DNA from: Pseudomonadota bacterium
GTDB taxonomy: Bacteria; Pseudomonadota; Gammaproteobacteria; Burkholderiales; Burkholderiaceae_D
DNA length: 64,000 bases
Assembly (NCBI GenBank): GCA_040388805.1
Contig: JAZKBE010000032.1
Location: forward strand, 485-64,484
Direction: 5' to 3'
In this document: positions 1 to 64,000 of the stretch, one piece after another
Layout: every line of letters begins with the position of its first letter
How positions within the stretch are numbered: the stretch's first letter is position 1
Program-made: the position numbers and the translations under genes
The notes under the pieces: model-generated
What the model was told of the DNA's origin: nothing
The model's database searches: none
The model's input: only the letters and a program-made list of their open reading frames with translations

Positions 1-165
1 TTCGGCGATGATGTTCAGGTGCATGTCGGTGACCACCACGGCCACTTCGATGATGCGGTCAAGGTCGGGCTCGAGGCCCGTCATTTCCATGTCCACCCAG
101 ACCAGGTTGAACTCATTTGGGCGCTGTACCGCGGCCGGTGCTGCTAAATCAGTGGCATGTGACAT
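1..165 (-). CDS. orn: Oligoribonuclease, 5' part (runs off the left edge)
   Basis: Manual minus-strand translation from ATG at 165: [58 protein letters not shown] is the Orn DEDDh ExoI motif. Divergent from the M48-rsgA genes, as in Burkholderiales. Confidence 0.93.
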
Positions 166-212
166 AATTCTCTCTTGGCCTAATCAATCCTGCATTTTCT
201 CACAGGCACGTA

Positions 213-1475
213 ATGTATTCACTCGCGTTTTCGATCTTATTCGTTTCTTTCTTCATGTTGACCCTGGTGCTGCGCTTCTGGCTGGCGAACCGGCAATTGC
301 GCCACGTCATGGCCAACCGCGCCGTCGTGCCCGCCGAATTCGCCGAAAAAATCCCGCTGGCGGCGCACCAGAAGGCGGCCGACTATACCGCCGCCAAGAC
401 CCGCTTCGGCCTGCTGTCGCTACTGTTTTCCAGCTTTGTCCTGATCGGCTTCACCCTGCTGGGCGGCCTGCAATGGCTGTCCTCCACCCTGCTGCCGCTC
501 ACCGGCCCGGGCATGCTGTTCCAGATGGCGCTGCTGGTCGCTTTCGCCCTCATCGGCGGCGTGCTCGACCTGCCCTTCGATTATTACCGCCAGTTTGTCA
601 TCGAACAGCGTTTCGGTTTCAACAAGATGACGCTCGGCCTGTGGCTGGCCGACATGGGCAAGGGCGTGCTGCTGGGCGCGGCGATCGGCCTGCCGCTGCT
701 GTGGGTCGTATTGACGCTGATGGACAAGACGGGCGATCTGTGGTGGCTGTACGCCTGGCTGGTATGGAGCGGCTTCCAGCTGCTGATGATGGTGCTCTAC
801 CCCACCGTCATCGCGCCAATGTTCAACAAATTCACGCCGCTGGCCGACGCCAGCCTGAAGGCGCGCATCGAAGCGCTGATGGCGCGCGTGGGCTTCGCCT
901 CGTCCGGCCTGTTCGTGATGGATGGCTCGAAACGCAGCGCGCATGGCAATGCCTATTTCTCAGGCTTTGGCAGCAACAAGCGCATCGTTTTCTTCGATAC
1001 CCTGCTCTCGCGCCTGGCGCCCGAGGAAATCGAAGCGGTGCTGGCGCACGAACTGGGCCACTTCAAGCTGAAACACATCGTCAAGCGCATCGTCGTCATG
1101 TTCGCCGTCTCGCTCGGCTTCCTGGCCCTGCTCGGCTTCCTCAAGCAGCAGGCCTGGTTTTACACGGGCCTGGGCGTGGACCCGGTGCACGGCGGCGGCA
1201 ACGACGCCATGGCCCTGATCCTGTTCATGCTGGTGCTGCCGATCTTCACCTTCGTGCTCTCGCCGCTGACCTCGATCACCTCGCGCAAGCATGAATTCGA
1301 GGCCGACGCCTTCGCCGCCAAGCACACCGAAGCGAAAGACCTGGTCTCGGCCCTGGTGAAAATGTACGAGGACAATGCGTCCACCCTCACCCCCGATCCG
1401 CTGCATTCGGCCTTCTACGATTCCCACCCGCCGGCCTCCGTGCGGATCAAGCAACTGAACCTGGCGGCCACATGA
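213..1475 (+). CDS. M48 family (Ste24-like) integral membrane zinc metallopeptidase
   Basis: Multiple hydrophobic segments; HEXXH (AHELGH), EFEAD, YDSHPP and DGSKRSAHGNAYF motifs. Confidence 0.92.
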   Translation: MYSLAFSILFVSFFMLTLVLRFWLANRQLRHVMANRAVVPAEFAEKIPLAAHQKAADYTAAKTRFGLLSLLFSSFVLIGFTLLGGLQWLSSTLLPLTGPGMLFQMALLVAFALIGGVLDLPFDYYRQFVIEQRFGFNKMTLGLWLADMGKGVLLGAAIGLPLLWVVLTLMDKTGDLWWLYAWLVWSGFQLLMMVLYPTVIAPMFNKFTPLADASLKARIEALMARVGFASSGLFVMDGSKRSAHGNAYFSGFGSNKRIVFFDTLLSRLAPEEIEAVLAHELGHFKLKHIVKRIVVMFAVSLGFLALLGFLKQQAWFYTGLGVDPVHGGGNDAMALILFMLVLPIFTFVLSPLTSITSRKHEFEADAFAAKHTEAKDLVSALVKMYEDNASTLTPDPLHSAFYDSHPPASVRIKQLNLAAT

Positions 1476-1804
1476 CCCTCACCGAACAACACTGCACGAC
1501 CAGGCCGCCGGCGCTGGCTTCCGGCGCGGTCGATACCTTGCTGGCGCAAGTGGCCGGCTGGGCCCTCATCGACGGCATGCTGCGCACCAGCTTCTCGTTC
1601 AAGGACTACCACGAGACCATGGCCTTCGTGAACGCCCTGGCCTGGGTTTCGCACCGCGAAGACCACCATCCCGAACTGCTGCTCACCTACAAGCTGTGCG
1701 CGGTCGGCTACAACACCCATTCGGCCGGCGGCGAACTGACGCAAAACGATTTCATCTGCGCGGCCAAGGCCAGCGCGCTGTACGCCCAGCGGGCAGGCGC
1801 ATGA
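1472..1804 (+). CDS. phhB: Pterin-4-alpha-carbinolamine dehydratase family protein
   Basis: F-x-F-KDY and HREDHHP (H-x3-H-H-P) motifs, THSAGG..T.NDFICAAK C-terminus; ATGA overlap with the upstream gene. Confidence 0.9.
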   Translation: MTLTEQHCTTRPPALASGAVDTLLAQVAGWALIDGMLRTSFSFKDYHETMAFVNALAWVSHREDHHPELLLTYKLCAVGYNTHSAGGELTQNDFICAAKASALYAQRAGA

Positions 1805-2694
1805 GCGAGCCACTGACCGGCGTCGTCATCGCCGCCCACGGGCGCCATTACCTGGCCGACGTGGGCGGGCGCAAGCTGCAGTGCGTCACGCGCGGCAAAA
1901 AAACCAATGTGGCCGTGGGCGACCTGGTCAACCTGAAAATGACCTCGGACGACCAGGCCGTCATCGAATCGATCGCCGAGCGCAAGACGCTCTTGTACCG
2001 CTCGGACCAGTACAAGTCCAAGCTGCTGGCGGCCAACCTGACGCGCTTGTTCATCGTGGTGGCCACCGAACCGGGCTTCGCCGACGACCTCATTTCGCGC
2101 TCGCTGGTGGCGGCAGAAGCTGCAGGCATCGACGCCCACCTCATCCTCAACAAGACCGACGTCGCCGAGCTGCTGCCCAAGGCGCGCGAACGCCTGCTCA
2201 GCTACACTTCGCTCGGCTACCCGCTGCACGAAGTGTCGGCGCGCGCCGATCCCGAACACGCCGTGGCCACCCTGATGCCCCTGCTCGAAGGCCACAGCGC
2301 GATCTTCATCGGCCAGTCCGGCATGGGCAAGAGCTCCCTGATCAATCTGCTGGTGCCGGACGCCGACATCGCCGTGCGCGAAATTTCGGCCGCGCTCGAC
2401 ACCGGCAAGCACACCACCACCTTCACCCGCCTGTACGCGCTGGCGGGCGGCGCCTCCATCATCGATTCGCCGGGCTTCCAGGAATTCGGCCTGTACCACC
2501 TGTCCGAAGGCATGCTGGAACGCGCCTTCGTCGAATTCGGCCCCTACCTGGGCGGCTGCAAGTTCTACAATTGCCGCCACCTGATCGAACCGCAGTGCAC
2601 CATCCTGGCCGCGGTCGCCGAAGGCAAGATCGCGCGCTTCCGCCACCAGCTGTACGGCCAGTTGCTGCATGAATCGGCGCAGACCCTGTATTGA
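1801..2694 (+). CDS. rsgA: Ribosome small subunit-dependent GTPase A
   Basis: Circularly permuted GTPase motifs NKTD, GQSGMGKSS, GKHTTT, DSPG, then C-x4-C-x-H-x5-C zinc finger. Start ATG at 1801 overlaps the phhB stop. Confidence 0.95.
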   Translation: MSEPLTGVVIAAHGRHYLADVGGRKLQCVTRGKKTNVAVGDLVNLKMTSDDQAVIESIAERKTLLYRSDQYKSKLLAANLTRLFIVVATEPGFADDLISRSLVAAEAAGIDAHLILNKTDVAELLPKARERLLSYTSLGYPLHEVSARADPEHAVATLMPLLEGHSAIFIGQSGMGKSSLINLLVPDADIAVREISAALDTGKHTTTFTRLYALAGGASIIDSPGFQEFGLYHLSEGMLERAFVEFGPYLGGCKFYNCRHLIEPQCTILAAVAEGKIARFRHQLYGQLLHESAQTLY

Positions 2695-2757
2695 TCCGGA
2701 ATTTTGTTGCCTTAGGGATTTTTCGGCATACAATTGATCGAAAAGGGGGCGCTACCG

Positions 2758-5586
2758 ATGGAAATGTTCACAGTCGATGACAATGTGGCCAAGTGGGAAA
2801 CCATGCTGCCCTCGCTGCGCGGTCTCGACCGGCTCCCCATCCTGCTGCCCCTGGCCTGGCACCTGCGCCAGCGCGACACCCTGCGCGCCATCGCCCTGGC
2901 GGCCGAAGCGCTCTCCCTGCTCCCCGAATCCGGACTCGACGAAGCCGCCCGCGCGCGCGGCCAGGCACGCATGCGCCTGGTGCATGCCGAAGGGCGCTGG
3001 CTGCATGGCGAACTGGAAGTGGCCCGGGCCCAGGCCGGCGACGTGCTGCAGCGCTTTACCGAACTGGGCGACGCCGCCGGCGCCGCCGACAGCCACTGGC
3101 TGCTGGCCTGGATCGCGGTCGACCGCGGCGACCATGGCGGCAGCGACGCCGCCTTCGCCGCGGCGGCGGCGGCGGCCACGCGCGGCGGCGACCGGCAGCG
3201 CGCCGAACTGGCCGAAGCGGCCATCGCGCGCTGGGCCGTCCTGCGCGACCGCAACACCGCCGTGGCGCGCTGGGGCGGGCGCTTCAATTCCGACAGCGCC
3301 GGCCAGGACCCGGCGCTGGCCACCTGGATCAACGACTTCCTGGCGCTGGCGGCCAGCCAGGCCGGCGACTTCGGCGCGGCGGCCGGCTACTTCATCCGCT
3401 GCTACGAAGCGGCCCTGGAAACGGGCCAGCTGCGCGCCGCCATCACGTCGGCCACCAATATCGGCGAAGAATTCACCCTGCTCAACGACCACCATTCGGC
3501 GCTCGAATGGATGCAGTGCGCGCTTGAACTGGCGCGCCCCACCGGCTGGCCGCGCAGCGTAGGCGCCTGCCTGATGCACACGGCCGACACGCTGCGCCGC
3601 CTGGGCCAGCTCGACCCGGCGCACGACATGCTGCAAGAAGCGCTGGAAATCCTCAAGCCCCTGGAAAACGCGCGCAGCTACGCCATCGCGCTGCAGTACC
3701 TGGGCGACCTGTCGCTCGACCAGGGCCATTTCGAGGAAGCGCTCGACGCCTTTACCCGGCTCGAAGTGCGCGCCGACGCGCTCGACCAGGCCGATTTCCG
3801 CAGCATCGCGCGGCGCGGCCAGGCGCATGCCCTGTCGCGCCTGGGGCGCTGCGAGGAAGCGCTGGGCGTGGCCGCGCAGGCGGCCAACCTGGCCGCCGAC
3901 CAGCACAATCCCTACAACCAGATCGCCGCGCTGCGCGTGATGGCCATGATCCACAACGAGCACCGGCTGGCCGCGCCCGAGGGCATGGTCGAAGCCAACC
4001 CCGCCCTGCACTACCTGCGCAAGGCGCTGGCGGTGGCCACCACCATCGAAGGCTATACCGTGCCCGGCGAACTGTACGACGCCATGGCGCGCGAATACGC
4101 CGCCGCCGGCGACTACCGGCACGCCTACGAAGTGGCGCTGGCGGCGTCGAACTCGCGCGAGAAAACGCACAGCCAGGAAGCGACCAACCACGCCATCGCC
4201 ATGCAGGTGCACCACCAGACCGAGCATGCCCGCAGCGAGGGCTACCACCACCGCGAGCTGGCCGAATCGGAAGCGCGGCGCGCCGAGATCGCCCAGCGCA
4301 CCAGCGCCACGCTCGAACGGCTGTCGGCCATCGGCCAGGAGATCACCGCCCACCTCGACGCCGAAGCCGTGTTCCGCGCGCTGGACCGGCATATCCACGG
4401 CCTGCTCACGGCCAGCACCTTCGCCATCTACATGACCGACGCCAGCGCCACCATGCTGCACCGGGCCTTCGGCGTGGAACTGGGCAAACCCCTGCCCACC
4501 CATTCGATCCCGCTCGACCACCCGGCCGCCAATTCGGTGCGCTGCCTGACCGAGCGGCGCGAAATCTACATCGACAACTGGCCCGACGCCGAGCACCGCA
4601 ACGTGGTGCCGGGCACCATGGTCAACCTGTCGGCCCTGTTCGTGCCGCTGACGGTGGGCGAGCGCGCGATCGGCGTGATGACGGTGCAGGCACCGCAAGC
4701 GCGCGCCTACGGCGAAAACGAACGCATGATCTTCCGCACCCTGTGCGCCTACGGCGCCATCGCCCTCGACAATGCCGAAGCCTACCGCCAGCTGCAGGAT
4801 GCGCAGGCGCAGCTGGTATCGCAGGAAAAGCTGGCCGCGCTGGGGTCCCTGATGGCGGGCGTGGCGCACGAACTCAATACCCCGATCGGCAACAGCCTGC
4901 TGATCGCCTCGACCATGCAGGAAAAGACAGCCGAAATCGAAGTGCTGATGAACGGGCCGGGCTTGCGCCGTTCGGAACTGGCGAGCTTCGTGGCCGACTC
5001 GCAGAAAGCGGCGGCGCTGGTCATGCGCGGGCTCACCAGCGCGGCCGACCTGGTCAACAGCTTCAAGCAGGTGGCGGTCGACCGCACCACCGAACAGCGC
5101 CGCAATTTCAACCTGCAGCAGGTATGCCATGAAATCATCGCCACCATGATGAACCGGATCCGCCAGGCCAACCACAGCATCGAGATGCAGGTGGGCGACA
5201 CGATCGGCATGGACAGCTACCCCGGCCCCTTCGGCCAGGTGATCACCAACTTCATCAACAACGCCCTGCTGCACGCCTTCGCGGCCGGCACCAGCGGCAA
5301 GATGCTGCTCAAGTCCACGCTGGCGCCCGACAACCGGGTGATCGTGGAATTTCGCGACGACGGCGGCCGCATCCCCGGCGAGCACCTGGGCCGCATCTTC
5401 GATCCCTTCTTCACCACCAAGCTGGGCCAGGGCGGCAGCGGGCTGGGCCTGTCGATCAGCTACAACATCGTCACATCCCTGCTGGGCGGCCAGATCAGCG
5501 TGGCCAGCAGCCCGGCCGGCACCTGCTTCACGCTCGACCTGCCCCTGACGGCACCCCAGCCCGACCCGACCAGCGCCATCTACTGA
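2758..5586 (+). CDS. Cytoplasmic TPR-repeat / GAF / histidine kinase
   Basis: About 490 aa of Ala-rich helical TPR-like repeats, a GAF region (LFVPLTVGERAIGVMTVQ), H-box GVAHELNTPIGN, N-box NFINNA, FDPFFTTK and GSGLGL. No TM segment. Start chosen after AAAAGGGGG. Confidence 0.85.
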   Translation: MEMFTVDDNVAKWETMLPSLRGLDRLPILLPLAWHLRQRDTLRAIALAAEALSLLPESGLDEAARARGQARMRLVHAEGRWLHGELEVARAQAGDVLQRFTELGDAAGAADSHWLLAWIAVDRGDHGGSDAAFAAAAAAATRGGDRQRAELAEAAIARWAVLRDRNTAVARWGGRFNSDSAGQDPALATWINDFLALAASQAGDFGAAAGYFIRCYEAALETGQLRAAITSATNIGEEFTLLNDHHSALEWMQCALELARPTGWPRSVGACLMHTADTLRRLGQLDPAHDMLQEALEILKPLENARSYAIALQYLGDLSLDQGHFEEALDAFTRLEVRADALDQADFRSIARRGQAHALSRLGRCEEALGVAAQAANLAADQHNPYNQIAALRVMAMIHNEHRLAAPEGMVEANPALHYLRKALAVATTIEGYTVPGELYDAMAREYAAAGDYRHAYEVALAASNSREKTHSQEATNHAIAMQVHHQTEHARSEGYHHRELAESEARRAEIAQRTSATLERLSAIGQEITAHLDAEAVFRALDRHIHGLLTASTFAIYMTDASATMLHRAFGVELGKPLPTHSIPLDHPAANSVRCLTERREIYIDNWPDAEHRNVVPGTMVNLSALFVPLTVGERAIGVMTVQAPQARAYGENERMIFRTLCAYGAIALDNAEAYRQLQDAQAQLVSQEKLAALGSLMAGVAHELNTPIGNSLLIASTMQEKTAEIEVLMNGPGLRRSELASFVADSQKAAALVMRGLTSAADLVNSFKQVAVDRTTEQRRNFNLQQVCHEIIATMMNRIRQANHSIEMQVGDTIGMDSYPGPFGQVITNFINNALLHAFAAGTSGKMLLKSTLAPDNRVIVEFRDDGGRIPGEHLGRIFDPFFTTKLGQGGSGLGLSISYNIVTSLLGGQISVASSPAGTCFTLDLPLTAPQPDPTSAIY

Positions 5587-5588
5587 AA

Positions 5589-5658
5589 GTTTCCCAACCG
5601 GGGTCAGACCTCGGGAGGGAAATATTGCACGCTGGAGGTCTGACCCCGGTTGGGAAAC
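5589..5658. repeat. REP/REPIN-like palindromic element, copy 1
   Basis: Perfect 24-bp inverted repeat GTTTCCCAACCGGGGTCAGACCTC / GAGGTCTGACCCCGGTTGGGAAAC around a 22-nt spacer centred on AATATT. Second copy at 16885-16940. Confidence 0.85.
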
Positions 5659-5754
5659 ATTCGCTTGGGGTGCATTGTATAGACAAGCGGCCTTGCACCC
5701 GGAACAGAATTAACCCTTATAATTGGATGGATAATAGCCGTCCCCGGTAGTCCC

Positions 5755-6681
5755 ATGCCCCCAAATACAGCCATCAAGCACTTCCTGCAGTTCTCCGACT
5801 TCAGCCTGGACGAATACGACTACGTGATCGAACGCGCCAAGCTCATCAAGCGCAAGTTCAAGAACTACGAGGTGTACCACCCCCTGATCGACCGCACCCT
5901 GGTGATGGTGTTCGAAAAAAATTCGACCCGCACCCGCCTGTCCTTCGAGGCCGGCATGCACCAGCTGGGCGGCGCCGCCATCTACCTGAACACCCGCGAC
6001 AGCCAGCTGGGCCGCGGCGAGCCGGTGGAAGACGCCGGCCAGGTCATGAGCCGCATGTGCGACATCATCATGGTGCGCACCTTCGGCCAGGAGATCATCG
6101 AGCGCTTCGCGGCCCATTCGCGGGTGCCGGTCATCAATGGCCTGACCAATGAACACCACCCCTGCCAGGTGCTGGCCGACATCTTCACCTACCACGAACA
6201 CCGCGGTTCCCTGGCCGGCAAGATCGTGGCCTGGGTGGGCGACGCCAACAACATGCTTTACTCCTGGCTGCAGGCGGCCGAGGTATTCGGTTTCCACCTG
6301 AACGTGTCCACGCCCAAGGGTTACGACATCGACCATGCGCTGGTCACCACGAAACGATTTACCTTCTTCGACAATCCGTCCGACGCCTGCGAGGGCGCGC
6401 ACCTGGTCAACACCGATGTCTGGACCAGCATGGGCTACGAGCAGGAAAACGCGGCCCGCCTGAAAGCCTTCGACGGCTATATCGTCGACGCCGCCAAGAT
6501 GGCGCGCGCCGCGCCCGACGCCCTGTTCATGCACTGCCTGCCGGCCCACCGCGGCGAGGAAGTCTCGGCCGACGTCATCGACGGCCCGCAGTCGGTGGTC
6601 TGGGACGAGGCTGAAAACCGCCTGCACGTGCAGAAGGCGCTGATCGAATACCTGCTGCTCGGCCGCGTCGCCGGCGAATAA
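5755..6681 (+). CDS. argF: Ornithine carbamoyltransferase
   Basis: FEKNSTRTR, HPCQ and FMHCLP motifs; adjacent to argG. Confidence 0.97.
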   Translation: MPPNTAIKHFLQFSDFSLDEYDYVIERAKLIKRKFKNYEVYHPLIDRTLVMVFEKNSTRTRLSFEAGMHQLGGAAIYLNTRDSQLGRGEPVEDAGQVMSRMCDIIMVRTFGQEIIERFAAHSRVPVINGLTNEHHPCQVLADIFTYHEHRGSLAGKIVAWVGDANNMLYSWLQAAEVFGFHLNVSTPKGYDIDHALVTTKRFTFFDNPSDACEGAHLVNTDVWTSMGYEQENAARLKAFDGYIVDAAKMARAAPDALFMHCLPAHRGEEVSADVIDGPQSVVWDEAENRLHVQKALIEYLLLGRVAGE

Positions 6682-6714
6682 CCACTTAGTCAAAAACCTT
6701 GAACTGGAATCTCC

Positions 6715-7947
<1,233 letters not shown>

Positions 7948-7966
7948 GTCACGCTGTTGCGCATTC

Positions 7967-7993
7967 AGGCCGCCTGCGGGCGGCCTTTTTTTT
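7967..7993 (+). terminator. Intrinsic terminator after argG
   Basis: AGGCCGCC-TGCG-GGCGGCCT followed by a T run. Confidence 0.85.
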
Positions 7994-8061
7994 GAACCTG
8001 CCCCCTTGTGGCCCGGCAAAATGTTACATTTGCGGTAGTCAATATAGTCGGGGAGGCAAGG

Positions 8062-9876
8062 ATGTTGAATTCGCTGAGCATCAAGAGCAAATTATTCGCC
8101 GGCTTCGGCTGCGTGCTGGCCATCATCCTGGGCTTGCTGCTCCTGGCCTACAACAATTTCAGCAAGCTGTCCGCCGCCAGCGACTGGGACCGCCATACGC
8201 TCGAAGTGCTGGACCAGACCGACCAGATCACCGTCTCGTTGCTGCAGATCCAGACCTCCACCCGCGGCTTCATGCTGACCGGGAGCGAAGCGATGGTCGG
8301 CCCGATCGACAAGGAAAAGGCCAGGATCGGCGAGCACCTGGCCAAGGCCATCGCGCTGACGGCGGACAAACCTGCCCATCAGGAACGCCTGAAGCGCCTG
8401 CCGCCGATGATCGACCACTGGAGCGTCAATGTCATCAATCCCATGATCGAGAAGAAACGCGAACTGATCAGGAACACCGGTACGGCGCAGCCGGCCAGCC
8501 TGGTCAATGATGTCCTGGGCGCGGACAAGGCCATGACCACCATTCGCGCCGTGCTGGCCGAAGTGACCGACGAAGAGCGCCGCCTGCTGGTCGTGCGCAG
8601 CGGCGACTCCGACGCCCTGGAAAAATCGATGAACCTGGTGCTCAGCGCGGGCGGCATCATCTGCATCGTGCTCTCGGCCGTGATCGGCCTGGTGCTGGCG
8701 CGCGCCCTGCTCACGCCCCTGAACAACCTGACCTTTGCCGTGGGCCAGATCGCGGCCGGCCAGAAAGGCGTGCGCGCGGCCATCGTCTCGCGGGACGAAC
8801 TGGGCAAGGTCACCGACGAATTCAACCGCATGGCCCAGTTCATCGAGGAGAACCAGGCCAATGAACTGGAGGCGAGCAGCCAGCTGCGCGCCAAGGTCGA
8901 AACGCTGCTCGAGGTGGTCTCCAAGGCCGCCGTGGGCGACCTGACCGGCAGCGTCACCGTCACCGGCGCCGACGCCATCGGGCGCCTGGGCAGCGGCTTG
9001 CAAACCATGGTCGACAATCTGCGCAAACTGATCAACAACGTACAGAAGGCCGGCATCCAGGTGACCACCTCGGCCACCGAAATCGCCGCATCGGCCAAGG
9101 AGCAGGAAGCGACCGGCATCGAACAGGCCCAGACCAGCGTGGAAATCCTGGCCACCACCAAGGAGATTTCGGCGAACACGGCGCAGCTCCTGAAAACCAT
9201 GGAAGACGCCACCGCGGTGGCCGACTACACCACCAGCGCCACCGCCGACGCCCAGGGCAACCTGAAGCGCATGGACCTGACCATGCAGACCATGGTCTCG
9301 GCCACCGACTCGATCAATGCCAAGCTGGCGGCCCTGTCGGAAAAGGCGTCCAATATCAACAGCGTCCTGATCACCATCACCAAGGTGGCCGACCAGACCA
9401 ACATCCTGTCGCTGAACGCGGCCATCGAAGCGGAAAAGGCGGGCGATGCGGGGCGCGGCTTCTCGGTGGTGGCCACCGAGATCCGGCGCCTTGCCGACCA
9501 GACCTCGGTCTCGACCTGGGACATCGAACAGATGCTCAAGGAAATGCAGTCGGCGGTATCGGCCTCGGTCATGGGCATGGACAAATTTTCGGAAGAGATC
9601 CGGCGCAGCGTGGGCGAGGTGCGCCAGGTGGGCGAGCAGCTGTCCTCGGTCATGGACCAGGTGCAGAAGCTGGCGCCCCAGTTCGACCTGGTGCTGCAAG
9701 GGATGCAGTCGCAGGCGGTGGGCGCCTCGCAGATCTCCGAGACCATGATGCAGCTGAACGACGCCACCCAGCAGACCGTCGATTCACTCAAGGCCACCAG
9801 CGAGGCGGTGCACCAGCTGCAGTATGCGGCCAGCGACCTGCAGTCGTCGGTGGCGACGTTTTCGGTGAGCGGCTAG
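8062..9876 (+). CDS. wspA: Methyl-accepting chemotaxis protein, WspA-like, with CHASE3 sensor and HAMP
   Basis: TM - CHASE3-like (HTLEVL...TRGFMLTG) - TM - HAMP - MCP core (QTNILSLNAAIEAEKAGDAGRGFSVVATEIRRLA). QVTTSATEIAAS resembles WspA. Confidence 0.88.
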   Translation: MLNSLSIKSKLFAGFGCVLAIILGLLLLAYNNFSKLSAASDWDRHTLEVLDQTDQITVSLLQIQTSTRGFMLTGSEAMVGPIDKEKARIGEHLAKAIALTADKPAHQERLKRLPPMIDHWSVNVINPMIEKKRELIRNTGTAQPASLVNDVLGADKAMTTIRAVLAEVTDEERRLLVVRSGDSDALEKSMNLVLSAGGIICIVLSAVIGLVLARALLTPLNNLTFAVGQIAAGQKGVRAAIVSRDELGKVTDEFNRMAQFIEENQANELEASSQLRAKVETLLEVVSKAAVGDLTGSVTVTGADAIGRLGSGLQTMVDNLRKLINNVQKAGIQVTTSATEIAASAKEQEATGIEQAQTSVEILATTKEISANTAQLLKTMEDATAVADYTTSATADAQGNLKRMDLTMQTMVSATDSINAKLAALSEKASNINSVLITITKVADQTNILSLNAAIEAEKAGDAGRGFSVVATEIRRLADQTSVSTWDIEQMLKEMQSAVSASVMGMDKFSEEIRRSVGEVRQVGEQLSSVMDQVQKLAPQFDLVLQGMQSQAVGASQISETMMQLNDATQQTVDSLKATSEAVHQLQYAASDLQSSVATFSVSG

Positions 9877-9895
9877 AGGAAAAGGGGAAGCGGCG

Positions 9896-10351
9896 ATGAA
9901 AGTGCTGGTCTTCACCATCGGGCAAGACCGCTATGGCCTGCCCCTGCGCGCCATCGCGCGGGTGCTGCCGGTGGTCGAACTCAAGCAGCTGCCGCTGGCC
10001 CCCGATTACGTGGCCGGGCTGATGGACCTGCATGGCGAGCCGGTGCCGGTGATCGATCTCTCGCGCCTGGCCGGCGTCACGCCGGAACAGGTCTGGTTCG
10101 ACACCCGCATCATCCTGGTCGACTATCCGGCCGGCGCCGCCGGCACGCGGGGGCTCGGCCTGCAGGCCGAACACGTCGCCGGAATTGACAGCATCGACCC
10201 CGAGGCGCTGCGCACGAGCGGCATCACCGGCGCCCCTTTCCTGGGCCAGGTGACCGGCACCGCGCATGGCATGCTGCAGCTGGTCGACGTCGAGGCGCTG
10301 CTGCCGCCGGACGTGCGCGCGCTGCTGTTCCAGCCGCAGGATGCCGCATGA
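9896..10351 (+). CDS. wspB: CheW-like scaffold, WspB
   Basis: LPLAPDYVAGLMDLHGEPVPVIDL CheW motif; position in the operon. Confidence 0.88.
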   Translation: MKVLVFTIGQDRYGLPLRAIARVLPVVELKQLPLAPDYVAGLMDLHGEPVPVIDLSRLAGVTPEQVWFDTRIILVDYPAGAAGTRGLGLQAEHVAGIDSIDPEALRTSGITGAPFLGQVTGTAHGMLQLVDVEALLPPDVRALLFQPQDAA

Positions 10352-11589
10352 ACGTGCGCGAACTGCTGCGGCGTGAAACGGGCCTGAACCTGAGCGCCGC
10401 CATCGTCGAGCGCGCGGTCGCCGAGCGCGTGGCGATCCTGGGCCTGGACAATGCGCAGGCTTATTCCGCCGTGCTGACCCAGCCCGAACTGAAAGCCCTG
10501 GTGGAACTGGTGGTGGTGCCCGAATCGTGGATGTTCCGCGATGCCGATGCCTTCGCCGCGGCCACAGCCGAAGTGCGAGAACGGCTGGCCGCGCATCCGG
10601 CGCGCACCGTGCGCATCCTGTCGGTGCCGTGCGCCGGCGGCGAAGAACCCTATTCGATGGCCATGGCGCTGTGCGATGCCGGTGTGCCCAGGCACGGCTG
10701 GCAGATCGAAGCGATCGACCTGTCGGAAGTGGCGCTGGCGCGCGCGCGCGCAGGCATGTTTACCCGCAATGCCTTCCGCGGCGCGGCCATCGGCTTTCGC
10801 GAGCGCTATTTCACGCCTGTCGGCAGCGACTTCCAGATCAGCGATGAGCTGCGAACGCAAGTCGCTTTCGCGCAGGGAAACCTGCTCACGCTCGACATCA
10901 CGGCCGGTGCCGGCCGCTACGACATCATCTTCTGCCGCAACCTGCTGATTTATTTCGATACGCCGACCACAAAGCTGGCGGTGGGCCGCCTGGCCACCCT
11001 GCTGGCCGACGACGGCATCCTGTTCGCGGGCTACGCCGAAGTCCCGGCTTTCTGCGCCAGCGGCTTTGTGGCGGCGCGCCGCAAGGGCGCTTTCGCCGTG
11101 CACAAGGAAAGACGCGGCGCAGCGCGCACCGAGGTGGCAGCGCTGCCCGTGCGCCAGCCGCGCAAGGAGCGCGCCGCGCCGCCGCCGGCCAGCGCGCCGG
11201 TGCGCCGCATGCCCGCGGCGCCGCCGGCGTCGAAGCCCCTGGCGCCGCAGGACGCCGCCGCCCTGCTGGCCTGCGCCAGCCGCCAGGCCGGCCTGGGCGA
11301 CTATGCCGGCGCCGCCGCCAGCTGCCACGCGGCTCTCAAGATCGACGCCGCGGCGGCCGACGCCTATTTCATCCTCGGCATGGTCAGCGAGTGCCAGAAA
11401 AAACCGGGCGTGGCCGACGAATACTGGCGCCGCTGCGTCTATCTGCAGCCCGACCACTACGAAGCGCTGTGCCACCTGGCGCTGCTGGCCGAACAACATG
11501 GCGACGCCGCCGAAGCGTCGCGCTTCAAGCAGCGCGCCGCGCGCGTGTACCAGCGCCAGCAAGGCGCGACCGGAAAGAGCCCACGATGA
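10348..11589 (+). CDS. wspC: CheR-type methyltransferase with C-terminal TPR, WspC
   Basis: VVPESWMFRD, SVPCAGGEEPYSMAM and DIIFCRNLLIYFD motifs; C-terminal TPR (RRCVYLQPDHYEAL). Confidence 0.9.
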   Translation: MNVRELLRRETGLNLSAAIVERAVAERVAILGLDNAQAYSAVLTQPELKALVELVVVPESWMFRDADAFAAATAEVRERLAAHPARTVRILSVPCAGGEEPYSMAMALCDAGVPRHGWQIEAIDLSEVALARARAGMFTRNAFRGAAIGFRERYFTPVGSDFQISDELRTQVAFAQGNLLTLDITAGAGRYDIIFCRNLLIYFDTPTTKLAVGRLATLLADDGILFAGYAEVPAFCASGFVAARRKGAFAVHKERRGAARTEVAALPVRQPRKERAAPPPASAPVRRMPAAPPASKPLAPQDAAALLACASRQAGLGDYAGAAASCHAALKIDAAAADAYFILGMVSECQKKPGVADEYWRRCVYLQPDHYEALCHLALLAEQHGDAAEASRFKQRAARVYQRQQGATGKSPR

Positions 11590-12251
11590 CGTCCACCACA
11601 CTGATCGATTGCTGGAACAGCATCGGCGTGGCCGGCGACCAGAGCTGTCCCAAGCTGGTGCAGCACGTCCATTGCCGCAACTGCGAGGTGTATGCCGACG
11701 CCGCCCAGCGCAACCTGCAACGGCCCGTCGGCCCGCACTATCGCGAAGAATGGGCCAGCCACTTCCGCCTGCCGCGGCAGGCCCGTTCCGCCAACGACAG
11801 CGCGGTGCTGGCGTTTCGCATCGGCCGCGAATGGCTGGCCATGCCGGCCGCGATCGTCGCTAGCGTGGCGCCGTCCGCGCCCTGCCATCGCCTGCCGCAC
11901 CGCGACGGCGGCGCCCTGCTCGGCATCGTCAACGTGGGCGGCAAGCTGCTGCCGTCGGTGTCGCTGGCCAGCCTGCTCGGCATCGACGAGCGCGAAGCCG
12001 TGGCAACGAGCGGGCGCCATACCTTCGCGCGGCTGCTGGTGGTGACCTGGGACGAACAGTCCTTCGCCATACCGGTGGCCGACCTGCATGGCATCGTGCG
12101 TTACGCCGCCAGCACGGTCAAGGCGCCGCCGGCCACCATCAACAAGGGCCTGGTGCGCTACCTGACCGGCGTGGTCACCGAACAGGCGCTGCACATCGGC
12201 GTGCTCGATGCGGCGCTGGTGGGCCACCAGATGGCGAGGCTGCTGCGATGA
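11586..12251 (+). CDS. wspD: CheW-like scaffold with N-terminal Cys motif, WspD
   Basis: MTSTTLIDCWNSIGVAGDQSCPKLVQHVHCRNCEVY is the WspD-type N-terminus; CheW domain LLGIVNVGGKL. ATG at 11586. Confidence 0.9.
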   Translation: MTSTTLIDCWNSIGVAGDQSCPKLVQHVHCRNCEVYADAAQRNLQRPVGPHYREEWASHFRLPRQARSANDSAVLAFRIGREWLAMPAAIVASVAPSAPCHRLPHRDGGALLGIVNVGGKLLPSVSLASLLGIDEREAVATSGRHTFARLLVVTWDEQSFAIPVADLHGIVRYAASTVKAPPATINKGLVRYLTGVVTEQALHIGVLDAALVGHQMARLLR

Positions 12252-14476
12252 GCCAGGACAAGGACAAGGACCTGAGCCAGTTCTCGATGCAGGACCTGTT
12301 CCGCATGGAGGCGGAAGGACAGGCGCAGATCCTGACCGATGGCCTGCTGGCCATGGAACGGGGCGGCGGCGAGGCGGCTACCGTCGAATCGCTGATGCGC
12401 GCGGCCCACTCGATCAAGGGCGCGGCCGCCATCGTCGGCCTGGACGTCGTGATCCAGCTGGCGCACGCCATGGAAGACGCCTTCATCGCGGCCCAGCACC
12501 AGCGCCTGGTGCTCACGCCGGAACGCATCGACGTGCTGCTGTCCTGCGTGGACCTGATCTACCAGGTGTCGCTGCAGACCGAGAGCACCGTGGCCGCCTG
12601 GCTGGGCGAACACCGCGAACGCATCACGTCCCTGATGCTGGCGGTGACCGGCATCGACCAGATCGCGTCGACACCGCCGCTGGCAGTGCCCGAGGAAGCC
12701 GCGCCCGAAGAAGCGGCGCCGGCCGCGCGCAGCACGGGCGCCGTGCCGCGCGCCCAGGCCCACTCCTACGAACGCCTGCTGGCGCTGGCCAGCGAGTCGC
12801 GCATCAATGCACACCAGATGCATCCGTTCATCGCGGCCACGCAGCGCTTCAAGCGCAACCAGCGCTCCCTGTTCCAGGCCATGGAGCAGCTGCACGACGC
12901 GATCCTGGCCGGCGGCAACGCGCACTTGATCGACCAGTCGACGCAGGCCATGCAAAGGTCGCATCCGCTCAAGCAGTTCGTGCTGGGCCACCTGGCCGAC
13001 ATGGAAAACTACGAACGGCGCCTGATCGGCGTGGCGGAGAAACTGGTCGACGAAGTCCTGACCCTGCGCATGCGCCCTTTCCGCGACGGCGTGCAGCATT
13101 TCCCGCGCATGGTGCGCGACCTCGCGCGCAGCCTGGGAAAGGAAGCGCAGCTGGTGATCCTGGGCGAAGACAGCCTGGTCGACCGCGACATCCTGGCCGG
13201 CATCGAAAGCCCGCTCAACCACATCCTTCGCAATGCCGTCGACCACGGCATCGAAGCGCCGCAATACCGGCTGGCGCTGGGCAAGCCGGCGCTGGGAACG
13301 ATCACGCTCGAAGCGCGCCACCGGGCCGGCATGCTCAGCATCGAGATCAGCGACGACGGCGCCGGGGTCGACCTGGAGCGCATCCGCGCCAACGTCACCA
13401 CGCGCAAGCTGGCCAGCCCCGGCATGGCCGCCGCCATGTCGCAGGTCGAGCTGATGGAATTCCTGTTCCTGCCCGCGTTCAGCCTGAAGGAAACGACCAG
13501 CGAAGTCTCCGGGCGCGGGGTGGGCATGGACATCGTGCTGCAGACCGTGCGCGAGCAAAACGGCAGCGTGCACTTGGACACCGAGGCCGGGCGCTGGTTC
13601 CGCACCAGCATCACCCTGCCGCTGACCCAGTCCATCGTGCGCACGCTGGTGGTCGACGTCCAGGGCGAGGCCTACGCCATCCCCATCGTCAAGGTCGAAC
13701 GGGTGCTCAAGGTGGCGCGGGGCGCCATCCACACGTTGGAAAACAAGCAGTTCTTCGACTTCGGCGGCGAACACCTTGGTCTGGTCGCGGCCAGCCAGGT
13801 GCTGGAACTGGGCCAGATGCAGGACGGCGCCGACGAACTGGCGGTGGTGGTGATCGGCACCGGCGCGCGCCGCTACGCGCTGGTGGTCGACGCCATCCGC
13901 GGCGAACAAAGCCTGGCGGTGCAGGCGCTCGATCCGATCTTCGGCAAGATGCGGGACATCAGCTCGGCCGCCCTGCTCGACGACGGCGCGCCGGTCCTGA
14001 TCCTGGACGTGCCCGACCTGCTGCTCTCGATCGACAAGCTGCTCGGCGAAGGCGGCCTGCAGCAGCTGGCGCACGGCGACGGGCGCGAGCAGCGCCGTGC
14101 CAAGCGCATCCTGGTGGTGGACGACTCGCTTACCGTGCGCGAAATGGAACGCAAGCTGCTGCAGGCGCGCGGCTACGCGGTCGACATCGCCATCGACGGC
14201 ATCGACGGCTGGAACGTGGTGCGCAGCGGCGACTACGACCTGGTCATCACCGACGTCGACATGCCGCGCATGGACGGCATCGAACTGGTTGCCCTGATCA
14301 AGAAGGACGTCCACCTGCACAAGCTGCCGGTGATGATCGTCTCCTACAAGGACCGTGCCGAGGACCGCGCGCGCGGCATGACGGCCGGCGCCGACTACTA
14401 CCTGACCAAGGGCAGCTTCCACGACGAGACCCTGCTCGACGCCGTGTTCGAACTGATCGGAGACGCGGGACAATGA
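12248..14476 (+). CDS. wspE: Hybrid CheA-like kinase (Hpt-HATPase-CheW-REC), WspE
   Basis: Hpt RAAHSIKGAA, HILRNAVDHGIE, DDGAG, SGRGVGMD, C-terminal REC (VVDDSLTVRE, TDVDMPRMDG). Confidence 0.92.
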   Translation: MSQDKDKDLSQFSMQDLFRMEAEGQAQILTDGLLAMERGGGEAATVESLMRAAHSIKGAAAIVGLDVVIQLAHAMEDAFIAAQHQRLVLTPERIDVLLSCVDLIYQVSLQTESTVAAWLGEHRERITSLMLAVTGIDQIASTPPLAVPEEAAPEEAAPAARSTGAVPRAQAHSYERLLALASESRINAHQMHPFIAATQRFKRNQRSLFQAMEQLHDAILAGGNAHLIDQSTQAMQRSHPLKQFVLGHLADMENYERRLIGVAEKLVDEVLTLRMRPFRDGVQHFPRMVRDLARSLGKEAQLVILGEDSLVDRDILAGIESPLNHILRNAVDHGIEAPQYRLALGKPALGTITLEARHRAGMLSIEISDDGAGVDLERIRANVTTRKLASPGMAAAMSQVELMEFLFLPAFSLKETTSEVSGRGVGMDIVLQTVREQNGSVHLDTEAGRWFRTSITLPLTQSIVRTLVVDVQGEAYAIPIVKVERVLKVARGAIHTLENKQFFDFGGEHLGLVAASQVLELGQMQDGADELAVVVIGTGARRYALVVDAIRGEQSLAVQALDPIFGKMRDISSAALLDDGAPVLILDVPDLLLSIDKLLGEGGLQQLAHGDGREQRRAKRILVVDDSLTVREMERKLLQARGYAVDIAIDGIDGWNVVRSGDYDLVITDVDMPRMDGIELVALIKKDVHLHKLPVMIVSYKDRAEDRARGMTAGADYYLTKGSFHDETLLDAVFELIGDAGQ

Positions 14477-15483
14477 AGATCGGGATCGCCAACGACGTCG
14501 CGATGGCCGCCGAAGCGCTGCGGCGCGTGATCGCCAGCACCAGCGAACACCAGGTGCTGTGGATCGCGCGCACGGGCAAGGAAGCGGTGCGCATGTGCGC
14601 CGAACAGCGGCCCGACCTGGTGCTGATGGACCTGAACATGCCGGAACTGGACGGGGTGGAAGCGACCCGCCAGATCATGGAAAAGACGCCCTGCGCGATC
14701 CTGATCGTGACCGGGGCGCCGCAGGACAATGTGAGCCAGGTGTTCCGGGCGCTGGGCGCCGGCGCCCTGGACGTCACCGCCACCCCGATCCTGGCAGGCG
14801 GCAGCGGCGGCGACGCCGCCCTGCTGGCCAAGGTCAAGACCATCGGCAAGCTGGTGCGCGCCAGCGCCGGCGAAGCCCATGTGCAGTCCGGCGCGCAGGG
14901 CAGCAGCGACGTGCGCCACGTGGTGGCCATCGGCGCTTCGACCGGTGGGCCGGTCGCGGTGGCCGGCATCTTGCGGCGCTGGATTCCGCCGCCGGGAACG
15001 GCCATCGTCGTGATCCAGCACATCGATGAAAATTTCGCCCCGCATTTTTCGAAATGGCTGGGCGACCAGCTCGCCATTCCCGTCAAGGTGGTCCAGGATG
15101 GCGACAGCCTGGGAGCGGGCTGCGTGATGGTGGCGCGGACCAATGACCACCTGGCGCTCGACGCGCGCCACCGCCTGCATTACGACGCCGAACCGCGCGA
15201 CTATGCCTACCGCCCCTCGGTCGACGTGTTTTACCGCTGCCTGGCGCGGCACTGGGAGGGAGATGCCACCGGCATCCTGCTGACCGGCATGGGGCGCGAC
15301 GGCGCCCAGGGCTTGCTGGCCATGCGCAAGGCGGGCAAGCTCACCATCGCCCAGGACCAGGACAGCTGCGCCGTGTATGGCATGCCGCGCGCGGCCGCCG
15401 AGATCGGCGCGGCGGCGCAGATATTGTCACTCGACCACATTTCCAGACTGCTCAGGAGCCGCCCGGGATCAAAACTGTCATAA
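14473..15483 (+). CDS. wspF: CheB-type methylesterase response regulator, WspF
   Basis: MKIGIAND REC domain; catalytic IGASTGGP, QH, LTGMGRDGA. True start at 14473, inside the long 12208-15483 ORF. Confidence 0.92.
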   Translation: MKIGIANDVAMAAEALRRVIASTSEHQVLWIARTGKEAVRMCAEQRPDLVLMDLNMPELDGVEATRQIMEKTPCAILIVTGAPQDNVSQVFRALGAGALDVTATPILAGGSGGDAALLAKVKTIGKLVRASAGEAHVQSGAQGSSDVRHVVAIGASTGGPVAVAGILRRWIPPPGTAIVVIQHIDENFAPHFSKWLGDQLAIPVKVVQDGDSLGAGCVMVARTNDHLALDARHRLHYDAEPRDYAYRPSVDVFYRCLARHWEGDATGILLTGMGRDGAQGLLAMRKAGKLTIAQDQDSCAVYGMPRAAAEIGAAAQILSLDHISRLLRSRPGSKLS

Positions 15484-15515
15484 TGCATCAAATACTTTCT
15501 TATTTGTAAAAAATC

Positions 15516-16544
15516 ATGCCACCGGAAATTTACAAAACTGCGGCGACGCAAGAAGCGGCGATCACCCAGTTCAAGGTGCGCGTCTTGCTGGTCGACGACC
15601 AGCTGATCATCGTGGAAGCCGTCCGCCGCATGCTCGATGGCCAGCCCGACATCGAATTTCACTATTGCACCGACGCCAAGGCCGCGCTGGCCACGGCCGA
15701 GCAACTCCAGCCCACCGTCATCCTGCAAGACCTGGTCATGCCCGGCATCGACGGTTTCGGGCTGATCAAGCTGTATCGCGACAGCGCGGCGCTGCACAAT
15801 GTGCCGGTGCTGGTGCTGTCGGCGCGCGAAGACCCCAAGCTCAAGGCCCACGGTTTTGCGATGGGCGCCAACGATTACCTGGTCAAGCTGCCGGACCGGC
15901 TGGAACTGCTGGCGCGGGTACGCTATCACTCGGCCGGCCACATCAGCGCGCTGCAGCGCGACGAAGCTTTCCGTTTCCTGCGCGAAAGCCAGAAAAACCT
16001 GGCCAACGCCAATATCGAATTGCAAAAGCTGGCCGCGCTCGACAGCCTGACGGGGATCGCCAACCGGCGCCGTTTCGACGACACCATGGGCATCGAATGG
16101 CAGCGCGGGCAACGCGACAAGCAGCCGCTGGCGCTGCTGATGTGCGACCTCGACTATTTCAAGGCCTACAACGACGCATTCGGCCACCTGGCGGGCGACC
16201 TGTGCCTGAAAAAGGCGGCGGCGGTGCTGACCGAAAACCTGAAGCGCCCAGCGGACCTGTCTTCCCGTTACGGCGGCGAAGAATTCGCCATCGTGCTGCC
16301 CGAGACCGACCTGGCCGGCGCGCTGGTGGTGGCCGCGGCCTGCCGCAGCCATCTGGAACAACTGGCCATCGCCCATCCGGGCTCGCCGCTGGGCGTGGTC
16401 ACCATGTCGATCGGCGTGGCCAGCGTGCTGCCTTCGCCGGGCGGCACGATCGAAGGCCTGATCGGCTGCGCCGACCAGGCCCTGTACGACGCCAAGAAGG
16501 GCGGGCGCAACCGCGTAAGCCAGGCCAGCGCGGCACCGGATTAA
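15516..16544 (+). CDS. wspR: REC-GGDEF diguanylate cyclase, WspR
   Basis: REC (LVDDQ, QDLVMP), DSLTGIANRR, I-site RPAD five residues before GGEEF. Confidence 0.93.
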   Translation: MPPEIYKTAATQEAAITQFKVRVLLVDDQLIIVEAVRRMLDGQPDIEFHYCTDAKAALATAEQLQPTVILQDLVMPGIDGFGLIKLYRDSAALHNVPVLVLSAREDPKLKAHGFAMGANDYLVKLPDRLELLARVRYHSAGHISALQRDEAFRFLRESQKNLANANIELQKLAALDSLTGIANRRRFDDTMGIEWQRGQRDKQPLALLMCDLDYFKAYNDAFGHLAGDLCLKKAAAVLTENLKRPADLSSRYGGEEFAIVLPETDLAGALVVAAACRSHLEQLAIAHPGSPLGVVTMSIGVASVLPSPGGTIEGLIGCADQALYDAKKGGRNRVSQASAAPD

Positions 16545-16569
16545 TCACAACGAGGAACACAGGAAGACC

Positions 16570-16881
16570 ATGAGCACTTTGAGCAATGTAGCCCTGACCA
16601 AGAAATCGAATGTGTACTTTGACGGCAAATGCGTCTCGCATACCGTGCTGCTGGCCGACGGCAGCAAGAAAACGGTGGGCGTGATCTTCCCCTCCTCGCT
16701 GACCTTCAACACGCTCGCCCCGGAAATCATGGAACTGGTGGCCGGCAAATGCCGCGTGCGCCTGGCGGGCGAGACCGCATGGCAAAGCTACGAAGGCGGT
16801 CAGCAATTTTCGGTAGGCGCCAACACCTCCTTCGACATCGAAACGATAGAACTGCTCGACTACGTCTGCCACTTCGGCTGA
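16570..16881 (+). CDS. ppnP: Pyrimidine/purine nucleoside phosphorylase (DUF1255)
   Basis: NVYFDGKC.S, KTVGV, F.T.APEIME and YVCHFG family motifs. Confidence 0.9.
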   Translation: MSTLSNVALTKKSNVYFDGKCVSHTVLLADGSKKTVGVIFPSSLTFNTLAPEIMELVAGKCRVRLAGETAWQSYEGGQQFSVGANTSFDIETIELLDYVCHFG

Positions 16882-16884
16882 TAC

Positions 16885-16940
16885 AACCGGGGTCAGACCT
16901 CGACCGAGTAATATTTCTCGGCGGAGGTCTGACCCCGGTT
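16885..16940. repeat. REP/REPIN-like palindromic element, copy 2
   Basis: 17-bp inverted repeat AACCGGGGTCAGACCTC / GAGGTCTGACCCCGGTT with a 22-nt spacer centred on AATATT, between the convergent ppnP and murB stops. Confidence 0.85.
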
Positions 16941-16944
16941 TGCA

Positions 16945-17973
16945 TTAGACGAAGACGGGTTCGGTTTCCAGGGCAACGCCGTAGCGGGCCAGGACGTCGG
17001 CCTGGATCGCTTGCGCGAGGGCGAGCACGTCGGCGCCCGTGGCGGCGCCATTGTTGACCAGCACCAGCGCCTGCTTCGGATAGACGCCGGCCTGGCCGAT
17101 GCCCTTGCCTTTCCAGCCGCACTGGTCGATCAGCCAGCCGGCGGCGAGCTTTTCCGTGCCGTCGGCCTGGGCGTGGTGCACCAGCGCCGGGTGGCTTGCC
17201 AGCAAGCGCTGGCATTGCGCGCTCGATACCACGGGATTCTTGAAGAAGCTGCCGGCATTGCCGATCACGGCCGGGTCGGGCAGCTTGCGGCGCCGGATCG
17301 CCACCACCGTGTCGCTGACCTGCTGCGCGCTGGGCGCGGCCAGGCCGGCATCCATCACCGCCTGCGCCAGTTCGGCGTAGCGCAAATTCGGCGCCCAGGC
17401 GTCCGGCAGGGCGAAGGTGACGTCCACGATGACCAGGCCCTGCCCTTCGGCATGCTTGAAGATGCTGTCGCGGTAGCCGAAGCGGCACGCCGCGCCATCC
17501 ATGCTGCGCAGCGCGCCCGTGGCCAGGTCGTACGCGGTCAGGCTGTGGAAGCTGTCCTTGATTTCCGCTCCGTAGGCGCCGATGTTCTGGATCGGCGAGG
17601 CGCCCACGGTGCCGGGAATGAGCGACATGTTTTCCAGGCCGCCCAGCCCCTGCGCCAGGGTGTATTGCACGAATTCGTGCCAGTTTTCGCCGGCGCCGGC
17701 CCGCGCCAGGGTGCAGCCGTCAGCACGGCCCACGATCGCGCGCCCCATGATGGCCATGTGCAGCACCAGGGCGTCGACGTCGCCGGTCAGCAGGACGTTG
17801 CTGCCGCCGCCCAGCAGCAGGCGCGGCATGGCCGCCAGCGCGGGATCGGCCATGACGGCGGCCAGCCGGGCCACGCTGTCCAGTTTCAAATAGGCGCGCG
17901 CGCGCGCGGCAATGCCGAAGGTGTTCAGGGCCTGGAGCGGGTAGTCGGGGAGGATGGCGAGGTCTGCTTGCAT
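16945..17973 (-). CDS. murB: UDP-N-acetylenolpyruvoylglucosamine reductase
   Basis: LGGGSN, GLENMSLIPGTVGASPIQNIGAYG, GNAGSFFKNP, QALVLVN and LETEP motifs. Start ATG at 17973. Confidence 0.96.
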   Translation of the reverse strand: MQADLAILPDYPLQALNTFGIAARARAYLKLDSVARLAAVMADPALAAMPRLLLGGGSNVLLTGDVDALVLHMAIMGRAIVGRADGCTLARAGAGENWHEFVQYTLAQGLGGLENMSLIPGTVGASPIQNIGAYGAEIKDSFHSLTAYDLATGALRSMDGAACRFGYRDSIFKHAEGQGLVIVDVTFALPDAWAPNLRYAELAQAVMDAGLAAPSAQQVSDTVVAIRRRKLPDPAVIGNAGSFFKNPVVSSAQCQRLLASHPALVHHAQADGTEKLAAGWLIDQCGWKGKGIGQAGVYPKQALVLVNNGAATGADVLALAQAIQADVLARYGVALETEPVFV

Positions 17974-18121
17974 GGGATACCGTGGTTTTGCTCGAGTATA
18001 GAGCGAATGAGGGACAATTCGGCCCAAAGGATGAAAAATCGGCGGCGGAAGCGGGGCTGGGCCCCCGTTGTCCGTTAAAATATCGGCATTCTACATTTTG
18101 CAAGTTAAAAAGGAAGCTACC

Positions 18122-18607
18122 ATGCCATCGTTTGATGTCGTCTCTGAAGCAGACATGATCGAAGTAAAAAACGCGGTCGAGCAATCGAACAAGGAAATCA
18201 CGACCCGCTTCGATTTCAAGGGCAGTTCGGCCAAGGTCGAACAGAAGGAAGCCGAGCTGACCGCCTTCGCCGATTCCGATTTCCAGCTGTCCCAGGTGCG
18301 CGATGTGCTGACCAACAAGCTGGCCAAGCGCAAGGTCGATGTGCGTTTTCTCGATGTCGGCAAGATCGAGAAGATCGGCGGCGACAAGGTCAAGCAGGTC
18401 ATCAAGATCAAGAACGGCATCGAAACCGAAGATGCGAAAAAAATCACCAAGGTCATCAAGGAAAGCAAGATGAAGGTCCAGGCCTCCATCCAGGGCGAAT
18501 CGGTGCGCGTCACCGGCGCCAAGCGCGACGACCTGCAGGCCGCCATGGCCATGCTGCGCAAGGATGTGCCCGACATGCCGCTGGAATTCAACAACTTCCG
18601 CGACTAG
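18122..18607 (+). CDS. yajQ: YajQ family nucleotide / c-di-GMP-binding protein
   Basis: [22 protein letters not shown] and [12 protein letters not shown] motifs. Confidence 0.95.
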
Positions 18608-18691
18608 GCTTGTCACCGGCTTGTCAACATGGTTGGAGTAGAATTGAGGGTGCGCAAAGTGCACCAGTAAAACCGTAGTCTAAGGATAGCA

Positions 18692-19957
18692 ATGAAACGT
18701 GTTGATGATTTCCGCCTGCGTCTGGGCAACAAGGAATATGTGCCCATCATGATTGGTGGCATGGGTGTCGATATTTCGACCTCCGAGCTGGCCCTCGAGG
18801 CCGCTCGCCTGGGCGGTATCGGCCATATTTCCGATGCCATGGTGGAAGATGTGTCGGACCGCAAGTTCGACACCAGCTACGTCAAGGACAAGACCAAGAC
18901 CTACAAGTTCAACATCAACAATATGGACAAGGCGGTGGTCCAGTTCGACCTGGCGCGCCTGGCCGACGCCACTCGCCGCCACGTGGGCGCGACCATGGAA
19001 GCGAAGCGCGGCGATGGCTTGATCTTTGTCAATTGCATGGAAAAGCTGACCATGAATTCGCCAAAGGAAACGCTGCGCACCCGCCTGACCGCGGCCCTGG
19101 ACGCCGGCATCGACGGCATCACCATGTCGGCCGGCCTGCACCTCGGTTCCTTTGCCCTGATCGCCGACCATCCGCGTTTCCGCGATGCCAAGCTGGGCAT
19201 CATCGTGTCGTCCGTGCGCGCGCTGGCCTTGTTCCTGCGCAAGATTTCCCGCCTCAACCGCCTGCCTGACTACATCATCGTCGAAGGCCCGCTGGCCGGC
19301 GGCCACCTCGGCTTCGGCATGGACTGGGCCGAGTACGACTTGCACACCATCATGGACGAGATCCACGCCTATATGCGCGCCGAACAGCTGGACATTCCGC
19401 TGATCGCCGCCGGCGGCGTCTTCACCGGTTCCGATGCGGTCGGCTTCCTTGAAAAAGGCGCCGGCGGCGTCCAGGTCGCCACCCGCTTCACCATCACCAA
19501 CGAATGCGGCCTGCCCGCCAAGGTCAAGCAGGAATACGTGCGCGCCACCGAAGACGACATCATCGTCAACGGCATTTCGCCGACCGGCTATCCGATGCGC
19601 ATGCTCAAGAGCACGCCGGCAATCGGCGCCGGCATCCGCCCCGGCTGCGAATCCTATGGCTACCTGCTCGATGCCACCGGCAATTGCTCGTATATCAATG
19701 CCTACAACCGCGAAGTGCTGGCCAATCCGGACGCCAAGACCGTGGTCGTGATGGACAAGACTTGCCTGTGCACGCATATGCGCAACTTCAATTGCTGGAC
19801 CTGCGGCCATTACACCTACCGCCTCAAGGACACCACGCACAAGCTGGCCGACGGCAATTACCAGATGCTGAGCGCCGAACATGTGTTCAAGGATTACCAG
19901 TTCAGCGTCGACAACCAGATCGCCCTGCCGGTCAAAGAGGATGTGGTCGCCGCCTGA
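18692..19957 (+). CDS. Nitronate monooxygenase-family FMN enzyme, FabX/UfaA-like
   Basis: IMIGGMGVDIS, IVEGPLAGGHLG, IAAGGV, GVQVATRF and SPTGYPMR motifs; Cys-rich C-terminal third. Confidence 0.8.
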   Translation: MKRVDDFRLRLGNKEYVPIMIGGMGVDISTSELALEAARLGGIGHISDAMVEDVSDRKFDTSYVKDKTKTYKFNINNMDKAVVQFDLARLADATRRHVGATMEAKRGDGLIFVNCMEKLTMNSPKETLRTRLTAALDAGIDGITMSAGLHLGSFALIADHPRFRDAKLGIIVSSVRALALFLRKISRLNRLPDYIIVEGPLAGGHLGFGMDWAEYDLHTIMDEIHAYMRAEQLDIPLIAAGGVFTGSDAVGFLEKGAGGVQVATRFTITNECGLPAKVKQEYVRATEDDIIVNGISPTGYPMRMLKSTPAIGAGIRPGCESYGYLLDATGNCSYINAYNREVLANPDAKTVVVMDKTCLCTHMRNFNCWTCGHYTYRLKDTTHKLADGNYQMLSAEHVFKDYQFSVDNQIALPVKEDVVAA

Positions 19958-19978
19958 GCCACCTCCCTGCCGCACGAT

Positions 19979-20007
19979 AGCCGCGCCGATAGCCGCGGCT
20001 TTTTTTT
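19979..20007 (+). terminator. Intrinsic terminator
   Basis: AGCCGCG-N8-CGCGGCT plus T7. Confidence 0.75.
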
Positions 20008-20078
20008 CGCCTAAACGCACGTAATAAAGCTACCAAAAACAACAGAATCGCTGTTTATCTCCCGTTTTTACGCGTAAC

Positions 20079-20099
20079 TTGTGTAGTAATATTACACAA
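20079..20099 (+). promoter_or_regulatory. Palindromic operator, HexR-like
   Basis: TTGTGTAGTAATATTACACAA. The core TGTAGT-AAT-ATTACA resembles the proteobacterial HexR consensus TGTAAT-N3-ATTACA; 42 bp upstream of the pullulanase ATG. Confidence 0.6.
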
Positions 20100-20141
20100 A
20101 GCGTGCACATCCTATAAAGCGCGCATCTCTGGAGACTTCGC

Positions 20142-23100
20142 ATGCGTATTCCCGGCCTGAGCGCCCTCGCCCTTTCCTTCAGCCTGCTCCTGTCCGCCTG
20201 CGGTGGCGGCGGTGGCGGCAGTACCCCCTCCCCGCTTCCCGTTCCGCCCACGCCCACCCCGCCCGTGGTGGTGGTGCCGCCGGTCGCCGTCGCCACGCTG
20301 CGCCTGCACTTCGCGCGCCTGCAGAACGATGCCGCGGCCTGGGGTGTGTACTCCTGGCAAGGCCCGGTCAAGCCCAGCGTCACCTGGATCACCGACCGTT
20401 TCCTGTTCGACAAGACCGACAGCTACGGCGGCTACGTCGATATCCCCCTCGATCCGGCCGCCACGGAATTCAAGTTCCTGGTCACCGATGGCAGCGGCAA
20501 CAAGAATTGCGGCAACGACCAGGTCCTGGCCATCGCCGCCACCATTGCCACCAAGGGCCAGGAAATCTGGCTGGCGCCCGGCGACTGCACCCTGCACACC
20601 AGCGCGCCCGTGATCTCGGCGGCGAAATTGAATGAAGCCTCGGCTTACTGGCTCAGCAGCACGACCCTGGCCTGGCCGGGCGCCTCCGCCAGCGGCAGCT
20701 TCAAGCTGTATTACGCCGCCAATGCCGGCATGCGCGGCAGCGCCAGCGGCATCGATGGCGCCGACGGCAGCTACACCCTGGCCCTCGACGCGGCCATGCC
20801 GGCCGCGCTGCAAACCCGCTTCCCGCACCTGAGGACGGCAGTCTCGCTCAGCCTGCCGGGCGTGGATGCCGCCACCGCGAAAACCCGCCTCAAGGGCCAG
20901 CTGGTGCTGGCGCAGTTCGACGCCACGGGCAAGATGGTCCAGGCCGTGTCGGTCCAGACCGCCGGCGTGCTCGACGATCTGTACGCCGCGGCGGCAGCCA
21001 ATATCGCCTTCGGCCCCAGCTTCAACAGCGCCGGCATCCCCACCATCCGGGTCTGGGCGCCGACCGCCAAGACGGTCAAGCTAAACCTGTACGCAGCGAC
21101 CACCGGCAGGTTCGACATGGTCGAAGACACGGCCAGCGGCACCTGGAGCTATACGGCGCCCGACGCCAGCGCCGTCAACAGCGCGTATTACACCTTCAAC
21201 GTCACCGTATTTTCACGCAACGCCGGCAATGCGGTGATCACCGCGGAAGCCACCGACCCGTATTCGGTAAGCACCAATGCGAATGGCCGGCGCAGCTTCC
21301 TGGCCAACCTGGCCAGCGCCGCCACCAAGCCGGCCGGCTGGGACGGCCATGCCATCCCGGCCCTGGCGCATGCCACCGATATCAGCCTGTACGAGCTGCA
21401 TGTACGCGACTTCAGCGCCAGCGACGCAACCGTGCCGGCCGCGCGCAAGGGCAAGTACCTGGCCTTCACCGATCCGGCCACGGCGGGCATGAAACACCTG
21501 GCCCTGCTGCGCCAGGCCGGCCTGACCCATATCCACCTGCTGCCGACCGCCGACATGGGCTCGATCGACGAATTGAACTGCACCACGCCGCTCATTCCCG
21601 CCGGCGCCGCCGACGGCGAGCAGCAGCAAGCCGCCGTGGCCGCCACGCGCAACAGCGATTGCTTCAACTGGGGCTACGATCCGCAACATTACAATGTGCC
21701 CGAAGGCGTGTACGCCACCGACGCCAACGACGGCCTGGTGCGCATCCGCGAATACCGCGCCATGGTCAAGGCCCTGCACGAGAGCGGCCTGCGGGTGGCG
21801 ATGGACGTGGTGTACAACCACACCGCGGCCGCCGGCCAGGACGAAAAATCCGTGCTCGACAAGCTGGTGCCCGGCTATTACTACCGGACCAACGCCACCG
21901 GCGGCATCACCGGCGACAGCTGCTGCGCCGACACCGCGCCCGAAAACGCCATGATGGGCAAGCTGGTGGTCGATTCGCTCAAGCTGTGGACCAGCGCCTA
22001 CCAGGTCGACAGCTTCCGCTTCGACATCATGGGCATGCTGCCCCTGGCCGTGCTCACGCGCGCCCAGGCCGAGCTCGACGCCGCGGCCGGCCGCCCGATC
22101 TACCTGTACGGCGAAGGCTGGAATTTCGGCACCGTGGAAAACGACAGCCGCTTCGTGCAGGCGCGCCAGGCGAACATGGCGGGCACCGGCATCGGCACCT
22201 TCAACGACCGCCTGCGCGATGCGGTGCGCGGCGGCGGCTGCTGCGATACCGGCACGGCCGTCATCAGCGAGCAAGGCTTCATCAATGGCGCCTTCCTCGA
22301 TCCGAATGCGCGCAGCAGCCAGAGCGCGAACGACTTGCTGCGCATGGCCGACCTGGTGCGCGTGGGCCTGTCGGGCAGCCTGAAAACCTACCGCCAGACC
22401 GACCGTTTCGGCGCCAGCAAGACCAATGCCGAGATCGACTATTTCGGGATGGGCGCCGGCTATGTGGGCATGCCGCAGGAAACCATCAACTACATCGAAG
22501 CGCATGACAACCAGACGCTGTTCGACATCAACGCCTTCAAGCTGCCTGCCGCCACCAGCAGCGCCGACCGGGTGCGGGTGCAAAACCTGGGCAATGCGAT
22601 CACCCTGCTGTCACAAGGCATTCCCTTCATCCATGCCGGCCAGGAATTGCTGCGCTCGAAATCGCTCGACCGCGACAGCTACAATGCGGGCGACTGGTTC
22701 AATGCCCTCGATTTCAGCTACCAGAGCAACAACTTCGGGGTGGGCTTGCCGTCCGCCGAGAAGAACCAGGAAAGCTGGTCGCTGATGCGCCCGGTGCTGG
22801 TCAATCCGCTGGCCAAGCCGGCGCCGGCCCAGATCCTGGCCACGCGCAACAACTTCATCGACATGCTGGCCATCCGCAGCGACAGCAGCCTGTTCCGCCT
22901 GCGCACGGCCGACGAAGTGTCGCAGCGCCTGCGCTTCTACAATGTGGGACCGGCCCAGGTGCCGGGCGTGATCGTGTTGCGCATCGATGGACAGGCGCCA
23001 GCCTACCCGGGCGCGAAGTACAAGAGCGTGGTGGTGGTGTTCAATGCGGACAAGGCCGCCACGACCCTGACCATTGGCGAACTCAAGGGCCTGGGACTGG

Positions 23101-23219
23101 CGCTGCATCCGGTCCAGCTGGCGTCGTCGGCCGACGCCGTGGTCAAGACCGCCAGCTACAACAACGCCACCGGCGCCTTCAGCATTCCGCCAAGAACGAC
23201 GGCGGTGTTCGTGGAGTAA
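20142..23219 (+). CDS. Pullulanase-type alpha-1,6-glucosidase lipoprotein (GH13, PulA-like)
   Basis: Lipobox LLSAC, Gly/Pro linker, CBM41-like N-domain, YELHVRDFS, FNWGYDP; intact catalytic triad FRFDIMG / YGEGWN / EAHDN. Confidence 0.9.
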   Translation: MRIPGLSALALSFSLLLSACGGGGGGSTPSPLPVPPTPTPPVVVVPPVAVATLRLHFARLQNDAAAWGVYSWQGPVKPSVTWITDRFLFDKTDSYGGYVDIPLDPAATEFKFLVTDGSGNKNCGNDQVLAIAATIATKGQEIWLAPGDCTLHTSAPVISAAKLNEASAYWLSSTTLAWPGASASGSFKLYYAANAGMRGSASGIDGADGSYTLALDAAMPAALQTRFPHLRTAVSLSLPGVDAATAKTRLKGQLVLAQFDATGKMVQAVSVQTAGVLDDLYAAAAANIAFGPSFNSAGIPTIRVWAPTAKTVKLNLYAATTGRFDMVEDTASGTWSYTAPDASAVNSAYYTFNVTVFSRNAGNAVITAEATDPYSVSTNANGRRSFLANLASAATKPAGWDGHAIPALAHATDISLYELHVRDFSASDATVPAARKGKYLAFTDPATAGMKHLALLRQAGLTHIHLLPTADMGSIDELNCTTPLIPAGAADGEQQQAAVAATRNSDCFNWGYDPQHYNVPEGVYATDANDGLVRIREYRAMVKALHESGLRVAMDVVYNHTAAAGQDEKSVLDKLVPGYYYRTNATGGITGDSCCADTAPENAMMGKLVVDSLKLWTSAYQVDSFRFDIMGMLPLAVLTRAQAELDAAAGRPIYLYGEGWNFGTVENDSRFVQARQANMAGTGIGTFNDRLRDAVRGGGCCDTGTAVISEQGFINGAFLDPNARSSQSANDLLRMADLVRVGLSGSLKTYRQTDRFGASKTNAEIDYFGMGAGYVGMPQETINYIEAHDNQTLFDINAFKLPAATSSADRVRVQNLGNAITLLSQGIPFIHAGQELLRSKSLDRDSYNAGDWFNALDFSYQSNNFGVGLPSAEKNQESWSLMRPVLVNPLAKPAPAQILATRNNFIDMLAIRSDSSLFRLRTADEVSQRLRFYNVGPAQVPGVIVLRIDGQAPAYPGAKYKSVVVVFNADKAATTLTIGELKGLGLALHPVQLASSADAVVKTASYNNATGAFSIPPRTTAVFVE

Positions 23220-24158
23220 TCAGCCTTCGCTGACGATGCGCTGAATCAGGGCGCCCTGCACATCGTCGGCCAGTTCGTTCGATACCTGGCAGGTACCGGC
23301 GTTCTCGTGCCCGCCGCCACCGTACTCGAGCATCAGCGCACCGATATTGGTGCGCGAGGTCCGGTTCAGGATCGACTTGCCGGTGGCGAACACCGTGTTC
23401 TGGTTTTTCAAGCCCCACAGCACGTGGATCGAGATATTCGTTTCCGGATACATGGCGTAGATGATGAAGCGGTTGCCGGCGAAGATGGTCTCTTCCTGGC
23501 GCAGGTCGAGCACGACCAGGTTCTTGTGCACGGTGGCGCAGCGCCGGATCTGGTCCTTGCATTTTTCGCTGTGCTCGAAATACAGGTCCTTGCGCTCCTT
23601 CACGTCCGGCAGCGCCATGATTTCGTCTATCGTATGGTTTTTGCAATAGTCGATCAAGTCCATCATCAGGCTGTAGTTCGAGATGCGGAAATCGCGGAAG
23701 CGGCCCAGGCCGGTGCGCGCATCCATCAGGAAGTTGAGCAAGTCCCAGCCTTGCGGATCGAGCACTTCCTGCTCGTTGAAGCGGGCCGCATCGCCCTTGT
23801 CGACCGCGGCCATCATGTCGAACCAGGATGCCGGGAAGGCCGAGGCGCCGCCGTAGTAGTCGTACACCACGCGCGCCGCCGAAGGCGCTTCGGGGTGGAT
23901 GATGTGGTTGTCGCGCTCGCCCTTGTTGCGGATCGTCTCGGACAAATGGTGGTCAAACGCCAGATGCACCCCCGCCACGAAGGGGAGATTGGTGGTGATG
24001 TCATTGTCGCTGATGGCAATTTTGCCGTCCTGCATGTCTTTCGGATGCACAAACAGGATCTCGTCGATCAGGTCCAGGTGTTTCAACAGGACCGCGCAGA
24101 CCAGTCCGTCAAAATCGCTACGCGTTACCAGACGGAACTTCTTCGCTTCAGCAGACAT
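23220..24158 (-). CDS. DHH/DHHA1 family phosphoesterase (nanoRNase / exopolyphosphatase-like)
   Basis: TRSDFDG, FDHH and C-terminal GGGHENAGTC motifs. Start ATG at 24158 (MSAEAKKFRLV). Confidence 0.82.
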   Translation of the reverse strand: MSAEAKKFRLVTRSDFDGLVCAVLLKHLDLIDEILFVHPKDMQDGKIAISDNDITTNLPFVAGVHLAFDHHLSETIRNKGERDNHIIHPEAPSAARVVYDYYGGASAFPASWFDMMAAVDKGDAARFNEQEVLDPQGWDLLNFLMDARTGLGRFRDFRISNYSLMMDLIDYCKNHTIDEIMALPDVKERKDLYFEHSEKCKDQIRRCATVHKNLVVLDLRQEETIFAGNRFIIYAMYPETNISIHVLWGLKNQNTVFATGKSILNRTSRTNIGALMLEYGGGGHENAGTCQVSNELADDVQGALIQRIVSEG

Positions 24159-24421
24159 TTTCCAACCCCTTTCAAAGGATGTTTCAGGCCGACGATAAGC
24201 CATAATACCGCGCAATATTGTCGCTGCACAGAGAATGTGGGCTGCATTCCAGGCGCCGATTCCTGCAGACTGTCGCAAACGCGGGGCCGGGCGCGGCGCG
24301 CCGGGATAAAGTTGCATCATCCCAACAAGATTGTCGATCCTGTAGGGGTTTTCGCAACGCCGGGCGTTTTAGCCTTACACTCGCCGCTTGCATCATCATT
24401 GCCGATCCGGAAATACTGAAC

Positions 24422-25645
24422 ATGCCAGCACGCCGTCTCTTGCAGCAACACCTTGCCACCGTCCTCGCCTGGCTGCACCGCGCCTTCGACGCGACCTCGA
24501 CCTGGGTGAGTCAATTGTCGTGGTGGAAATTTTTACTGGTGGCTGCGCTCTCCCTGTGGGCCGCCAATATCTTGCAGGATGAATTGTTTTCCGGGTCCGA
24601 GGAAGTGGTGGTCCGCGCCGACAGTCCCAAGCGCAAGGGCCAGCCCGACAGCAATATCCTGATCGACGACAGCGGCATCCACTTCAATCCGAGGAAGCCG
24701 GTCCGCCCGCCCGTCCCTCCGGTGGCGCCGGAAGCGCCCGAACCGCCTGCCCGCGCCGCCGGCGGCGGCGCGTCGGCGCCGGGGCCGGGCGAATCGGTGC
24801 ACATCGAACTGCCGCCGCAAATCGGCGAAGAATTGTCGAATGCGATCGAGATGGCCGTCGAAAGCGCGGCCGAGGAAAAAGTCACGCGCTACCACAAGCA
24901 AGCCTCGACCTGGTTCATCAGTTTCGTGACCCTGCTGATCCTGGCCTTGCTGGCCATGAAAGCCCTGGTCGGCGGCAAGAAGCGCGCCGAAGCCGAAACC
25001 ATGACGGCCAACGCCGCCGCCGAACGCGCATCGATGCAGCGCCAGCTGTCCGAAACCAAGATGCAGATGATGCAAGCCCAGGTCGAGCCCCATTTCCTGT
25101 TCAATACCCTGGCCTCGGTCGAATACCTGATCGAAACCAATCCGCCGCGCGCGTCCGCCATGCAGCGCAGCCTGATCCAGTACCTGCGCGCGGTCTTGCC
25201 GCAAATGCGGGACAACGCCGTCGTCACCAACCTGGGGCGCGAGGCCGACATGGTCAAGGCTTACCTGAACCTGCTGAAAATGCGCATGGAAGAACGCCTG
25301 ATCGTCGACATGCAGATCCCGGAAGGTTTGCGCACGGCCGCCTTCCCGCCCATGATGCTGCAATCGATGGTCGAGAACGCCATCAAGCATGGCCTCGAAT
25401 GCAAGGAAGAAGGCGGCACCCTGAAAATCGTGGCCGACGTGGCCGGCAACAAGCTGCGCGTGATCGTCACCGATGACGGCGTCGGCTTCGGCGTGGTGCC
25501 CAGCGACGGCACCGGCCTGGGCTTGCCGACCATCCGCGAACGGCTCAAGCTCCTGCACGGCGACCAGGGCCAGTTGCACATCGCCGCCAACACGCCCAGC
25601 GGCGTGATTGCGACGATCGAAGTGCCCTTCCAGCTGTCCAAGTAA
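24422..25645 (+). CDS. LytS-type sensor histidine kinase
   Basis: Two TM segments around a Pro-rich region; QAQVEPHFLFNTL, QSMVENAIKHG and DDGVG motifs. Start ATG at 24422. Confidence 0.88.
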   Translation: MPARRLLQQHLATVLAWLHRAFDATSTWVSQLSWWKFLLVAALSLWAANILQDELFSGSEEVVVRADSPKRKGQPDSNILIDDSGIHFNPRKPVRPPVPPVAPEAPEPPARAAGGGASAPGPGESVHIELPPQIGEELSNAIEMAVESAAEEKVTRYHKQASTWFISFVTLLILALLAMKALVGGKKRAEAETMTANAAAERASMQRQLSETKMQMMQAQVEPHFLFNTLASVEYLIETNPPRASAMQRSLIQYLRAVLPQMRDNAVVTNLGREADMVKAYLNLLKMRMEERLIVDMQIPEGLRTAAFPPMMLQSMVENAIKHGLECKEEGGTLKIVADVAGNKLRVIVTDDGVGFGVVPSDGTGLGLPTIRERLKLLHGDQGQLHIAANTPSGVIATIEVPFQLSK

Positions 25646-25710
25646 TACATTGATTTACGCGCCGTTTCATTGAATAATCAGCACTCTTCTCTTTTTGTCT
25701 AGCCTGGACC

Positions 25711-26472
25711 ATGCCTACAGCAATCATTGCCGACGATGAACGATTAATGCGGGACCAGCTGCGCATGCGCCTGTCGCAAGTGTGGCCGGAACTGGAAATC
25801 ATCGGCGAGGCAAAAAATGGCGACGAAGCCATCGACCTGGTGAACCAGCTCAAGCCCGACCTGACCTTCCTCGACATCCGCATGCCCGGCAAGACCGGCA
25901 TGGATGCGGCGCGCGCCATCGGCAACAAGAGCAATATCGTGTTCGTCACCGCCTACGACCAGTACGCGGTGGAAGCCTTCGAGCGCGGCGCGGTCGACTA
26001 CGTGCTCAAGCCGCCCGAGCAGGAGCGCCTGCAGGTGACGGTGGACCGCCTCAAGCAGCGCCTGGCCAAGCCCAAGGAAGCCGTCAACGAGAGCGTGACG
26101 GCCATGCTGTCGCAGCTGGCCGAAAAAATGGCCGCGCCCAAGCCGGCCTACCTGCAATGGATACAGGCGAGCATCGGCCAGGACTTGCGCATGATCCCGG
26201 TCGAGGAAATCCTGTTCTTCCGCTCCGACGAAAAATACACCTGCGTGCAGACCGACAAGTTCGAGGCCCTGATCCGCAAGCCCGTGCGCGACCTGGCCGA
26301 AGAACTCGACCCGGCCCTGTTCTGGCAAATCCACCGCGCCACCCTGGTCAATGTGAATGCCATCGAAGGCGTCACGCGCGACATCCGGGGCCGCCACCTG
26401 GTGCTCATCAAAGGCAAGACCGACAAGCTCGAAGTCTCGCGCAGCTTCCTGCACCTGTTCAAGCAGATGTGA
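25711..26472 (+). CDS. LytTR family response regulator
   Basis: REC (IADDE, FLDIRMP, FVTAYD) plus LytTR (FWQIHRATLVN, VSRS). Confidence 0.93.
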   Translation: MPTAIIADDERLMRDQLRMRLSQVWPELEIIGEAKNGDEAIDLVNQLKPDLTFLDIRMPGKTGMDAARAIGNKSNIVFVTAYDQYAVEAFERGAVDYVLKPPEQERLQVTVDRLKQRLAKPKEAVNESVTAMLSQLAEKMAAPKPAYLQWIQASIGQDLRMIPVEEILFFRSDEKYTCVQTDKFEALIRKPVRDLAEELDPALFWQIHRATLVNVNAIEGVTRDIRGRHLVLIKGKTDKLEVSRSFLHLFKQM

Positions 26473-26555
26473 GCAAGCGCAAGTTGCGCCACCCCGCTTT
26501 GCCATAAGCTGAAGGTGGGCGCGCATTCGCGCGCCACCAACGGCAGGCACGCTTC

Positions 26556-27797
26556 ATGACATTCAAGCGGCATTCGCGCTTTCGCTGGAGCCCGCTCATG
26601 TTCGTGCTGGGCCTGGCGGTCGCGCATACACTGGCAAAAACACTGGCGCGCGGCAAGGGTCCGCGCTTTGCGCGCAGCCACAGCGGCGACATCATCCACA
26701 ACGCCAGCGAAGCCATCATTTCCACCGACGATACCCAAACCGTGGTGCTGGCCAATCCGTCGGCGGCCGCCATGTTTTCCACCTGCGTGGCCAGCATGCA
26801 GGGCAGCCACCTGAGCACCTTCATCCATCCCCTGCCCACCACGCCGCCCGACGCCACCCAGGCCTATTTCGGCGACGCGGCCGGGCGCGCCGGACGCCGC
26901 GCCACCGATTACGCCGTCACCGGCATGCGCGCCAACGGCGACACCTTCCCGCTGGAAGGCTCGGTCTCGACCATGGTCGAGGGCGGCAAGACTATCAATA
27001 CCATCATCCTGCGCGACATCACCGAGCGCCAGCTGGTCCAGGAAAAGCTGTCGCGCTCGCACGCCCAGCTGCGCCAGCTGTCGAGCGCCCTGCAAACCGT
27101 GCGCGAGGAAGAACGCGCCCATATCGCGCGCGAACTGCATGACGACCTGGGCCAGTTGCTGGCCTCGCTGCGCATGGACCTGGCGCTCCTGAAAAAAAAT
27201 GCGGAACACGGCGCGCCCGCGCAAGGCTTGATCAGGGGCATGGAAGAAAATCTGCTCACGGCCATCACCTCGCTGCGCCGCATCGCCACCAACCTGCGCC
27301 CGCGCGCGCTCGACGAGGGCGGCCTGTTTTTCGCCCTGCAAGGCTTGCGCGACGAATTCGTCGAACGCCATGGCGTCGCCTGCGCCCTGTTCGCCGACGA
27401 AGCCGAACTGCGCCTCGACGACGCCGCCAGCACCGCCATTTTCCGCATCGTCCAGGAAGCGCTCACCAATATCGCCCGCCATGCCGACGCCAGCAACGTC
27501 ACCCTGGCCTTGTACCGGCTCGACAGCCAGCTGCTCATCTCCATCCGCGACGACGGGCGCGGCATCCAGGCCGCCGATTTCGACAAAGCCCAGTCCCTGG
27601 GCCTGATCGGCATGCGCGAGCGGGTCTGGGGCATGCAGGGCGACATCACCGTCAGCGGCGACGAACCGCCCGGCACCCGCATCGATATCGTGCTGCCGCT
27701 GCATGAAAAAAAGGACGACGTCAATCCGCTTCCGGACCCGGGCGTTTCTCCCACGGAACGCCATCGCAACGCCCCGCACCCCCCAATTTCGTCATAA
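26556..27797 (+). CDS. PAS-domain NarX/UhpB-type (HisKA_3) histidine kinase
   Basis: PAS (HNASEAII...ANPSAAAMF), ARELHDDLGQ, QEALTNIARHA, DDGRG and GLIGMRER motifs. Start uncertain. Confidence 0.85.
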   Translation: MTFKRHSRFRWSPLMFVLGLAVAHTLAKTLARGKGPRFARSHSGDIIHNASEAIISTDDTQTVVLANPSAAAMFSTCVASMQGSHLSTFIHPLPTTPPDATQAYFGDAAGRAGRRATDYAVTGMRANGDTFPLEGSVSTMVEGGKTINTIILRDITERQLVQEKLSRSHAQLRQLSSALQTVREEERAHIARELHDDLGQLLASLRMDLALLKKNAEHGAPAQGLIRGMEENLLTAITSLRRIATNLRPRALDEGGLFFALQGLRDEFVERHGVACALFADEAELRLDDAASTAIFRIVQEALTNIARHADASNVTLALYRLDSQLLISIRDDGRGIQAADFDKAQSLGLIGMRERVWGMQGDITVSGDEPPGTRIDIVLPLHEKKDDVNPLPDPGVSPTERHRNAPHPPISS

Positions 27798-27982
27798 GCA
27801 CACACTTTATTTTGCGCTTTCGCCTTTTAACAGGCGAATATTTTGCTTTTTGTACATCGTCGCATTTGCGCCACAAAAAAAGCTTGTAAGGAAGTTGAAA
27901 TATTTTCTAGTTATACTTCCACGTGATTAAAAGTAAAACTGGTTAATCACTCACTACTTGAAACACTCTTGGAGATTCAAAA

Positions 27983-28987
27983 ATGCAAAAAAATATGTTG
28001 GCAATCGCTGTCCTGGCATCCCTGTCCCTGGTCGCTTCGGCCCAATCGAGCGTGGTTGTGTACGGCGTTGTCGATGCATCGGTTGCGAAAGAAGACACCG
28101 GCCTGATCAGCCGCACCATCATGGCTTCCGGTAACCAGTCGGCCAGCCGTGTTGGCTTTCGCGGCGTGGAAGACCTTGGCAACGGTTTGAAAGGCATCTT
28201 CAACCTGGAAGCAGGCTTAGCCGTCGATACTGGCGCAGCCGATTCGGTCCTGTTCGGCCGCCGCGCCGTCGTTGGCCTGCAAGGCAGCTTCGGAACCGTG
28301 ACCCTGGGTCGTGAATACACCCCGATCGCCGATGTCGCCAAGGCTAGCGATATTTTCGACCAGGGCTTCTACGGCACCAACTTGTCGTCCTTCGGTGGCG
28401 GCAAGCTGACTCGCCGTATCAGCAATTCGGTCAACTACCGTTCGGCAAGCATGTCCGGCTTCAAGTTCGGCGCATCGTATGGCCTGGGTGAAATTGCCAC
28501 CGGCCCGTCGCAAAACCTGGCTGGCGTCTCGGCCGAGTACACCATCGGCGGCCTGTACCTCGGCGCTGGCTATCACACCTTTGAGCGTATTGCTGCGGGC
28601 GACGACAAGGAAATGATCCTCGGCGCTGGCTACAAGATTGGCAAGTTCGAAGTGCGCGGCAACTACATGAACGCCGATATCAAGCTCGGTGCGGAATACG
28701 AGCAGACCAATCTGGGCGCGTCGTACACGATGGATGCGAACAAGTTCATGTTCAACTACACCCGCAACGAACTGTCGACCGGCGCAAAGGGCACTGGCCT
28801 GTCCTTCGCTTACTCCTATACGCTGTCGAAGCGCACCAACGTGTACGCAGCAGCATCGAAGATGAGCAACAACAACCTGGGCACTTTTGGCATCTTCTCG
28901 GCCGGCAGCAACTTCGCGCCGACTGGCGCTGGTGCCGCAGGCAAAGATCCGATGGGCTACACCATCGGTCTGCGTCACTCGTTCTAA
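27983..28987 (+). CDS. Outer membrane porin (Gram-negative / OmpC-GBP family)
   Basis: Signal peptide, SVVVYGVVD, SRVGFRGVEDLGNGLK, YTLSKRT and terminal GLRHSF. Confidence 0.93.
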   Translation: MQKNMLAIAVLASLSLVASAQSSVVVYGVVDASVAKEDTGLISRTIMASGNQSASRVGFRGVEDLGNGLKGIFNLEAGLAVDTGAADSVLFGRRAVVGLQGSFGTVTLGREYTPIADVAKASDIFDQGFYGTNLSSFGGGKLTRRISNSVNYRSASMSGFKFGASYGLGEIATGPSQNLAGVSAEYTIGGLYLGAGYHTFERIAAGDDKEMILGAGYKIGKFEVRGNYMNADIKLGAEYEQTNLGASYTMDANKFMFNYTRNELSTGAKGTGLSFAYSYTLSKRTNVYAAASKMSNNNLGTFGIFSAGSNFAPTGAGAAGKDPMGYTIGLRHSF

Positions 28988-29003
28988 GCATCTGGCAACA
29001 AGT

Positions 29004-29043
29004 AAAAAGCGCACGGGGTGATGTCACCGCGTGCGCTTTTTTT
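29004..29043. terminator. Bidirectional intrinsic terminator
   Basis: AAAAAGCGCACG...CGTGCGCTTTTTTT between the convergent porin and methyltransferase genes. Confidence 0.85.
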
Positions 29044-29693
29044 CATTTCAGCCTGGATGTCAGCATCCAGTAGTATTCCAGCCGCACGATTTTGATTTCA
29101 CGCACGGACGAGGCCAGCTTCTTGCGCAGCGCGCTGTCCGACGGATAGGTCTTGGGGATCTCGTAGCGCTCGCCGTCGGGCGTGGTGCGGATCTGGTAGG
29201 TATTGCCTTCCATATCGGTGCGGGCCACGGTGTCGCTGCTGCCTTCCACGTAGGCGTCGTCGAGCAGCACGATGAACATGTCCTTGCCCACTTTGCCACG
29301 CAGCTTCGCCAGGAAGCGCTCCTGCTCTTCACGCTTGACGTGCGACCACCAGAAGCCGATGAACACGGCCGTGAAGTCGCCCAGGTCGTCGGGCAGGTCC
29401 CAGGCATCGGCCACGCGCAGGGTGACCTTGTCGCTCGGGAGCGCGCGCAGCCGCGCCATGGCGATCATTTCCGGATTGATGTCGGTGGCCACCACATGGT
29501 CGGCCACCCCGGCCAGGATGCGGGTCCAGTAGCCGGTGCCGCAGGCCAGCTCCAGCACGGTATGGCCGCGCAGGGTGTCGGCCACATGGCCATGCATGGC
29601 TTTCAGGTCGTCCTGCCGCTCGGGACGGTCGTAAATGCGATCGTGGTTGGAGGCGCTCTTGGCGTAATACTGTGCGGATTGTTCGGTAATCAT
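29043..29693 (-). CDS. Class I SAM-dependent methyltransferase
   Basis: Motif I VLELACGTGYW, VVATDINPEM, VADAW. Confidence 0.85.
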   Translation of the reverse strand: MITEQSAQYYAKSASNHDRIYDRPERQDDLKAMHGHVADTLRGHTVLELACGTGYWTRILAGVADHVVATDINPEMIAMARLRALPSDKVTLRVADAWDLPDDLGDFTAVFIGFWWSHVKREEQERFLAKLRGKVGKDMFIVLLDDAYVEGSSDTVARTDMEGNTYQIRTTPDGERYEIPKTYPSDSALRKKLASSVREIKIVRLEYYWMLTSRLK

Positions 29694-29713
29694 GTTTTTC
29701 TTCGGTGTGCTGC

Positions 29714-30655
29714 TTAGAGCTCGTAATTGTCTTTATTGCCACTCATGGCCGATTCGACCAGTTTCCGGTTCAGGGTCGGGGCCAGCAGCTCGATAAAGGT
29801 GTAAATATAACTGCGCAGGTAGGCGCCCTGCTTGACCGCCACGCGCGACACATTCATGCCGAACAGGTGGCCGACAGGGATCGCGCGCAGGTTCTTGTCG
29901 CGTTCTGCATCGAACGCCATACCCGCTATGATACCAAGCCCCATGCCCAGTTCCACATAAGTCTTGATCACGTCGGCGTCGATGGCTTCGAGCAGCACGT
30001 CCGGCTTCAGGCCGCGCAGCCCGAAAGCATGGTCGATCTTGCTGCGCCCGGCGAACGCCGCGTCATAGGTAATGATGGGGTAGCTGGCGATTTCCTCGAG
30101 CGAGACCGCTTTCGATTTGAGCAGCGGATGGTCCACCGGCACCACCACCACATGTTCCCACTGGTAGCACGGCAAGGTGATCAGGCCGTCGACGCCGGCC
30201 ACCGATTCGGTGGCGATGGCCAGGTCGGCCTGGTCGCGCTGGACCATTTCGGCGATCTGGCGCGGATTGCCCTGCAACAGGGAAAGGCGTACCTTGGGAT
30301 ACTTGAGCATGAACGCTTGCACCACCTTGGGCAAGGTATAGCGCGCCTGGGTGTGGGTGGTGGCGATGGTGAAGCTGCCGCTGTCCTGGGCCGCGTATTC
30401 CTTGCCGATGCGCTTGAGGCTGTCGATTTCCTGCATGATCAGCTCGACAGACTCGAGCACCAGGCGGCCCGGCTCGGTCAAGCCGCGGATGCGCTTGCCG
30501 TGTCTTGTGAAAATGTCAACGCCGAGCTCTTCCTCGAGTTCGATAATGGCCTTGGAAACCCCGGGCTGGGAGGTAAAGAGGGCTTTGGCCGCATCCGTCA
30601 GGTTGTAATTCTGGCGCACGGCCTCGCGCACGAAGCGCAGTTGGTGGAGGTTCAT
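29714..30655 (-). CDS. cysB: LysR-type cys regulon regulator
   Basis: MNLHQLRF...LFTSQPGVSK HTH; IATTHTQARY and ADVIKTYVELG motifs; divergent from cysI. Confidence 0.93.
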   Translation of the reverse strand: MNLHQLRFVREAVRQNYNLTDAAKALFTSQPGVSKAIIELEEELGVDIFTRHGKRIRGLTEPGRLVLESVELIMQEIDSLKRIGKEYAAQDSGSFTIATTHTQARYTLPKVVQAFMLKYPKVRLSLLQGNPRQIAEMVQRDQADLAIATESVAGVDGLITLPCYQWEHVVVVPVDHPLLKSKAVSLEEIASYPIITYDAAFAGRSKIDHAFGLRGLKPDVLLEAIDADVIKTYVELGMGLGIIAGMAFDAERDKNLRAIPVGHLFGMNVSRVAVKQGAYLRSYIYTFIELLAPTLNRKLVESAMSGNKDNYEL

Positions 30656-30708
30656 CGATGCTTTTCTTGTCTGAATTCGGTAAAAACCTGCAGGCTCATT
30701 TTATAAGA

Positions 30709-30777
30709 TTGCTTATGCCCGATACGCATATAAGCAAATAAAATCTCAGTCCTTTGGAATAAAGGCTGAGTTTATTA
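30709..30777. promoter_or_regulatory. Palindromes in the cysB-cysI divergent region (candidate CysB sites)
   Basis: TTGCTTAT-N13-ATAAGCAA (30709-30737) and imperfect AATAAAAtCTCAGtCCTTT-ggaat-AAAGGCTGAGTTTTATT (30737-30777). Confidence 0.45.
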
Positions 30778-30846
30778 CCATTGAGGCTAGTTTGGGGAGA
30801 GTCTTTGGCTTTTACCCCGGCAACAAACCCGAAAACAGGATGCCAC

Positions 30847-32535
30847 ATGTATCGCTACGACAAATACGACCACCTCATCATCAAGGAACGCATCGCCCAG
30901 TACCGCGACCAGGTACAGCGCCGCATCAACGATGAGCTGACCGAAGCCGAATTCCTGCCCCTGCGCCTGCAAAACGGCCTGTACATGCAGCGCCACGCCT
31001 ACATGCTGCGCATCGCCGTGCCGTACGGCCTGCTCTCCTCGGCCCAGATGCGCATGTTCGCCCATATCGCGCGCAAGTACGACCGCGGCTATGGCCACTT
31101 CACCACGCGCCAGAACATCCAGTTCAACTGGATCAACCTGGAAGAAACACCGGACATCCTGGCCGACCTGGCCTCGGTCGAAATGCACGCGATCCAGACC
31201 TCGGGCAATTGCATCCGCAATATCACGTCCGACGAATTCGCCGGCGTGGCCGCCGACGAGATCATCGACCCGCGCCCCTTCGCCGAGATCCTGCGCCAGT
31301 GGAGCACCTTCCACCCAGAATTCCTGGCCTTGCCGCGCAAGTTCAAGGTGGCCATCAACGGCGCCAGGGAAGACCGCGCCGCCATCGCCGTGCACGACAT
31401 CGGCCTGACCGTGGTCCATAACGAAGCGGGCGAAGTGGGCTTCAAGTTCATGGCCGGCGGCGGCATGGGCCGCACGCCCATCCTGGGCAGCGTGATCCGC
31501 GACTTCCTGCCGTGGCGCCACCTGCTGACCTACACCGAAGCTGTCATGCGTGTCTATAACAGCCACGGCCGCCGCGACAACAAGTACAAGGCCCGCATCA
31601 AGATCCTGCTGAAAGCCCTGGGCGTGGAAGAATTCACGCGCCAGGTCGAAGAGGAATGGGCCGACCTGAAGGACGGCGGCGAGACCATCACCGACGAAGA
31701 ACTGGCGCGCGTATCGGCCTACTTCGAGCCGGCGCCGTATGAGGCACTGGAAGCGATCGATCCGGCAGCCGAACACCCGGACAACAAGGCCTTCGCCAAC
31801 TGGTTGAAGCGCAACGTCAAGCCGCACCAGCGTCCCGGCTACGCGGCCGTGCTGCTGTCGCTGAAGAAAACCGGCGTGCCGCCGGGCGACGCCACCGCCG
31901 AACAGATCGACTTCATGGCCGACCTGGCCGACCGCTACAGCTTCGGCGAACTGCGCGTCACGCACGAGCAGAACATCGTGCTGGCCGACGTCAAACAGTC
32001 GCAATTGTTCGCGCTGTGGCAGGAAGCCAAAGCCCGCGGCCTGGCCACGCCCAATATCGGCCTACTGACCGACATGATCTGCTGCCCGGGCGGCGACTTC
32101 TGCTCGCTGGCCAACGCCAAGTCGCTGCCGATCGCCGCGGCCATCGCCGAGCGTTTCGACAACCTCGACTTCCAGCATGACATCGGCGACATCGAACTCA
32201 ATATCTCGGGCTGCATCAACGCCTGCGGCCACCACCACGTCGGTTCGATCGGCGTGCTGGGCGTGGACAAGGACGGCAGCGAGTGGTACCAGGTGTCGAT
32301 CGGCGGTGCGCAGGGTAACAACTCGGCCATCGGCAAGATCATCGGACCATCGTTCTCGGCGCTGCAAATGCCGGAAGTGATCGACCGCCTGCTGCAGGTC
32401 TACGTGAACAACCGCCACGAGGAAGAACGCTTCGTCGACACCGCCCAGCGCCTGGGCATCGCACCGTTCAAGGAACACGTCTACGCCACGCCGATTGCGG
32501 CCGGCGCACTGGTTGGAGAGGACCACTATGCTTGA
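30847..32535 (+). CDS. cysI: Sulfite reductase hemoprotein (nitrite/sulfite reductase family)
   Basis: HFTTRQNIQF, LPRKFK, siroheme/FeS ligands CCPGGDFC and SGCINAC. Start ATG at 30847. Confidence 0.92.
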   Translation: MYRYDKYDHLIIKERIAQYRDQVQRRINDELTEAEFLPLRLQNGLYMQRHAYMLRIAVPYGLLSSAQMRMFAHIARKYDRGYGHFTTRQNIQFNWINLEETPDILADLASVEMHAIQTSGNCIRNITSDEFAGVAADEIIDPRPFAEILRQWSTFHPEFLALPRKFKVAINGAREDRAAIAVHDIGLTVVHNEAGEVGFKFMAGGGMGRTPILGSVIRDFLPWRHLLTYTEAVMRVYNSHGRRDNKYKARIKILLKALGVEEFTRQVEEEWADLKDGGETITDEELARVSAYFEPAPYEALEAIDPAAEHPDNKAFANWLKRNVKPHQRPGYAAVLLSLKKTGVPPGDATAEQIDFMADLADRYSFGELRVTHEQNIVLADVKQSQLFALWQEAKARGLATPNIGLLTDMICCPGGDFCSLANAKSLPIAAAIAERFDNLDFQHDIGDIELNISGCINACGHHHVGSIGVLGVDKDGSEWYQVSIGGAQGNNSAIGKIIGPSFSALQMPEVIDRLLQVYVNNRHEEERFVDTAQRLGIAPFKEHVYATPIAAGALVGEDHYA

Positions 32536-33100
32536 AGCGCACAAGGACATCATCAAGGGCCGTGAAGTGGTCGCCGACGACTGGAGCGTGCTGCGCCTCG
32601 AGCCGGAGCATGCCTCCGGCGGGCAGACCGCCGACCACGTCGAAGTCCCCGCCGGGAAGATCATCGTGCCGCTGGCCGTGTGGGTGGCGCAGCGCGCCAC
32701 GCTGTCCGAGCGTCCCGCGATCGGCGTGTGGCTGGCCCCGGACGAACAGGCCGTCGCCATCAAGGCCGACCTGGACAAGTTCAAGGTCGTCGCCATCGAC
32801 TTCCCCAAGTTCACCGACGGCCGCGGCTACTCGATCGCCTTCAACCTGCGCAAGCGCCTGGCGTACAAGGGCGAACTGCGCGCCATCGGCGACGTGCTGC
32901 GCGACCAGCTGTTCTCGATGCACCGCGTGGGCTTCGACGCCTTCGCCACGCGCCAGGACCGCAGCATCCACGACGCGCTCAAGGGCCTGACCGTGTTCAC
33001 GCAAACCTACCAGGCGTCGGCCGACCAGGCCTTGCCGCTGTTCCGCCGCGTGCCGCGCAACGAGCCGGCCGAGCATATCGACGCCGGCGCGGGGATCTGA
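32528..33100 (+). CDS. DUF934 protein (sulfite reductase partner)
   Basis: IDFPKFTDGRGYS, GELRAIGDVLRDQL and RVGFDAF motifs. Start ATG at 32528. Confidence 0.9.
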   Translation: MLEAHKDIIKGREVVADDWSVLRLEPEHASGGQTADHVEVPAGKIIVPLAVWVAQRATLSERPAIGVWLAPDEQAVAIKADLDKFKVVAIDFPKFTDGRGYSIAFNLRKRLAYKGELRAIGDVLRDQLFSMHRVGFDAFATRQDRSIHDALKGLTVFTQTYQASADQALPLFRRVPRNEPAEHIDAGAGI

Positions 33101-33101
33101 G

Positions 33102-33818
33102 ATGGACGACATCACCGCACTGATCGCCGACACGCGCGCCACGCTGGCGCGCATCGCTGCCGACCATGCGCCGGCAGTCTTTGCGTCCAGCCTGGCCGCC
33201 GAAGACATGGTCCTGACCGACCTCATTTTGAAAGCGGGCCTGCCGATCGGGATTTTTTCGCTCGACACCGGGCGCCTGCATCCGGAAACGCTGGCCGTGC
33301 TGGACCAGGTCAAGGCCACCTACGGCTATGACGTCACGCTGTACAAGCCGCAAGCCGACGCGGTCGACGCCTACGTCGCCGCCAATGGCCTGAACGCCTT
33401 CTACGACAGCGTGGAGATGCGCCGCGAGTGCTGCCGCATCCGCAAGGTCGAGCCCCTGGGCCGCGCCCTGGCCGGCAACAAGGCCTGGGTCACCGGCCAG
33501 CGCCGCGCCCAGTCCACCACGCGCGCCGAACTGGCGGTGCAGGAAGACGATCCGGCGCACGGCATGACCAAGTTCAACCCGCTGGCCGACTGGTCGGAGC
33601 AGGATGTATGGAACTACATCCGGGATAACAATGTGCCCTACAATGCATTGCACGACCAGGGTTTTCCATCGATCGGCTGCGCACCCTGCACGCGCGCAGT
33701 GCAGCCGGGCGAAGACGTCCGCGCCGGCCGCTGGTGGTGGGAAAACCCGGACTCGAAGGAATGCGGCCTGCACATGGTCGACGGCAAACTGATACGCATT
33801 AAATCCGTGGCTGCATAA
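33102..33818 (+). CDS. cysH: APS reductase (4Fe-4S, CysH family)
   Basis: LDTGRLHPET, ECCRIRK, SIGCAPCT and KECGLH motifs. CC and CxxC indicate the APS-type enzyme. Confidence 0.93.
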   Translation: MDDITALIADTRATLARIAADHAPAVFASSLAAEDMVLTDLILKAGLPIGIFSLDTGRLHPETLAVLDQVKATYGYDVTLYKPQADAVDAYVAANGLNAFYDSVEMRRECCRIRKVEPLGRALAGNKAWVTGQRRAQSTTRAELAVQEDDPAHGMTKFNPLADWSEQDVWNYIRDNNVPYNALHDQGFPSIGCAPCTRAVQPGEDVRAGRWWWENPDSKECGLHMVDGKLIRIKSVAA

Positions 33819-33843
33819 GCCACCACAAGAACAGGCACCGCCA

Positions 33844-34782
33844 ATGAATACTACAACTGACATCCCGCGCGTACTCACCGACGTCAATGCGCGCCACCTC
33901 GACGCGCTGGAATCGGAAGCGATCCACATCATGCGCGAAGTGGCGGCCGAATGCGCCAATCCGGCCTTGCTGTTCTCGGGCGGCAAAGACTCTGTGGTGC
34001 TGCTGCGCCTTGCCGAAAAAGCCTTCCGCCCCGGTAAATTCCCCTTCCCGCTGGTGCACATCGACACCGGCCACAACTTCCAGGAAGTGATCGACTTCCG
34101 CGATGCGCGCGCCGCCGAACTTGGCGAACGCCTGATCGTGGGCTCGGTCGAAGACTCGATCAAAAAAGGCACGGTGCGCCTGCGTAATCCGCTGACCGAT
34201 TCGCGCAATGCCGCCCAGGCGGTCACCCTGCTCGAGACGATCGCCGAATACAAATTCGACGCCTGCATCGGCGGCGCCCGCCGCGACGAAGAAAAAGCCC
34301 GCGCCAAGGAACGCATCTTCTCCTTCCGCGACGAATTCGGCCAGTGGGACCCGAAAGCCCAGCGCCCTGAACTCTGGGACCTGTACAACACCCGCGTGCA
34401 TCCGGGCGAGAACATGCGCGTGTTCCCTATTTCGAACTGGACCGAGCTCGATGTCTGGCTCTACATCCAGCGCGAAAAGCTGGCCCTGCCCCCGATCTAC
34501 TTCGCGCACGAGCGCCAGGTCATTGCGCGCAACGGCTTGCTGGTGCCGCTGACCGACCTGACCCCGGCGCGCGAAGGCGAAACCGTCGAAACCCAGGTCG
34601 TGCGCTTTCGCACCGTGGGCGACATTTCGTGCACCTGCCCCGTGAGCTCGGACGCAGCGACGGTCGAAGCGATCATCGCCGAAACGGCCATCACCCAGAT
34701 CACCGAACGCGGCGCCACCCGGATGGACGACCAGACCTCCGAAGCGTCGATGGAAAAACGCAAGAAAGCAGGATACTTCTGA
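33844..34782 (+). CDS. cysD: Sulfate adenylyltransferase subunit 2
   Basis: LFSGGKDSVV, GGARRDEEKARAKER and FRTVGD motifs. Confidence 0.96.
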   Translation: MNTTTDIPRVLTDVNARHLDALESEAIHIMREVAAECANPALLFSGGKDSVVLLRLAEKAFRPGKFPFPLVHIDTGHNFQEVIDFRDARAAELGERLIVGSVEDSIKKGTVRLRNPLTDSRNAAQAVTLLETIAEYKFDACIGGARRDEEKARAKERIFSFRDEFGQWDPKAQRPELWDLYNTRVHPGENMRVFPISNWTELDVWLYIQREKLALPPIYFAHERQVIARNGLLVPLTDLTPAREGETVETQVVRFRTVGDISCTCPVSSDAATVEAIIAETAITQITERGATRMDDQTSEASMEKRKKAGYF

Positions 34783-36101
34783 TGAACGCCCGCATTGACA
34801 ACCCCGCAGAGAACCTGACCGAACGCGGCCTGCTGCGCTTCATTACCGCCGGCTCCGTCGACGACGGCAAGAGCACCCTGATCGGCCGCCTGCTGTTCGA
34901 CAGCAAGGGCATCTTCGCCGACCAGCTCGACGCCATGTCGCGCTCCAAGCACAAGCGCACCGTGGGCGACGCGGTCGACCTGTCGCTGCTGACCGACGGC
35001 CTGGAAGCCGAACGCGAACAGGGCATCACCATCGACGTGGCCTACCGCTACTTCGCCACGCCCAAGCGCAAGTTCATCATCGCCGACACGCCGGGCCACG
35101 AGCAGTACACCCGCAACATGGTCACGGGCGCCTCGACCGCCGACGCGGTGATCATCCTGATCGACGTATCGAAGGTCAAGCTGCGTGAAGACGGCGGCGT
35201 GGACCTGCTGATCCAGACCAAGCGCCATTCGACCATCGCCCACCTGCTGCAGATCGAGCACGTGGTCGTCGCCGTCAACAAGATGGACCTGATCGGCTAC
35301 GACCAGGCGATCTACGACCGCATCGTCAAGGCGTACCAGGAATTCGCGGCCACGCTGGGCCTGAAGGACATCACCCCGATTCCGCTGTCGGCCCTCACCG
35401 GCGACAACGTGGTCGCCGCCAGCGACAAGCTGTCCTGGTACCAGGGCCCGACCCTGATCGAACTGCTCGAATCGCTGTCGGTGTACGACGAATCGCACAA
35501 TGCGCCGTTCCGCTTCCCTGTCCAGCTGGTGGCGCGCCACAACGGCCACGAAGCGAACGACTTCCGCGGCTACATGGGCCGCATCGAAGCGGGCAAGGTC
35601 AGCGTCGGCGACAAGCTGGTGGTGCAGCCTTCCGGCCAAAGCGCCACCGTCAAGGACATCGTCACGCTGGAAGGCTCGCACCAGTCGGCCGTGGTGGGCC
35701 AGTCGGTCACCATCCTGCTCGACGAATACCTGGACATTTCGCGCGGCGACCTGCTGGCCGGCGTCGACCAGCCGGCCACGCTGCTCAAGAGCGTGACGGC
35801 CGACGTTTGCTGGATGTCGGACGAGCCGCTCGACCTGCGCCGCAAGTACTGGATCAAGCACGGCACCAAGCAGACCAGCGCCAAGGTGACGGCGGTCGAC
35901 ACCCTGCTCGACATCAACACCCAGGAGCGCCACCCTGCGCAGGGCTTGAAACTGAACGACATCGCGCGCATTTCGCTCAATGTGCAGCAGCCGCTGGCGG
36001 CCGATGCCTACGACGATATCCGCGCCACCGGCGCCTTCATCCTGATCGATGAAGTCACGCACCAGACGGTGGCCGCGGGCATGATCCGCCTGCCCGCCTG
36101 A
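34782..36101 (+). CDS. cysN: Sulfate adenylyltransferase subunit 1 (GTPase)
   Basis: GSVDDGKST, GITIDVAYRYF, DTPGHEQYTRNM and NKMD motifs; no APS kinase domain. TGATG overlap with cysD. Confidence 0.95.
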   Translation: MNARIDNPAENLTERGLLRFITAGSVDDGKSTLIGRLLFDSKGIFADQLDAMSRSKHKRTVGDAVDLSLLTDGLEAEREQGITIDVAYRYFATPKRKFIIADTPGHEQYTRNMVTGASTADAVIILIDVSKVKLREDGGVDLLIQTKRHSTIAHLLQIEHVVVAVNKMDLIGYDQAIYDRIVKAYQEFAATLGLKDITPIPLSALTGDNVVAASDKLSWYQGPTLIELLESLSVYDESHNAPFRFPVQLVARHNGHEANDFRGYMGRIEAGKVSVGDKLVVQPSGQSATVKDIVTLEGSHQSAVVGQSVTILLDEYLDISRGDLLAGVDQPATLLKSVTADVCWMSDEPLDLRRKYWIKHGTKQTSAKVTAVDTLLDINTQERHPAQGLKLNDIARISLNVQQPLAADAYDDIRATGAFILIDEVTHQTVAAGMIRLPA

Positions 36102-36115
36102 ACCAGGAGCACAGC

Positions 36116-36871
36116 ATGGCACTCGGAAAAGTCTATCTGGTGGGCGCCGGTCCCGGCGCCCAGGACCTGATCACCCTGCGCGGTGCGCGCCTGCTCGCGC
36201 AAGCGGACGTGGTGCTGCACGACGCCCTGGTGACCGACGAGATGCTGGCGCTGTGCCCGCAAGCGGAAAAAATCCTGGTCGGCAAACGCTGCGGCCAGCT
36301 GTCGACGGCGCAAGCCTTCATCAACAAGCAGATGGTCGACAAGGCGAAAAAGCATGCCCTGGTGGTGCGCCTGAAAGGCGGCGACCCGATGCTGTTCGGG
36401 CGCGCCGACGAAGAGTTGCGCGCGCTGGAAGAAGCCGGCATCGAGGTCGAGGTGGTGCCCGGCATTACCACGGCCGTGGCGGCAGCGGCGGCAAGCAAGC
36501 AGCCGCTGACCAAGCGCGGCGTGTCGCGCAGCGTGGCGTTTTTTACCTCCAGCACGGCGCCGGAACATGCGGAGCACGCGGCCATTCCCGATACCGACAC
36601 CCTGGTGCAGTACATGGGCGGGCGCGAAGCGATCGTGACGGCGCAGCGCATGCTCGACCAGGGCCGGCGCCCCGATACCCCGGTGGTGGTGATTGAAAAC
36701 TGCAGCCGTCCGGATCAGCGCATCATGCGCCTGACGCTGGCCACGCTGGCGCACGGCCTGGGCCCGGCCCACGGACCGGTGCTGGTGATGCTGGGCGATG
36801 CCATGAAAATGCGGGCCAGCCAGGCCGGCGATACCGTGGAAGCGGAACAGCCAGCCAAGCTGCAGGCCTGA
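36116..36871 (+). CDS. cobA: Uroporphyrinogen-III C-methyltransferase
   Basis: VYLVGAGPG, VVRLKGGDP and EVVPGITT motifs; context of siroheme supply. Confidence 0.92.
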   Translation: MALGKVYLVGAGPGAQDLITLRGARLLAQADVVLHDALVTDEMLALCPQAEKILVGKRCGQLSTAQAFINKQMVDKAKKHALVVRLKGGDPMLFGRADEELRALEEAGIEVEVVPGITTAVAAAAASKQPLTKRGVSRSVAFFTSSTAPEHAEHAAIPDTDTLVQYMGGREAIVTAQRMLDQGRRPDTPVVVIENCSRPDQRIMRLTLATLAHGLGPAHGPVLVMLGDAMKMRASQAGDTVEAEQPAKLQA

Positions 36872-37276
36872 CTATCCGGCACGGCACTTGCTGTCGTGCT
36901 CATCGATTTCCCATTGCAGCTTGTCGGCGCTGGCGTAGGTTTCTTCCGCGATCCTGTGCAGGCGGCTGAAGGAGCGCTGCAGGCGCGCGCTCAGCCGCGA
37001 ACTGTGCAAGCCCCCCAGCTGGCAGCGGATGTCGCGGATATCTTCCTTCAAACCCTTGAGCGAATCACGCAGGCCGCAATCGGGGTCGACCGTTTCGTCC
37101 ACGGGCCCTTCCTGCATGCGCGCGCGCAGTTCGTTGATCCGGGCGCCCATGGCCGCCAGCCGGTCCGCCACCCGGTCCAGCCGCAGCGCACAGCGCCGTT
37201 CGGCGCCCAGCGCCAGCAGCATGCTTTCGGCGCGCCGGAATAGATCCAGTACTTCTTTGAAGGTCGAGGTAAGCAT
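36872..37276 (-). CDS. Hypothetical all-helical protein (134 aa)
   Basis: Open frame with coding-like composition; start chosen at MLTSTFKEV. No recognisable motif. Confidence 0.55.
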   Translation of the reverse strand: MLTSTFKEVLDLFRRAESMLLALGAERRCALRLDRVADRLAAMGARINELRARMQEGPVDETVDPDCGLRDSLKGLKEDIRDIRCQLGGLHSSRLSARLQRSFSRLHRIAEETYASADKLQWEIDEHDSKCRAG

Positions 37277-37406
37277 GATGGCCGCCGTCGTGACAGGGAG
37301 AGGATCAGGAAATTCTGGGCGCATACGGCGCCCGTGGATCTGACCCAGAACAAATCCCGTCGATGTTTTACAATCCTGGTTCCGCCACTTCCATGGAACG
37401 CTCGCC

Positions 37407-37829
37407 ATGAACTTCCTGAACACCGTCCTGCTCGCCTTGTCGCTGCTGGCCGCCCCGGCCCTGGCTGCCGACGACGCATCCCACTTCCAGCTCAGTCCGA
37501 CAATCCTGCAAAAGCTGATGAGCGCGGAAGCCGAGATGAAGCTGCTGCAAAAGCCCGACGAGGGCCTGGCCGCCCCCGACGAAGACAAGTCGATCGCGGC
37601 GGCGATCCGCCGCATCGACGCCGATCCGAAGACCACTGCCGTGCTCGCCAAGCACGGCCTCACCAGCCGCGACCTGGTGCTCTCCACCCACGCCCTGTAT
37701 CACGCCGGCATGTTCGTTTCCACCGAAAGCACGCTGGACGAGAAAAAGCGCGCGGCGTTGTACCAGAGCTATACCAGCGAGCAGCAGGCCAATATCGACA
37801 TGATTCGCGCCATGCACGCGGCGAAATAA
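37407..37829 (+). CDS. Hypothetical exported protein
   Basis: Sec signal peptide MNFLNTVLLALSLLAAPALA (A-x-A cleavage); helical mature part. Confidence 0.7.
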   Translation: MNFLNTVLLALSLLAAPALAADDASHFQLSPTILQKLMSAEAEMKLLQKPDEGLAAPDEDKSIAAAIRRIDADPKTTAVLAKHGLTSRDLVLSTHALYHAGMFVSTESTLDEKKRAALYQSYTSEQQANIDMIRAMHAAK

Positions 37830-37876
37830 GTTTTCGCCGCGTCGCTTGCATTCAGCAAGGACATCGGCCATAATCT

Positions 37877-37897
37877 AAATGAGAATTGTTCTCATTT
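37877..37897 (+). promoter_or_regulatory. Fur box
   Basis: Perfect 9-3-9 palindrome AAATGAGAA-TTG-TTCTCATTT, 15 bp before the hemP ATG; matches the Fur consensus (AATGAGAATnATTCTCA type). Confidence 0.85.
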
Positions 37898-37912
37898 ATA
37901 AAAGGCTTAGCG

Positions 37913-38086
37913 ATGCATACCCCTCAACCCGGCGCCCTGGCGGCGCCGCAGCCATCTCCGGCCGCGCCTGTCAGGCTCAACAGCCGGGAACTGTTCCAGA
38001 AGGCACGGTCGGTTCAGATCGAACACGACGGCAAGATCTATGAATTGCGCGTGACCCGCTTGAACAAGCTGATCCTCACAGCCTGA
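37913..38086 (+). CDS. hemP: Hemin uptake protein HemP/HmuP
   Basis: S.ELF....VQIEHDGKIYELRVTRLNKLILT is the HemP family signature (KLILT). Start ATG at 37913. Confidence 0.88.
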   Translation: MHTPQPGALAAPQPSPAAPVRLNSRELFQKARSVQIEHDGKIYELRVTRLNKLILTA

Positions 38087-38157
38087 GTTTTCCCCACAGC
38101 CAGCCAGCGCACCGTGAGCGCAAGCGAGCCAACCACCCTACTCCAAGGAGCGTTGCA

Positions 38158-38466
38158 ATGGCAATCGACATGGCATCCCCCACTTATCCGCACGCGCACG
38201 CGCCGGCGCCGCAGCCCGAACTGCTGGTCTCGGCGGCCCTGCACCTGATGTCGCATTACAGCGCCAGCGCGGCCCGCACCGAACCATGCATCAAGCTCGC
38301 TTCCGTGATCGAACGCCACCTGAAGGCGCTGGCCGGCCATGGCGACCTCAATCCCGTCCTGCGCGCCACCTGCCAGCAATTGTCCGAACAATGGGGCGCC
38401 GTGGTCGACCAGGCCCTGCGCCCGGCACGGCCGTCGCTGTTCGGGCGCTTCAGCCGAGGGCGATAG
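38158..38466 (+). CDS. Hypothetical small His/Cys-containing helical protein downstream of hemP
   Basis: AGGAG RBS before the ATG; open 102 aa frame; no family recognised. Confidence 0.7.
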   Translation: MAIDMASPTYPHAHAPAPQPELLVSAALHLMSHYSASAARTEPCIKLASVIERHLKALAGHGDLNPVLRATCQQLSEQWGAVVDQALRPARPSLFGRFSRGR

Positions 38467-40042
38467 CGCAGGCGTAGGGCGCCATCTGCGCGCCATTGAC
38501 GCCGAAGGCATACAGGCTGCGGTGGGCCGCGATGGCGAGCGGCAGCGCGCATGGCTCGCCCGACAGATTGACTGCGACCAGGATGCGCTGCGCCGGCGTG
38601 CTGCGCCAAAACAGCAGCAATTGCGGCGCGCCGCTGCGCACGAAATGCACCGCGCCGTGGCGCAGGGCTGCGTGTTCGCGGCGCAGCGCGATCAGCGCGC
38701 GGTAGTGGTGGAAGGTGGTGTCGTCGAAGCTGTCCCAGTCGAGCTGCATGCCGTCGAACAGCGAAGCCCAGGTGTTCAGGCGCGGCTCGTTGAATTCCTG
38801 GCCCATCATCAGGTGCGGCACGCCGTCGAGCGTGAGCACCACGGCCGCCGCCGCCAGATGGAGCAGGCGGCCGAAATACAGGTGGGCCCTGCCCTGCTCC
38901 TTTTCTTCCAGCCAGCGCATGCGCAGCGCGCCGCGCGGGAAAGTGTAGGTCGATTCTTCCCATTGCCAGCGGACCGCATCGGCGCCCGCCTGGCCCTGGG
39001 AGATGCGCAGCATGGTTTCGCGCGCACCGCCGTCGTAGGTGAGGTCGCAGGCGTCCAGGTGGTGCAGTTCGTCGGTCGATTGCGAAATGAGGCCGATATC
39101 GGGCCGCACGGCCACCAGGGCGGCGCGGATCTCGTCGAGGAAATCGAGCGGCGTGATGTCGGCATCGTCGAAGCGCATGCCGTCCAGGTCGAAGCCGGTG
39201 ATCCAGTCCTGCATGGCCTTGATCAGGTAGGCGCGCAGCGCGCGGCTGCGGAAGTCGAAGCCGGCGAACATGCTGCGGTTCGGTACCGCGTAATACACGC
39301 GCCCGGCCGCGTCGCGCGTGAACCAGTCGGGATGGGTGTCGGTCAGCGGGTTGTCGGCACTGGCGCGGTTGAGCGTCCAGTCGAAGATGATGCGCATGCC
39401 GCGCGCATGCATGTCGGCGACCAGCGCGCGCAGCTCGTCGGCAGTGCCCAGCGCCGGATCGATCGCCAGGAAGTCGCGCGTGGCGTACAAGTCGCCATGG
39501 CTGCGGTTGCGCGGCTGCACCGGCATCATCCAGATGACGTTGATGCCCAGGTCCTGCAGGTAGGGCAGCTTCGCGCGCACCCCGTTGAAGGTACCGGCAA
39601 AGGCGTGCACCGACAGCTGGTAGATGACCGCGTCGCGCAGCCATTGCGGGCTGGCCAGCGCCGTGCGGCGGCGATACAGGTCGCCCGGCGTCTGCTGCGA
39701 TGCTTCGCCGGTGCGGATGAACACATCGCCGAACTCGTTGATCGTGAAGCAGGAATTGTTCTGCGCGTCTTCGGAAATCCATGGGTTGGCCGGATCGAGG
39801 ATCCAGTCGGTGCCGTTGACGACAATCTTGTAGTGATGGCGGCCCGGGTTGGCGCGTACCGTGCCCTGCCAGGTGCTGCGGCCCACGCGCGTCAGGGGCG
39901 CGGCATCGCCCACCCAGCTGTTGAAGGTGCCGGCAACGGCGACGCTGTCGACGCCTGCCCCGCCTTCGAAAGTAAACCGGATGCCGGCGGCTGTTTTTTG
40001 CGGCAGCAGTTCGTGCCGGAGAGGTCGGATAGAAGTCGTCAT
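38450..40042 (-). CDS. CBM48/E-set + GH13 alpha-amylase-fold protein with non-canonical active site
   Basis: N-terminal SVAVAGTFNSW...YKIVVNG..W..DP.NP; GH13 scaffold (DAVIYQL, LQDLGINVIWMMP, IDPALGT, DGMRFD, GVPHLMMGQE). Start ATG at 40042; no signal peptide. Confidence 0.85.
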   Translation of the reverse strand: MTTSIRPLRHELLPQKTAAGIRFTFEGGAGVDSVAVAGTFNSWVGDAAPLTRVGRSTWQGTVRANPGRHHYKIVVNGTDWILDPANPWISEDAQNNSCFTINEFGDVFIRTGEASQQTPGDLYRRRTALASPQWLRDAVIYQLSVHAFAGTFNGVRAKLPYLQDLGINVIWMMPVQPRNRSHGDLYATRDFLAIDPALGTADELRALVADMHARGMRIIFDWTLNRASADNPLTDTHPDWFTRDAAGRVYYAVPNRSMFAGFDFRSRALRAYLIKAMQDWITGFDLDGMRFDDADITPLDFLDEIRAALVAVRPDIGLISQSTDELHHLDACDLTYDGGARETMLRISQGQAGADAVRWQWEESTYTFPRGALRMRWLEEKEQGRAHLYFGRLLHLAAAAVVLTLDGVPHLMMGQEFNEPRLNTWASLFDGMQLDWDSFDDTTFHHYRALIALRREHAALRHGAVHFVRSGAPQLLLFWRSTPAQRILVAVNLSGEPCALPLAIAAHRSLYAFGVNGAQMAPYACAIALG

Positions 40043-40063
40043 GTGGCGATATTCTACCCATAT

Positions 40064-40099
40064 AAAAAAACCCCCGCCAGGGGACAACCTGCGGGGGTT
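40064..40099 (-). terminator. Intrinsic terminator between the TBDR and GH13 genes
   Basis: Minus strand AACCCCCGCAGG-TTGTCC-CCTGGCGGGGG followed by T7. Confidence 0.75.
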
Positions 40100-40145
40100 A
40101 AAGCTGTTGGCGCAGGTGGAGCCCTGTGCCTCCAGGAGAGCGCTG

Positions 40146-42512
40146 TTAGAACTTGGCCGAGATGCGCACGCCTGCAGTGCGCGGCGGGTTGTAGAAGGCA
40201 ACCCAGGTCTGGCCAGGGGTGCCGGCGGCAACCCAGTTCGCGTCCGTCTTGACCGCTTCGTCGGTGGCATTCATCACGAATACTTCGGCGAGCCATTTGC
40301 GGCCGGCCGCTTCGTAACGCAAGGCCAGGTCGAGCGTGCTGTAGGCTTTCTGTTCGCGTGCATCGGCAAAGCTGCCGGCCAGCTGCGCAGGACCCGGGGT
40401 GGTATTGAACTCGCTGATGTACGACTTGGTCTGGTAATGGACCGATGCACGCGGCGTGAGCTTGCCGTCGCCGATGGCGAAGTCATGCTCGTAGGCGGCC
40501 GTCATCGAGAAGGTCGGTGCGTGGCGCAGCTTGTTCCCTTTCAGGTTGATGCTTTGCGTATTGCAGTCCATGTACGACGAATCGCAGGTGATGAAGTCGC
40601 CATAGGTCGCGTCCAGCCAGTTGGCGTTGCCCATCAGGCGGTCGCTGCGGCCGATGCGCCAGTTGAACTCCGTTTCCACGCCGTTGATCGACGAGCGCGC
40701 GGCATTGCCCGTGACGACCTGCTGCTGGCCGTTCTGCAGGCGTTCCACCGACGAGACCTGCATGTCCTTGTACTTCATCGCAAAGGCGGACACGTTGAAG
40801 GTCAGCGCGCGGTTGAACCATTCCGACTTCAGGCCCAGCTCGTAGTTGGTGATGAACTCGGGCTTGAAGAAGCGCCCGCCGTCGCCGAAGCCGCCCGACT
40901 TGAAGCCGGTCGACACCGAGGCGTAGCCATTCACGTCGCGCGACATCATGTATTCGGCGCGCGCCAGGAAGGTGGTGGCGCTGTCCACCGGCGAGATGGC
41001 GCTGTTGTCGCCGCCGCCTGGCCAGGTGCCCGGTGCATAGGCGCTGCCGCAGGACTGTGCGTTGACCGGGCCGCCGGCGCCGATCAGGTGGCCGCCGGTA
41101 CCGACGGTCGAACCGAAGTTCGGGCATACCCAGTTGCGACCGCCCTTGTCTTCCTTCTGTTCACGCGTGTGGCGCATGCCGCCGGTGAGCTTGAAGCTGT
41201 CGGACAAAGCGAACGTCGCCTGACCGAATACGGCTTTCGAGTCGAGCGTGCGGTTCGGCTGGATGAAGGACATGGCCCAGGCAGTATCGCCAGGCAGGGT
41301 CGGATGCACCACGATCGGTCCCACGCCCGGCGTGACGGCCGTTTGCGAAATGTCGATGTCGAAGCGGATGCTGTTGTCTTCGTGGATCATGAAGCCGCCG
41401 ATCAGCCACTGGAACGGCGCTTTTTCATCGTTCGACTTGAACTGCAGCTCGTGCGTGTAGTTGTCGAACTTGGACCACTCGGTGCGGTGCTCCTGCTTGA
41501 AGCCCGGCAGCACGCCGGCATCGTTGTCGCTGGCATTGGTGCGTTTGAGCTGGCTGGCGCTGCCGATGTAGCTCAGTTCGACCGCGTCGGTCGGGCGGTA
41601 GTTCAGGCGCGTGCGGTAGCTCACGTTCGACTGGGCCAGTGCGCCCGGAGTGTCGATCAGGGCCGAATACAGCGGCTGGCCCGCGCGCGGACGCTGCATC
41701 AGCGCCACGTTGCCGGTGCCGTTGTCGCGGTAGTACTCGATGGCGCCCAGGGCGTCGAAGCGGTCGGTCGGATGCCACTTGGCCGAAGCGCGCACGCCCA
41801 GCTGGTCGCCGGCCATGTACTTGCGCTGGCCCGACACCACGTTCGAACGGGGCTGGAAGTCGACATAGCCGTCATGCTTTTCGCTGATGGCGGCCACGCG
41901 CACTGCCAGGGTATCGGACAGCGGCACGTTGACCGCGGTGCTCATGCCGATGCGGTTGTACTGGCCGGCGATGAACTGGGCATTGCCGCCGAACTTGTCG
42001 AAGCGCGGCTTGGCCGTTTCCAGGTTGACCGAGCCGGCGGTGGCGTTACGGCCGGACAGCGTGCCTTGCGGGCCGCGCGCCACCTCGACGTGATCGAGGT
42101 CGTACATCAATACAGTGGCGCCCTGCGGACGCGGCGAATACACGCCGTCAACGTGGAAGGCGACGGCAGGATCGCCGATTTCGGTGTGGTTGGTGGAACC
42201 GACGCCGCGCATGAACACGTGCACGCCGCCCGAGTCGCCGTGCTGCTCGACCACCAGGTTGGGCACCATGACCTGCAACGAGGTCAGGTCGACCACGCCG
42301 GCATTGTCCAGGGTGGCCTGGCTGAAGGCGGTGACGGCCAGCGGCGTATCCTGCAGCAGCGTGGCGCGCTTGGTGGCGGTCACGACGATGCGTTCGACCT
42401 GGTCGGACTCTCCCTGTACCGGTGCGCTCTGCTGCGCGAATGCGCCGCCCGCGGACAAGATCGCGAACGGTGCCAGCGTCCACACCATTTTTCTCTTTGT
42501 TGAATGCTTCAT
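40146..42512 (-). CDS. TonB-dependent outer membrane receptor
   Basis: Signal peptide, TonB box ERIVVTA, plug motifs (FHVDGVY, EVARGPQGTLSGRNATAGSVN), C-terminal PRTAGVRISAKF. Confidence 0.95.
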   Translation of the reverse strand: MKHSTKRKMVWTLAPFAILSAGGAFAQQSAPVQGESDQVERIVVTATKRATLLQDTPLAVTAFSQATLDNAGVVDLTSLQVMVPNLVVEQHGDSGGVHVFMRGVGSTNHTEIGDPAVAFHVDGVYSPRPQGATVLMYDLDHVEVARGPQGTLSGRNATAGSVNLETAKPRFDKFGGNAQFIAGQYNRIGMSTAVNVPLSDTLAVRVAAISEKHDGYVDFQPRSNVVSGQRKYMAGDQLGVRASAKWHPTDRFDALGAIEYYRDNGTGNVALMQRPRAGQPLYSALIDTPGALAQSNVSYRTRLNYRPTDAVELSYIGSASQLKRTNASDNDAGVLPGFKQEHRTEWSKFDNYTHELQFKSNDEKAPFQWLIGGFMIHEDNSIRFDIDISQTAVTPGVGPIVVHPTLPGDTAWAMSFIQPNRTLDSKAVFGQATFALSDSFKLTGGMRHTREQKEDKGGRNWVCPNFGSTVGTGGHLIGAGGPVNAQSCGSAYAPGTWPGGGDNSAISPVDSATTFLARAEYMMSRDVNGYASVSTGFKSGGFGDGGRFFKPEFITNYELGLKSEWFNRALTFNVSAFAMKYKDMQVSSVERLQNGQQQVVTGNAARSSINGVETEFNWRIGRSDRLMGNANWLDATYGDFITCDSSYMDCNTQSINLKGNKLRHAPTFSMTAAYEHDFAIGDGKLTPRASVHYQTKSYISEFNTTPGPAQLAGSFADAREQKAYSTLDLALRYEAAGRKWLAEVFVMNATDEAVKTDANWVAAGTPGQTWVAFYNPPRTAGVRISAKF

Positions 42513-42605
42513 GTGTCTCCTCGATTTCGTCGGTTGAATTTGTCGCAGCTCTTTGGCTGTTTATTTATTGTTGTGCTCTCCGTCATGTCGTCGCGTTCTC
42601 TCGCT

Positions 42606-42735
42606 TGAAAACGTTTTCATGATGTGCAGCCATTTAACACCTGATTTTTTGCCAAGTCAAACATTTTATGAAAACGTTTTCAAGAAATTGAGGGGAATGG
42701 GGCAAATATGGTACGCTGCGATGAAAAGCTTTTCA
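42606..42735. promoter_or_regulatory. Three LacI-family operators in the TBDR / lacI divergent promoter
   Basis: TGAAAACGTTTTCA at 42606-42619 and 42669-42682; TGAAAAGCTTTTCA at 42722-42735. Confidence 0.85.
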
Positions 42736-42736
42736 C

Positions 42737-43771
42737 ATGAATGGATGCCCCTTGAACGACCCCGACAACAGCGCCCCACCCTCCACCCTGATCGACGTCG
42801 CGCGCCTGGCCGGCGTCTCGCCCAGCACCGTGTCGCGCATCCTCAACGGCACCGCCAAGGTCTCCGACGACAAGCGCCTGGCGGTGTTGTCGGCCATCGA
42901 CAAGATGAATTTCGCGCCCAACCAGATGGCGCAGGGCTTAAAGCGCGGCAAATCGATGACGATCGGAATCGTGGTGCAGGATATCTCCAGCCCCTTCTTC
43001 GACGAAACGCTGCGCGGGGTCGACGATGGCATCAAGGGCACCGGCTATGCGTCGGTGATCGTCAGCGGCCACTGGAACGCGGACGAGGAAGTCGAGCGCA
43101 TCCGCCTTCTGCTGGCGCGCAAGGTGGACGGCATCATCGTGCTGTCGGGGCGCCTGGGCGACGAAGCCATCCTGCAGTTCGCCAACCAGAAGCCCATCGT
43201 CTCGACCGGGCGCGAGCTGAACACGGCCAATGCGCTCGGCTTCAAGCTCGATAACGAATACGGCGCCTACCTCGCGGTGCGCCATTTGATCGAACTGGGA
43301 CACCGCCGCATCGCCTTCGTGACGGGGCCGGCCAACAACAACGACGCGGCCGAACGCCTGACCGGCTACAAGCGCGCGCTGCGCGAAGGCGATATAGTCT
43401 TCGATCCGAAGCTGGTGGCCGAAGGCGACTTCCATGAAGCGGGCGGCCTGCTGGCGGCCAGCCACCTGTTCGAAACGAACCAGCAGTTCACCGCGGTGTT
43501 CGCGGCCAACGACCTTTCCGCCTATGGCATCAGGCTGTGCCTGTACCGCAAGGGAATCCGCGTGCCGGACGATATTTCACTGGTCGGTTTCGATGATTTG
43601 CCCGGTTCGTCCTACACCACGCCGCCGCTGACGACCATCCGCCAGCCGCTGTACGACATGGGCCGCATCGCCAGCAATTCGCTGCTGCGCCTGATCAATG
43701 GGGAAACGGTGACGGCATCGCTGCCGCCGCTGGAACTGGTGGTGCGCGAAACGACGCGCGTGATGCGCTAG
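42737..43771 (+). CDS. LacI family transcriptional regulator
   Basis: TLIDVARLAGVSPSTVSRILN HTH, NFAPN hinge, VFAANDLSA, SLVGFDD and PPLTTIRQP motifs. Start may be TTG at 42752. Confidence 0.95.
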   Translation: MNGCPLNDPDNSAPPSTLIDVARLAGVSPSTVSRILNGTAKVSDDKRLAVLSAIDKMNFAPNQMAQGLKRGKSMTIGIVVQDISSPFFDETLRGVDDGIKGTGYASVIVSGHWNADEEVERIRLLLARKVDGIIVLSGRLGDEAILQFANQKPIVSTGRELNTANALGFKLDNEYGAYLAVRHLIELGHRRIAFVTGPANNNDAAERLTGYKRALREGDIVFDPKLVAEGDFHEAGGLLAASHLFETNQQFTAVFAANDLSAYGIRLCLYRKGIRVPDDISLVGFDDLPGSSYTTPPLTTIRQPLYDMGRIASNSLLRLINGETVTASLPPLELVVRETTRVMR

Positions 43772-44142
43772 TTCCTGTTGAAGGAAGCGACGCAATAGTC
43801 GGTCATGGCCTTGAGCACGCCGGGGTCTTCGCCCACGGCGCCGGCCACGCCGATCTCCAGCTGCGGCAGCTCGGCGCGCAGCTGCTCCACCATCAGCGGC
43901 AGGTCGCGCAGCAAATGCCCGCCCTGCCCCAGGAACACCGGCACGATGGTCAGGCCCGTGACGCCCTGCGCGGCCAGGCTGGCGACATGGGCCGGCAGGC
44001 GCGGCTCCATCAGTTCGAGGAAGGCCAGCGATACCGGCACGCCGGGCATCTGCGCCTGGACCAGGTCGCGCAGGCGCTCGAACGGCGCGGCCCAGGATGC
44101 GGCGCGCGCACCGTGCGCGAACAGGACCAGGGCCCGCGTCAT
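43768..44142 (-). CDS. cbiX: CbiX/SirB family sirohydrochlorin chelatase
   Basis: LFAHG, AFLELM.P and VPVFLGQGGHLLRDLP motifs. ATG at 44142 overlaps the lptG stop. Confidence 0.88.
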   Translation of the reverse strand: MTRALVLFAHGARAASWAAPFERLRDLVQAQMPGVPVSLAFLELMEPRLPAHVASLAAQGVTGLTIVPVFLGQGGHLLRDLPLMVEQLRAELPQLEIGVAGAVGEDPGVLKAMTDYCVASFNRN

Positions 44143-45296
44143 CCGTACCTCTCGACCCGCCACAGCGCCGCCAGCGCCAGCGCCAGGAACACCAGGCTGG
44201 GCATGATGGCCGTGACGACGGCCGGCATGCCGCTCAGCAGTCCCAGGTGCGCGAACAGGCTGTTGACCAGCATGTAGCCGACCCCGATCATGATGCCGAT
44301 GAAGATCTTCAAGCTCACGCCGCCGCTGCGCGTGTGCAGGTAGGCGAAAGGCAGCGCCAGCGCCATCAGCACGAAGATGGCGAGCGGGTCGAACAGCTTC
44401 TTCCAGAACGCGATGTTGAAGCGTTCGGTCTCCTGCTTGTTTTCCGACAGGTGGCGCGTGTACACCGCCAGTTCGACGGCCGACATGCGCTCGGGATCGG
44501 ACGCCGACACGGAAATGATGCGGGGCGTGATCTCGGACACCAGGTCCATGGCCGGCAGCTTGCGCGTGGTGACCACGCTGCTGCCCTGGCCGAAATTGAC
44601 GGCGTCGGCGGCGGCCGGCGCGGTATTGGAGAACACGTTCTCGGTCACGTCCTCGAGGCGCCAGGTGTTGTTGCCGGTGAAGGTGGCGCGCGCCGCGGTG
44701 ATCAAAGAACGCATGCGCAGCGAGGTATCGAATTCATACAGGCGCACGTCGATCAGCTGGCCGTCGGGCCGGTACTGGCGCACATTGAAAAAGCGCGATC
44801 CGGTGACGGCGCCCTTGACGCCGTCGGCGCGCACCACATCCTTGGTCCACATGCCCGAACTGAGGCCCTGCGACACCGTGGCGCCGCGCGCGGTGAGTCT
44901 GAGCTTTTCCGCCAGCGGCGCGGTGCGCGGCGCGATCAGTTCGCCGAAAATGAAGGTCACGCCCACCAGCACGATGCCGATCTTGAAAAGCATGCCGGCC
45001 GCCATGCGGGTCGACATGCCGGAGGCGCGCATGATGGTGAATTCGGAACTCGATGCAAACTGCGCCATCGTGTAGATGGTGCCGATCAGGGCCGCGACCG
45101 GCATCACTTCATACACGTGGAACGGCAGGCGCAGCAGCACATACAGGAAGGCGTGCTGGATGGCGAAGCCGTTCTTGCCCACCGACGGCAGTTCGTTGGT
45201 CAAGTCGAAAAAGCCCGACAGCGCCAGGAATGCCGCCAGGACGAAGGCCACCGCCTGGGCGATGGAGACCGCGAAGTAACGCTGGAGGATGATCAT
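44139..45296 (-). CDS. lptG: LPS export ABC permease LptG
   Basis: ILQRYF, SSEFTIMRASG, FWKK...P.....LALPF motifs; tandem with lptF. Start at 45296. Confidence 0.92.
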   Translation of the reverse strand: MIILQRYFAVSIAQAVAFVLAAFLALSGFFDLTNELPSVGKNGFAIQHAFLYVLLRLPFHVYEVMPVAALIGTIYTMAQFASSSEFTIMRASGMSTRMAAGMLFKIGIVLVGVTFIFGELIAPRTAPLAEKLRLTARGATVSQGLSSGMWTKDVVRADGVKGAVTGSRFFNVRQYRPDGQLIDVRLYEFDTSLRMRSLITAARATFTGNNTWRLEDVTENVFSNTAPAAADAVNFGQGSSVVTTRKLPAMDLVSEITPRIISVSASDPERMSAVELAVYTRHLSENKQETERFNIAFWKKLFDPLAIFVLMALALPFAYLHTRSGGVSLKIFIGIMIGVGYMLVNSLFAHLGLLSGMPAVVTAIMPSLVFLALALAALWRVERYG

Positions 45297-46426
45297 TGCG
45301 CCGCTCCTGCCGGCACGGCGTGGCGGCGGCGCTTGAAGCCGCCCCACAGCACCAGCGGATGATAGCGATGGTTGACGTTCAGGCGCCAGGCGAACATGGC
45401 GAACACCCACAGGCCCACCAGCAGGTGCAGCGGCCACCAGGCATAGGCGAATTCCACCTTGCCTTGGACCACGCTGCCCTCGGTCAGCTTGACCAGATTC
45501 AGGTAGGTGAAGAAGATCAGCAACGCGATGATCAGGTTGGCCGCGCTGCCGGCGCGCGGATTGACGAAGCCGAGCGGAATGGCCAGCAGGATCAGCATCA
45601 GGCAGGTGATCGGGGCGCCGATGCGAAACAGCAGCTCGGCCCGGGTCCAGCGATTGGGATTGTCGATCAGGTCCCGGGTCGACATGGCGTTCGACGGCAC
45701 CGTGCCCAGGGTGGGTTCCTTGCTGGCCACGCGCATGCTGTAGCGCTCGAACTCCATCGACTGGAAATCGGCCTGGCCCGGCGTGCCCTGGTAGCGCCGC
45801 CCGTTTTTCAGGACCAGGAACTGGCCGCCCTTGGCATCCTGCTCGATCACGCCTTCCTTGGCCACCACCACGGTATTGACCTTGTCCTGCACGGTGTTGA
45901 CGAACACGTTCTGCACCACCGTCGCGTCGCCGGTCACGCCTTCGACGAAGAACACGCGGTTACTGGACGACGATTCCTTGAACTGGCCGGGCGATACCTT
46001 TTTCAGGTCTTCGCGCTGTTCGAAGCGCTGCACGAATTCGGTGCTTTTCATCTTGGCCCATGGCGTGACGTACAGGCTGAGGATGCCGGTCAGGACCACC
46101 ATCGGCAGGCCGAAGGTGAGCACCGGACGGATCCAGCGCGCCAGCGACAGGCCCGAGGCAAACCACACCACCATCTCCGAATCGCGGTAGCTGCGCGTGA
46201 CGACGGCCAAAACAGAAATAAAGCTGGTGAGAGTCAGGACAGTTGGCAGATAATTCAACATTGCGAAGACAATCAACGCGACCACGTCGCCCGACGCGAC
46301 CTTGCCGCCCGCCGCCTTGCCGAGGATGGAAATCAGAGTCCATGTGACGAGGACCGTAAACAGTACCGTGAAAGTAGCGCCGGCCGATGCGGCCAATTCA
46401 CGTTGCAAGGCGCGTTGAAAGATCAT
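45293..46426 (-). CDS. lptF: LPS export ABC permease LptF
   Basis: [25 protein letters not shown] and [13 protein letters not shown] motifs; divergent from pepA. Confidence 0.94.
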
Positions 46427-46484
46427 TCGAATTTATAATCACAGGTTAGGCAGTGCGCGTCACATACACGAAATGGAGATTCAA

Positions 46485-47972
46485 ATGGACTTTAGCATAA
46501 AAGCATTCGATACAAAAAACACCATCGCGGCCGCCAAATCCGGCTGCGTCGCGGTGGCCGTATTCGAAAAAAACAAACTGTCCCAGGCGGCTAAAGCCCT
46601 CGATCAAGGTGGAGAAATCACCGCTGCGCTCAAGTCGGGCGACATCACCGGCAAGGCCGGCACGACCCTGCTGCTGCGCGGCGTCGGCAGCGCGGCGCGC
46701 GTGCTGCTCGTCGGCCTCGGCAATGACGAGTCGATCAGCGAAAAGAGCTTCGCTTCCGCGGTCAACGCTACCCTCAAGGCATTTTCGACCCTGGGCGCCG
46801 CGGACGCCATTATCGCACTTCCGATGACGGAAGTGAAAGAGCGCGACGCCAGCTGGGCCATTCGCACCATCGTGTGCGCCGCCCACGAAAGCGTGTTCCG
46901 CACCGACAGCCAGAAGAGCAAGAAGGATCCGGCCGCCGCCGGCGTGAAGAAAATCGCGCTGGCCGTGCCCAATACGGCCGAGAGCAAGAACGCGCTGGCC
47001 CAGGCGATCGCCATCGCCAGGGGCATGGACCTGACCAAGGAACTGGGCAACCTGTCGGCCAATGTGTGCACCCCGACCTACCTGGCCAACACCGCCAAAA
47101 AGCTGGCCAAGGAATACAAGTTCGACGTCGAAGTCCTGGAGCGCAAGCAGCTCGAAGCGCTCAAGATGGGCAGCTTCCTGTCGGTCACCAACGGCAGCGA
47201 AGAGCCGCCGAAGTTCATCGTCCTCAAGCACAACGGCGGCAAGGCCAAGGATGCGCCGGTGGTGCTGGTCGGTAAGGGCATCACCTTCGACACGGGCGGC
47301 ATTTCGATCAAGCCCGGTCCCGGCATGGATGAAATGAAGTACGACATGTGCGGCGCCGCGTCGGTGCTGGGCACCTTCCGCGCCATCGGCGAGATGGGCT
47401 TGAAACTGAACGTGATCGGCGTGATCGCCACCTGCGAAAACATGCCCTCGGGCCGCGCCACCAAGCCTGGCGACATCGTCACGTCAATGAACGGCCTGAC
47501 GATCGAGGTGCTCAATACCGACGCCGAAGGCCGCCTGATCCTGTGCGACGCCCTCACCTATTGCGAACGCTTCAACCCGGCCGTCGTGGTCGACATCGCC
47601 ACGCTGACGGGCGCCTGCATCATCGCCCTGGGCAACCACAATTCGGGCCTGTTTACGCGCAGCGACGACGCGCACGAAAAGCTGGCCGCCGAACTGCTGG
47701 CAGCGGGCAAGCAGGCCAGCGACACCGCATGGCGCCTGCCGATCGAAGAAGCGTACAACGAGCAGCTCAAGTCCAACTTCGCGGACCTGGCCAATATCGG
47801 CACGCCGGGCGGCGCCAGCGTCACGGCCGCCTGCTTCCTTGAAAACTTCACCCGCAAGTACACCTGGGCCCACCTCGATATCGCGGGCACGGCATGGAAG
47901 TCCGGCGGCGCGAAAGGCGCCACCGGCCGGCCGGTGCCGCTGCTGTCGACCTTCCTGATCAACCGCGTGTAA
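46485..47972 (+). CDS. pepA: Leucyl aminopeptidase (M17)
   Basis: [24 protein letters not shown] and HLDIAG motifs. Start at 46485 after GGAG. Confidence 0.96.
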
Positions 47973-47990
47973 GCTTCAGCGCGGCCAACG

Positions 47991-48019
47991 AAAAAGCGAC
48001 CTTGAAGGTCGCTTTTTTT
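47991..48019. terminator. Bidirectional intrinsic terminator
   Basis: AAAAAGCGACC-TTGAA-GGTCGCTTTTTT. Confidence 0.88.
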
Positions 48020-48020
48020 A

Positions 48021-48470
48021 TCAGTACACCACGTTGCCGCTACTTTCGCTGCGCTCCGGCTCCGCGTTGCGGCCTGTGCGCCGCATCAGCACCGTGAGGG
48101 TGTCGGGGTAGTCGAAACCGGCGCCGGTGCGCTTGTCCATCAGGTAGCCCAGGCCTGCCGTGAACACCGCATTGCCGATGGTGGCGCTGCCGTTGGCGCG
48201 CGAGCTGACCATGTCCTGGCCGATGCTGGCATTGCCCTTCTTGCAGTCGATCCACAGGTTGCCGGCGCTTTTCTGCACCATGACGCGGCCGGGCGAGGTC
48301 ACGAACCAGCGTCCCGCGTCATTGGTCAGCACGCAGCCGGCGCCGACGATTTCGCGGTTGTCCTCGATCGTGTGCACGACCAGTATCTGCCGGTTCGATT
48401 CGCTGATCGTGGCGCAGCCGGCCACCAGGGCCAGCATGCCGATCGCACCGATGCGCTTCAAAATTGCCAT
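48021..48470 (-). CDS. Hypothetical lipoprotein
   Basis: Lipobox LVAGC after a basic/hydrophobic leader; two further Cys; hydrophobic Gly-rich C-terminal segment. Confidence 0.75.
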   Translation of the reverse strand: MAILKRIGAIGMLALVAGCATISESNRQILVVHTIEDNREIVGAGCVLTNDAGRWFVTSPGRVMVQKSAGNLWIDCKKGNASIGQDMVSSRANGSATIGNAVFTAGLGYLMDKRTGAGFDYPDTLTVLMRRTGRNAEPERSESSGNVVY

Positions 48471-48530
48471 AAATTCCACCAAACGTAGTCGCCCACACTG
48501 TTTACGGCAGAAGCGAGGTGTTTCTTGATG

Positions 48531-49004
48531 CTACTGGAGCGGAATTGGCTGGTTCGCGGGGACGGGGACGGCGGTGACGCTGTTTTTCGGGCTGCCGTCG
48601 ACCAGGCGGTCCGAATACACCAGGTAGACCAGCGCATTGCGCTTGGCGTCGACCATGCGCACCACGCGCACGCGCTTGAAGAATACCGAGGCGCGTTCGT
48701 TGAATACTTCCTCCTGGCGCGGCACCTTGCCAGTGAAGCTGAGCGGGCCCACCTGGCGGCAGGCCACGGACGACTCGGCCTTGTCTTCGGCGATGCCGAT
48801 CGCCTCCTTGAAGCCGCCCGTCTTGGCGCGCGACAGGTAGCAGCTCACGCCGCCCACCTTGGGGTCGTCGAACACTTCGACGATGACCTTGTGGTCCGGG
48901 CCAAGCAGTTTGAAGGCGGTATCGACCGAACCTACGGTTTCGGCGTTCGCTGCGGCGGCGGCGGCCGACAACAGCATGACGATCACGGCGTGATGCATGC
49001 GCAT
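48531..49004 (-). CDS. creA: CreA family protein
   Basis: Signal peptide; VGSVDT.F, FDDPKV.GVSCY and ACRQVGP motifs. Confidence 0.9.
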   Translation of the reverse strand: MRMHHAVIVMLLSAAAAAANAETVGSVDTAFKLLGPDHKVIVEVFDDPKVGGVSCYLSRAKTGGFKEAIGIAEDKAESSVACRQVGPLSFTGKVPRQEEVFNERASVFFKRVRVVRMVDAKRNALVYLVYSDRLVDGSPKNSVTAVPVPANQPIPLQ

Positions 49005-49031
49005 TGCATATCCTGGGACTTGGGTGGGTAA

Positions 49032-49220
49032 CTAGGGGATGGGCGCGAAGCGCGGCACGAGCGCACCGTCGACTTCGACCAGCTGGAAGAACACTTCTTT
49101 CGGACGGGTCCAGATCGACCCGTCTGCAGCGCGATAAACAATCATCTCGGACAGGTCCGATTCAAGCGTGGCTACGCACACGTGCTCGTAGAGGCCACCC
49201 TTGTAGTGCCGATATTGCAT
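49032..49220 (-). CDS. DUF1653 protein
   Basis: YRHYKGG.Y, E.MIVYR and WTRP..F motifs. Confidence 0.88.
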   Translation of the reverse strand: MQYRHYKGGLYEHVCVATLESDLSEMIVYRAADGSIWTRPKEVFFQLVEVDGALVPRFAPIP

Positions 49221-49600
49221 CAGCCCTCGGACTTGTCTTCAGCCATCGCCTTCTGCTTCTTTTTCAGGCCCTGGATTACCTTGAGCACGCCGTCGATTCC
49301 GGCCGAGTCATCCAGGTCGCTGAAGGCGTCGAGCACTTCGTTCAGAACGCGGTTGCGCACGGCAGATTCGTCGGAAGAGACAGGCGACGCGGCGCGAACC
49401 GGATCGGCGGTTTCTTTCGGCGCAACCTTCGGTGCCGCGGTCTTCGTTGTCGCAGCGGCAGTTTTGCCATGCGCCAACGCAGCCTGCCAGATCACCCAAC
49501 GGCGTTGCGTTTCGAAAACGAGGTATTCGTCGGGCTTGTCCTCACGGCGACGTACGATATGACCGTCACGTTGGGCCCATGCTTCAAATGCATTTCGCAT
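49220..49600 (-). CDS. Hypothetical protein with phage-like N-terminal motif
   Basis: AAGGAA RBS; RNAFEAWA...Y...TQRRWVIWQAA; TGATG overlap with DUF1653. Confidence 0.7.
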   Translation of the reverse strand: MRNAFEAWAQRDGHIVRRREDKPDEYLVFETQRRWVIWQAALAHGKTAAATTKTAAPKVAPKETADPVRAASPVSSDESAVRNRVLNEVLDAFSDLDDSAGIDGVLKVIQGLKKKQKAMAEDKSEG

Positions 49601-49767
49601 TTCATTCCTTTACAAATGCTGTGTTCGCATTTCTACTCAATGAAACCAGCGGGTCCACCAAGCTCCACCTCTCGAGCCGGATCGTGCATCGGCAGTTGAG
49701 GACTTGTGCTTACTTCAAAAAAATCTCGGCCAGCGGGAATATCCAATAAATATGGCGCTACATCTTT

Positions 49768-49796
49768 ATATTACTATGGCCGTTATAAGAATGCAA
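49768..49796 (-). promoter_or_regulatory. Candidate sigma70 promoter for the 49600-48021 genes
   Basis: Minus strand TTGCAT-N17-TAATAT. Confidence 0.45.
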
Positions 49797-50068
49797 TTTT
49801 TAATTCCCGTCAGGTAACAATAGTACGGATTCGTTGTTTTGTATTACTGTTGTTACACTTTGCAACACTTATAGGCTGATCGGCGGAAATTGACAATACT
49901 TTAGAGAAAAGAAACTGTGATTATTTGATAAAAACGTTGCATAACCGTCAGAATTGCTTGCGGAAGGCCACAATTTATTGCTTTGAAGATAACAAGGCAG
50001 CCAACTTGTGAAATTGCACCGTTGGGTGGATACTTCGCTTCCCTGCGTCAAAAAACCAACACTTCGCG

Positions 50069-50833
50069 ATGAAAATAGCTACCTGGAACGTCAATTCGCT
50101 CAAAGTCCGCCTGCCCCACCTCTTGCGCTGGCTGGCGGACAATCCGGTCGATGTCCTGTGTTTACAGGAGACCAAGCTGACCGACGATAAATTCCCGGTG
50201 GCCGAAATCAACGAGGCCGGCTACCAGGTGGCTTTCAGCGGCCAGAAAACCTACAACGGCGTCGCCATCCTGTCGAAGCTGCCGCTCCTGGACGTGGTCA
50301 GGAACAACCCGCGCTTCGAGGACGAGCAGCAGCGCATCCTGGCCGCCACCATCGATGGCGTGCGCATCATTTCGGCGTACGTGCCCAACGGGCAGGCTGT
50401 CGATTCGGACAAGTATGTCTACAAGCTGGCGTGGCTCAAGTCCCTGCACGAATGGCTGGCCGAAGAAATGCGCAGCCACGCGTCGCTGGCGATCCTGGGC
50501 GACTACAACATCGCCCCGGACGACCGCGACGTGCACGACCCCGCGGCCTGGGAAGGCCAGGTACTGTGCTCGGACAAGGAGCGCGCTGCGCTGACCGCCT
50601 TGACCGACCTGGGACTGACTGATTCCTATCGCCTGTTCGAGCAGCCGGAGAAAAACTTCAGCTGGTGGGACTACCGCATGCTCGGCTTCCAGAAGAACAA
50701 GGGCCTGCGCATCGACCACATCCTGCTGTCGGAGAAGCTGACCCAGCGCTGCACGGCCTGTGTGATCGACCGTGCGCCGCGCAAGTGGGAACAGCCTTCC
50801 GATCACGCGCCGGTGATCGCCACGATTGATTAG
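50069..50833 (+). CDS. xth: Exodeoxyribonuclease III
   Basis: MKIATWNVNS, LCLQETK, YNGVAI, GDYNIAP, GLRIDH and SDHAPV motifs. Confidence 0.96.
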   Translation: MKIATWNVNSLKVRLPHLLRWLADNPVDVLCLQETKLTDDKFPVAEINEAGYQVAFSGQKTYNGVAILSKLPLLDVVRNNPRFEDEQQRILAATIDGVRIISAYVPNGQAVDSDKYVYKLAWLKSLHEWLAEEMRSHASLAILGDYNIAPDDRDVHDPAAWEGQVLCSDKERAALTALTDLGLTDSYRLFEQPEKNFSWWDYRMLGFQKNKGLRIDHILLSEKLTQRCTACVIDRAPRKWEQPSDHAPVIATID

Positions 50834-53800
50834 GTGAGCGCCCTGAATACGCCGGTGGCCGCTTCGGCATCCATCGGGTGCGCAAACAGGTAGCCCTGCG
50901 CGTACTGGCAGCCATTCGACTGCAGCAGGCCGTACTGCCCTTCCGTCTCCACCCCTTCCGCCACCACCGACAACTGCAGGCTGTTCGACAGCGCGATGAT
51001 CGCCGCCACGATGGCGCGGTCTTCCGAACTGTCTTCCAGGTCGTTGATGAAGGCGCGGTCGATCTTGATCTTCTTGACCGGGAAGCGCTTCAGGTAAGCC
51101 AGGCTCGAATAGCCGGTGCCGAAATCGTCGATCGACAGGCGGATGCCCATGCTGTTGATCTGGCCCAGGATCTCGAGCGTCTGTTCGCCGTGCTGCATCA
51201 GCGCGGTCTCGGTAATTTCAAACTCCAGCAGCGACGGATCGATGCCGGTTTCGTCGAGCACGCGCTGGATCGATTCGATCAGGCCGCGGTTCATGAACTG
51301 GCGCGGCGACAGGTTGACCGCCAGCGGCACCGGCGCCAGGCCCTGGCGCTGCCATGCCACGCTTTGCTCGCAGGCCTTGCGCATGACCCATTCGCCCACC
51401 TGCACGATCATGCCATTGTCTTCGATGATGGGAATGAAGTGATCCGGCAGGATCAGCCCGTCGACCGGATGGCGCCAGCGCAGCAGCACTTCCATCGTAT
51501 GCAGGCGCCGCGTGGCGGTGTCGACGATCGGCTGGTAGAACAGTTCGAATTCTTCCCTGGCCAGGGCGCTGCGCAGGCTGCTCTCGAGTTCGAAATGCTG
51601 GGACGCGGCCTGGTTCATGCGCTGGATGAAGAACTGGTAATTATTCCTGCCGCTGGCCTTGGCGTGGTACATGGCCGCGTCGGCATGGCGCATCAGGGTT
51701 TCCACGTCGCCGCCGTCGTCCGGGTACATGCTGATGCCGATCGACGGCGTGATGTGCAGCAGCCGCCCTTCGAAGGGAAACGGCGAATCGAGCACCTCGA
51801 TGATTTTTTCCGCCACGTGGGTGCATTCGTCCGGCGAGCGGATGCCCGGCACCAGCACCACGAATTCGTCGCCGCCCAGGCGCGCCACGGTGTCGCTGGC
51901 GCGTACCGCGCGGCACAGCCGGCTGGCCACTTCCTTGAGCAGGTAGTCGCCCGTCAGGTGGCCCAGCGAATCGTTGATGGTCTTGAAGCGGTCAAGGTCG
52001 ATGAACATGACGGCCAGCTTGCGGTCCGAGCGCTGCACCGCCAGCATGGCGCGGTCGAGCCGGTCCGACAGCAGCGCGCGGTTCGGCAGCCCGGTCAGGC
52101 TGTCGTGGTAAGCCATGTGGTGCACGCGCGCTTCGGCCTGGCGCCGCTCGACGATTTCGCCTTGCAGCAGCGCGTTCGCGCCCGCCAGTTCGGCCGTGCG
52201 TTCGAGCACCCGCACTTCCAGTTCGTCGCGCGCGCGGCGCACCGCTTCGGCCGCCTCGCGCCGCGCCGTCACATCGTCCACCAGCCATACCGAACGGCCG
52301 GTCGCCTGCGCCAGGTCGAAGGGGCGGCCCGACAGGCGCGCCCAGAAGGTCGTGCCATCCTTGCGCACCAGCTGGTATTCGGACATGCTGACCCGCCCGG
52401 CCCGGAAGTCGCGCGCGGTTTCGGCGCGCGCCAGGTCCCAGCTGCTCTTGTCCGGATACAGCGACTGCACCGACAGGCCGCGGATCTCGCCCGGCGCGTA
52501 GCCGAACAGCTCTTCCATCTTGGTATTGCAGCGCAGGTTGAAGCCGTTTTCCACCACCGCGATGCCGAGCACCGCGCTGTCAAGGATGGCCTGGTTTTCC
52601 AGCAGCGCATTGCGCAGCGATTCCTCGGCGCGCTTCGCTTCGGTGCGATCTTCGATGATCCAGATCGTGCCCTGGCCCGGGTCGTCCGGATTGACCACGT
52701 AGGCGATCAGCTGCGACCACATCAGGGTGCCGTCCTTGCGCGCCAGCTCCACTTCGGTGTGGTAAGGCTTGCCGACCGAGAGCAGCTGGCCGGACTGGGC
52801 GCCGATGCGCGCGTAATTCTCGTCATTCGAATACAGCGCCCTGCCCGGCAGGCCCAGCGCTTCGTTGTCCTGGTAGCCGAACATGTCGGCGAAGCCGCGG
52901 TTGTAGCGCGTGATGATGCGGTTCTTGGTGTACAGGATGCTGATCGAGGCGTTGGTCATGATCGCCTGGACTTCGATCAGGGTCTGGCGCGTCTCGGTGA
53001 CGTCTTCCAGGATCCAGATGGTGCCGTCTTCCGCATGGTCGGTGTCGACCGCCTTGGCCCGCACGCGGCACCAGAACAGCGCACCATCGCGTTTCCTGAA
53101 CTGGAATTCGGACTTCTCGAAAGGCATACCATTGCCCAGGAAGGGCCCCGCTTCGGTCCAGAACTGCGCATAGACTTCCGGCGAAGGAAACACCTCGAGC
53201 GCGGGGCGCCCGACCAGTTCCTGCTGCGTGTAGCCGAACATTTCGGCGAAGCGCGGGTTACACGACATCATCAGGCCCGCCTGGCCGAACAGGATGCCGA
53301 CCGAAGCATTGTCCAGGATGGCCTTCTGCTCGAGCAGGATTTTCTTGGTCGCCTCGTCGGCCGCCTTCTGCGCGCTGCGGTCGTCCAGGATCCAGATGGT
53401 GTCCTGCTTTTCGCGGCCCTGGTTGATCGCGTACACATAGGCGTAGGCCCAGAAGGTGCTGCCATCCTGGCGCCGCATGTGGTAGTCGCCCTGGCAGGCG
53501 CGCCCGGACTTGAGCAGCGGACGCGCGTCTTCCAGCATGGTGTCGTAACCGGCGTCGGACGCGTACAGGTCGCGCGCGGGCCGGCCTATGCCTGCGTCGC
53601 CCTTGAAGCCGAAGTAGTCCGCGAACTGCTGGTTGTAACGCATGATCGTGTTATCGCGCTGGAAGGCGATCGCCAGCGGCGCGTTGTCCATGATCGCCTG
53701 CATTTCCAGCACGGCGCGGCGCAGCCTGGCCTCGTTGTGGTGCGGCTCGTCGATGTCTTCGAGGATCCAGATGGTGCCGTGGCCGGCATCCTGCGGATCG

Positions 53801-54450
53801 ACCGCGCGCCCGTACAGGCGGCACCACAGCAGGCTGCCGTCCTTGCAGCGCAGCTGCAGTTCGGTGGTATAGGCTTCGCCCGTGGCCAGCCTGGGGCCCG
53901 ACTCGGCGCCCATGTCTTCGTAGGCCTTCACCGACGGGAACACGCACACGCTGCTCATGCCGATCAATTCATGCTCGCTGTAGCCGAACATTTCGGCGGC
54001 GCGGATATTGCATTCTTCGATCACGCGGTTTTTGCTGAGCATGATGCCCACCGCGGCGTTTTCGAGGATGGCTTTCTGCTCCAGCAGCGTGGTGCGCAGC
54101 GCGGCCCGCTCGCCTTCGAACTGGCGGATATCGGTAAACACGAAGGTGGCGCCGCGGCTGTTGGGCAGCGGCTTGGCCATCACCTGCACGGCGACCCCGG
54201 CGCCATCGCCACGCAGCACGCTTTGCCAGCGCTGCTCGGCGAACCGGGATGCCTTGACCTGGCTGGCATCGTGCGCTTCGTCGGCGAACAAGTCGAGCAG
54301 GCGCGCGCCATCGACGCCGGCGCCGACGAGCGCGCGCATTTCACCATTGCAGGCAAACACCACTCCCTGCGCATTGCACGCGCAGGCGGGCGAGGCGATC
54401 AGTTGCAATGCTTCGGCGACGAAATCGAATTGGCTAGGTACGTGGTCCAT
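50830..54450 (-). CDS. Multi-PAS GGDEF-EAL protein
   Basis: Five clear PAS repeats plus one degenerate; HDSLTGLPNR, RASD I-site, GGDEF; EVL, EITE, DDFGTGYSSL and EGVE motifs. Start ATG at 54450. Confidence 0.92.
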   Translation of the reverse strand: MDHVPSQFDFVAEALQLIASPACACNAQGVVFACNGEMRALVGAGVDGARLLDLFADEAHDASQVKASRFAEQRWQSVLRGDGAGVAVQVMAKPLPNSRGATFVFTDIRQFEGERAALRTTLLEQKAILENAAVGIMLSKNRVIEECNIRAAEMFGYSEHELIGMSSVCVFPSVKAYEDMGAESGPRLATGEAYTTELQLRCKDGSLLWCRLYGRAVDPQDAGHGTIWILEDIDEPHHNEARLRRAVLEMQAIMDNAPLAIAFQRDNTIMRYNQQFADYFGFKGDAGIGRPARDLYASDAGYDTMLEDARPLLKSGRACQGDYHMRRQDGSTFWAYAYVYAINQGREKQDTIWILDDRSAQKAADEATKKILLEQKAILDNASVGILFGQAGLMMSCNPRFAEMFGYTQQELVGRPALEVFPSPEVYAQFWTEAGPFLGNGMPFEKSEFQFRKRDGALFWCRVRAKAVDTDHAEDGTIWILEDVTETRQTLIEVQAIMTNASISILYTKNRIITRYNRGFADMFGYQDNEALGLPGRALYSNDENYARIGAQSGQLLSVGKPYHTEVELARKDGTLMWSQLIAYVVNPDDPGQGTIWIIEDRTEAKRAEESLRNALLENQAILDSAVLGIAVVENGFNLRCNTKMEELFGYAPGEIRGLSVQSLYPDKSSWDLARAETARDFRAGRVSMSEYQLVRKDGTTFWARLSGRPFDLAQATGRSVWLVDDVTARREAAEAVRRARDELEVRVLERTAELAGANALLQGEIVERRQAEARVHHMAYHDSLTGLPNRALLSDRLDRAMLAVQRSDRKLAVMFIDLDRFKTINDSLGHLTGDYLLKEVASRLCRAVRASDTVARLGGDEFVVLVPGIRSPDECTHVAEKIIEVLDSPFPFEGRLLHITPSIGISMYPDDGGDVETLMRHADAAMYHAKASGRNNYQFFIQRMNQAASQHFELESSLRSALAREEFELFYQPIVDTATRRLHTMEVLLRWRHPVDGLILPDHFIPIIEDNGMIVQVGEWVMRKACEQSVAWQRQGLAPVPLAVNLSPRQFMNRGLIESIQRVLDETGIDPSLLEFEITETALMQHGEQTLEILGQINSMGIRLSIDDFGTGYSSLAYLKRFPVKKIKIDRAFINDLEDSSEDRAIVAAIIALSNSLQLSVVAEGVETEGQYGLLQSNGCQYAQGYLFAHPMDAEAATGVFRALT

Positions 54451-54550
54451 GTCCCCACTATTGCAGAAAAGGCCACCTTTCTTGCGGCGGCGTATTGATC
54501 TTGGATCATAAACCACAATTGCGCCGAAGTTACATAAGTGGCCAAAAAAC

Positions 54551-54592
54551 AAAAGCCCGCCCTGCGTTTTCGTCGCAGGACGGGCTTTTTTT
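54551..54592 (-). terminator. Intrinsic terminator after prpF
   Basis: AAAAGCCCG...CCTGCG / CGCAGG...CGGGCTTTT stem with T runs on both sides. Confidence 0.8.
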
Positions 54593-54610
54593 CCAGGGAA
54601 TGAAGCTTAT

Positions 54611-55801
54611 TTAAAAGGCATCGCCGGGAATCCGCACCCAGCCTTCCATCAGGACCCGCGCGCTGCGGCTCATGATGGCTTTCCTGACCTTCCACTCGCC
54701 GCCTTCCAGCTGCGCTTCCGCGCCCACTCGCAAGGTGCCTGAGGGATGGCCGAAGCGCACCGCCGTACGCGCTTCGCCGCCGGCAGCCAGGTTGACCAGG
54801 GTGCCGGGAATGGCGGCCGCCGTGCCGATGGCCACCGCCGCCGTGCCCATCATGGCGTGGTGCAGCTTGCCCATCGAGAGCGCGCGCACCTGCAGGTCGA
54901 TGTCGCCGGCGCCAACCTGCTTGCCGCTCGACGACACGTAAGCCGATGGCGGCGCCACGAACGCCACCTTCGGCGTGTGCTGGCGTTTGGCGGCTTCGTC
55001 GACATGGGCGATCAGGCCCATGCGCAGCGCGCCGTGGGCGCGGATGGTCTCGAACATCGCCAGCGCCTTCGGGTCGCCGTTGATGGCGTCCTGCAGTTCG
55101 GCGCCGGTGTAGCCGATGTCGGCGGCGTTGACGAAGATGGTGGGGATGCCGGCATTGATCATGGTTGCCTTGAAGGTGCCCACGCCAGGCACTTCCAGCT
55201 CGTCGACCAGGTTCCCGGTCGGGAACATGGAACCGCCCGCGCCTTCCTCCTCGGCTGCCGGGTCCATGAATTCAAGCTGCACTTCGGCCGCCGGAAAGGT
55301 CACGCCATCGAGTTCGAAGTCGCCGGTCTCCTGCACCACGCCGCCAGAAATTGGCACATGGGCGATGATGGTCTTGCCGATATTGACCTGCCAGATGCGC
55401 ACCGTGCACACGCCGTCGACCGGAATGCGGGCCGCATCGACCATGCCGGCGCTGATGGCGAACGAACCCACCGCCGCCGACAGGTTGCCGCAATTGCCGC
55501 TCCAGTCCACGAAGGCGCGGTCGATCGCCACCTGGCCGAACAGGTAGTCGACGTCATGCCCTTCCCTGCTGCTGGCCGACAGGATGACGCTCTTGCTGGT
55601 GGACGACGTCGCCCCGCCCATGCCGTCGATCTGCTTGCCGTACGGGTCGGGGCTGCCGATCACGCGCAGCAGCAATCTGTCGCGAGCGGCGCCCGGCACC
55701 TGCGCCGCCGGCGGCAAGTCCTGCAGGCGGAAGAAAACGCCCTTGCTGGTCCCGCCGCGCATGTAGGTGGCGGGCACCCTGATTTGCTGGACGCTGCCCA
55801 T
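54611..55801 (-). CDS. prpF: AcnD-accessory protein (aconitate isomerase)
   Basis: YMRGGTSKGVFF, GSPDPYGKQIDGMGG and NCGN motifs; TGATG overlap with acnD. Confidence 0.95.
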   Translation of the reverse strand: MGSVQQIRVPATYMRGGTSKGVFFRLQDLPPAAQVPGAARDRLLLRVIGSPDPYGKQIDGMGGATSSTSKSVILSASSREGHDVDYLFGQVAIDRAFVDWSGNCGNLSAAVGSFAISAGMVDAARIPVDGVCTVRIWQVNIGKTIIAHVPISGGVVQETGDFELDGVTFPAAEVQLEFMDPAAEEEGAGGSMFPTGNLVDELEVPGVGTFKATMINAGIPTIFVNAADIGYTGAELQDAINGDPKALAMFETIRAHGALRMGLIAHVDEAAKRQHTPKVAFVAPPSAYVSSSGKQVGAGDIDLQVRALSMGKLHHAMMGTAAVAIGTAAAIPGTLVNLAAGGEARTAVRFGHPSGTLRVGAEAQLEGGEWKVRKAIMSRSARVLMEGWVRIPGDAF

Positions 55802-58407
55802 CACGCGGCCTTCGCCGATTCAAGGAAGTCCTGGGCGAAGCGCTGCAGCACGCCGCCCGCTTCGTAGATCGACACTTCTTCGGCCGTATCGAGTCGGCAG
55901 GTGACGGGCACTTCCAGGCGCTCGCCGTTCCGGCGCGTGATCACCAGGGTCAAGGTGGCGCGCGGGGTGCGCTCGCCCAGCACGTCGTAGGTTTCGGTGC
56001 CGTCGATATTCAAGGTCAGGCGGTTCACGCCCGGCTTGAATTCCAGCGGCAGCACGCCCATGCCCACCAGGTTGGTGCGGTGGATGCGCTCGAAGCCTTC
56101 GGCCACGATGGCTTCCACGCCGGCCAGGCGCACGCCCTTGGCGGCCCAGTCGCGCGACGAACCCTGGCCATAGTCGGCGCCGGCCACGATGATCAGGGGC
56201 TGCTTGCGTTCCATATAGGTTTCAATGGCTTCCCACATGCGCAGTACACGGCCTTCGGGTTCGACCCGGGCCAGCGAACCGGCCTTGACCTTGCCGTCGA
56301 CCTGCACCATCTCGTTTTTCAGGGTCGGGTTGGCGAAGGTGGCGCGCTGCGCGGTCAGGTGGTCGCCGCGGTGGGTGGCGTAGGAATTGAAGTCCTCTTC
56401 CGGCAAGCCCATTTTGGCCAGGTATTCGCCGGCCGCGCTATCGAGCATGATGGCGTTCGACGGCGACAGGTGGTCGGTGGTGATATTGTCGCCCAGGACC
56501 GCCAGCGGACGCATGCCCGACAGCGAACGCTTGCCGGCCAGCGCGCCTTCCCAGTACGGCGGACGGCGGATGTAGGTGGTCTGCGGACGCCAGTCGTACA
56601 GCGGGCTGACCTTGATGCCGTCGTCGGCCTGCGCCGCGAACATGGGGATGTACACCTTGCGGAACTGCTCCGGCTTGACGCTGGACGCCACCACGGCATT
56701 GATCTCTTCGTCGGTCGGCCAGATATCCTTCAGGCGCACTTCATTGCCATCCTTGTCGGTGCCCAGCACATCCTTCTCGATATCGAAACGGATGGTGCCG
56801 GCGATCGCGTAGGCCACCACCAGCGGCGGCGACGCCAGGAACGCCTGGCTGGCGTAAGGGTGAATGCGGCCGTCGAAATTGCGGTTGCCCGACAGGACGG
56901 CGGTCGCGTACAGCTTGCGGTCGACGATTTCCTGCTGGATGACCGGATCGAGCGCGCCCGACATGCCGTTGCACGAGGTGCAGGCATACGCCACCACGCC
57001 GAAACCGAGCTGCTCGAGTTCGGGCATCAGGCCCGCTTCCTCGAGGTACAGGGTGACGGTCTTGGAACCTGGCGCCAGCGAGCTTTTCACCCACGGCTTG
57101 CGGGTCAGGCCCAGGCGGTTGGCATTGCGCGCGATCAGGCCCGCCGCGATCATGTTGCGCGGGTTGTTGGTGTTGGTGCAGCTGGTGATGGCGGCGATGA
57201 TGCAGGCGCCGTCCGGCATCAGGCCAGGCTCGTTTTCGACCACGCCGCTGATGCCGCGCGCGGCCAGTTCGGAGGTCGGCACGCGGCTGTGCGGGTTCGA
57301 CGGACCGGCGATATTGCGCACCACCGACGACAGGTCGAAACTGAGCACGCGCTCGTATTCGGCTGCCTTCAGGCTGTCGGCCCACAGGCCGGTATGGCGG
57401 GCGTACAGTTCCACCAGCTTGACCAGTTCCGCGTCGCGGCCGGTCAGGGTGAGGTACTTGATGGTCTGCTCGTCGATGTAGAACATCGCTGCCGTGGAGC
57501 CGTATTCCGGCGCCATGTTGGAGATGGTCGCGCGGTCGCCCAGGGTCAGGTGGGTGGCGCCTTCGCCGAAGAACTCGAGATAGGACGACACTACTTTCTG
57601 CTTGCGCAGGAACTCGGTCAGCGCCAGCACGATGTCGGTGGCGGTGATGCCTTCCTGCGGCTTGCCGCTCAGCTGCACGCCGATGATGTCCGGCAGGCGC
57701 ATCCACGACGCGCGGCCCAGCATGACGGACTCCGCTTCCAGGCCGCCCACGCCGATGGCGATCACGCCCAGCGCGTCGACCATGGGGGTATGCGAATCGG
57801 TGCCGACCAGGGTATCCGGGAAGGCCACGCCGTCCACGGCCTGGATGACTGGCGACATGCGTTCCAGGTTGATCTGGTGCAGGATGCCGTTCCCCGGCGG
57901 GATCACGTCGACGTTCTTGAACGCCTTTTTGGTCCAGTTGATGAAGTCGAAACGGTCTTCGTTGCGGCGGTCTTCGATGGCGCGGTTCTTCTCGAAGGCG
58001 TCGGGGTCGAAGCCGCCGCATTCCACGGCCAGCGAGTGGTCGACCACGAGCTGGGTCGGCACCACCGGATTGACCAGCGCCGGGTCGCCGCCCTGCAGGG
58101 CGATGGCGTCGCGCAGGCCGGCCAGGTCGACCAGCGCGGTCTGGCCCAGGATGTCGTGGCACACCACGCGCGCCGGGAACCACGGGAAATCGAGGTCGCG
58201 GCGGCGTTCGATGAACTGCTTGAGCGAATCGGTCAGCGTGGCCGGATCGCAGCGGCGCACCAGGTTTTCAGCCAGTACACGCGAGGTGTAGGGCAGCTTG
58301 TCGTAAGCGCCGGGTTCGATCGCATCGACAGCTTCGCGCGTGTCGAAGTAATCCAGGGTCGTACCGGGCAAAGCCTTGCGGTACTTGGTGTTGAGTGGCG
58401 TCGTCAT
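55801..58407 (-). CDS. acnD: Fe/S-dependent 2-methylisocitrate dehydratase
   Basis: PARVVCHDILGQTALVDLAGLRD, AITSCTNT, ACTSCNGMSG and TTDHLSP motifs. Start at 58407. Confidence 0.96.
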   Translation of the reverse strand: MTTPLNTKYRKALPGTTLDYFDTREAVDAIEPGAYDKLPYTSRVLAENLVRRCDPATLTDSLKQFIERRRDLDFPWFPARVVCHDILGQTALVDLAGLRDAIALQGGDPALVNPVVPTQLVVDHSLAVECGGFDPDAFEKNRAIEDRRNEDRFDFINWTKKAFKNVDVIPPGNGILHQINLERMSPVIQAVDGVAFPDTLVGTDSHTPMVDALGVIAIGVGGLEAESVMLGRASWMRLPDIIGVQLSGKPQEGITATDIVLALTEFLRKQKVVSSYLEFFGEGATHLTLGDRATISNMAPEYGSTAAMFYIDEQTIKYLTLTGRDAELVKLVELYARHTGLWADSLKAAEYERVLSFDLSSVVRNIAGPSNPHSRVPTSELAARGISGVVENEPGLMPDGACIIAAITSCTNTNNPRNMIAAGLIARNANRLGLTRKPWVKSSLAPGSKTVTLYLEEAGLMPELEQLGFGVVAYACTSCNGMSGALDPVIQQEIVDRKLYATAVLSGNRNFDGRIHPYASQAFLASPPLVVAYAIAGTIRFDIEKDVLGTDKDGNEVRLKDIWPTDEEINAVVASSVKPEQFRKVYIPMFAAQADDGIKVSPLYDWRPQTTYIRRPPYWEGALAGKRSLSGMRPLAVLGDNITTDHLSPSNAIMLDSAAGEYLAKMGLPEEDFNSYATHRGDHLTAQRATFANPTLKNEMVQVDGKVKAGSLARVEPEGRVLRMWEAIETYMERKQPLIIVAGADYGQGSSRDWAAKGVRLAGVEAIVAEGFERIHRTNLVGMGVLPLEFKPGVNRLTLNIDGTETYDVLGERTPRATLTLVITRRNGERLEVPVTCRLDTAEEVSIYEAGGVLQRFAQDFLESAKAA

Positions 58408-58409
58408 GA

Positions 58410-59564
58410 TTATTTTCGGTCCGAGATCGGCACGAATTTCAGGTCTTCTGGGCCGACGTAATTGGCGCTCGGGCGGATGATCTTGTTGTCGATACGCTGT
58501 TCGATGACGTGCGCGGCCCAGCCGGAGGTGCGCGAAATGACGAACAGCGGCGTGAACATGGCGGTCGGTACGCCCATCATGTGGTAGGACACGGCCGAGA
58601 ACCAGTCCAGGTTCGGGAACATCTTCTTGATGTCCCACATGACGGTCTCCAGGCGTTCGGCGATGTCGAACATCTTGGTGGAACCGGCTTCCTGCGATAG
58701 CGAACGCGCCACTTCCTTGATGACGACATTGCGCGGGTCGGACACGGTGTACACCGGATGGCCGAAGCCGATCACGACTTCCTTGTTGGCCACGCGGTTG
58801 CGGATGTCGGCTTCGGCTTCGTCCGGGTTCTCGTAGCGCTCCTGGATTTCGAGGGCCACTTCATTGGCGCCGCCGTGTTTCGGACCGCGCAGCGCGCCGA
58901 TCGCTCCGGTGATGGCCGAATGGATGTCCGAACCCGTGCCGGCGATGACGCGCGCGGTGAAGGTGGAGGCGTTGAATTCGTGTTCCGCGTACAGGATCAG
59001 CGAGGTGTGCATCGCTTTTTCCCAGGACTTCGACGGCTTCACGCCATGCAGCATGTGCAGGAAATGGCCGCCGATCGAGTCGTCGTCGGTTTCGGTTTCG
59101 ATGCGCTTGCCGTTGTGGCTGAAGTGGTACCAGTACAGCAGCATGGAACCGAAGGACGCCATCAGGCGGTCGGCGATGGCGCGCGCGCCCGGCACATTGT
59201 GGTCGTCTTTTTCAGGCAGCGTGCAGCCCAGCACCGATACGCCGGTGCGCATCACGTCCATCGGATGGGCCGACGCCGGCAGCGCTTCGAGCGCCAGCTT
59301 GACCGATTGCGGCAGGCCGCGCATCGACTTCAGGTCGGTCTTGTAAGCTCTCAGTTCGGCCGCATTGGGCAGCTTGCCGTGCACCAGCAGGAAGGCGATT
59401 TCTTCGAATTCGCAGGTGTCGGCGACGTCGAGAATGTCGTAGCCGCGGTAGTGCAGGTCGTTGCCGGTCTTGCCGACCGAGCACAGGGCGGTATTGCCCG
59501 CGGTGACGCCGGACAGGGCGACGGATTTTTTCGGCTTGAAGCCTGCTGCTTGTACTTCACTCAT
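58410..59564 (-). CDS. prpC: 2-methylcitrate synthase
   Basis: [35 protein letters not shown] and FPNLDW motifs. Confidence 0.96.
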
Positions 59565-59590
59565 GGTCGATCTCCTGGATGATGGTGTGA

Positions 59591-60478
59591 TTATTTTTTC
59601 TGCGCGGCGAACAGCGCGTCGAGCTTCTGCTCGAAGTCGTGGTAATTGATGCGCTCATAGAGCTCCATGCGGGTCTGCATGGTATCGACCACATTCTTCT
59701 GGGTGCCGTCGCGGCGGATGGCGCCGTACACGTTCTCGGCAGCCTTGTTCATGGCGCGGAAAGCGGACAGCGGATACAGGACCAGGCCCACGTCGGCGCC
59801 CTTGAGTTCTTCGACGGTAAACAGCGGCGTGGCGCCGAATTCGGTGATGTTGGCCAGCACCGGCACCTTGACTGCCTTGGCGAAGGTGGAATACATGGCC
59901 AGGTCGGTGATCGCTTCCGGGAACACCATGTCGGCGCCCGCTTCCACGCAGGCCATCGCGCGCTCGAGCGCCGCTTCCAGGCCATCGACTGCCAGCGCAT
60001 CGGTGCGCGCCATGATCACGAAGTCCGGATCGATTCGGGCATCGACGGCGGCCTTGACGCGGTCGACCATCTCCTGCAGGGAGACGATTTCCTTGCCCGG
60101 ACGGTGGCCGCAGCGCTTGGCGCCGACCTGGTCTTCGATGTGGATGGCGCCGGCGCCGGCCTTGATCATGGCCTTGACGGTACGCGCCACGTTGAAGGCC
60201 GAGGAGCCGAAGCCGGTATCGACGTCGACCAGCAGCGGCAGGTCGCACACGTCGGTAATGCGGCGCACGTCGGTGAGCACGTCATCGAGGTTGGAAATGC
60301 CCAGGTCGGGCAAGCCGAGCGAACCGGCCGCCACGCCGCCGCCGGACAGGTAGATCGCGCGGAAACCGGCGCGCTTGGCTAGCAAGGCGTGGTTGGCATT
60401 GATGGCGCCGACGACCTGCAGGGGGGATTCTTCTGCGACAGCCTTGCGGAACGCGGCGCCGGCGGATTGCTGAGTCAT
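59591..60478 (-). CDS. prpB: Methylisocitrate lyase
   Basis: [15 protein letters not shown] and KRCGHRP motifs. Start at 60478. Confidence 0.97.
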
Positions 60479-60516
60479 AGTGTGTGGCCCTGAATGAATT
60501 GGAATGTCACTTCCAT

Positions 60517-60532
60517 TGCAAACGCCGTGCCA
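60517..60532 (-). promoter_or_regulatory. Sigma54 -24/-12 promoter of prpB
   Basis: Minus strand TGGCAC-GGCGT-TTGCA, an exact consensus match; divergent sigma54 activator PrpR. Confidence 0.9.
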
Positions 60533-60560
60533 TGGCACCATTGCGGTGCAAAGCCTGTGA

Positions 60561-60573
60561 AATCAAGCACTTG
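60561..60573 (+). promoter_or_regulatory. IHF binding site
   Basis: AATCAAGCACTTG matches WATCAANNNNTTR and lies between the sigma54 promoter and the UAS. Confidence 0.75.
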
Positions 60574-60595
60574 AAACAGAAGGGCAAATGGCGCG

Positions 60596-60614
60596 ATGTT
60601 TCATTTTGAAACAT
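60596..60614. promoter_or_regulatory. PrpR upstream activating sequence (candidate)
   Basis: ATGTTTCA-TTT-TGAAACAT palindrome, resembling the Salmonella PrpR site; extra TGAAACA half-sites at 60572, 60615 and 60650. Confidence 0.7.
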
Positions 60615-60662
60615 TGAAACATCCGCGCAACACCATGCCTGAAACATGGGCTACAATCAGGC

Positions 60663-62237
60663 ATGAACATTGAGCAGGGCGACAAGCCCGTCATCTGGAC
60701 CGTTTCGGTCTCCCGCCTGTACGACCTGTTCCGCGACATCACGCTGGAATACGACCACGTGGCGTCCATCGAGCCGATCAACCTGGGCTTCGACGACGCC
60801 GCGCGCCACATCCGCGAACGCATGGCCACCGAGCGTTGCGACGTGGTCATCGCGGCCGGCTCCAACGCCGCCTACCTGAAGGGCCGGGTCTCGGTCCCCG
60901 TCGTCATCGCCAAGGCCAGCGGCTTCGACATCATGCAGGCGCTGGCCCGCGCGCGCCGCGTGTCCGACCGTATCGGCGTGGTCACCTACCAGCAGCAATT
61001 GCCCGAACTGGCCGAATTCTCCAGCACCTTCGGCTTCACCATCGCCCAGCGCACCTACGTCACCGAAGAAGACGCGCGCGCCCAGATCAACGACCTGAAG
61101 GCGGCCGGCGTACAGGTCATCGTCGGCGCCGGCCTGATTACCGACCTGGCCGAAGAAGCCGGCCTGACGGGCGTGTTCGTGTATTCGGCCGCGTCGATCC
61201 GCCAGGCTTTCGACGATGCGCTGGAAATGGCGCGCCTGACCCAGCTCGAATCGACCCGCAGCCGGCGCACGGTGGTGGCCGACACGCTGCGCGCCAAGCA
61301 CGGCATCAACGACCTGCGCGGCACCTCAAAGGCCATGGAAACGCTGCGCCAGGCGGTGGTGCTGTACGCGCGCTCGCCGGCCACGGTGCTGATCAACGGC
61401 GCCACCGGCACCGGCAAGGAACTCGTGGCCCAGGCCATCCACCGCGAAAGCCCGCGCAGCCTGGGCCCCAACCGCCCCTTCGTGGCGGTGAACTGCGGCG
61501 CGATCGCCGAATCGCTGCTCGAATCGGAATTGTTCGGCCACGAGGAAGGCGCCTTCACCGGCGCGCGCCGCGGCGGCCATGCGGGCCTGTTCGAGGCCGC
61601 CAACCACGGCACCCTGTTCCTCGACGAGATCGGCGAAATGCCGCTGGCGCTGCAAACGCGCTTGCTGCGGGTACTGGAAGAACGCGAAGTGGTGCGGGTG
61701 GGCGGCACGCGCCCGGTGGCCGTGAGCGTGCGCGTGATCAGCGCCACCCACTGCGACCTGGAAGCGCGCGTGCGCGAAGGACGCTTCCGGGCCGACCTGT
61801 TCTACCGCCTGGCGGTGCTGCGCCTGGCGCTGCCGCCGCTGCGCGAACGCGCCGGCGACGTGGCCGCCCTGGCCGAATGGTCGCTCAAGAATGCGCTGGC
61901 CGCGCTGGGCGCCCGCCCCCACCCCGACCTGCATGCCGAAATCACGGCCTGCGCGCCGCTGTTCGAACGCTATGACTGGCCCGGCAATGTGCGCGAATTG
62001 CGCAACCTCATGGAAAGGCTGGCCCTGTTCCTGGCCGCCGAACCGCTGCAGGCGCTGACCCCGGCCTTCGTGCTGGCAGTGGCGCCCGAGCTGGACAATG
62101 CCTTGACGGAACCTTTTGTTCGCCCGATGGTCGAATCGGCCGAACAAGTCCTTGCGCGCTTTGGCGGGCGGCGCGACGAGGCGGCTGCCTACCTGGGCAT
62201 CAGCCGCACCACGCTCTGGCGCAAGCTAAGAAAATAG
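60663..62237 (+). CDS. prpR: Propionate catabolism sigma54-dependent activator
   Basis: PrpR_N (VWTVS.SRL), [22 protein letters not shown] and [14 protein letters not shown]. Confidence 0.95.
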
Positions 62238-62385
62238 ACCGCGCTTGCGCAATTCGGTGCAAAATCTGTATATGCAAGTCTAAAATAATTCCTTCCCTTA
62301 ACTCGGGGGTGCGGCCAACATCGTGCCCTTTACCCGCCTGGCGCCCGCCCACAAGGTGCGCGCCGGCCGCTTCCGGAGGTTTCCC

Positions 62386-63762
62386 ATGTCGCACGCAGCA
62401 CAGCCTGCCCTGTTCTCCCTGATCGGCAACACCCCCCTGGTTGAAGTGACCCGCATCGACACCGGCCCCTGCCAGCTCTTCCTCAAGCTCGAATGCCAGA
62501 ATCCCGGCGGCTCCATCAAGGACCGCATCGGACGCGCCATGATAGAAGCGGCGGAAGCGGACGGCAGCCTGAAGCCGGGCGGCGTGGTGGTCGAAGCGAC
62601 GGCCGGCAACACGGGCCTGGGCCTGGCGCTGGTGGCCCGCATCAAGGGCTACCGCGTGGTGCTGGTGGTGCCCGACAAAATGGCGGTCGAAAAAATCCTG
62701 CACCTGAAAGCCCTGGGCGCCGAAATCCACCTCACCCGCTCGGACGTGGGCAAGGGCCATCCCGAGTACTACCAGGACTACGCGGCGCGCCTGGCGCGCG
62801 AGATCCCTGGTTCCTGGTTCGCCGACCAGTTCAACAACCCGGCCAATCCGCTGGCGCACGAAACGACCACCGGCCCCGAACTGTGGGAACAGACGCAGCA
62901 CAAGATCGACGCGATCGTGGTGGGTGTGGGCTCGTCCGGCACGCTGACCGGCCTGTCGCACTACTTCAACAAGGTGCAGCCCGAACTTGAATTCGTGCTG
63001 GCCGACCCGAAAGGCTCGATCCTGGCCGACTACATCAACACCGGCGTGCTGCGCGACGATGCCGGCTCGTGGGCGGTCGAAGGCATCGGCGAAGACTTCA
63101 TTCCCGCCATCGCCGACCTGTCGCGCGTGACAAGCGCCTACACCATCAGCGACGAGGAAAGCTTCAACACGGCGCGCATGCTGCTCAGCGAAGAAGGCAT
63201 CCTGGCCGGTTCGTCCTCCGGCACGCTGCTGGCCGCGGCCCTGAAATACTGCCGCGCCCAGACCGAGCCGAAACGCGTGGTCACCTTCGTGTGCGACACC
63301 GGCACCCGCTACCTCACCAAGGTCTACAGCGACGGCTGGATGGTCGACCAGGGCTTTCTGCAGCGTCCCAAGCTGGGCGACCTGCGCGACCTGATCGGGC
63401 GCCGCTTCGACGATGGCGACGTGGTCACCGTGGCGCCTTCCGACACCCTGCTCACCGCCTTCAACCGCATGCGCAGCGCCGACCTGGCGCAGCTGCCGGT
63501 CATCGACAATGGCCAGCTCGCTGGTATCATCGACGAATCGGACCTGTTGATGCACGTGACGAGCGAACCATCGCGCTTTGCAGGCCTGGTCAGCAGCACC
63601 ATGACGTCGCAACTGCAAACGCTAGCGCCGTCGGCCAGCATGGCGCAGCTGCGCGGCATTCTCGATCACGGCCTGACCGCCGTGATCAGCGACGGCGAAC
63701 GTTTCTACGGCCTGATTACGCGTTTCGACCTTCTTAACCACATGCGCAGGACTCTTTCGTGA
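62386..63762 (+). CDS. Cystathionine beta-synthase (PLP) with C-terminal CBS domains
   Basis: IGNTPL, NPGGSIKDR, EATAGNTG, GVGSSGT and VEGIG motifs; CBS pair at the C-terminus; no heme domain. Confidence 0.88.
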   Translation: MSHAAQPALFSLIGNTPLVEVTRIDTGPCQLFLKLECQNPGGSIKDRIGRAMIEAAEADGSLKPGGVVVEATAGNTGLGLALVARIKGYRVVLVVPDKMAVEKILHLKALGAEIHLTRSDVGKGHPEYYQDYAARLAREIPGSWFADQFNNPANPLAHETTTGPELWEQTQHKIDAIVVGVGSSGTLTGLSHYFNKVQPELEFVLADPKGSILADYINTGVLRDDAGSWAVEGIGEDFIPAIADLSRVTSAYTISDEESFNTARMLLSEEGILAGSSSGTLLAAALKYCRAQTEPKRVVTFVCDTGTRYLTKVYSDGWMVDQGFLQRPKLGDLRDLIGRRFDDGDVVTVAPSDTLLTAFNRMRSADLAQLPVIDNGQLAGIIDESDLLMHVTSEPSRFAGLVSSTMTSQLQTLAPSASMAQLRGILDHGLTAVISDGERFYGLITRFDLLNHMRRTLS

Positions 63763-64000
63763 GCAAAACCGTGACCAAAAAGCATATATCCACACGCGTC
63801 ATCCATGCAGGCCAGTTTCCGGACCCGACCACGGGCGCGGTCATGCCGCCCATTTACGCCACCTCCACCTTCGTGCAGGAGAGCCCGGGCGTGCACAAGG
63901 GCCTCGACTACGGCCGTTCGCACAATCCCACGCGCTGGGCGCTGGAGCGCTGCGTGGCGGACCTGGAAAGCGGGGCCCAGGCGTTTGCCTTCGCGTCCGG
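63759..64000 (+). CDS. Cystathionine gamma-lyase/synthase family, 5' part (runs off the right edge)
   Basis: Manual translation from GTG at 63759: TRVIHAGQFPDPTTGAVMPPIYATSTFVQ...DYGRSHNPTR...LE.GAQAFAFAS. Confidence 0.9.
   Translation, partial: MSKTVTKKHISTRVIHAGQFPDPTTGAVMPPIYATSTFVQESPGVHKGLDYGRSHNPTRWALERCVADLESGAQAFAFAS

Follow-up and report, generated by a model that had tools for sequence, protein, structure and literature searches.

Here we define a coherent, widespread and unstudied clade of GH13 proteins, in which the sugar-binding pocket was replaced and has since stayed fixed; such a pattern marks a new function and not a loss. The clade was found through a remodelled GH13 gene (X, 38450..40042, reverse strand) in the window, which is the whole stretch of 64,000 nucleotides of DNA that was analysed. 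The pattern of X was identical in 208 sequences from three bacterial phyla, and selection rather than decay as its origin is strongly supported. The pocket was rebuilt and fixed across three phyla, so a new function of X is probable. No glycoside hydrolase family is larger or better studied than GH13, and annotation pipelines call every member of it "alpha-amylase family glycosyl hydrolase".

Domain structure of X

Translation of the ORF showed that X is intact, with 530 amino acids plus a stop codon, no internal stops and a GC3 of 0.87. It encodes a cytoplasmic CBM48-GH13 protein; homologues of 530-547 amino acids have the same start Met, and a signal peptide was missing in 204 of 205 homologues. 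Pfam analysis of X gave Alpha-amylase (PF00128, E 1.7e-23), AMPK1_CBM/CBM48 and DUF3459. The N-terminal CBM48, an AMPK-beta-type glycogen-binding module (39740..39985, reverse strand, residues about 20-101), scored 31.1 bits against AMPK1_CBM, above the cut-off of 26.8, and was assigned to CBM48. Its W43, K72 and W80 align with the AMPK beta1 CBM structures 1Z0M/1Z0N at what are presumably the glucan-binding Trp/Lys/Trp of the AMPK-beta CBM, and they were 98-100% conserved within the clade. Judged from these residues, the CBM48 of X still looks able to hold alpha-1,4-glucan chains.

The catalytic-type (beta/alpha)8 barrel, which includes domain B (38708..39655, reverse strand, residues about 130-445) was identified by PF00128, phmmer, AF2 and Foldseek, and domain C (DUF3459/Malt_amylase_C; 38453..38707, reverse strand, residues 446-530) by Pfam with an E-value of 2.2e-12. 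The AF2 model (pLDDT 82) indicated that the C-terminal domain is all-beta. X thus has the barrel, the domain B and the all-beta domain C of the GH13 fold. Among solved structures, the best phmmer match was 4GKL (E 1e-43), and Foldseek found 4gkl/3dhu to be closest for the catalytic core, with a TM of 0.79 (normalised to target); neopullulanase-type chains took the top ranks by E-value, and the top matches were all GH13. Alignment to 4GKL and 43 canonical relatives showed that the conserved GH13 regions I-VII are present in X in canonical order.

The active site of X is rebuilt

The motifs of X are FDWTLNRAS (region I), GMRFDDADI (II), GLISQST (III) and WLEEKEQ (IV), and phmmer paired 4GKL with X as DMVLNH/DWTLNR, GFRCDVAG/GMRFDDAD, ISETHD/ISQSTD and FLENHDQ/WLEEKEQ. 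MAFFT and hmmalign reproduced the same active-site columns, the nearest canonical relative (P0125) has a loop of equal length (LLAESEDQIHN versus LISQSTDELHH in X), and Q321 was placed at the C-terminal end of strand beta5 in the AF2 model. An alignment slip that hides a Glu or NHD elsewhere, which the initial annotation had allowed for, was rejected because the three alignments agree and the loop is equally long in the canonical sister. Comparison with 4GKL confirmed the four -1 subsite changes first noted (His->Arg226, Glu->Gln321, His-Asp->Lys381-Glu382) with Asp292 kept, and the codon coordinates given for R226, D292, Q321 and K381-E382 are correct.

To see how far this pattern is shared, as the initial annotation had proposed, 208 X-clade homologues were compared with 43 canonical relatives (all features below are on the reverse strand). 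At the region I His position (4GKL His103), Arg226 (39365..39367) was R in 208/208 versus H in 43/43. In region IV, E380-K381-E382 (38897..38905; K381-E382 codons 38897-38902) stands for the canonical N-H-D: K381 and E382 were each found in 208/208 versus H and D in 43/43, and position 380 was E or D in the clade versus N in 40/43. The Gln at the general acid/base position (39080-39082), which opens the stretch Q321-S-T-D324-E325 (39068..39082), was the only one of the four to vary, with Q in 195 and H in 13 of the 208, while all 43 canonical relatives have E; Gln could become Glu by one base change, yet Glu was seen in 0/208. D324 and E325 are clade-specific, and E325 was found in 208/208 where canonical relatives mostly have P. 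The nucleophile D292 (39167-39169) in the region II core D292-D293-A-D295 (39158..39169) is kept and the other two Asp are new: each of the three was found in 208/208, with V at 293 and G/E/A at 295 in the canonical relatives.

Changes were also seen around these motifs. Asp184 (39491..39493), two positions ahead of the stacking Tyr186 that is kept, was D in 208/208 versus S in 40/43 and C in 3/43, and Arg256 (39275..39277) in the domain-B loop was R in 208/208 versus W in 43/43; with Trp->Leu302, two Trp that are invariant in the canonical relatives are gone from X. Position 258 was Y/H/A/E/S/M in the clade versus D in 43/43 canonical relatives, and corresponds to Asp135 of AmyB, which caps the non-reducing end of the substrate (PMC11239784). 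The residue before the nucleophile was Phe/Leu in the clade and is Cys in GH13_48. Region II lacks Lys-His, which is normal among GH13_48-like relatives, and Asp292, Arg290, Tyr186 and Asp221 were invariant in the clade.

In terms of the GH13 catalytic triad, Asp292 is present, Glu is replaced by Gln321 (His in 13/208) and Asp by Glu382; in the -1 subsite Arg290 is kept and both His are replaced by Arg226 and Lys381 in 208/208. Four replaced residues, which the initial annotation had taken as the full extent of the change, fall short of it, as at least eight further positions are invariant and clade-specific. Its description of the changes as confined to the active site appears only roughly right, since by the sequence alignment positions in the domain-B loop, after the nucleophile and after beta5 also changed. 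It had also called the changes charge-coherent, and charged residues were indeed gained, but acidic gains were as numerous as basic ones, therefore the change is not simply "anion-binding".

A single, old clade under selection

The 208 homologues are 31-91% identical and came from Oxalobacteraceae, Paenibacillaceae, Flavobacterium and metagenomes; of about 185,000 species genomes, at least 96 carry a member of the clade, as do many contigs from soil metagenomes. In the tree the X clade was monophyletic (SH-aLRT 99) with a long stem, beside canonical HDEHD GH13_48-like sequences and sister to the canonical P0125/P0132 within the AmyB-like set. This shows a single origin, and X belongs to one old branch that split off within the radiation of GH13_48-like enzymes, which are exo-acting and resemble maltogenic amylases. 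For a divergent secreted member (P0131), a search for genome relatives found none.

In an alignment of 10 sequences, 27 of the 63 invariant columns fell in the seven conserved GH13 regions, which make up about 12% of positions. The dN/dS in the clade was 0.11-0.35, which shows purifying selection, and a 99%-identical copy of X was found in an independent metagenome. The view of the initial annotation that the changes reflect selection rather than decay is strongly supported: all 208 homologues, even those with only 31% identity, have the R/D/Q(H)/K/E pattern, they form one monophyletic clade with a dN/dS of 0.11-0.35, and Glu is absent at position 321.

Our literature search found no characterised or crystallised member of the clade, and searches on characterised GH13 proteins with an acid/base Gln, on GH13 pseudo-enzymes and on 3-keto-glucoside links gave nothing on it. 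The parent subfamily has been studied systematically only once, in a 2024 paper on GH13_48/49, which dropped 17 representative sequences without complete catalytic machinery as likely errors or pseudogenisation (PMC11239784); these 17 may or may not include members of the X clade.

Locus of X in the window

A -10-like box TAGAAT (40051..40056, reverse strand) lies 8 nt ahead of the ATG of X, where a Shine-Dalgarno sequence is missing, and TAAAAT or TAGAAT was found at equal spacing from the ATG in L016-L020, L065 and L102. These boxes suggest that X probably has its own promoter and a leaderless mRNA. Upstream on the same strand lies a TonB-dependent receptor (TBDR) gene (40146..42512, reverse strand; Pfam Plug, TonB_dep_Rec), and between the two genes a terminator-like hairpin CCCCCGC...GCGGGGG followed by T7 (40064..40097, reverse strand). 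No orthologous TBDR adjoined X in the 91 related genome loci, and the arrangement recurred only in L124, a 99%-identical metagenome contig.

A LacI-family regulator (42737..43771, forward strand; Pfam LacI, Peripla_BP) is divergent from these genes. Three LacI-type operator palindromes TGAAAACGTTTTCA were found at 42606-42619, 42669-42682 and 42722-42735 (the last with 2 mismatches), versus 0.07 expected, and at this locus they sit only upstream of the TBDR gene. In L102 and L107 the palindrome TGAAAACGTTTTCA also occurred in the stretch that separates lacI from X, and elsewhere in the genome of X it lies ahead of a GH1 gene. Orthologues of the LacI (75-83% identity) directly adjoin X in L020, L065, L102 and L107, and in L021 one lies upstream of an operon whose last gene is X, so LacI-X adjacency without TBDR is kept in 4-5 relatives. 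A conserved system of LacI, TonB receptor and X was not supported, because the TBDR pairing was found only in this genome and L124, a terminator and a -10 box separate the receptor gene from X, and LacI operators also precede the distant GH1 gene.

No alpha-glucosidase gene adjoins X in the window genome. An orthologue of the Paenibacillus-type SDR described below was absent from this genome (best match 39% identity), as was one of the fatty-acid-hydroxylase partner, and other Oxalobacteraceae apparently lack both as well.

Neighbourhoods of X in relatives

Carbohydrate-use neighbours were found at about a third of the X loci, and 56 of 91 loci had no carbohydrate-related neighbour. Overall, X was accompanied by maltodextrin uptake genes, GH31 or GH13_31 alpha-glucosidases, LacI/AraC regulators and a specific SDR. 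In L043 the order was LacI-SBP-MalF-MalG-X, adjoining a cyclomaltodextrinase and a GH15, and in L067 and L091 it was a LamB porin, a fatty-acid-hydroxylase-family gene on the opposite strand, and GH31-X. Eleven Paenibacillaceae loci had AraC-GH13_31-X-SDR, with a GH13_31/X overlap of 7 nt. The SDR (GolD/DthD/KduD-like) adjoined X in 12-13 Paenibacillaceae loci and, with 66% identity and reversed gene order, in the metagenome contig L119; the fatty-acid-hydroxylase-family membrane protein occurred with X in L067, L091 and L119-L121 (42-56% identity).

The Massilia group had LacI-X-zwf, and in L021 X was in a GH1 beta-glucosidase operon. An Entner-Doudoroff operon of X and zwf was rejected, since zwf alone adjoins X and the next genes encode a PHA-synthase-like hydrolase and a TetR regulator. 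In L131 a TBDR gene is paired with a phytase gene some 3 kb from X, but the pair was deemed unrelated, since AraC and GGDEF genes of opposite orientation intervene. The informative contexts mostly concern the use of alpha-glucans or alpha-glucosides, but those in Massilia point to a GH1 beta-glucosidase regulon. The gene neighbourhoods of X gave no support for sulfoquinovose or uronate pathways, and no phosphatase, kinase or other phospho-sugar-specific gene was consistently linked to X.

Proposed function and alternatives

We favour, though at somewhat less than even chances, the reading that X is still active as an enzyme, on another substrate or by another chemistry, over that of a non-catalytic glucan binder. 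Going by the residues it shares with GH13 enzymes, Tyr186 (by stacking), Asp221, Arg290 and Asp292 would suffice to hold the sugar ring and to form a glycosyl-enzyme. All other contacts of the -1 pocket are exchanged (Arg226, Lys381, Glu382, Glu/Asp380, Asp184, Arg256), the acid/base carboxylate is replaced by Gln or His, and Asp293, Asp295, Asp324 and Glu325 are new acids that would line the aglycone side. X would cleave or transfer an alpha-glycoside akin to the alpha-glucosides or maltodextrins that the cell imports, in which the -1 residue may be charged or otherwise modified or the leaving group may not need acid catalysis. A phosphate ester at glucose C6 or C3, as in phosphorylated starch or glycogen dextrins, would be the most coherent single guess, and X may take a substrate beyond the canonical alpha-glucosidases encoded alongside it in some genomes. 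That X is catalytic, what kind of substrate it has and what each residue does are what we infer here.

A point against this reading is that the change of Glu to Gln at the acid/base position is the classic way to inactivate a GH13 enzyme that acts on a sugar leaving group. The intact fold, the missing signal peptide, the kept Trp/Lys/Trp of CBM48, the catabolic-cluster neighbourhoods, the strict conservation, the single origin with its dN/dS of 0.11-0.35 and the precedent of BmaN1, in which a non-canonical GH13 triad can be active (PMC5347038), speak for an enzyme. Also against it, the new charges of X may pair mutually and fill the pocket, the informative contexts disagree on the sugar (alpha-glucoside genes versus a GH1 beta-glucosidase), and more than half of the loci have no carbohydrate-related neighbour. 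If X is enzymatic, it would bring a new GH13 specificity or mechanism and might explain how rhizosphere bacteria handle modified alpha-glucans.

It is possible, but on balance unlikely, that the clade has a chemistry or specificity new to the whole family, for example acid-independent cleavage of alpha-glycosides with a phosphate or another charged group on the -1 sugar, such as phosphorylated starch or glycogen dextrins. Another example would be an elimination (lyase) step that works together with the products of the SDR and fatty-acid-hydroxylase-family genes, which were co-transferred with X. If this reading is true, it would mean a new CAZy subfamily and a new EC activity.

X may instead be a non-catalytic pseudo-enzyme, which would bind alpha-glucan via CBM48 and the former cleft and serve as a sensor, scaffold or targeting partner; we regard this as a real but rather doubtful alternative. 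Plant ISA2 and LSF1 are parallels of this kind. The pseudo-amylase BAM9 is another (PMC11326238). The acid/base carboxylate is missing in 208/208, both His and the transition-state Asp, which are glucose ligands in every canonical GH13, are gone, as are the two canonical-invariant Trp (W->R256, W->L302), and the CBM48 site is strictly conserved. The 7-nt overlap with the stop of the canonical GH13_31 in Paenibacillaceae would fit synthesis at a fixed ratio, and the mostly orphan loci would fit a housekeeping or regulatory protein. However, Asp292, Arg290, Tyr186 and Asp221 never vary, and the new residues are fixed as strictly as catalytic ones usually are. The GH31 partner in L067 has a signal peptide and X has none, therefore no complex is possible there; partner genes also vary by lineage, and X in the window genome has no alpha-glucosidase beside it. 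A non-catalytic X would be a clear bacterial case of a conserved GH13 pseudo-enzyme.

It is improbable that X is an ordinary exo-acting hydrolase of maltodextrin or glycogen with Glu325, Asp324, Asp293 or Asp295 as new acid/base. Its contexts with maltoporin, MalFG-type ABC transporters, cyclomaltodextrinase, GH15 and GH31 and its intact CBM48 would suit such a role, Glu325 and Asp293 are invariant and near the canonical catalytic positions in sequence, and BmaN1 hydrolyses starch despite its aberrant triad (PMC5347038). But a plain -1 glucose would need no swap of all the O2/O3/O6 ligands (H226R, H381K, D382E), linear maltodextrins are already served by canonical enzymes from the same clusters, and the changes specific to the clade are too numerous and too fixed for neutral drift around an unchanged function.

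Very improbable is a GH13 scaffold with non-Koshland chemistry, which would be beta-elimination on a keto glycoside made by the SDR, or a metal- or phosphate-dependent reaction. For elimination we infer, as an example, that Asp292 or Glu382 would be the base and that Lys381 would stabilise the enolate. Elimination mechanisms can do without an acid catalyst, and the recurrence of the SDR (in the 12-13 Paenibacillaceae loci and L119) and of the fatty-acid-hydroxylase-family protein (in L067, L091 and L119-L121) next to X would fit this chemistry, but both are absent from the window genome, and we know of no GH13 lyase. In other folds, a multi-enzyme pathway that oxidises and eliminates glycosides is known (bioRxiv 10.1101/2024.03.25.586180).

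That X is a GH13 gene in decay, or that its pattern stems from faulty sequencing or alignment, has a negligible chance. The removal of the 17 sequences without full machinery as likely errors or pseudogenisation (PMC11239784) would speak for it, but it is refuted by the conservation data, with the same pattern in 208 sequences from three phyla; the intact ORF, the GC3 of 0.87, the dN/dS of 0.11-0.35 and the 99%-identical independent copy also speak against it.

Comparison with known systems

With the GH13_48 maltogenic amylase AmyB of Thermotoga neapolitana (4GKL) and the L. plantarum protein 3DHU, X shares the A/B/C domains, and common to X and AmyB are a region II without Lys-His, a region VII ending in G-Q and an exo-type pocket scaffold. 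Unlike AmyB, X has His103->Arg, Glu->Gln/His, Asn-His-Asp->Glu-Lys-Glu, Phe/Leu for the Cys before the nucleophile, a variable Asp135 position and an added N-terminal CBM48, and it forms a separate long-stemmed clade. The GH13_48 signature consists of the Cys before the nucleophile, a CSR-VII ending in G-Q, a CSR-V ending in L-[DN] and Asp135 (Janecek group 2024). Of this signature X keeps G414-Q415; it has Phe/Leu for Cys, F-A-G-F in CSR-V and a variable Asp135 position.

Myrosinase of GH1, a retaining glycosidase, has Gln at the acid/base position, an otherwise canonical -1 site and a substrate with an excellent leaving group. X is like it in the natural Glu->Gln change and differs in fold and clan, and we found no sign that X meets a myrosinase-like good-leaving-group substrate. 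The BmaN1 group (GH13_45) is a natural, functional clade with an "aberrant catalytic triad", in which only the transition-state Asp is changed, to His, and the Glu acid/base is kept, and BmaN1 is a proven starch hydrolase (PMC5347038). X is likewise a whole natural GH13 clade with a non-canonical catalytic residue fixed, but its acid/base is missing and about a dozen pocket residues are changed. In the 4F2hc/rBAT heavy chains and plant ISA2 the GH13 fold is kept, the catalytic residues are replaced and a non-hydrolytic role was selected, and such non-catalytic GH13-type proteins as a rule no longer have the nucleophile or the pocket. In contrast, X has an invariant nucleophile Asp, Arg and Tyr, and it is bacterial, cytoplasmic and equipped with a CBM48.

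Active-site remodelling

The gene of the remodelled GH13 protein (38450–40042, minus strand) is an uninterrupted ORF with a 530-aa translation, and its GC3 of 0.87 in a genome of 64% GC is typical of a real gene. A longer in-frame start (extension to 40270) would run into the end of the upstream gene, and the homologues, which have 530–547 aa, do not use it but share the same starting Met. Retranslation of the ORF showed that the four motif strings reported in the initial annotation and all of their codon coordinates were correct. The best match among PDB sequences was 4GKL, Thermotoga neapolitana AmyB (phmmer, E 1e-43), and the alignment paired DMVLNH with DWTLNR, GFRCDVAG with GMRFDDAD, ISETHD with ISQSTD and FLENHDQ with WLEEKEQ. 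Relative to 4GKL, His is replaced by Arg226, Glu by Gln321 and Asn-His-Asp by Glu380-Lys381-Glu382, while Asp292 is kept. MAFFT and hmmalign placed the altered residues in the same columns, the loop around region III is equally long in the nearest canonical relative (P0125), and Q321 lies at the end of strand beta5 in the AF2 model, so a register shift restoring Glu or NHD was excluded.

Then, 208 homologues sharing the altered pattern (the clade) were compared with 43 canonical relatives, which have His/Asp/Glu/His/Asp. The four altered residues first noticed were confirmed and proved to be shared by the homologues, but their extent had been understated, as the remodelling reaches further positions. 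His226, His381 and Asp382, each 43/43 in the canonical relatives, were Arg, Lys and Glu in 208/208 clade members, and Glu321 (43/43) was Gln in 195 and His in 13, never Glu, which is one base change from Gln. Asn380 (40/43) was replaced by Glu (149) or Asp (59). Six further positions were fixed in 208/208: 184 (Ser in 40 and Cys in 3 canonical relatives) as Asp, 256 (Trp 43/43) as Arg, 293 (mostly Val) and 295 (Gly/Glu/Ala) as Asp, 325 (mostly Pro) as Glu, and 413 (Asn/Ala) as Met. Position 302 changed from Trp (42/43) to Leu (204/208), and position 341 from Tyr and others to Arg (207/208). Position 258, which aligns with the AmyB Asp135 that binds the non-reducing end (PMC11239784), was always Asp in the canonical relatives (43/43) but varied among clade members. 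The nucleophile Asp292 (208/208 in the clade), Tyr186, Asp221, Asn225, Arg290 and Glu416 were retained in both groups. The pocket has thus acquired around four basic residues and five or six acidic ones, and is not simply an anion site. In a 10-sequence alignment spanning 34–62% identity, 27 of the 63 invariant columns fell, by manual count, in the seven conserved regions, which make up about 12% of positions.

Domain architecture and fold

Pfam analysis showed an AMPK1_CBM/CBM48 module at residues 23–95, followed by the catalytic domain of alpha-amylases (PF00128, E 1.7e-23) and, as domain C, DUF3459/Malt_amylase_C. The AF2 model (pLDDT 82, pTM 0.84) matched only GH13 structures in Foldseek, with the catalytic core nearest to 4GKL and 3DHU (both GH13_48; TM 0.79). 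The N-terminal module aligned with the AMPK beta1 glycogen-binding domain (1Z0M/1Z0N), including W43, K72 and W80, which we take to be glucan-binding residues; these and about 20 further positions of this domain were 98–100% conserved in the clade. The fold and the CBM48 are thus intact. No signal-peptide-like N-terminus was found in 204 of 205 clade members, the sole exception being the divergent metagenomic P0131.

Distribution and selection

A collection of 5.8 billion proteins yielded 262 relatives, and the best 120 of these (55–88% identity) all kept NR / R.DD.D / [SA][QH] / [ED][ED]KE. Among 1.84 billion cluster representatives, searched exhaustively with HMMER, the pattern was confined to a handful of 50%-identity clusters, and the next-best matches (at most 36% identity) were AmyB-type sequences with canonical H/D/E/H/D. 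In a maximum-likelihood tree, the eight remodelled representatives grouped as a single clade (SH-aLRT 99) with a long stem branch (0.39), adjoining the canonical P0125 and P0132. When one genome per species was scanned, 96 genomes carried the motif-defined family. Most of them were Oxalobacteraceae (Massilia, Duganella, Pseudoduganella, Rugamonas, Telluria); the other hosts were Rhizobacter, one Microbulbifer, about 38 Paenibacillus/Cohnella and one Flavobacterium, and more copies lay on metagenome contigs. Occurrence was patchy: of 121 genomes sampled from its GTDB family, 2 carried the gene, and three genomes of the same genus lacked it; the window genome holds nine other PF00128 matches.

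The proposal that the changes reflect selection was strongly supported: the pattern is fixed in 208 members of 31–91% pairwise identity that form one clade, and dN/dS against orthologues was 0.11–0.35, which rules out decay. The protein therefore belongs to a selected, monophyletic, cross-phylum clade.

A 99%-identical copy was seen on an environmental metagenome contig (L124, Ga0187844_10002665, 120–5441) in the same LacI-TBDR-GH13 arrangement, with 20 synonymous and 7 non-synonymous differences. Copies of 38–40% identity from an uncultured lineage of 25% GC (L147/L148 7977–10132; L118 1–1838) kept the pattern and had a NUDIX hydrolase gene 3' on the same strand. Canonical catalytic residues are missing from several other lineages of the AmyB-like radiation as well, in some cases including the nucleophile (P0136, P0152, P0171, P0197, P0205, P0211, P0237, P0239, P0241, P0258, P0259), and catalysis may often have been lost in this subfamily. 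These lineages appear scattered and variable, unlike the clade described here, and misalignment may account for some of their unusual region III assignments.

Locus and regulation in the window

The upstream neighbour, on the same strand, encodes a TonB-dependent receptor (TBDR; 40146–42512, minus strand), and beyond it lies a divergent LacI-family regulator (42737–43771; Pfam). The locus is flanked by housekeeping genes, with cysDN and a cobA-type methylase gene to one side and pepA to the other; relatives carry lptF, lptG and cbiX between pepA and the GH13 gene. A terminator-like hairpin plus T7 run (40064–40097) separates the TBDR stop from the GH13 gene; it is followed by a TAGAAT -10-like box (40051–40056) that lies 8 nt ahead of the ATG (40040–40042), and a Shine-Dalgarno sequence is absent. 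TAAAAT/TAGAAT is kept 8–9 nt before the ATG in eight related Massilia-type loci (including L016–L020, L065 and L102), so transcription of the gene probably starts at a promoter of its own and yields a leaderless mRNA. Two small ORFs convergent with it (37407–37829 and 38158–38466, plus strand) had no Pfam match and occupy the same place in related Massilia loci at 60–77% identity.

The perfect operator palindrome TGAAAACGTTTTCA occurs three times in the LacI-TBDR spacer (42606–42735; 0.07 expected). No TBDR orthologue was found beside the gene in 91 related loci, and the LacI-TBDR-GH13 arrangement was common only to the window and the 99%-identical contig. A LacI orthologue (75–83% identity) stands directly beside the GH13 gene, without TBDR, in L020, L065, L102 and L107, with the same operator in between in L102 and L107. 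In the window genome, two further copies stand immediately before a GH1 beta-glucosidase gene on another contig (C15:23598–23631; L115 7599–7632) and one stands before a MatE gene (C70:7002–7015; L116), and in L021 the order is LacI, operators, SBP, two permeases, GH1 beta-glucosidase, MalK-type ATPase and the GH13 gene. These contexts suggest that the regulator is a LacI of the beta-glucoside type with a small regulon; its link to the GH13 gene is suggestive and may be partly positional.

Neighbourhoods in other genomes

A carbohydrate-type neighbour lay within 3 kb in 35 of the 91 loci (directly adjacent in 27), and in the rest the gene was an orphan among unrelated housekeeping genes. Eleven Paenibacillus/Cohnella loci had the order AraC, GH13_31, remodelled GH13, SDR, with a 7-nt overlap of the two GH13 genes; this GH13_31 is canonical (nearest structure oligo-1,6-glucosidase 1UOK, E 1e-211) and the SDR is GolD/DthD/KduD-like. 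AraC directly preceded the gene in six more loci. L043 showed LacI-SBP-MalF-MalG-GH13 flanked by cyclomaltodextrinase/neopullulanase and GH15, and GH31 preceded the gene in L067 (with a signal peptide), L091 and L137, with a LamB maltoporin gene nearby in L067 and L091 and a cyclomaltodextrinase in L091. In L090, L098, L104 and L141, an opposite-strand TBDR was followed by LacI-GH13-zwf; L136 was arranged alike up to the contig end just after the GH13 gene, and L135 had GH13-zwf without TBDR and LacI. On metagenome contigs L119–L121 the GH13 gene came after genes for a fatty-acid-hydroxylase-family protein, a CBM9/DUF5916 protein and an SDR, the last of which is 66% identical to its Paenibacillus counterpart. 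What recurs overall is the sugar-inducible use of carbohydrates, most often with alpha-glucoside/maltodextrin genes as partners, and the protein usually occurs alongside canonical exo-alpha-glucosidases, not in their place.

The hydroxylase-family protein, a 400-aa membrane protein of the di-iron superfamily, recurs beside the gene (L119 4682–10864, L067 4015–9596, L091 933–9656) in copies 42–56% identical, those of L119–L121 being 42–46% identical to those of L067 and L091. Its gene adjoins the LamB porin gene in L067, is separated from it by the cyclomaltodextrinase gene in L091, and lies upstream of the CBM9/DUF5916 gene in L119; no such partner was found in the window genome. In one Massilia subgroup (L131 12709–17035; also L125, L128, L020), a TBDR gene followed by a beta-propeller phytase gene, about 3 kb downstream of the GH13 gene, is probably an unrelated phytate-uptake pair.

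Possible function

We tentatively favour, at somewhat less than an even chance, a catalytic protein whose -1 sugar or leaving group would be unlike plain alpha-1,4-glucan, because the nucleophile Asp, partner Arg and stacking Tyr are invariant and the replaced residues are fixed in an enzyme-like manner. Phosphorylated starch or glycogen dextrins would be the most coherent single candidate substrate, given Arg at the O6 ligand position, Lys at the O2/O3 position, the CBM48 and the maltodextrin-type contexts; this guess is weakened because as many acidic residues were gained and no phospho-specific gene lay beside the gene among the loci examined. The main rival, which we consider rather unlikely, is a non-catalytic glucan-binding pseudo-enzyme; the conserved CBM48 would suit it, and the invariant nucleophile, Arg and Tyr speak for catalysis. 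An ordinary exo-amylase whose acid/base has moved elsewhere is improbable. The invariant Glu325, four residues past Q321, may be a substitute catalyst; against this reading, canonical exo-alpha-glucosidases are usually present as well. Non-Koshland chemistry coupled to the SDR seems more doubtful still; the SDR stands beside the gene in Paenibacillus/Cohnella, but the Paenibacillus type was not found in the window genome (best match 39% identity).

Comparison with known families

Public names of clade members are generic ("alpha-amylase family glycosyl hydrolase", "DUF3459 domain-containing protein"); no characterised member was found in the literature searched and no solved structure within the clade among PDB sequences, where the best match is an estimated 30% identical. 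By sequence, the protein either belongs to GH13_48 or borders on it; this subfamily was delineated in 2024 around T. neapolitana AmyB, in a study that set aside 17 representative sequences with incomplete catalytic machinery as likely errors or pseudogenisation (PMC11239784). The protein departs from the GH13 triad, with Gln321 and Glu382 at two of the positions, and lacks most of the GH13_48 signature residues. The BmaN1 group of GH13_45, also a clade with an aberrant triad, shows that such a clade can be active; however, BmaN1 alters one residue only, whereas the present clade alters many.

What the first reader, a model, noticed from the sequence alone, without database searches (positions are those of the whole stretch)
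38450..43771. Candidate undescribed glycoside utilisation system: LacI + TonB receptor + atypical GH13
Seen: a TBDR and the atypical GH13 lie on one strand, divergent from a LacI gene whose intergenic region carries three operators. There is no inner-membrane transporter, and the GH13 has no signal peptide. Established: TBDR + LacI + glycosidase loci (CUT loci of Xanthomonas and Caulobacter) scavenge specific carbohydrates. Inference: because the only enzyme is non-canonical, the cargo and inducer are probably not starch or maltose. The window's canonical starch enzyme, the pullulanase, sits elsewhere under a different operator.
Basis: partly seen in the sequence, partly recalled or inferred. 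Interest (0 to 1): 0.72.

Follow-up and report, generated by a model that had tools for sequence, protein, structure and literature searches.

The report
Split beta-glucoside uptake regulon beside odd GH13
The LacI repressor and TonB-dependent receptor are the outer-membrane half of an ordinary beta-glucoside uptake regulon whose beta-glucosidase and inner-membrane permease lie elsewhere in the genome. The unusual GH13 protein next door is a separately transcribed neighbour, not part of that system.

Summary
LacI (42737-43771, +) is divergent from a TonB-dependent receptor (TBDR, 40146-42512, -) and a cytoplasmic GH13-like gene (38450-40042, -). The intergenic region carries three TGAAAACGTTTTCA-type operators.

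The three genes are not one system.
- A strong terminator and a conserved -10 box separate the TBDR from the GH13-like gene.
- The exact operator also precedes a GH1 beta-glucosidase and an AmpG-type MFS permease on another contig of the same genome.
- In 23 of 24 other Oxalobacteraceae genomes with a homologous TBDR, it clusters with that GH1, usually with a LacI regulator (22 of 24) and an MFS or ABC importer. None of these clusters holds the GH13-like gene.
- The GH13-like gene normally sits alone between cbiX and cobA. It occurs in only 3 of 151 genomes of the family.

So LacI and the TBDR belong to a split beta-glucoside regulon. The closest described analogue is Shewanella BglR, so it is a new member of a known kind.

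The GH13-like protein is the unusual part. It belongs to a clade found in three phyla that keeps the nucleophile Asp. The acid/base Glu is Gln or His, the region IV His-Asp is Lys-Glu, and the region I His is Arg. Its function is unknown and appears undescribed.

The parts
42737..43771 (+). LacI-family repressor (BglR-like), probably autoregulated
   Evidence: Pfam LacI, Peripla_BP_1 and Peripla_BP_3. Orthologues at 71-97% identity sit beside TBDR/GH1/transporter clusters in 13 other genomes or contigs.
42722..42735 (.). Operator O3, TGAAAAGCTTTTCA, ending 2 nt before the LacI ATG
   Evidence: The same third site is kept in L071, L006 and L066.
42669..42682 (.). Operator O2, exact TGAAAACGTTTTCA, 8 nt upstream of the TBDR -35
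   Evidence: Flanks are nearly identical in L006 and L066.
42632..42660 (-). TBDR promoter-like element: TTGACT, 17 nt, TTAAAT
   Evidence: Read directly from the sequence. The simple scan did not list it, so it is inferred.
42606..42619 (.). Operator O1, exact TGAAAACGTTTTCA, 12 nt downstream of the -10, covering the start of the transcript
   Evidence: The 20-mer is identical to a site in L066.
40146..42512 (-). TonB-dependent outer-membrane receptor; predicted beta-gluco-oligosaccharide importer
   Evidence: Pfam Plug and TonB_dep_Rec_b-barrel. Homologues at 34-55% identity cluster with GH1 in 23 of 24 family genomes.
40062..40099 (-). Intrinsic terminator after the TBDR: GC-rich hairpin followed by seven T
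   Evidence: Fold energy -21.4 kcal/mol, z = -2.5. Conserved in L071, with an equivalent terminator in L006.
40051..40056 (-). -10-like box TAGAAT, 8 nt before the GH13-like ATG: own promoter, near-leaderless
   Evidence: An equivalent GTAAAAT or TATCAT box sits 8-11 nt before the ATG in L001-L006 and L071.
38450..40042 (-). Cytoplasmic GH13-like protein (CBM48 + GH13 barrel + DUF3459) with a remodelled catalytic centre. A resident gene of the cbiX-cobA interval, not part of the regulon.
   Evidence: Synteny.
38158..38466 (+). Convergent 102-aa ORF that ends the GH13-like transcription unit, making it monocistronic
   Evidence: GC3 analysis. Called as a gene in L071 and L072. No Pfam hit.

Best explanation
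LacI and the TBDR form the regulator and outer-membrane arm of a beta-glucoside (Bgl) utilisation regulon that is split over two places in this genome.

Proposed mechanism:
- Without inducer, the LacI repressor binds TGAAAACGTTTTCA operators. In the window these flank the TBDR promoter (O1 over the transcript start, O2 just upstream of -35) and its own start (O3). On contig C15 two operators sit directly after a TTGACA-18-TAGTAT promoter.
- That C15 promoter drives a cytoplasmic GH1 beta-glucosidase and an AmpG-type MFS permease.
- With inducer (probably cellobiose or another beta-linked gluco-disaccharide or oligosaccharide), the TBDR brings beta-gluco-oligosaccharides into the periplasm. The MFS moves them into the cytoplasm and GH1 splits them to glucose.

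The GH13-like gene is an independent, monocistronic neighbour. It is resident between cbiX and cobA, and the LacI/bgl module came to lie upstream of it.

Shown: gene content, operator copies, terminator, synteny and co-occurrence counts. Inferred: which LacI binds which site, the inducer, the cargo, and the promoters.

The GH13-like protein is most likely not a conventional hydrolase. It may act on an alpha-glucoside with an anionic or activated leaving group, or it may be a binding protein.
For: - Operators: the exact operator occurs 4 times in 5.55 Mb. Two copies are in the window. One (plus a 1-mismatch copy 20 nt away) is at C15:23598-23631, right upstream of GH1 and the MFS. One is before a MatE gene.
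- GH1 passes the TIGR03356 'GH1 family beta-glucosidase' equivalog cut-off (599.6 against 478.5). The MFS is AmpG-family-like.
- Family-wide clustering: in 23 of 24 other family genomes the TBDR homologue lies within about 7 kb of an orthologue of that GH1 (66-77% identity). Of the 24, 22 also hold a LacI-family gene (orthologous at 71-82% in 12). Nearly all of the 23 hold that MFS (71-85% identity) or an ABC importer, and operator-like sites. None of the 24 holds the GH13-like gene.
- Three loci from one sibling genus (L066, L074, L075) hold SBP, two permeases, GH1, an ATPase and the closest TBDR type (50% identity) behind the same three-operator layout. LacI (82%) is seen in L074 and L075; L066 is cut just before it. 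The window and L006 look like two different reductions of this form.
- Insulation: a terminator (-21.4 kcal/mol plus seven T) and a conserved -10 box lie between the TBDR and the GH13-like gene, and likewise in L071 and L006.
- In L001-L004 and L072 the GH13-like gene follows cbiX directly, with neither LacI nor TBDR.
- The GH13-like gene is in 3 of 151 family genomes and the TBDR type in 25 of 151. Besides this genome, only one (G131) has both, and there they lie on different contigs.
- A described analogue exists: the Shewanella BglR regulon, with a LacI regulator, GH1 BglA-I, permease BglT and TonB-dependent Omp-Bgl (PMC2996990).
Against: - No expression data.
- The genome has a 55%-identical LacI paralogue (C8) with a similar palindrome, TGAAAGCGCTTTCA. 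Cross-regulation of the C15 operon cannot be excluded.
- The LacI gene lies next to the GH13-like gene in four genomes or contigs (the window, L071, L005/G131, L006). A looser functional link is therefore not ruled out.
- The TBDR's best NCBIfam hits are siderophore-receptor models, all below cut-off. Cargo assignment rests on gene neighbourhood only.
- The exact beta-glucoside (cello-, laminari-, sophoro- or gentio-oligosaccharides, or aryl glucosides) is unknown.
Confidence: 0.75

Rival explanations
1. One reading: LacI, the TBDR and the GH13-like protein are one dedicated three-gene system for an unknown, non-starch glycoside, with the GH13-like protein as its only processing enzyme.
For: The genes are adjacent and the TBDR and GH13-like gene share a strand in the window and in L071. 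LacI lies beside the GH13-like gene in L005 and L006 too.
Against: A terminator and an own -10 box lie between the two genes. TBDR loci with the GH13-like gene: 0 of 24. GH13-like reference loci with the TBDR: 0 of 49. The same operator controls a GH1 and an MFS elsewhere. In L005 LacI abuts the GH13-like gene with no operator.
Confidence: 0.08
2. The GH13-like protein is a loosely coupled accessory of the Bgl regulon. Partial read-through from the TBDR operon raises its level, and it handles a product of beta-glucoside catabolism, for example channelling glucose or glucose-1-phosphate into or out of an alpha-glucan store through its CBM48.
For: It sits next to bgl modules in the window, L071 and L006, where it follows GH1 and the ABC ATPase. 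It has a CBM48-like N-terminal domain. Terminators are rarely 100% efficient (general knowledge).
Against: Most GH13-like loci have no bgl genes. These include Massilia L001-L004 and L072, and the Paenibacillus, Cohnella and Flavobacterium loci. Most bgl loci have no GH13-like gene.
Confidence: 0.12
3. The TBDR carries a non-carbohydrate cargo (a siderophore or haem-like compound), and its position next to LacI is incidental.
For: The best NCBIfam hits are siderophore or haem receptor models. A hemP-like gene lies about 2 kb away.
Against: All those hits are far below cut-off (150 against 223.5 bits). The TBDR promoter is bracketed by LacI operators. Homologues are embedded in GH1 + sugar-transporter operons in 23 of 24 genomes. 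The hemP-like gene belongs to the conserved cbiX-cobA interval, which also exists without the TBDR.
Confidence: 0.03

Closest known systems
Shewanella BglR beta-glucoside regulon (Rodionov et al. 2010, PMC2996990)
   Same: A LacI-type repressor with palindromic sites upstream of a TonB-dependent outer-membrane transporter, a cytoplasmic GH1 beta-glucosidase and an inner-membrane permease. The genes are spread over more than one operon.
   Different: The permease here is AmpG-family MFS (or ABC in sibling genera), not GPH-family BglT. No periplasmic GH3, glucose permease or glucokinase was found under the operator. This is a different bacterial class (Betaproteobacteria), and orthology of the regulators was not tested.
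CUT loci of Xanthomonas and Caulobacter (for example the SuxA sucrose and MalA maltodextrin TBDR loci; own knowledge, not re-read here)
   Same: The logic is the same: a TBDR, a LacI-type regulator, a glycosidase and an inner-membrane transporter for scavenging a specific carbohydrate.
   Different: Here the locus is split across two contigs. The enzyme is a GH1 beta-glucosidase. The adjacent GH13-like gene is not part of the locus.
GH13_48 maltogenic amylase AmyB of Thermotoga neapolitana (PDB 4gkl; PMC11239784)
   Same: It is the best sequence match among solved structures (E 1.2e-43, 26% identity) and a close fold match (TM 0.81 on the target). Conserved regions I-IV and VI can be aligned.
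   Different: The window protein adds a CBM48-like N-terminal domain. It also has Arg for the region I His, Asp-Asp-x-Asp after the nucleophile, Gln for the acid/base Glu, and Lys-Glu for the region IV His-Asp. The GH13_48/49 study dropped 17 such incomplete sequences as 'sequencing errors or ongoing pseudogenization'.
Plant myrosinase (GH1 thioglucosidase; own knowledge) and engineered E-to-Q GH13 mutants (1j0j neopullulanase E357Q, 8dl1 BoGH13ASus E523Q)
   Same: A retaining glycosidase scaffold with the nucleophile kept and the acid/base Glu replaced by Gln. In myrosinase this goes with an anionic, very good leaving group held by Arg residues. In the engineered mutants it is introduced to trap bound substrate (structure titles; that it abolishes hydrolysis is own knowledge).
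   Different: This is an analogy of mechanism only. The fold family is different (myrosinase), or the change is man-made (the mutants). No substrate is known for the window protein.

Membership tests
LacI-controlled TBDR carbohydrate (CUT / Bgl-type) regulon | LacI-family repressor with palindromic operators in the promoters of the target genes | tested here: met
   Three sites lie in the window's intergenic region and two sit before the C15 GH1-MFS operon. Four exact copies genome-wide against about 0.002 expected.
LacI-controlled TBDR carbohydrate (CUT / Bgl-type) regulon | TBDR co-localised with a glycosidase and an inner-membrane sugar transporter across genomes | tested here: met
   23 of 24 family genomes have the TBDR with GH1 and an MFS or ABC transporter. 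In this genome the partners are on C15 behind the same operator.
LacI-controlled TBDR carbohydrate (CUT / Bgl-type) regulon | Induction by the cargo sugar, and growth on it that depends on the system | not testable with these tools
   Needs reporter, EMSA and growth experiments.
   Co-occurrence is 0 of 24 and 0 of 49 across genomes. A terminator and an own -10 box lie between the genes. Only the sister contig L071 shares the layout.
GH13 (alpha-amylase family) | (beta/alpha)8 catalytic barrel with domains B and C, and conserved sequence regions | tested here: met
   Pfam Alpha-amylase 3.1e-23. AlphaFold model pLDDT 88.8. Foldseek top hits are neopullulanase, TVAII and AmyB. Regions I-IV can be aligned.
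GH13 (alpha-amylase family) | Catalytic triad: Asp nucleophile, Glu proton donor, Asp transition-state stabiliser | tested here: not met
   The residues are Asp292, Gln321 and Glu382. The same pattern holds in 118 of 118 homologues (Gln in 110, His in 8) and in the Paenibacillus, Cohnella and Flavobacterium copies.
GH13 (alpha-amylase family) | Retaining cleavage or transfer of alpha-glucosidic bonds | not testable with these tools
   Needs an enzyme assay.
GH13_48 (AmyB-type maltogenic amylases) | Subfamily signature including complete catalytic machinery and the region I His (His103 of AmyB) | tested here: not met
   The region I His is Arg226 and the triad is incomplete. It is the nearest canonical group but not the same one.
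TonB-dependent receptor | Signal peptide, TonB box, plug domain and 22-strand barrel domain | tested here: met
   Plug 1.5e-13 and barrel 2.9e-31. The N-terminus is MKHSTKRKMVWTLAPFAILSAGGAFA, followed by ERIVVTATK. The strand count was not tested.
GH1 beta-glucosidase (partner enzyme on C15) | Score above the NCBIfam TIGR03356 equivalog cut-off | tested here: met
   599.6 bits against a cut-off of 478.5.

The most novel reading that the evidence does not exclude
The GH13-like protein belongs to an uncharacterised GH13 clade, sister to GH13_48, found in Oxalobacteraceae, Paenibacillus/Cohnella and Flavobacterium. Its coordinated active-site rewrite is Arg for the region I His, Asp-Asp-x-Asp after the nucleophile, Gln or His for the acid/base Glu, and Lys-Glu for the His-Asp. 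On this reading the rewrite marks a new chemistry rather than decay. One candidate is cleavage or transfer of an alpha-glucoside that carries an anionic or activated leaving group (phosphate, nucleotide, sulfate or carboxylate) without a protein acid/base, as in myrosinase. The other is a lyase or phosphorylase-type reaction.
Probability: 0.4. Interest if true: 0.7.

Novelty: new member of a known kind. Interest (0 to 1): 0.35.

Why it matters
For the finding as posed, little changes. It is a Betaproteobacterial version of a known design for beta-glucoside uptake through a TonB-dependent receptor, and it is useful mainly for annotation. It assigns a cargo class to a TBDR family, an AmpG-like MFS and a LacI operator in Oxalobacteraceae. 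It also shows how such loci get split and reshuffled, with MFS, ABC and TBDR modules swapped behind one three-operator control region.

The case is also a warning. Adjacency on one strand is not an operon, and here the terminator and comparative genomics overturn the obvious reading.

The lasting point of interest is the neighbour. It is a conserved GH13 clade in three phyla with a rewritten catalytic centre, of a kind that a subfamily survey set aside as errors or pseudogenes. If it is active, it would extend the reaction range of the largest glycosidase family.

Tried and rejected
- TreZ idea: the CBM48 + GH13 + DUF3459 architecture first suggested malto-oligosyltrehalose trehalohydrolase. 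Rejected: TIGR02402 scores 96 bits against a cut-off of 538.8.
- The long ORF start at 40270 was rejected. It overlaps the TBDR, homologues start at the Met of 40042, and the terminator and -10 box lie inside the extension.
- Weaker operator-like sites (2 mismatches) elsewhere in the genome are mostly inside coding regions or beside unrelated genes. I did not add them to the regulon.
- GH64 beta-1,3-glucanase as a regulon member: it follows the paralogous LacI on C8 behind a different palindrome, and it is absent from all bgl loci fetched. It is kept only as a lead.
- A sulfur link for the GH13-like protein, such as a sulfoquinovosidase-type role suggested by the cys/siroheme neighbours, was considered. 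No evidence goes beyond adjacency, and the Paenibacillus contexts are alpha-glucoside-like instead.
- orf157, orf179 and orf271 from the mechanical ORF list are mostly wrong-frame artefacts of high GC. GC3 analysis and called genes in L071 and L072 give four small genes instead.
- The literature search found no description of this remodelled clade. The BmaN1 'aberrant triad' group, placed in GH13_45, was not examined further.
Full report
**1. What is there**

The interval holds three genes.
- A LacI-family regulator lies at 42737-43771 (+).
- A 788-aa TonB-dependent receptor (TBDR) lies at 40146-42512 (-). It has a signal peptide, a TonB-box-like motif, a plug and a barrel.
- A GH13-like gene lies on the same strand as the TBDR.

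The mechanical ORF for the GH13-like gene starts at 40270 and overlaps the end of the TBDR. The real start is the ATG at 40042, giving 530 aa beginning MTTSIRPLRH. This is where all homologues start.

The 224-bp LacI-TBDR intergenic region carries TGAAAACGTTTTCA exactly at 42606 and 42669, and TGAAAAGCTTTTCA at 42722. That is 5 hits at up to 3 mismatches in the window against 0.97 expected, and no shuffle reached 5.

Reading the sequence on the minus strand gives a promoter-like TTGACT-17-TTAAAT at 42660-42632. Operator O2 lies 8 nt upstream of the -35. O1 lies 12 nt downstream of the -10. O3 ends 2 nt before the LacI ATG. This is a repression and autoregulation layout, but it is inferred from sequence only.

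The flanks are a sulfate-assimilation and siroheme cluster. On one side are cysI, DUF934, cysH, cysD, cysN and cobA. On the other are cbiX, lptF, lptG and pepA. Homologues place the organism in Massilia / Oxalobacteraceae.

**2. The TBDR and the GH13-like gene are separate transcription units**

Between the TBDR stop codon and the GH13-like ATG lies AACCCCCGCAGGTTGTCCCCTGGCGGGGGTTTTTTT. It folds at -21.4 kcal/mol (z = -2.5) and ends in seven U. A TAGAAT box follows, 8 nt before the ATG.

A similar box (GTAAAAT or TATCAT, 8-11 nt before the ATG) precedes every orthologue examined: L001-L006 and L071. In L006 and L071 it follows a terminator closing the upstream operon; in L001-L005 no transporter operon lies upstream.

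Downstream, a convergent 102-aa gene ends the unit. No operator-like site lies near the GH13-like promoter.

**3. The regulon's missing parts are elsewhere in the same genome**

I scanned the 5.55-Mb assembly, in which the window is C32:485-64484. The exact 14-mer occurs only four times. From base composition I estimate about 0.002 by chance.
- Two copies are in the window.
- One is at C15:23618, with a 1-mismatch copy 20 nt away.
- One is at C70:7002.

The C15 pair directly follows a TTGACA-18-TAGTAT promoter. It precedes a 440-aa GH1 beta-glucosidase (C15:22251-23573) and a 432-aa AmpG-family-like MFS permease. The GH1 passes the NCBIfam TIGR03356 equivalog cut-off, 599.6 against 478.5 bits. 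No regulator gene lies beside that operon.

The window LacI is therefore its most likely repressor. A 55%-identical paralogue on C8 sits behind a different palindrome, TGAAAGCGCTTTCA. Cross-talk with that paralogue cannot be excluded.

**4. Comparative genomics**

*Loci holding the GH13-like gene.* In 49 GH13-like loci from reference genomes, no TBDR homologue lies within 8 kb.
- In the four closest reference genomes, L001-L004 (75-77% identity), and in L072 (78%), the order is lptF, cbiX, GH13-like, small genes, cobA, cysN. Neither LacI nor a TBDR is present.
- L005 (equal to G131) has cbiX, LacI and the GH13-like gene, with no transporter and no operator.
- L006 has cbiX, LacI, three operators, an SBP, two permeases, GH1 and an ATPase, then a terminator and the GH13-like gene.
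- Only L071 repeats the window's layout, operators and terminator included. It is a contig from a close relative (LacI 97%, TBDR 93%, GH13-like 88% identical).

*Loci holding the TBDR.* A search of 151 genomes of the family found TBDR homologues in 25 and the GH13-like gene in 3. I fetched all 24 foreign TBDR loci.
- 23 contain an orthologue of the C15 GH1 (mostly 66-77% identical) within about 7 kb.
- 22 contain a LacI-family gene. It is orthologous at 71-82% in 12, and of a 51-56% type in 9.
- Nearly all contain either the C15-type MFS (71-85%) or the L006-type ABC importer, plus TGAAAnCGnTTTCA sites.
- None contains the GH13-like gene.

L074 and L075 carry the fullest form: LacI, three operators, SBP, two permeases, GH1, ATPase and the TBDR type closest to the window's (50% identity). 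L066, from the same genus, shows the same genes but is cut just before LacI. L066's operator flanks are nearly identical to the window's. The window (LacI + TBDR) and L006 (LacI + ABC + GH1) therefore read as two different reductions of that locus, both sitting at the cbiX / GH13-like site.

**5. Mechanism proposed**

The regulon would work as follows.
- LacI represses the TBDR, itself and the GH1-MFS operon.
- A beta-linked gluco-disaccharide or oligosaccharide releases LacI.
- The TBDR takes oligosaccharides across the outer membrane.
- The MFS takes them across the inner membrane.
- GH1 hydrolyses them in the cytoplasm.

This is the design described for the Shewanella BglR regulon. That regulon has a LacI-type BglR, GH1 BglA-I, permease BglT and TonB-dependent Omp-Bgl, and cellobiose uptake by bglA-bglT was shown by complementation (PMC2996990). 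It is also the general design of CUT loci (own knowledge).

The exact sugar is not determined. One lead is that the paralogous LacI on C8 precedes a secreted GH64 beta-1,3-glucanase with three CBM56 modules. Laminari-oligosaccharides are therefore a candidate cargo. However, that gene is not in any bgl locus fetched.

**6. The GH13-like protein**

Its domains are CBM48-like, a GH13 barrel and DUF3459.
- The best solved relative is AmyB of Thermotoga neapolitana (4gkl, GH13_48), at E 1.2e-43.
- The AlphaFold model is confident (pLDDT 88.8, pTM 0.88). It matches neopullulanase, TVAII and AmyB folds.

Aligned to AmyB:

| Region | AmyB (canonical) | Window protein | Change |
|---|---|---|---|
| I | DMVLNH | DWTLNR | His to Arg226 |
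| II | GFRCDVAG | GMRFDDAD | Nucleophile Asp292 kept; Asp293 and Asp295 new |
| III | ISETHD | ISQSTDE | Acid/base Glu to Gln321 |
| IV | ENHD | EEKE | His-Asp to Lys381-Glu382 |

These states are invariant in 118 homologues of 55-88% identity: Arg, Lys and Glu in 118 of 118, Gln in 110 and His in 8. The same states are found in Paenibacillus, Cohnella and Flavobacterium copies at 45-49% identity.

In a profile search of 1.84 billion representatives, about 15 of the top 150 carry the whole signature. The rest are canonical (NH / E / HD), with one partial exception (P0153). This is a discrete, selected clade and not decay.

The GH13_48/49 survey removed 17 sequences lacking the catalytic machinery as 'sequencing errors or ongoing pseudogenization' (PMC11239784). 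I found no paper describing this clade.

E-to-Q at this position appears in substrate-complex crystal structures of GH13 enzymes (1j0j, 8dl1), where, from my own knowledge, it is used to inactivate the enzyme. A conventional hydrolase is therefore unlikely. The gain of Arg and Lys recalls myrosinase, where Gln replaces the acid/base because the leaving group is anionic and very good (own knowledge). This is an analogy, not a test.

Contexts outside Massilia are alpha-glucoside-like.
- About 10 of the Paenibacillus/Cohnella loci show AraC, a TreC-like GH13, the GH13-like gene and an SDR. The TreC-like GH13 passes the NF008183 phosphotrehalase subfamily cut-off.
- One locus shows LacI, GH15, an ABC importer, the GH13-like gene and a neopullulanase-type GH13.

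**7. Verdict**

The interpretation as one undescribed three-gene system is not.

The LacI-TBDR pair is a new member of a known kind, a split Bgl-type regulon, and is of modest interest. The GH13-like neighbour is the unusual item and deserves biochemical study on its own. A separate first-reader note on the same genome (e1-5272171) flags it, and my alignments agree with that note.

Noticed in passing
Own genome C70:7002 (outside the window): A fourth exact TGAAAACGTTTTCA overlaps the -10 (TATAATGTGAAAACG...) of a MatE-family efflux gene at C70:7039-8403. It may be an extra regulon member or a chance site.
   Followed up: partly
Own genome C8:51431-56210 (outside the window): A LacI paralogue (55% identity) lies behind the palindrome TGAAAGCGCTTTCA. 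It is followed by a secreted 1190-aa GH64 beta-1,3-glucanase with three CBM56 and five CHB_HEX_C modules. This enzyme may supply laminari-oligosaccharides to the TBDR.
   Followed up: partly
L006:6308, L064:10366, L065:10324, L066:4651, L074:11574, L075:5286: A 1-mismatch operator-like site recurs inside the GH1 coding sequence in several genera. It could be an internal roadblock operator or a by-product of a conserved peptide. It is absent from the own-genome GH1 at up to 2 mismatches.
   Followed up: no
L036 (Flavobacterium sp. ZT3R18) 2407-16836; window 36116-44163: The GH13-like gene lies beside siroheme-linked assimilation genes in two phyla. In Massilia it sits between cbiX and cobA/cysN. 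In Flavobacterium it sits after a nitrate-reductase/NirB-like fusion and a rubredoxin + NIR_SIR_ferr protein, with a cobA homologue about 6.5 kb away. This may be coincidence or a link.
   Followed up: partly
L014, L016, L018, L020, L022, L026, L027, L035, L039, L048: A recurrent Paenibacillus/Cohnella operon: an AraC regulator, a canonical TreC-like GH13 (passes the NF008183 phosphotrehalase subfamily cut-off), the remodelled GH13-like gene, and a GolD/KduD-like SDR. It is the best available lead to the GH13-like substrate.
   Followed up: partly
Protein P0153 (609 aa) from the representative search: This is the only partial signature seen. It has the canonical region I His and acid/base Glu but Lys-Glu in region IV. 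It may be an evolutionary intermediate between canonical GH13_48-like enzymes and the remodelled clade.
   Followed up: no
window 36872-38466: Four small genes lie between the GH13-like gene and cobA: a 102-aa ORF (38158-38466, +), a hemP-like ORF of about 58-67 aa (around 37883-38086, +), a 140-aa ORF (37407-37829, +) and a 136-aa ORF (36872-37282, -). The three longer ORFs had no Pfam hit; the hemP-like ORF was named from the gene call in L071/L072 (PF10636), not scanned here. All are conserved in L071 and L072.
   Followed up: partly
window against L071: Between the two closest relatives the GH13-like protein (88% identity) has diverged more than LacI (97%) and the TBDR (93%), even though it is the older resident of the site.
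   Followed up: no
It has no TGAAAACGTTTTCA-type site nearby.
   Followed up: partly
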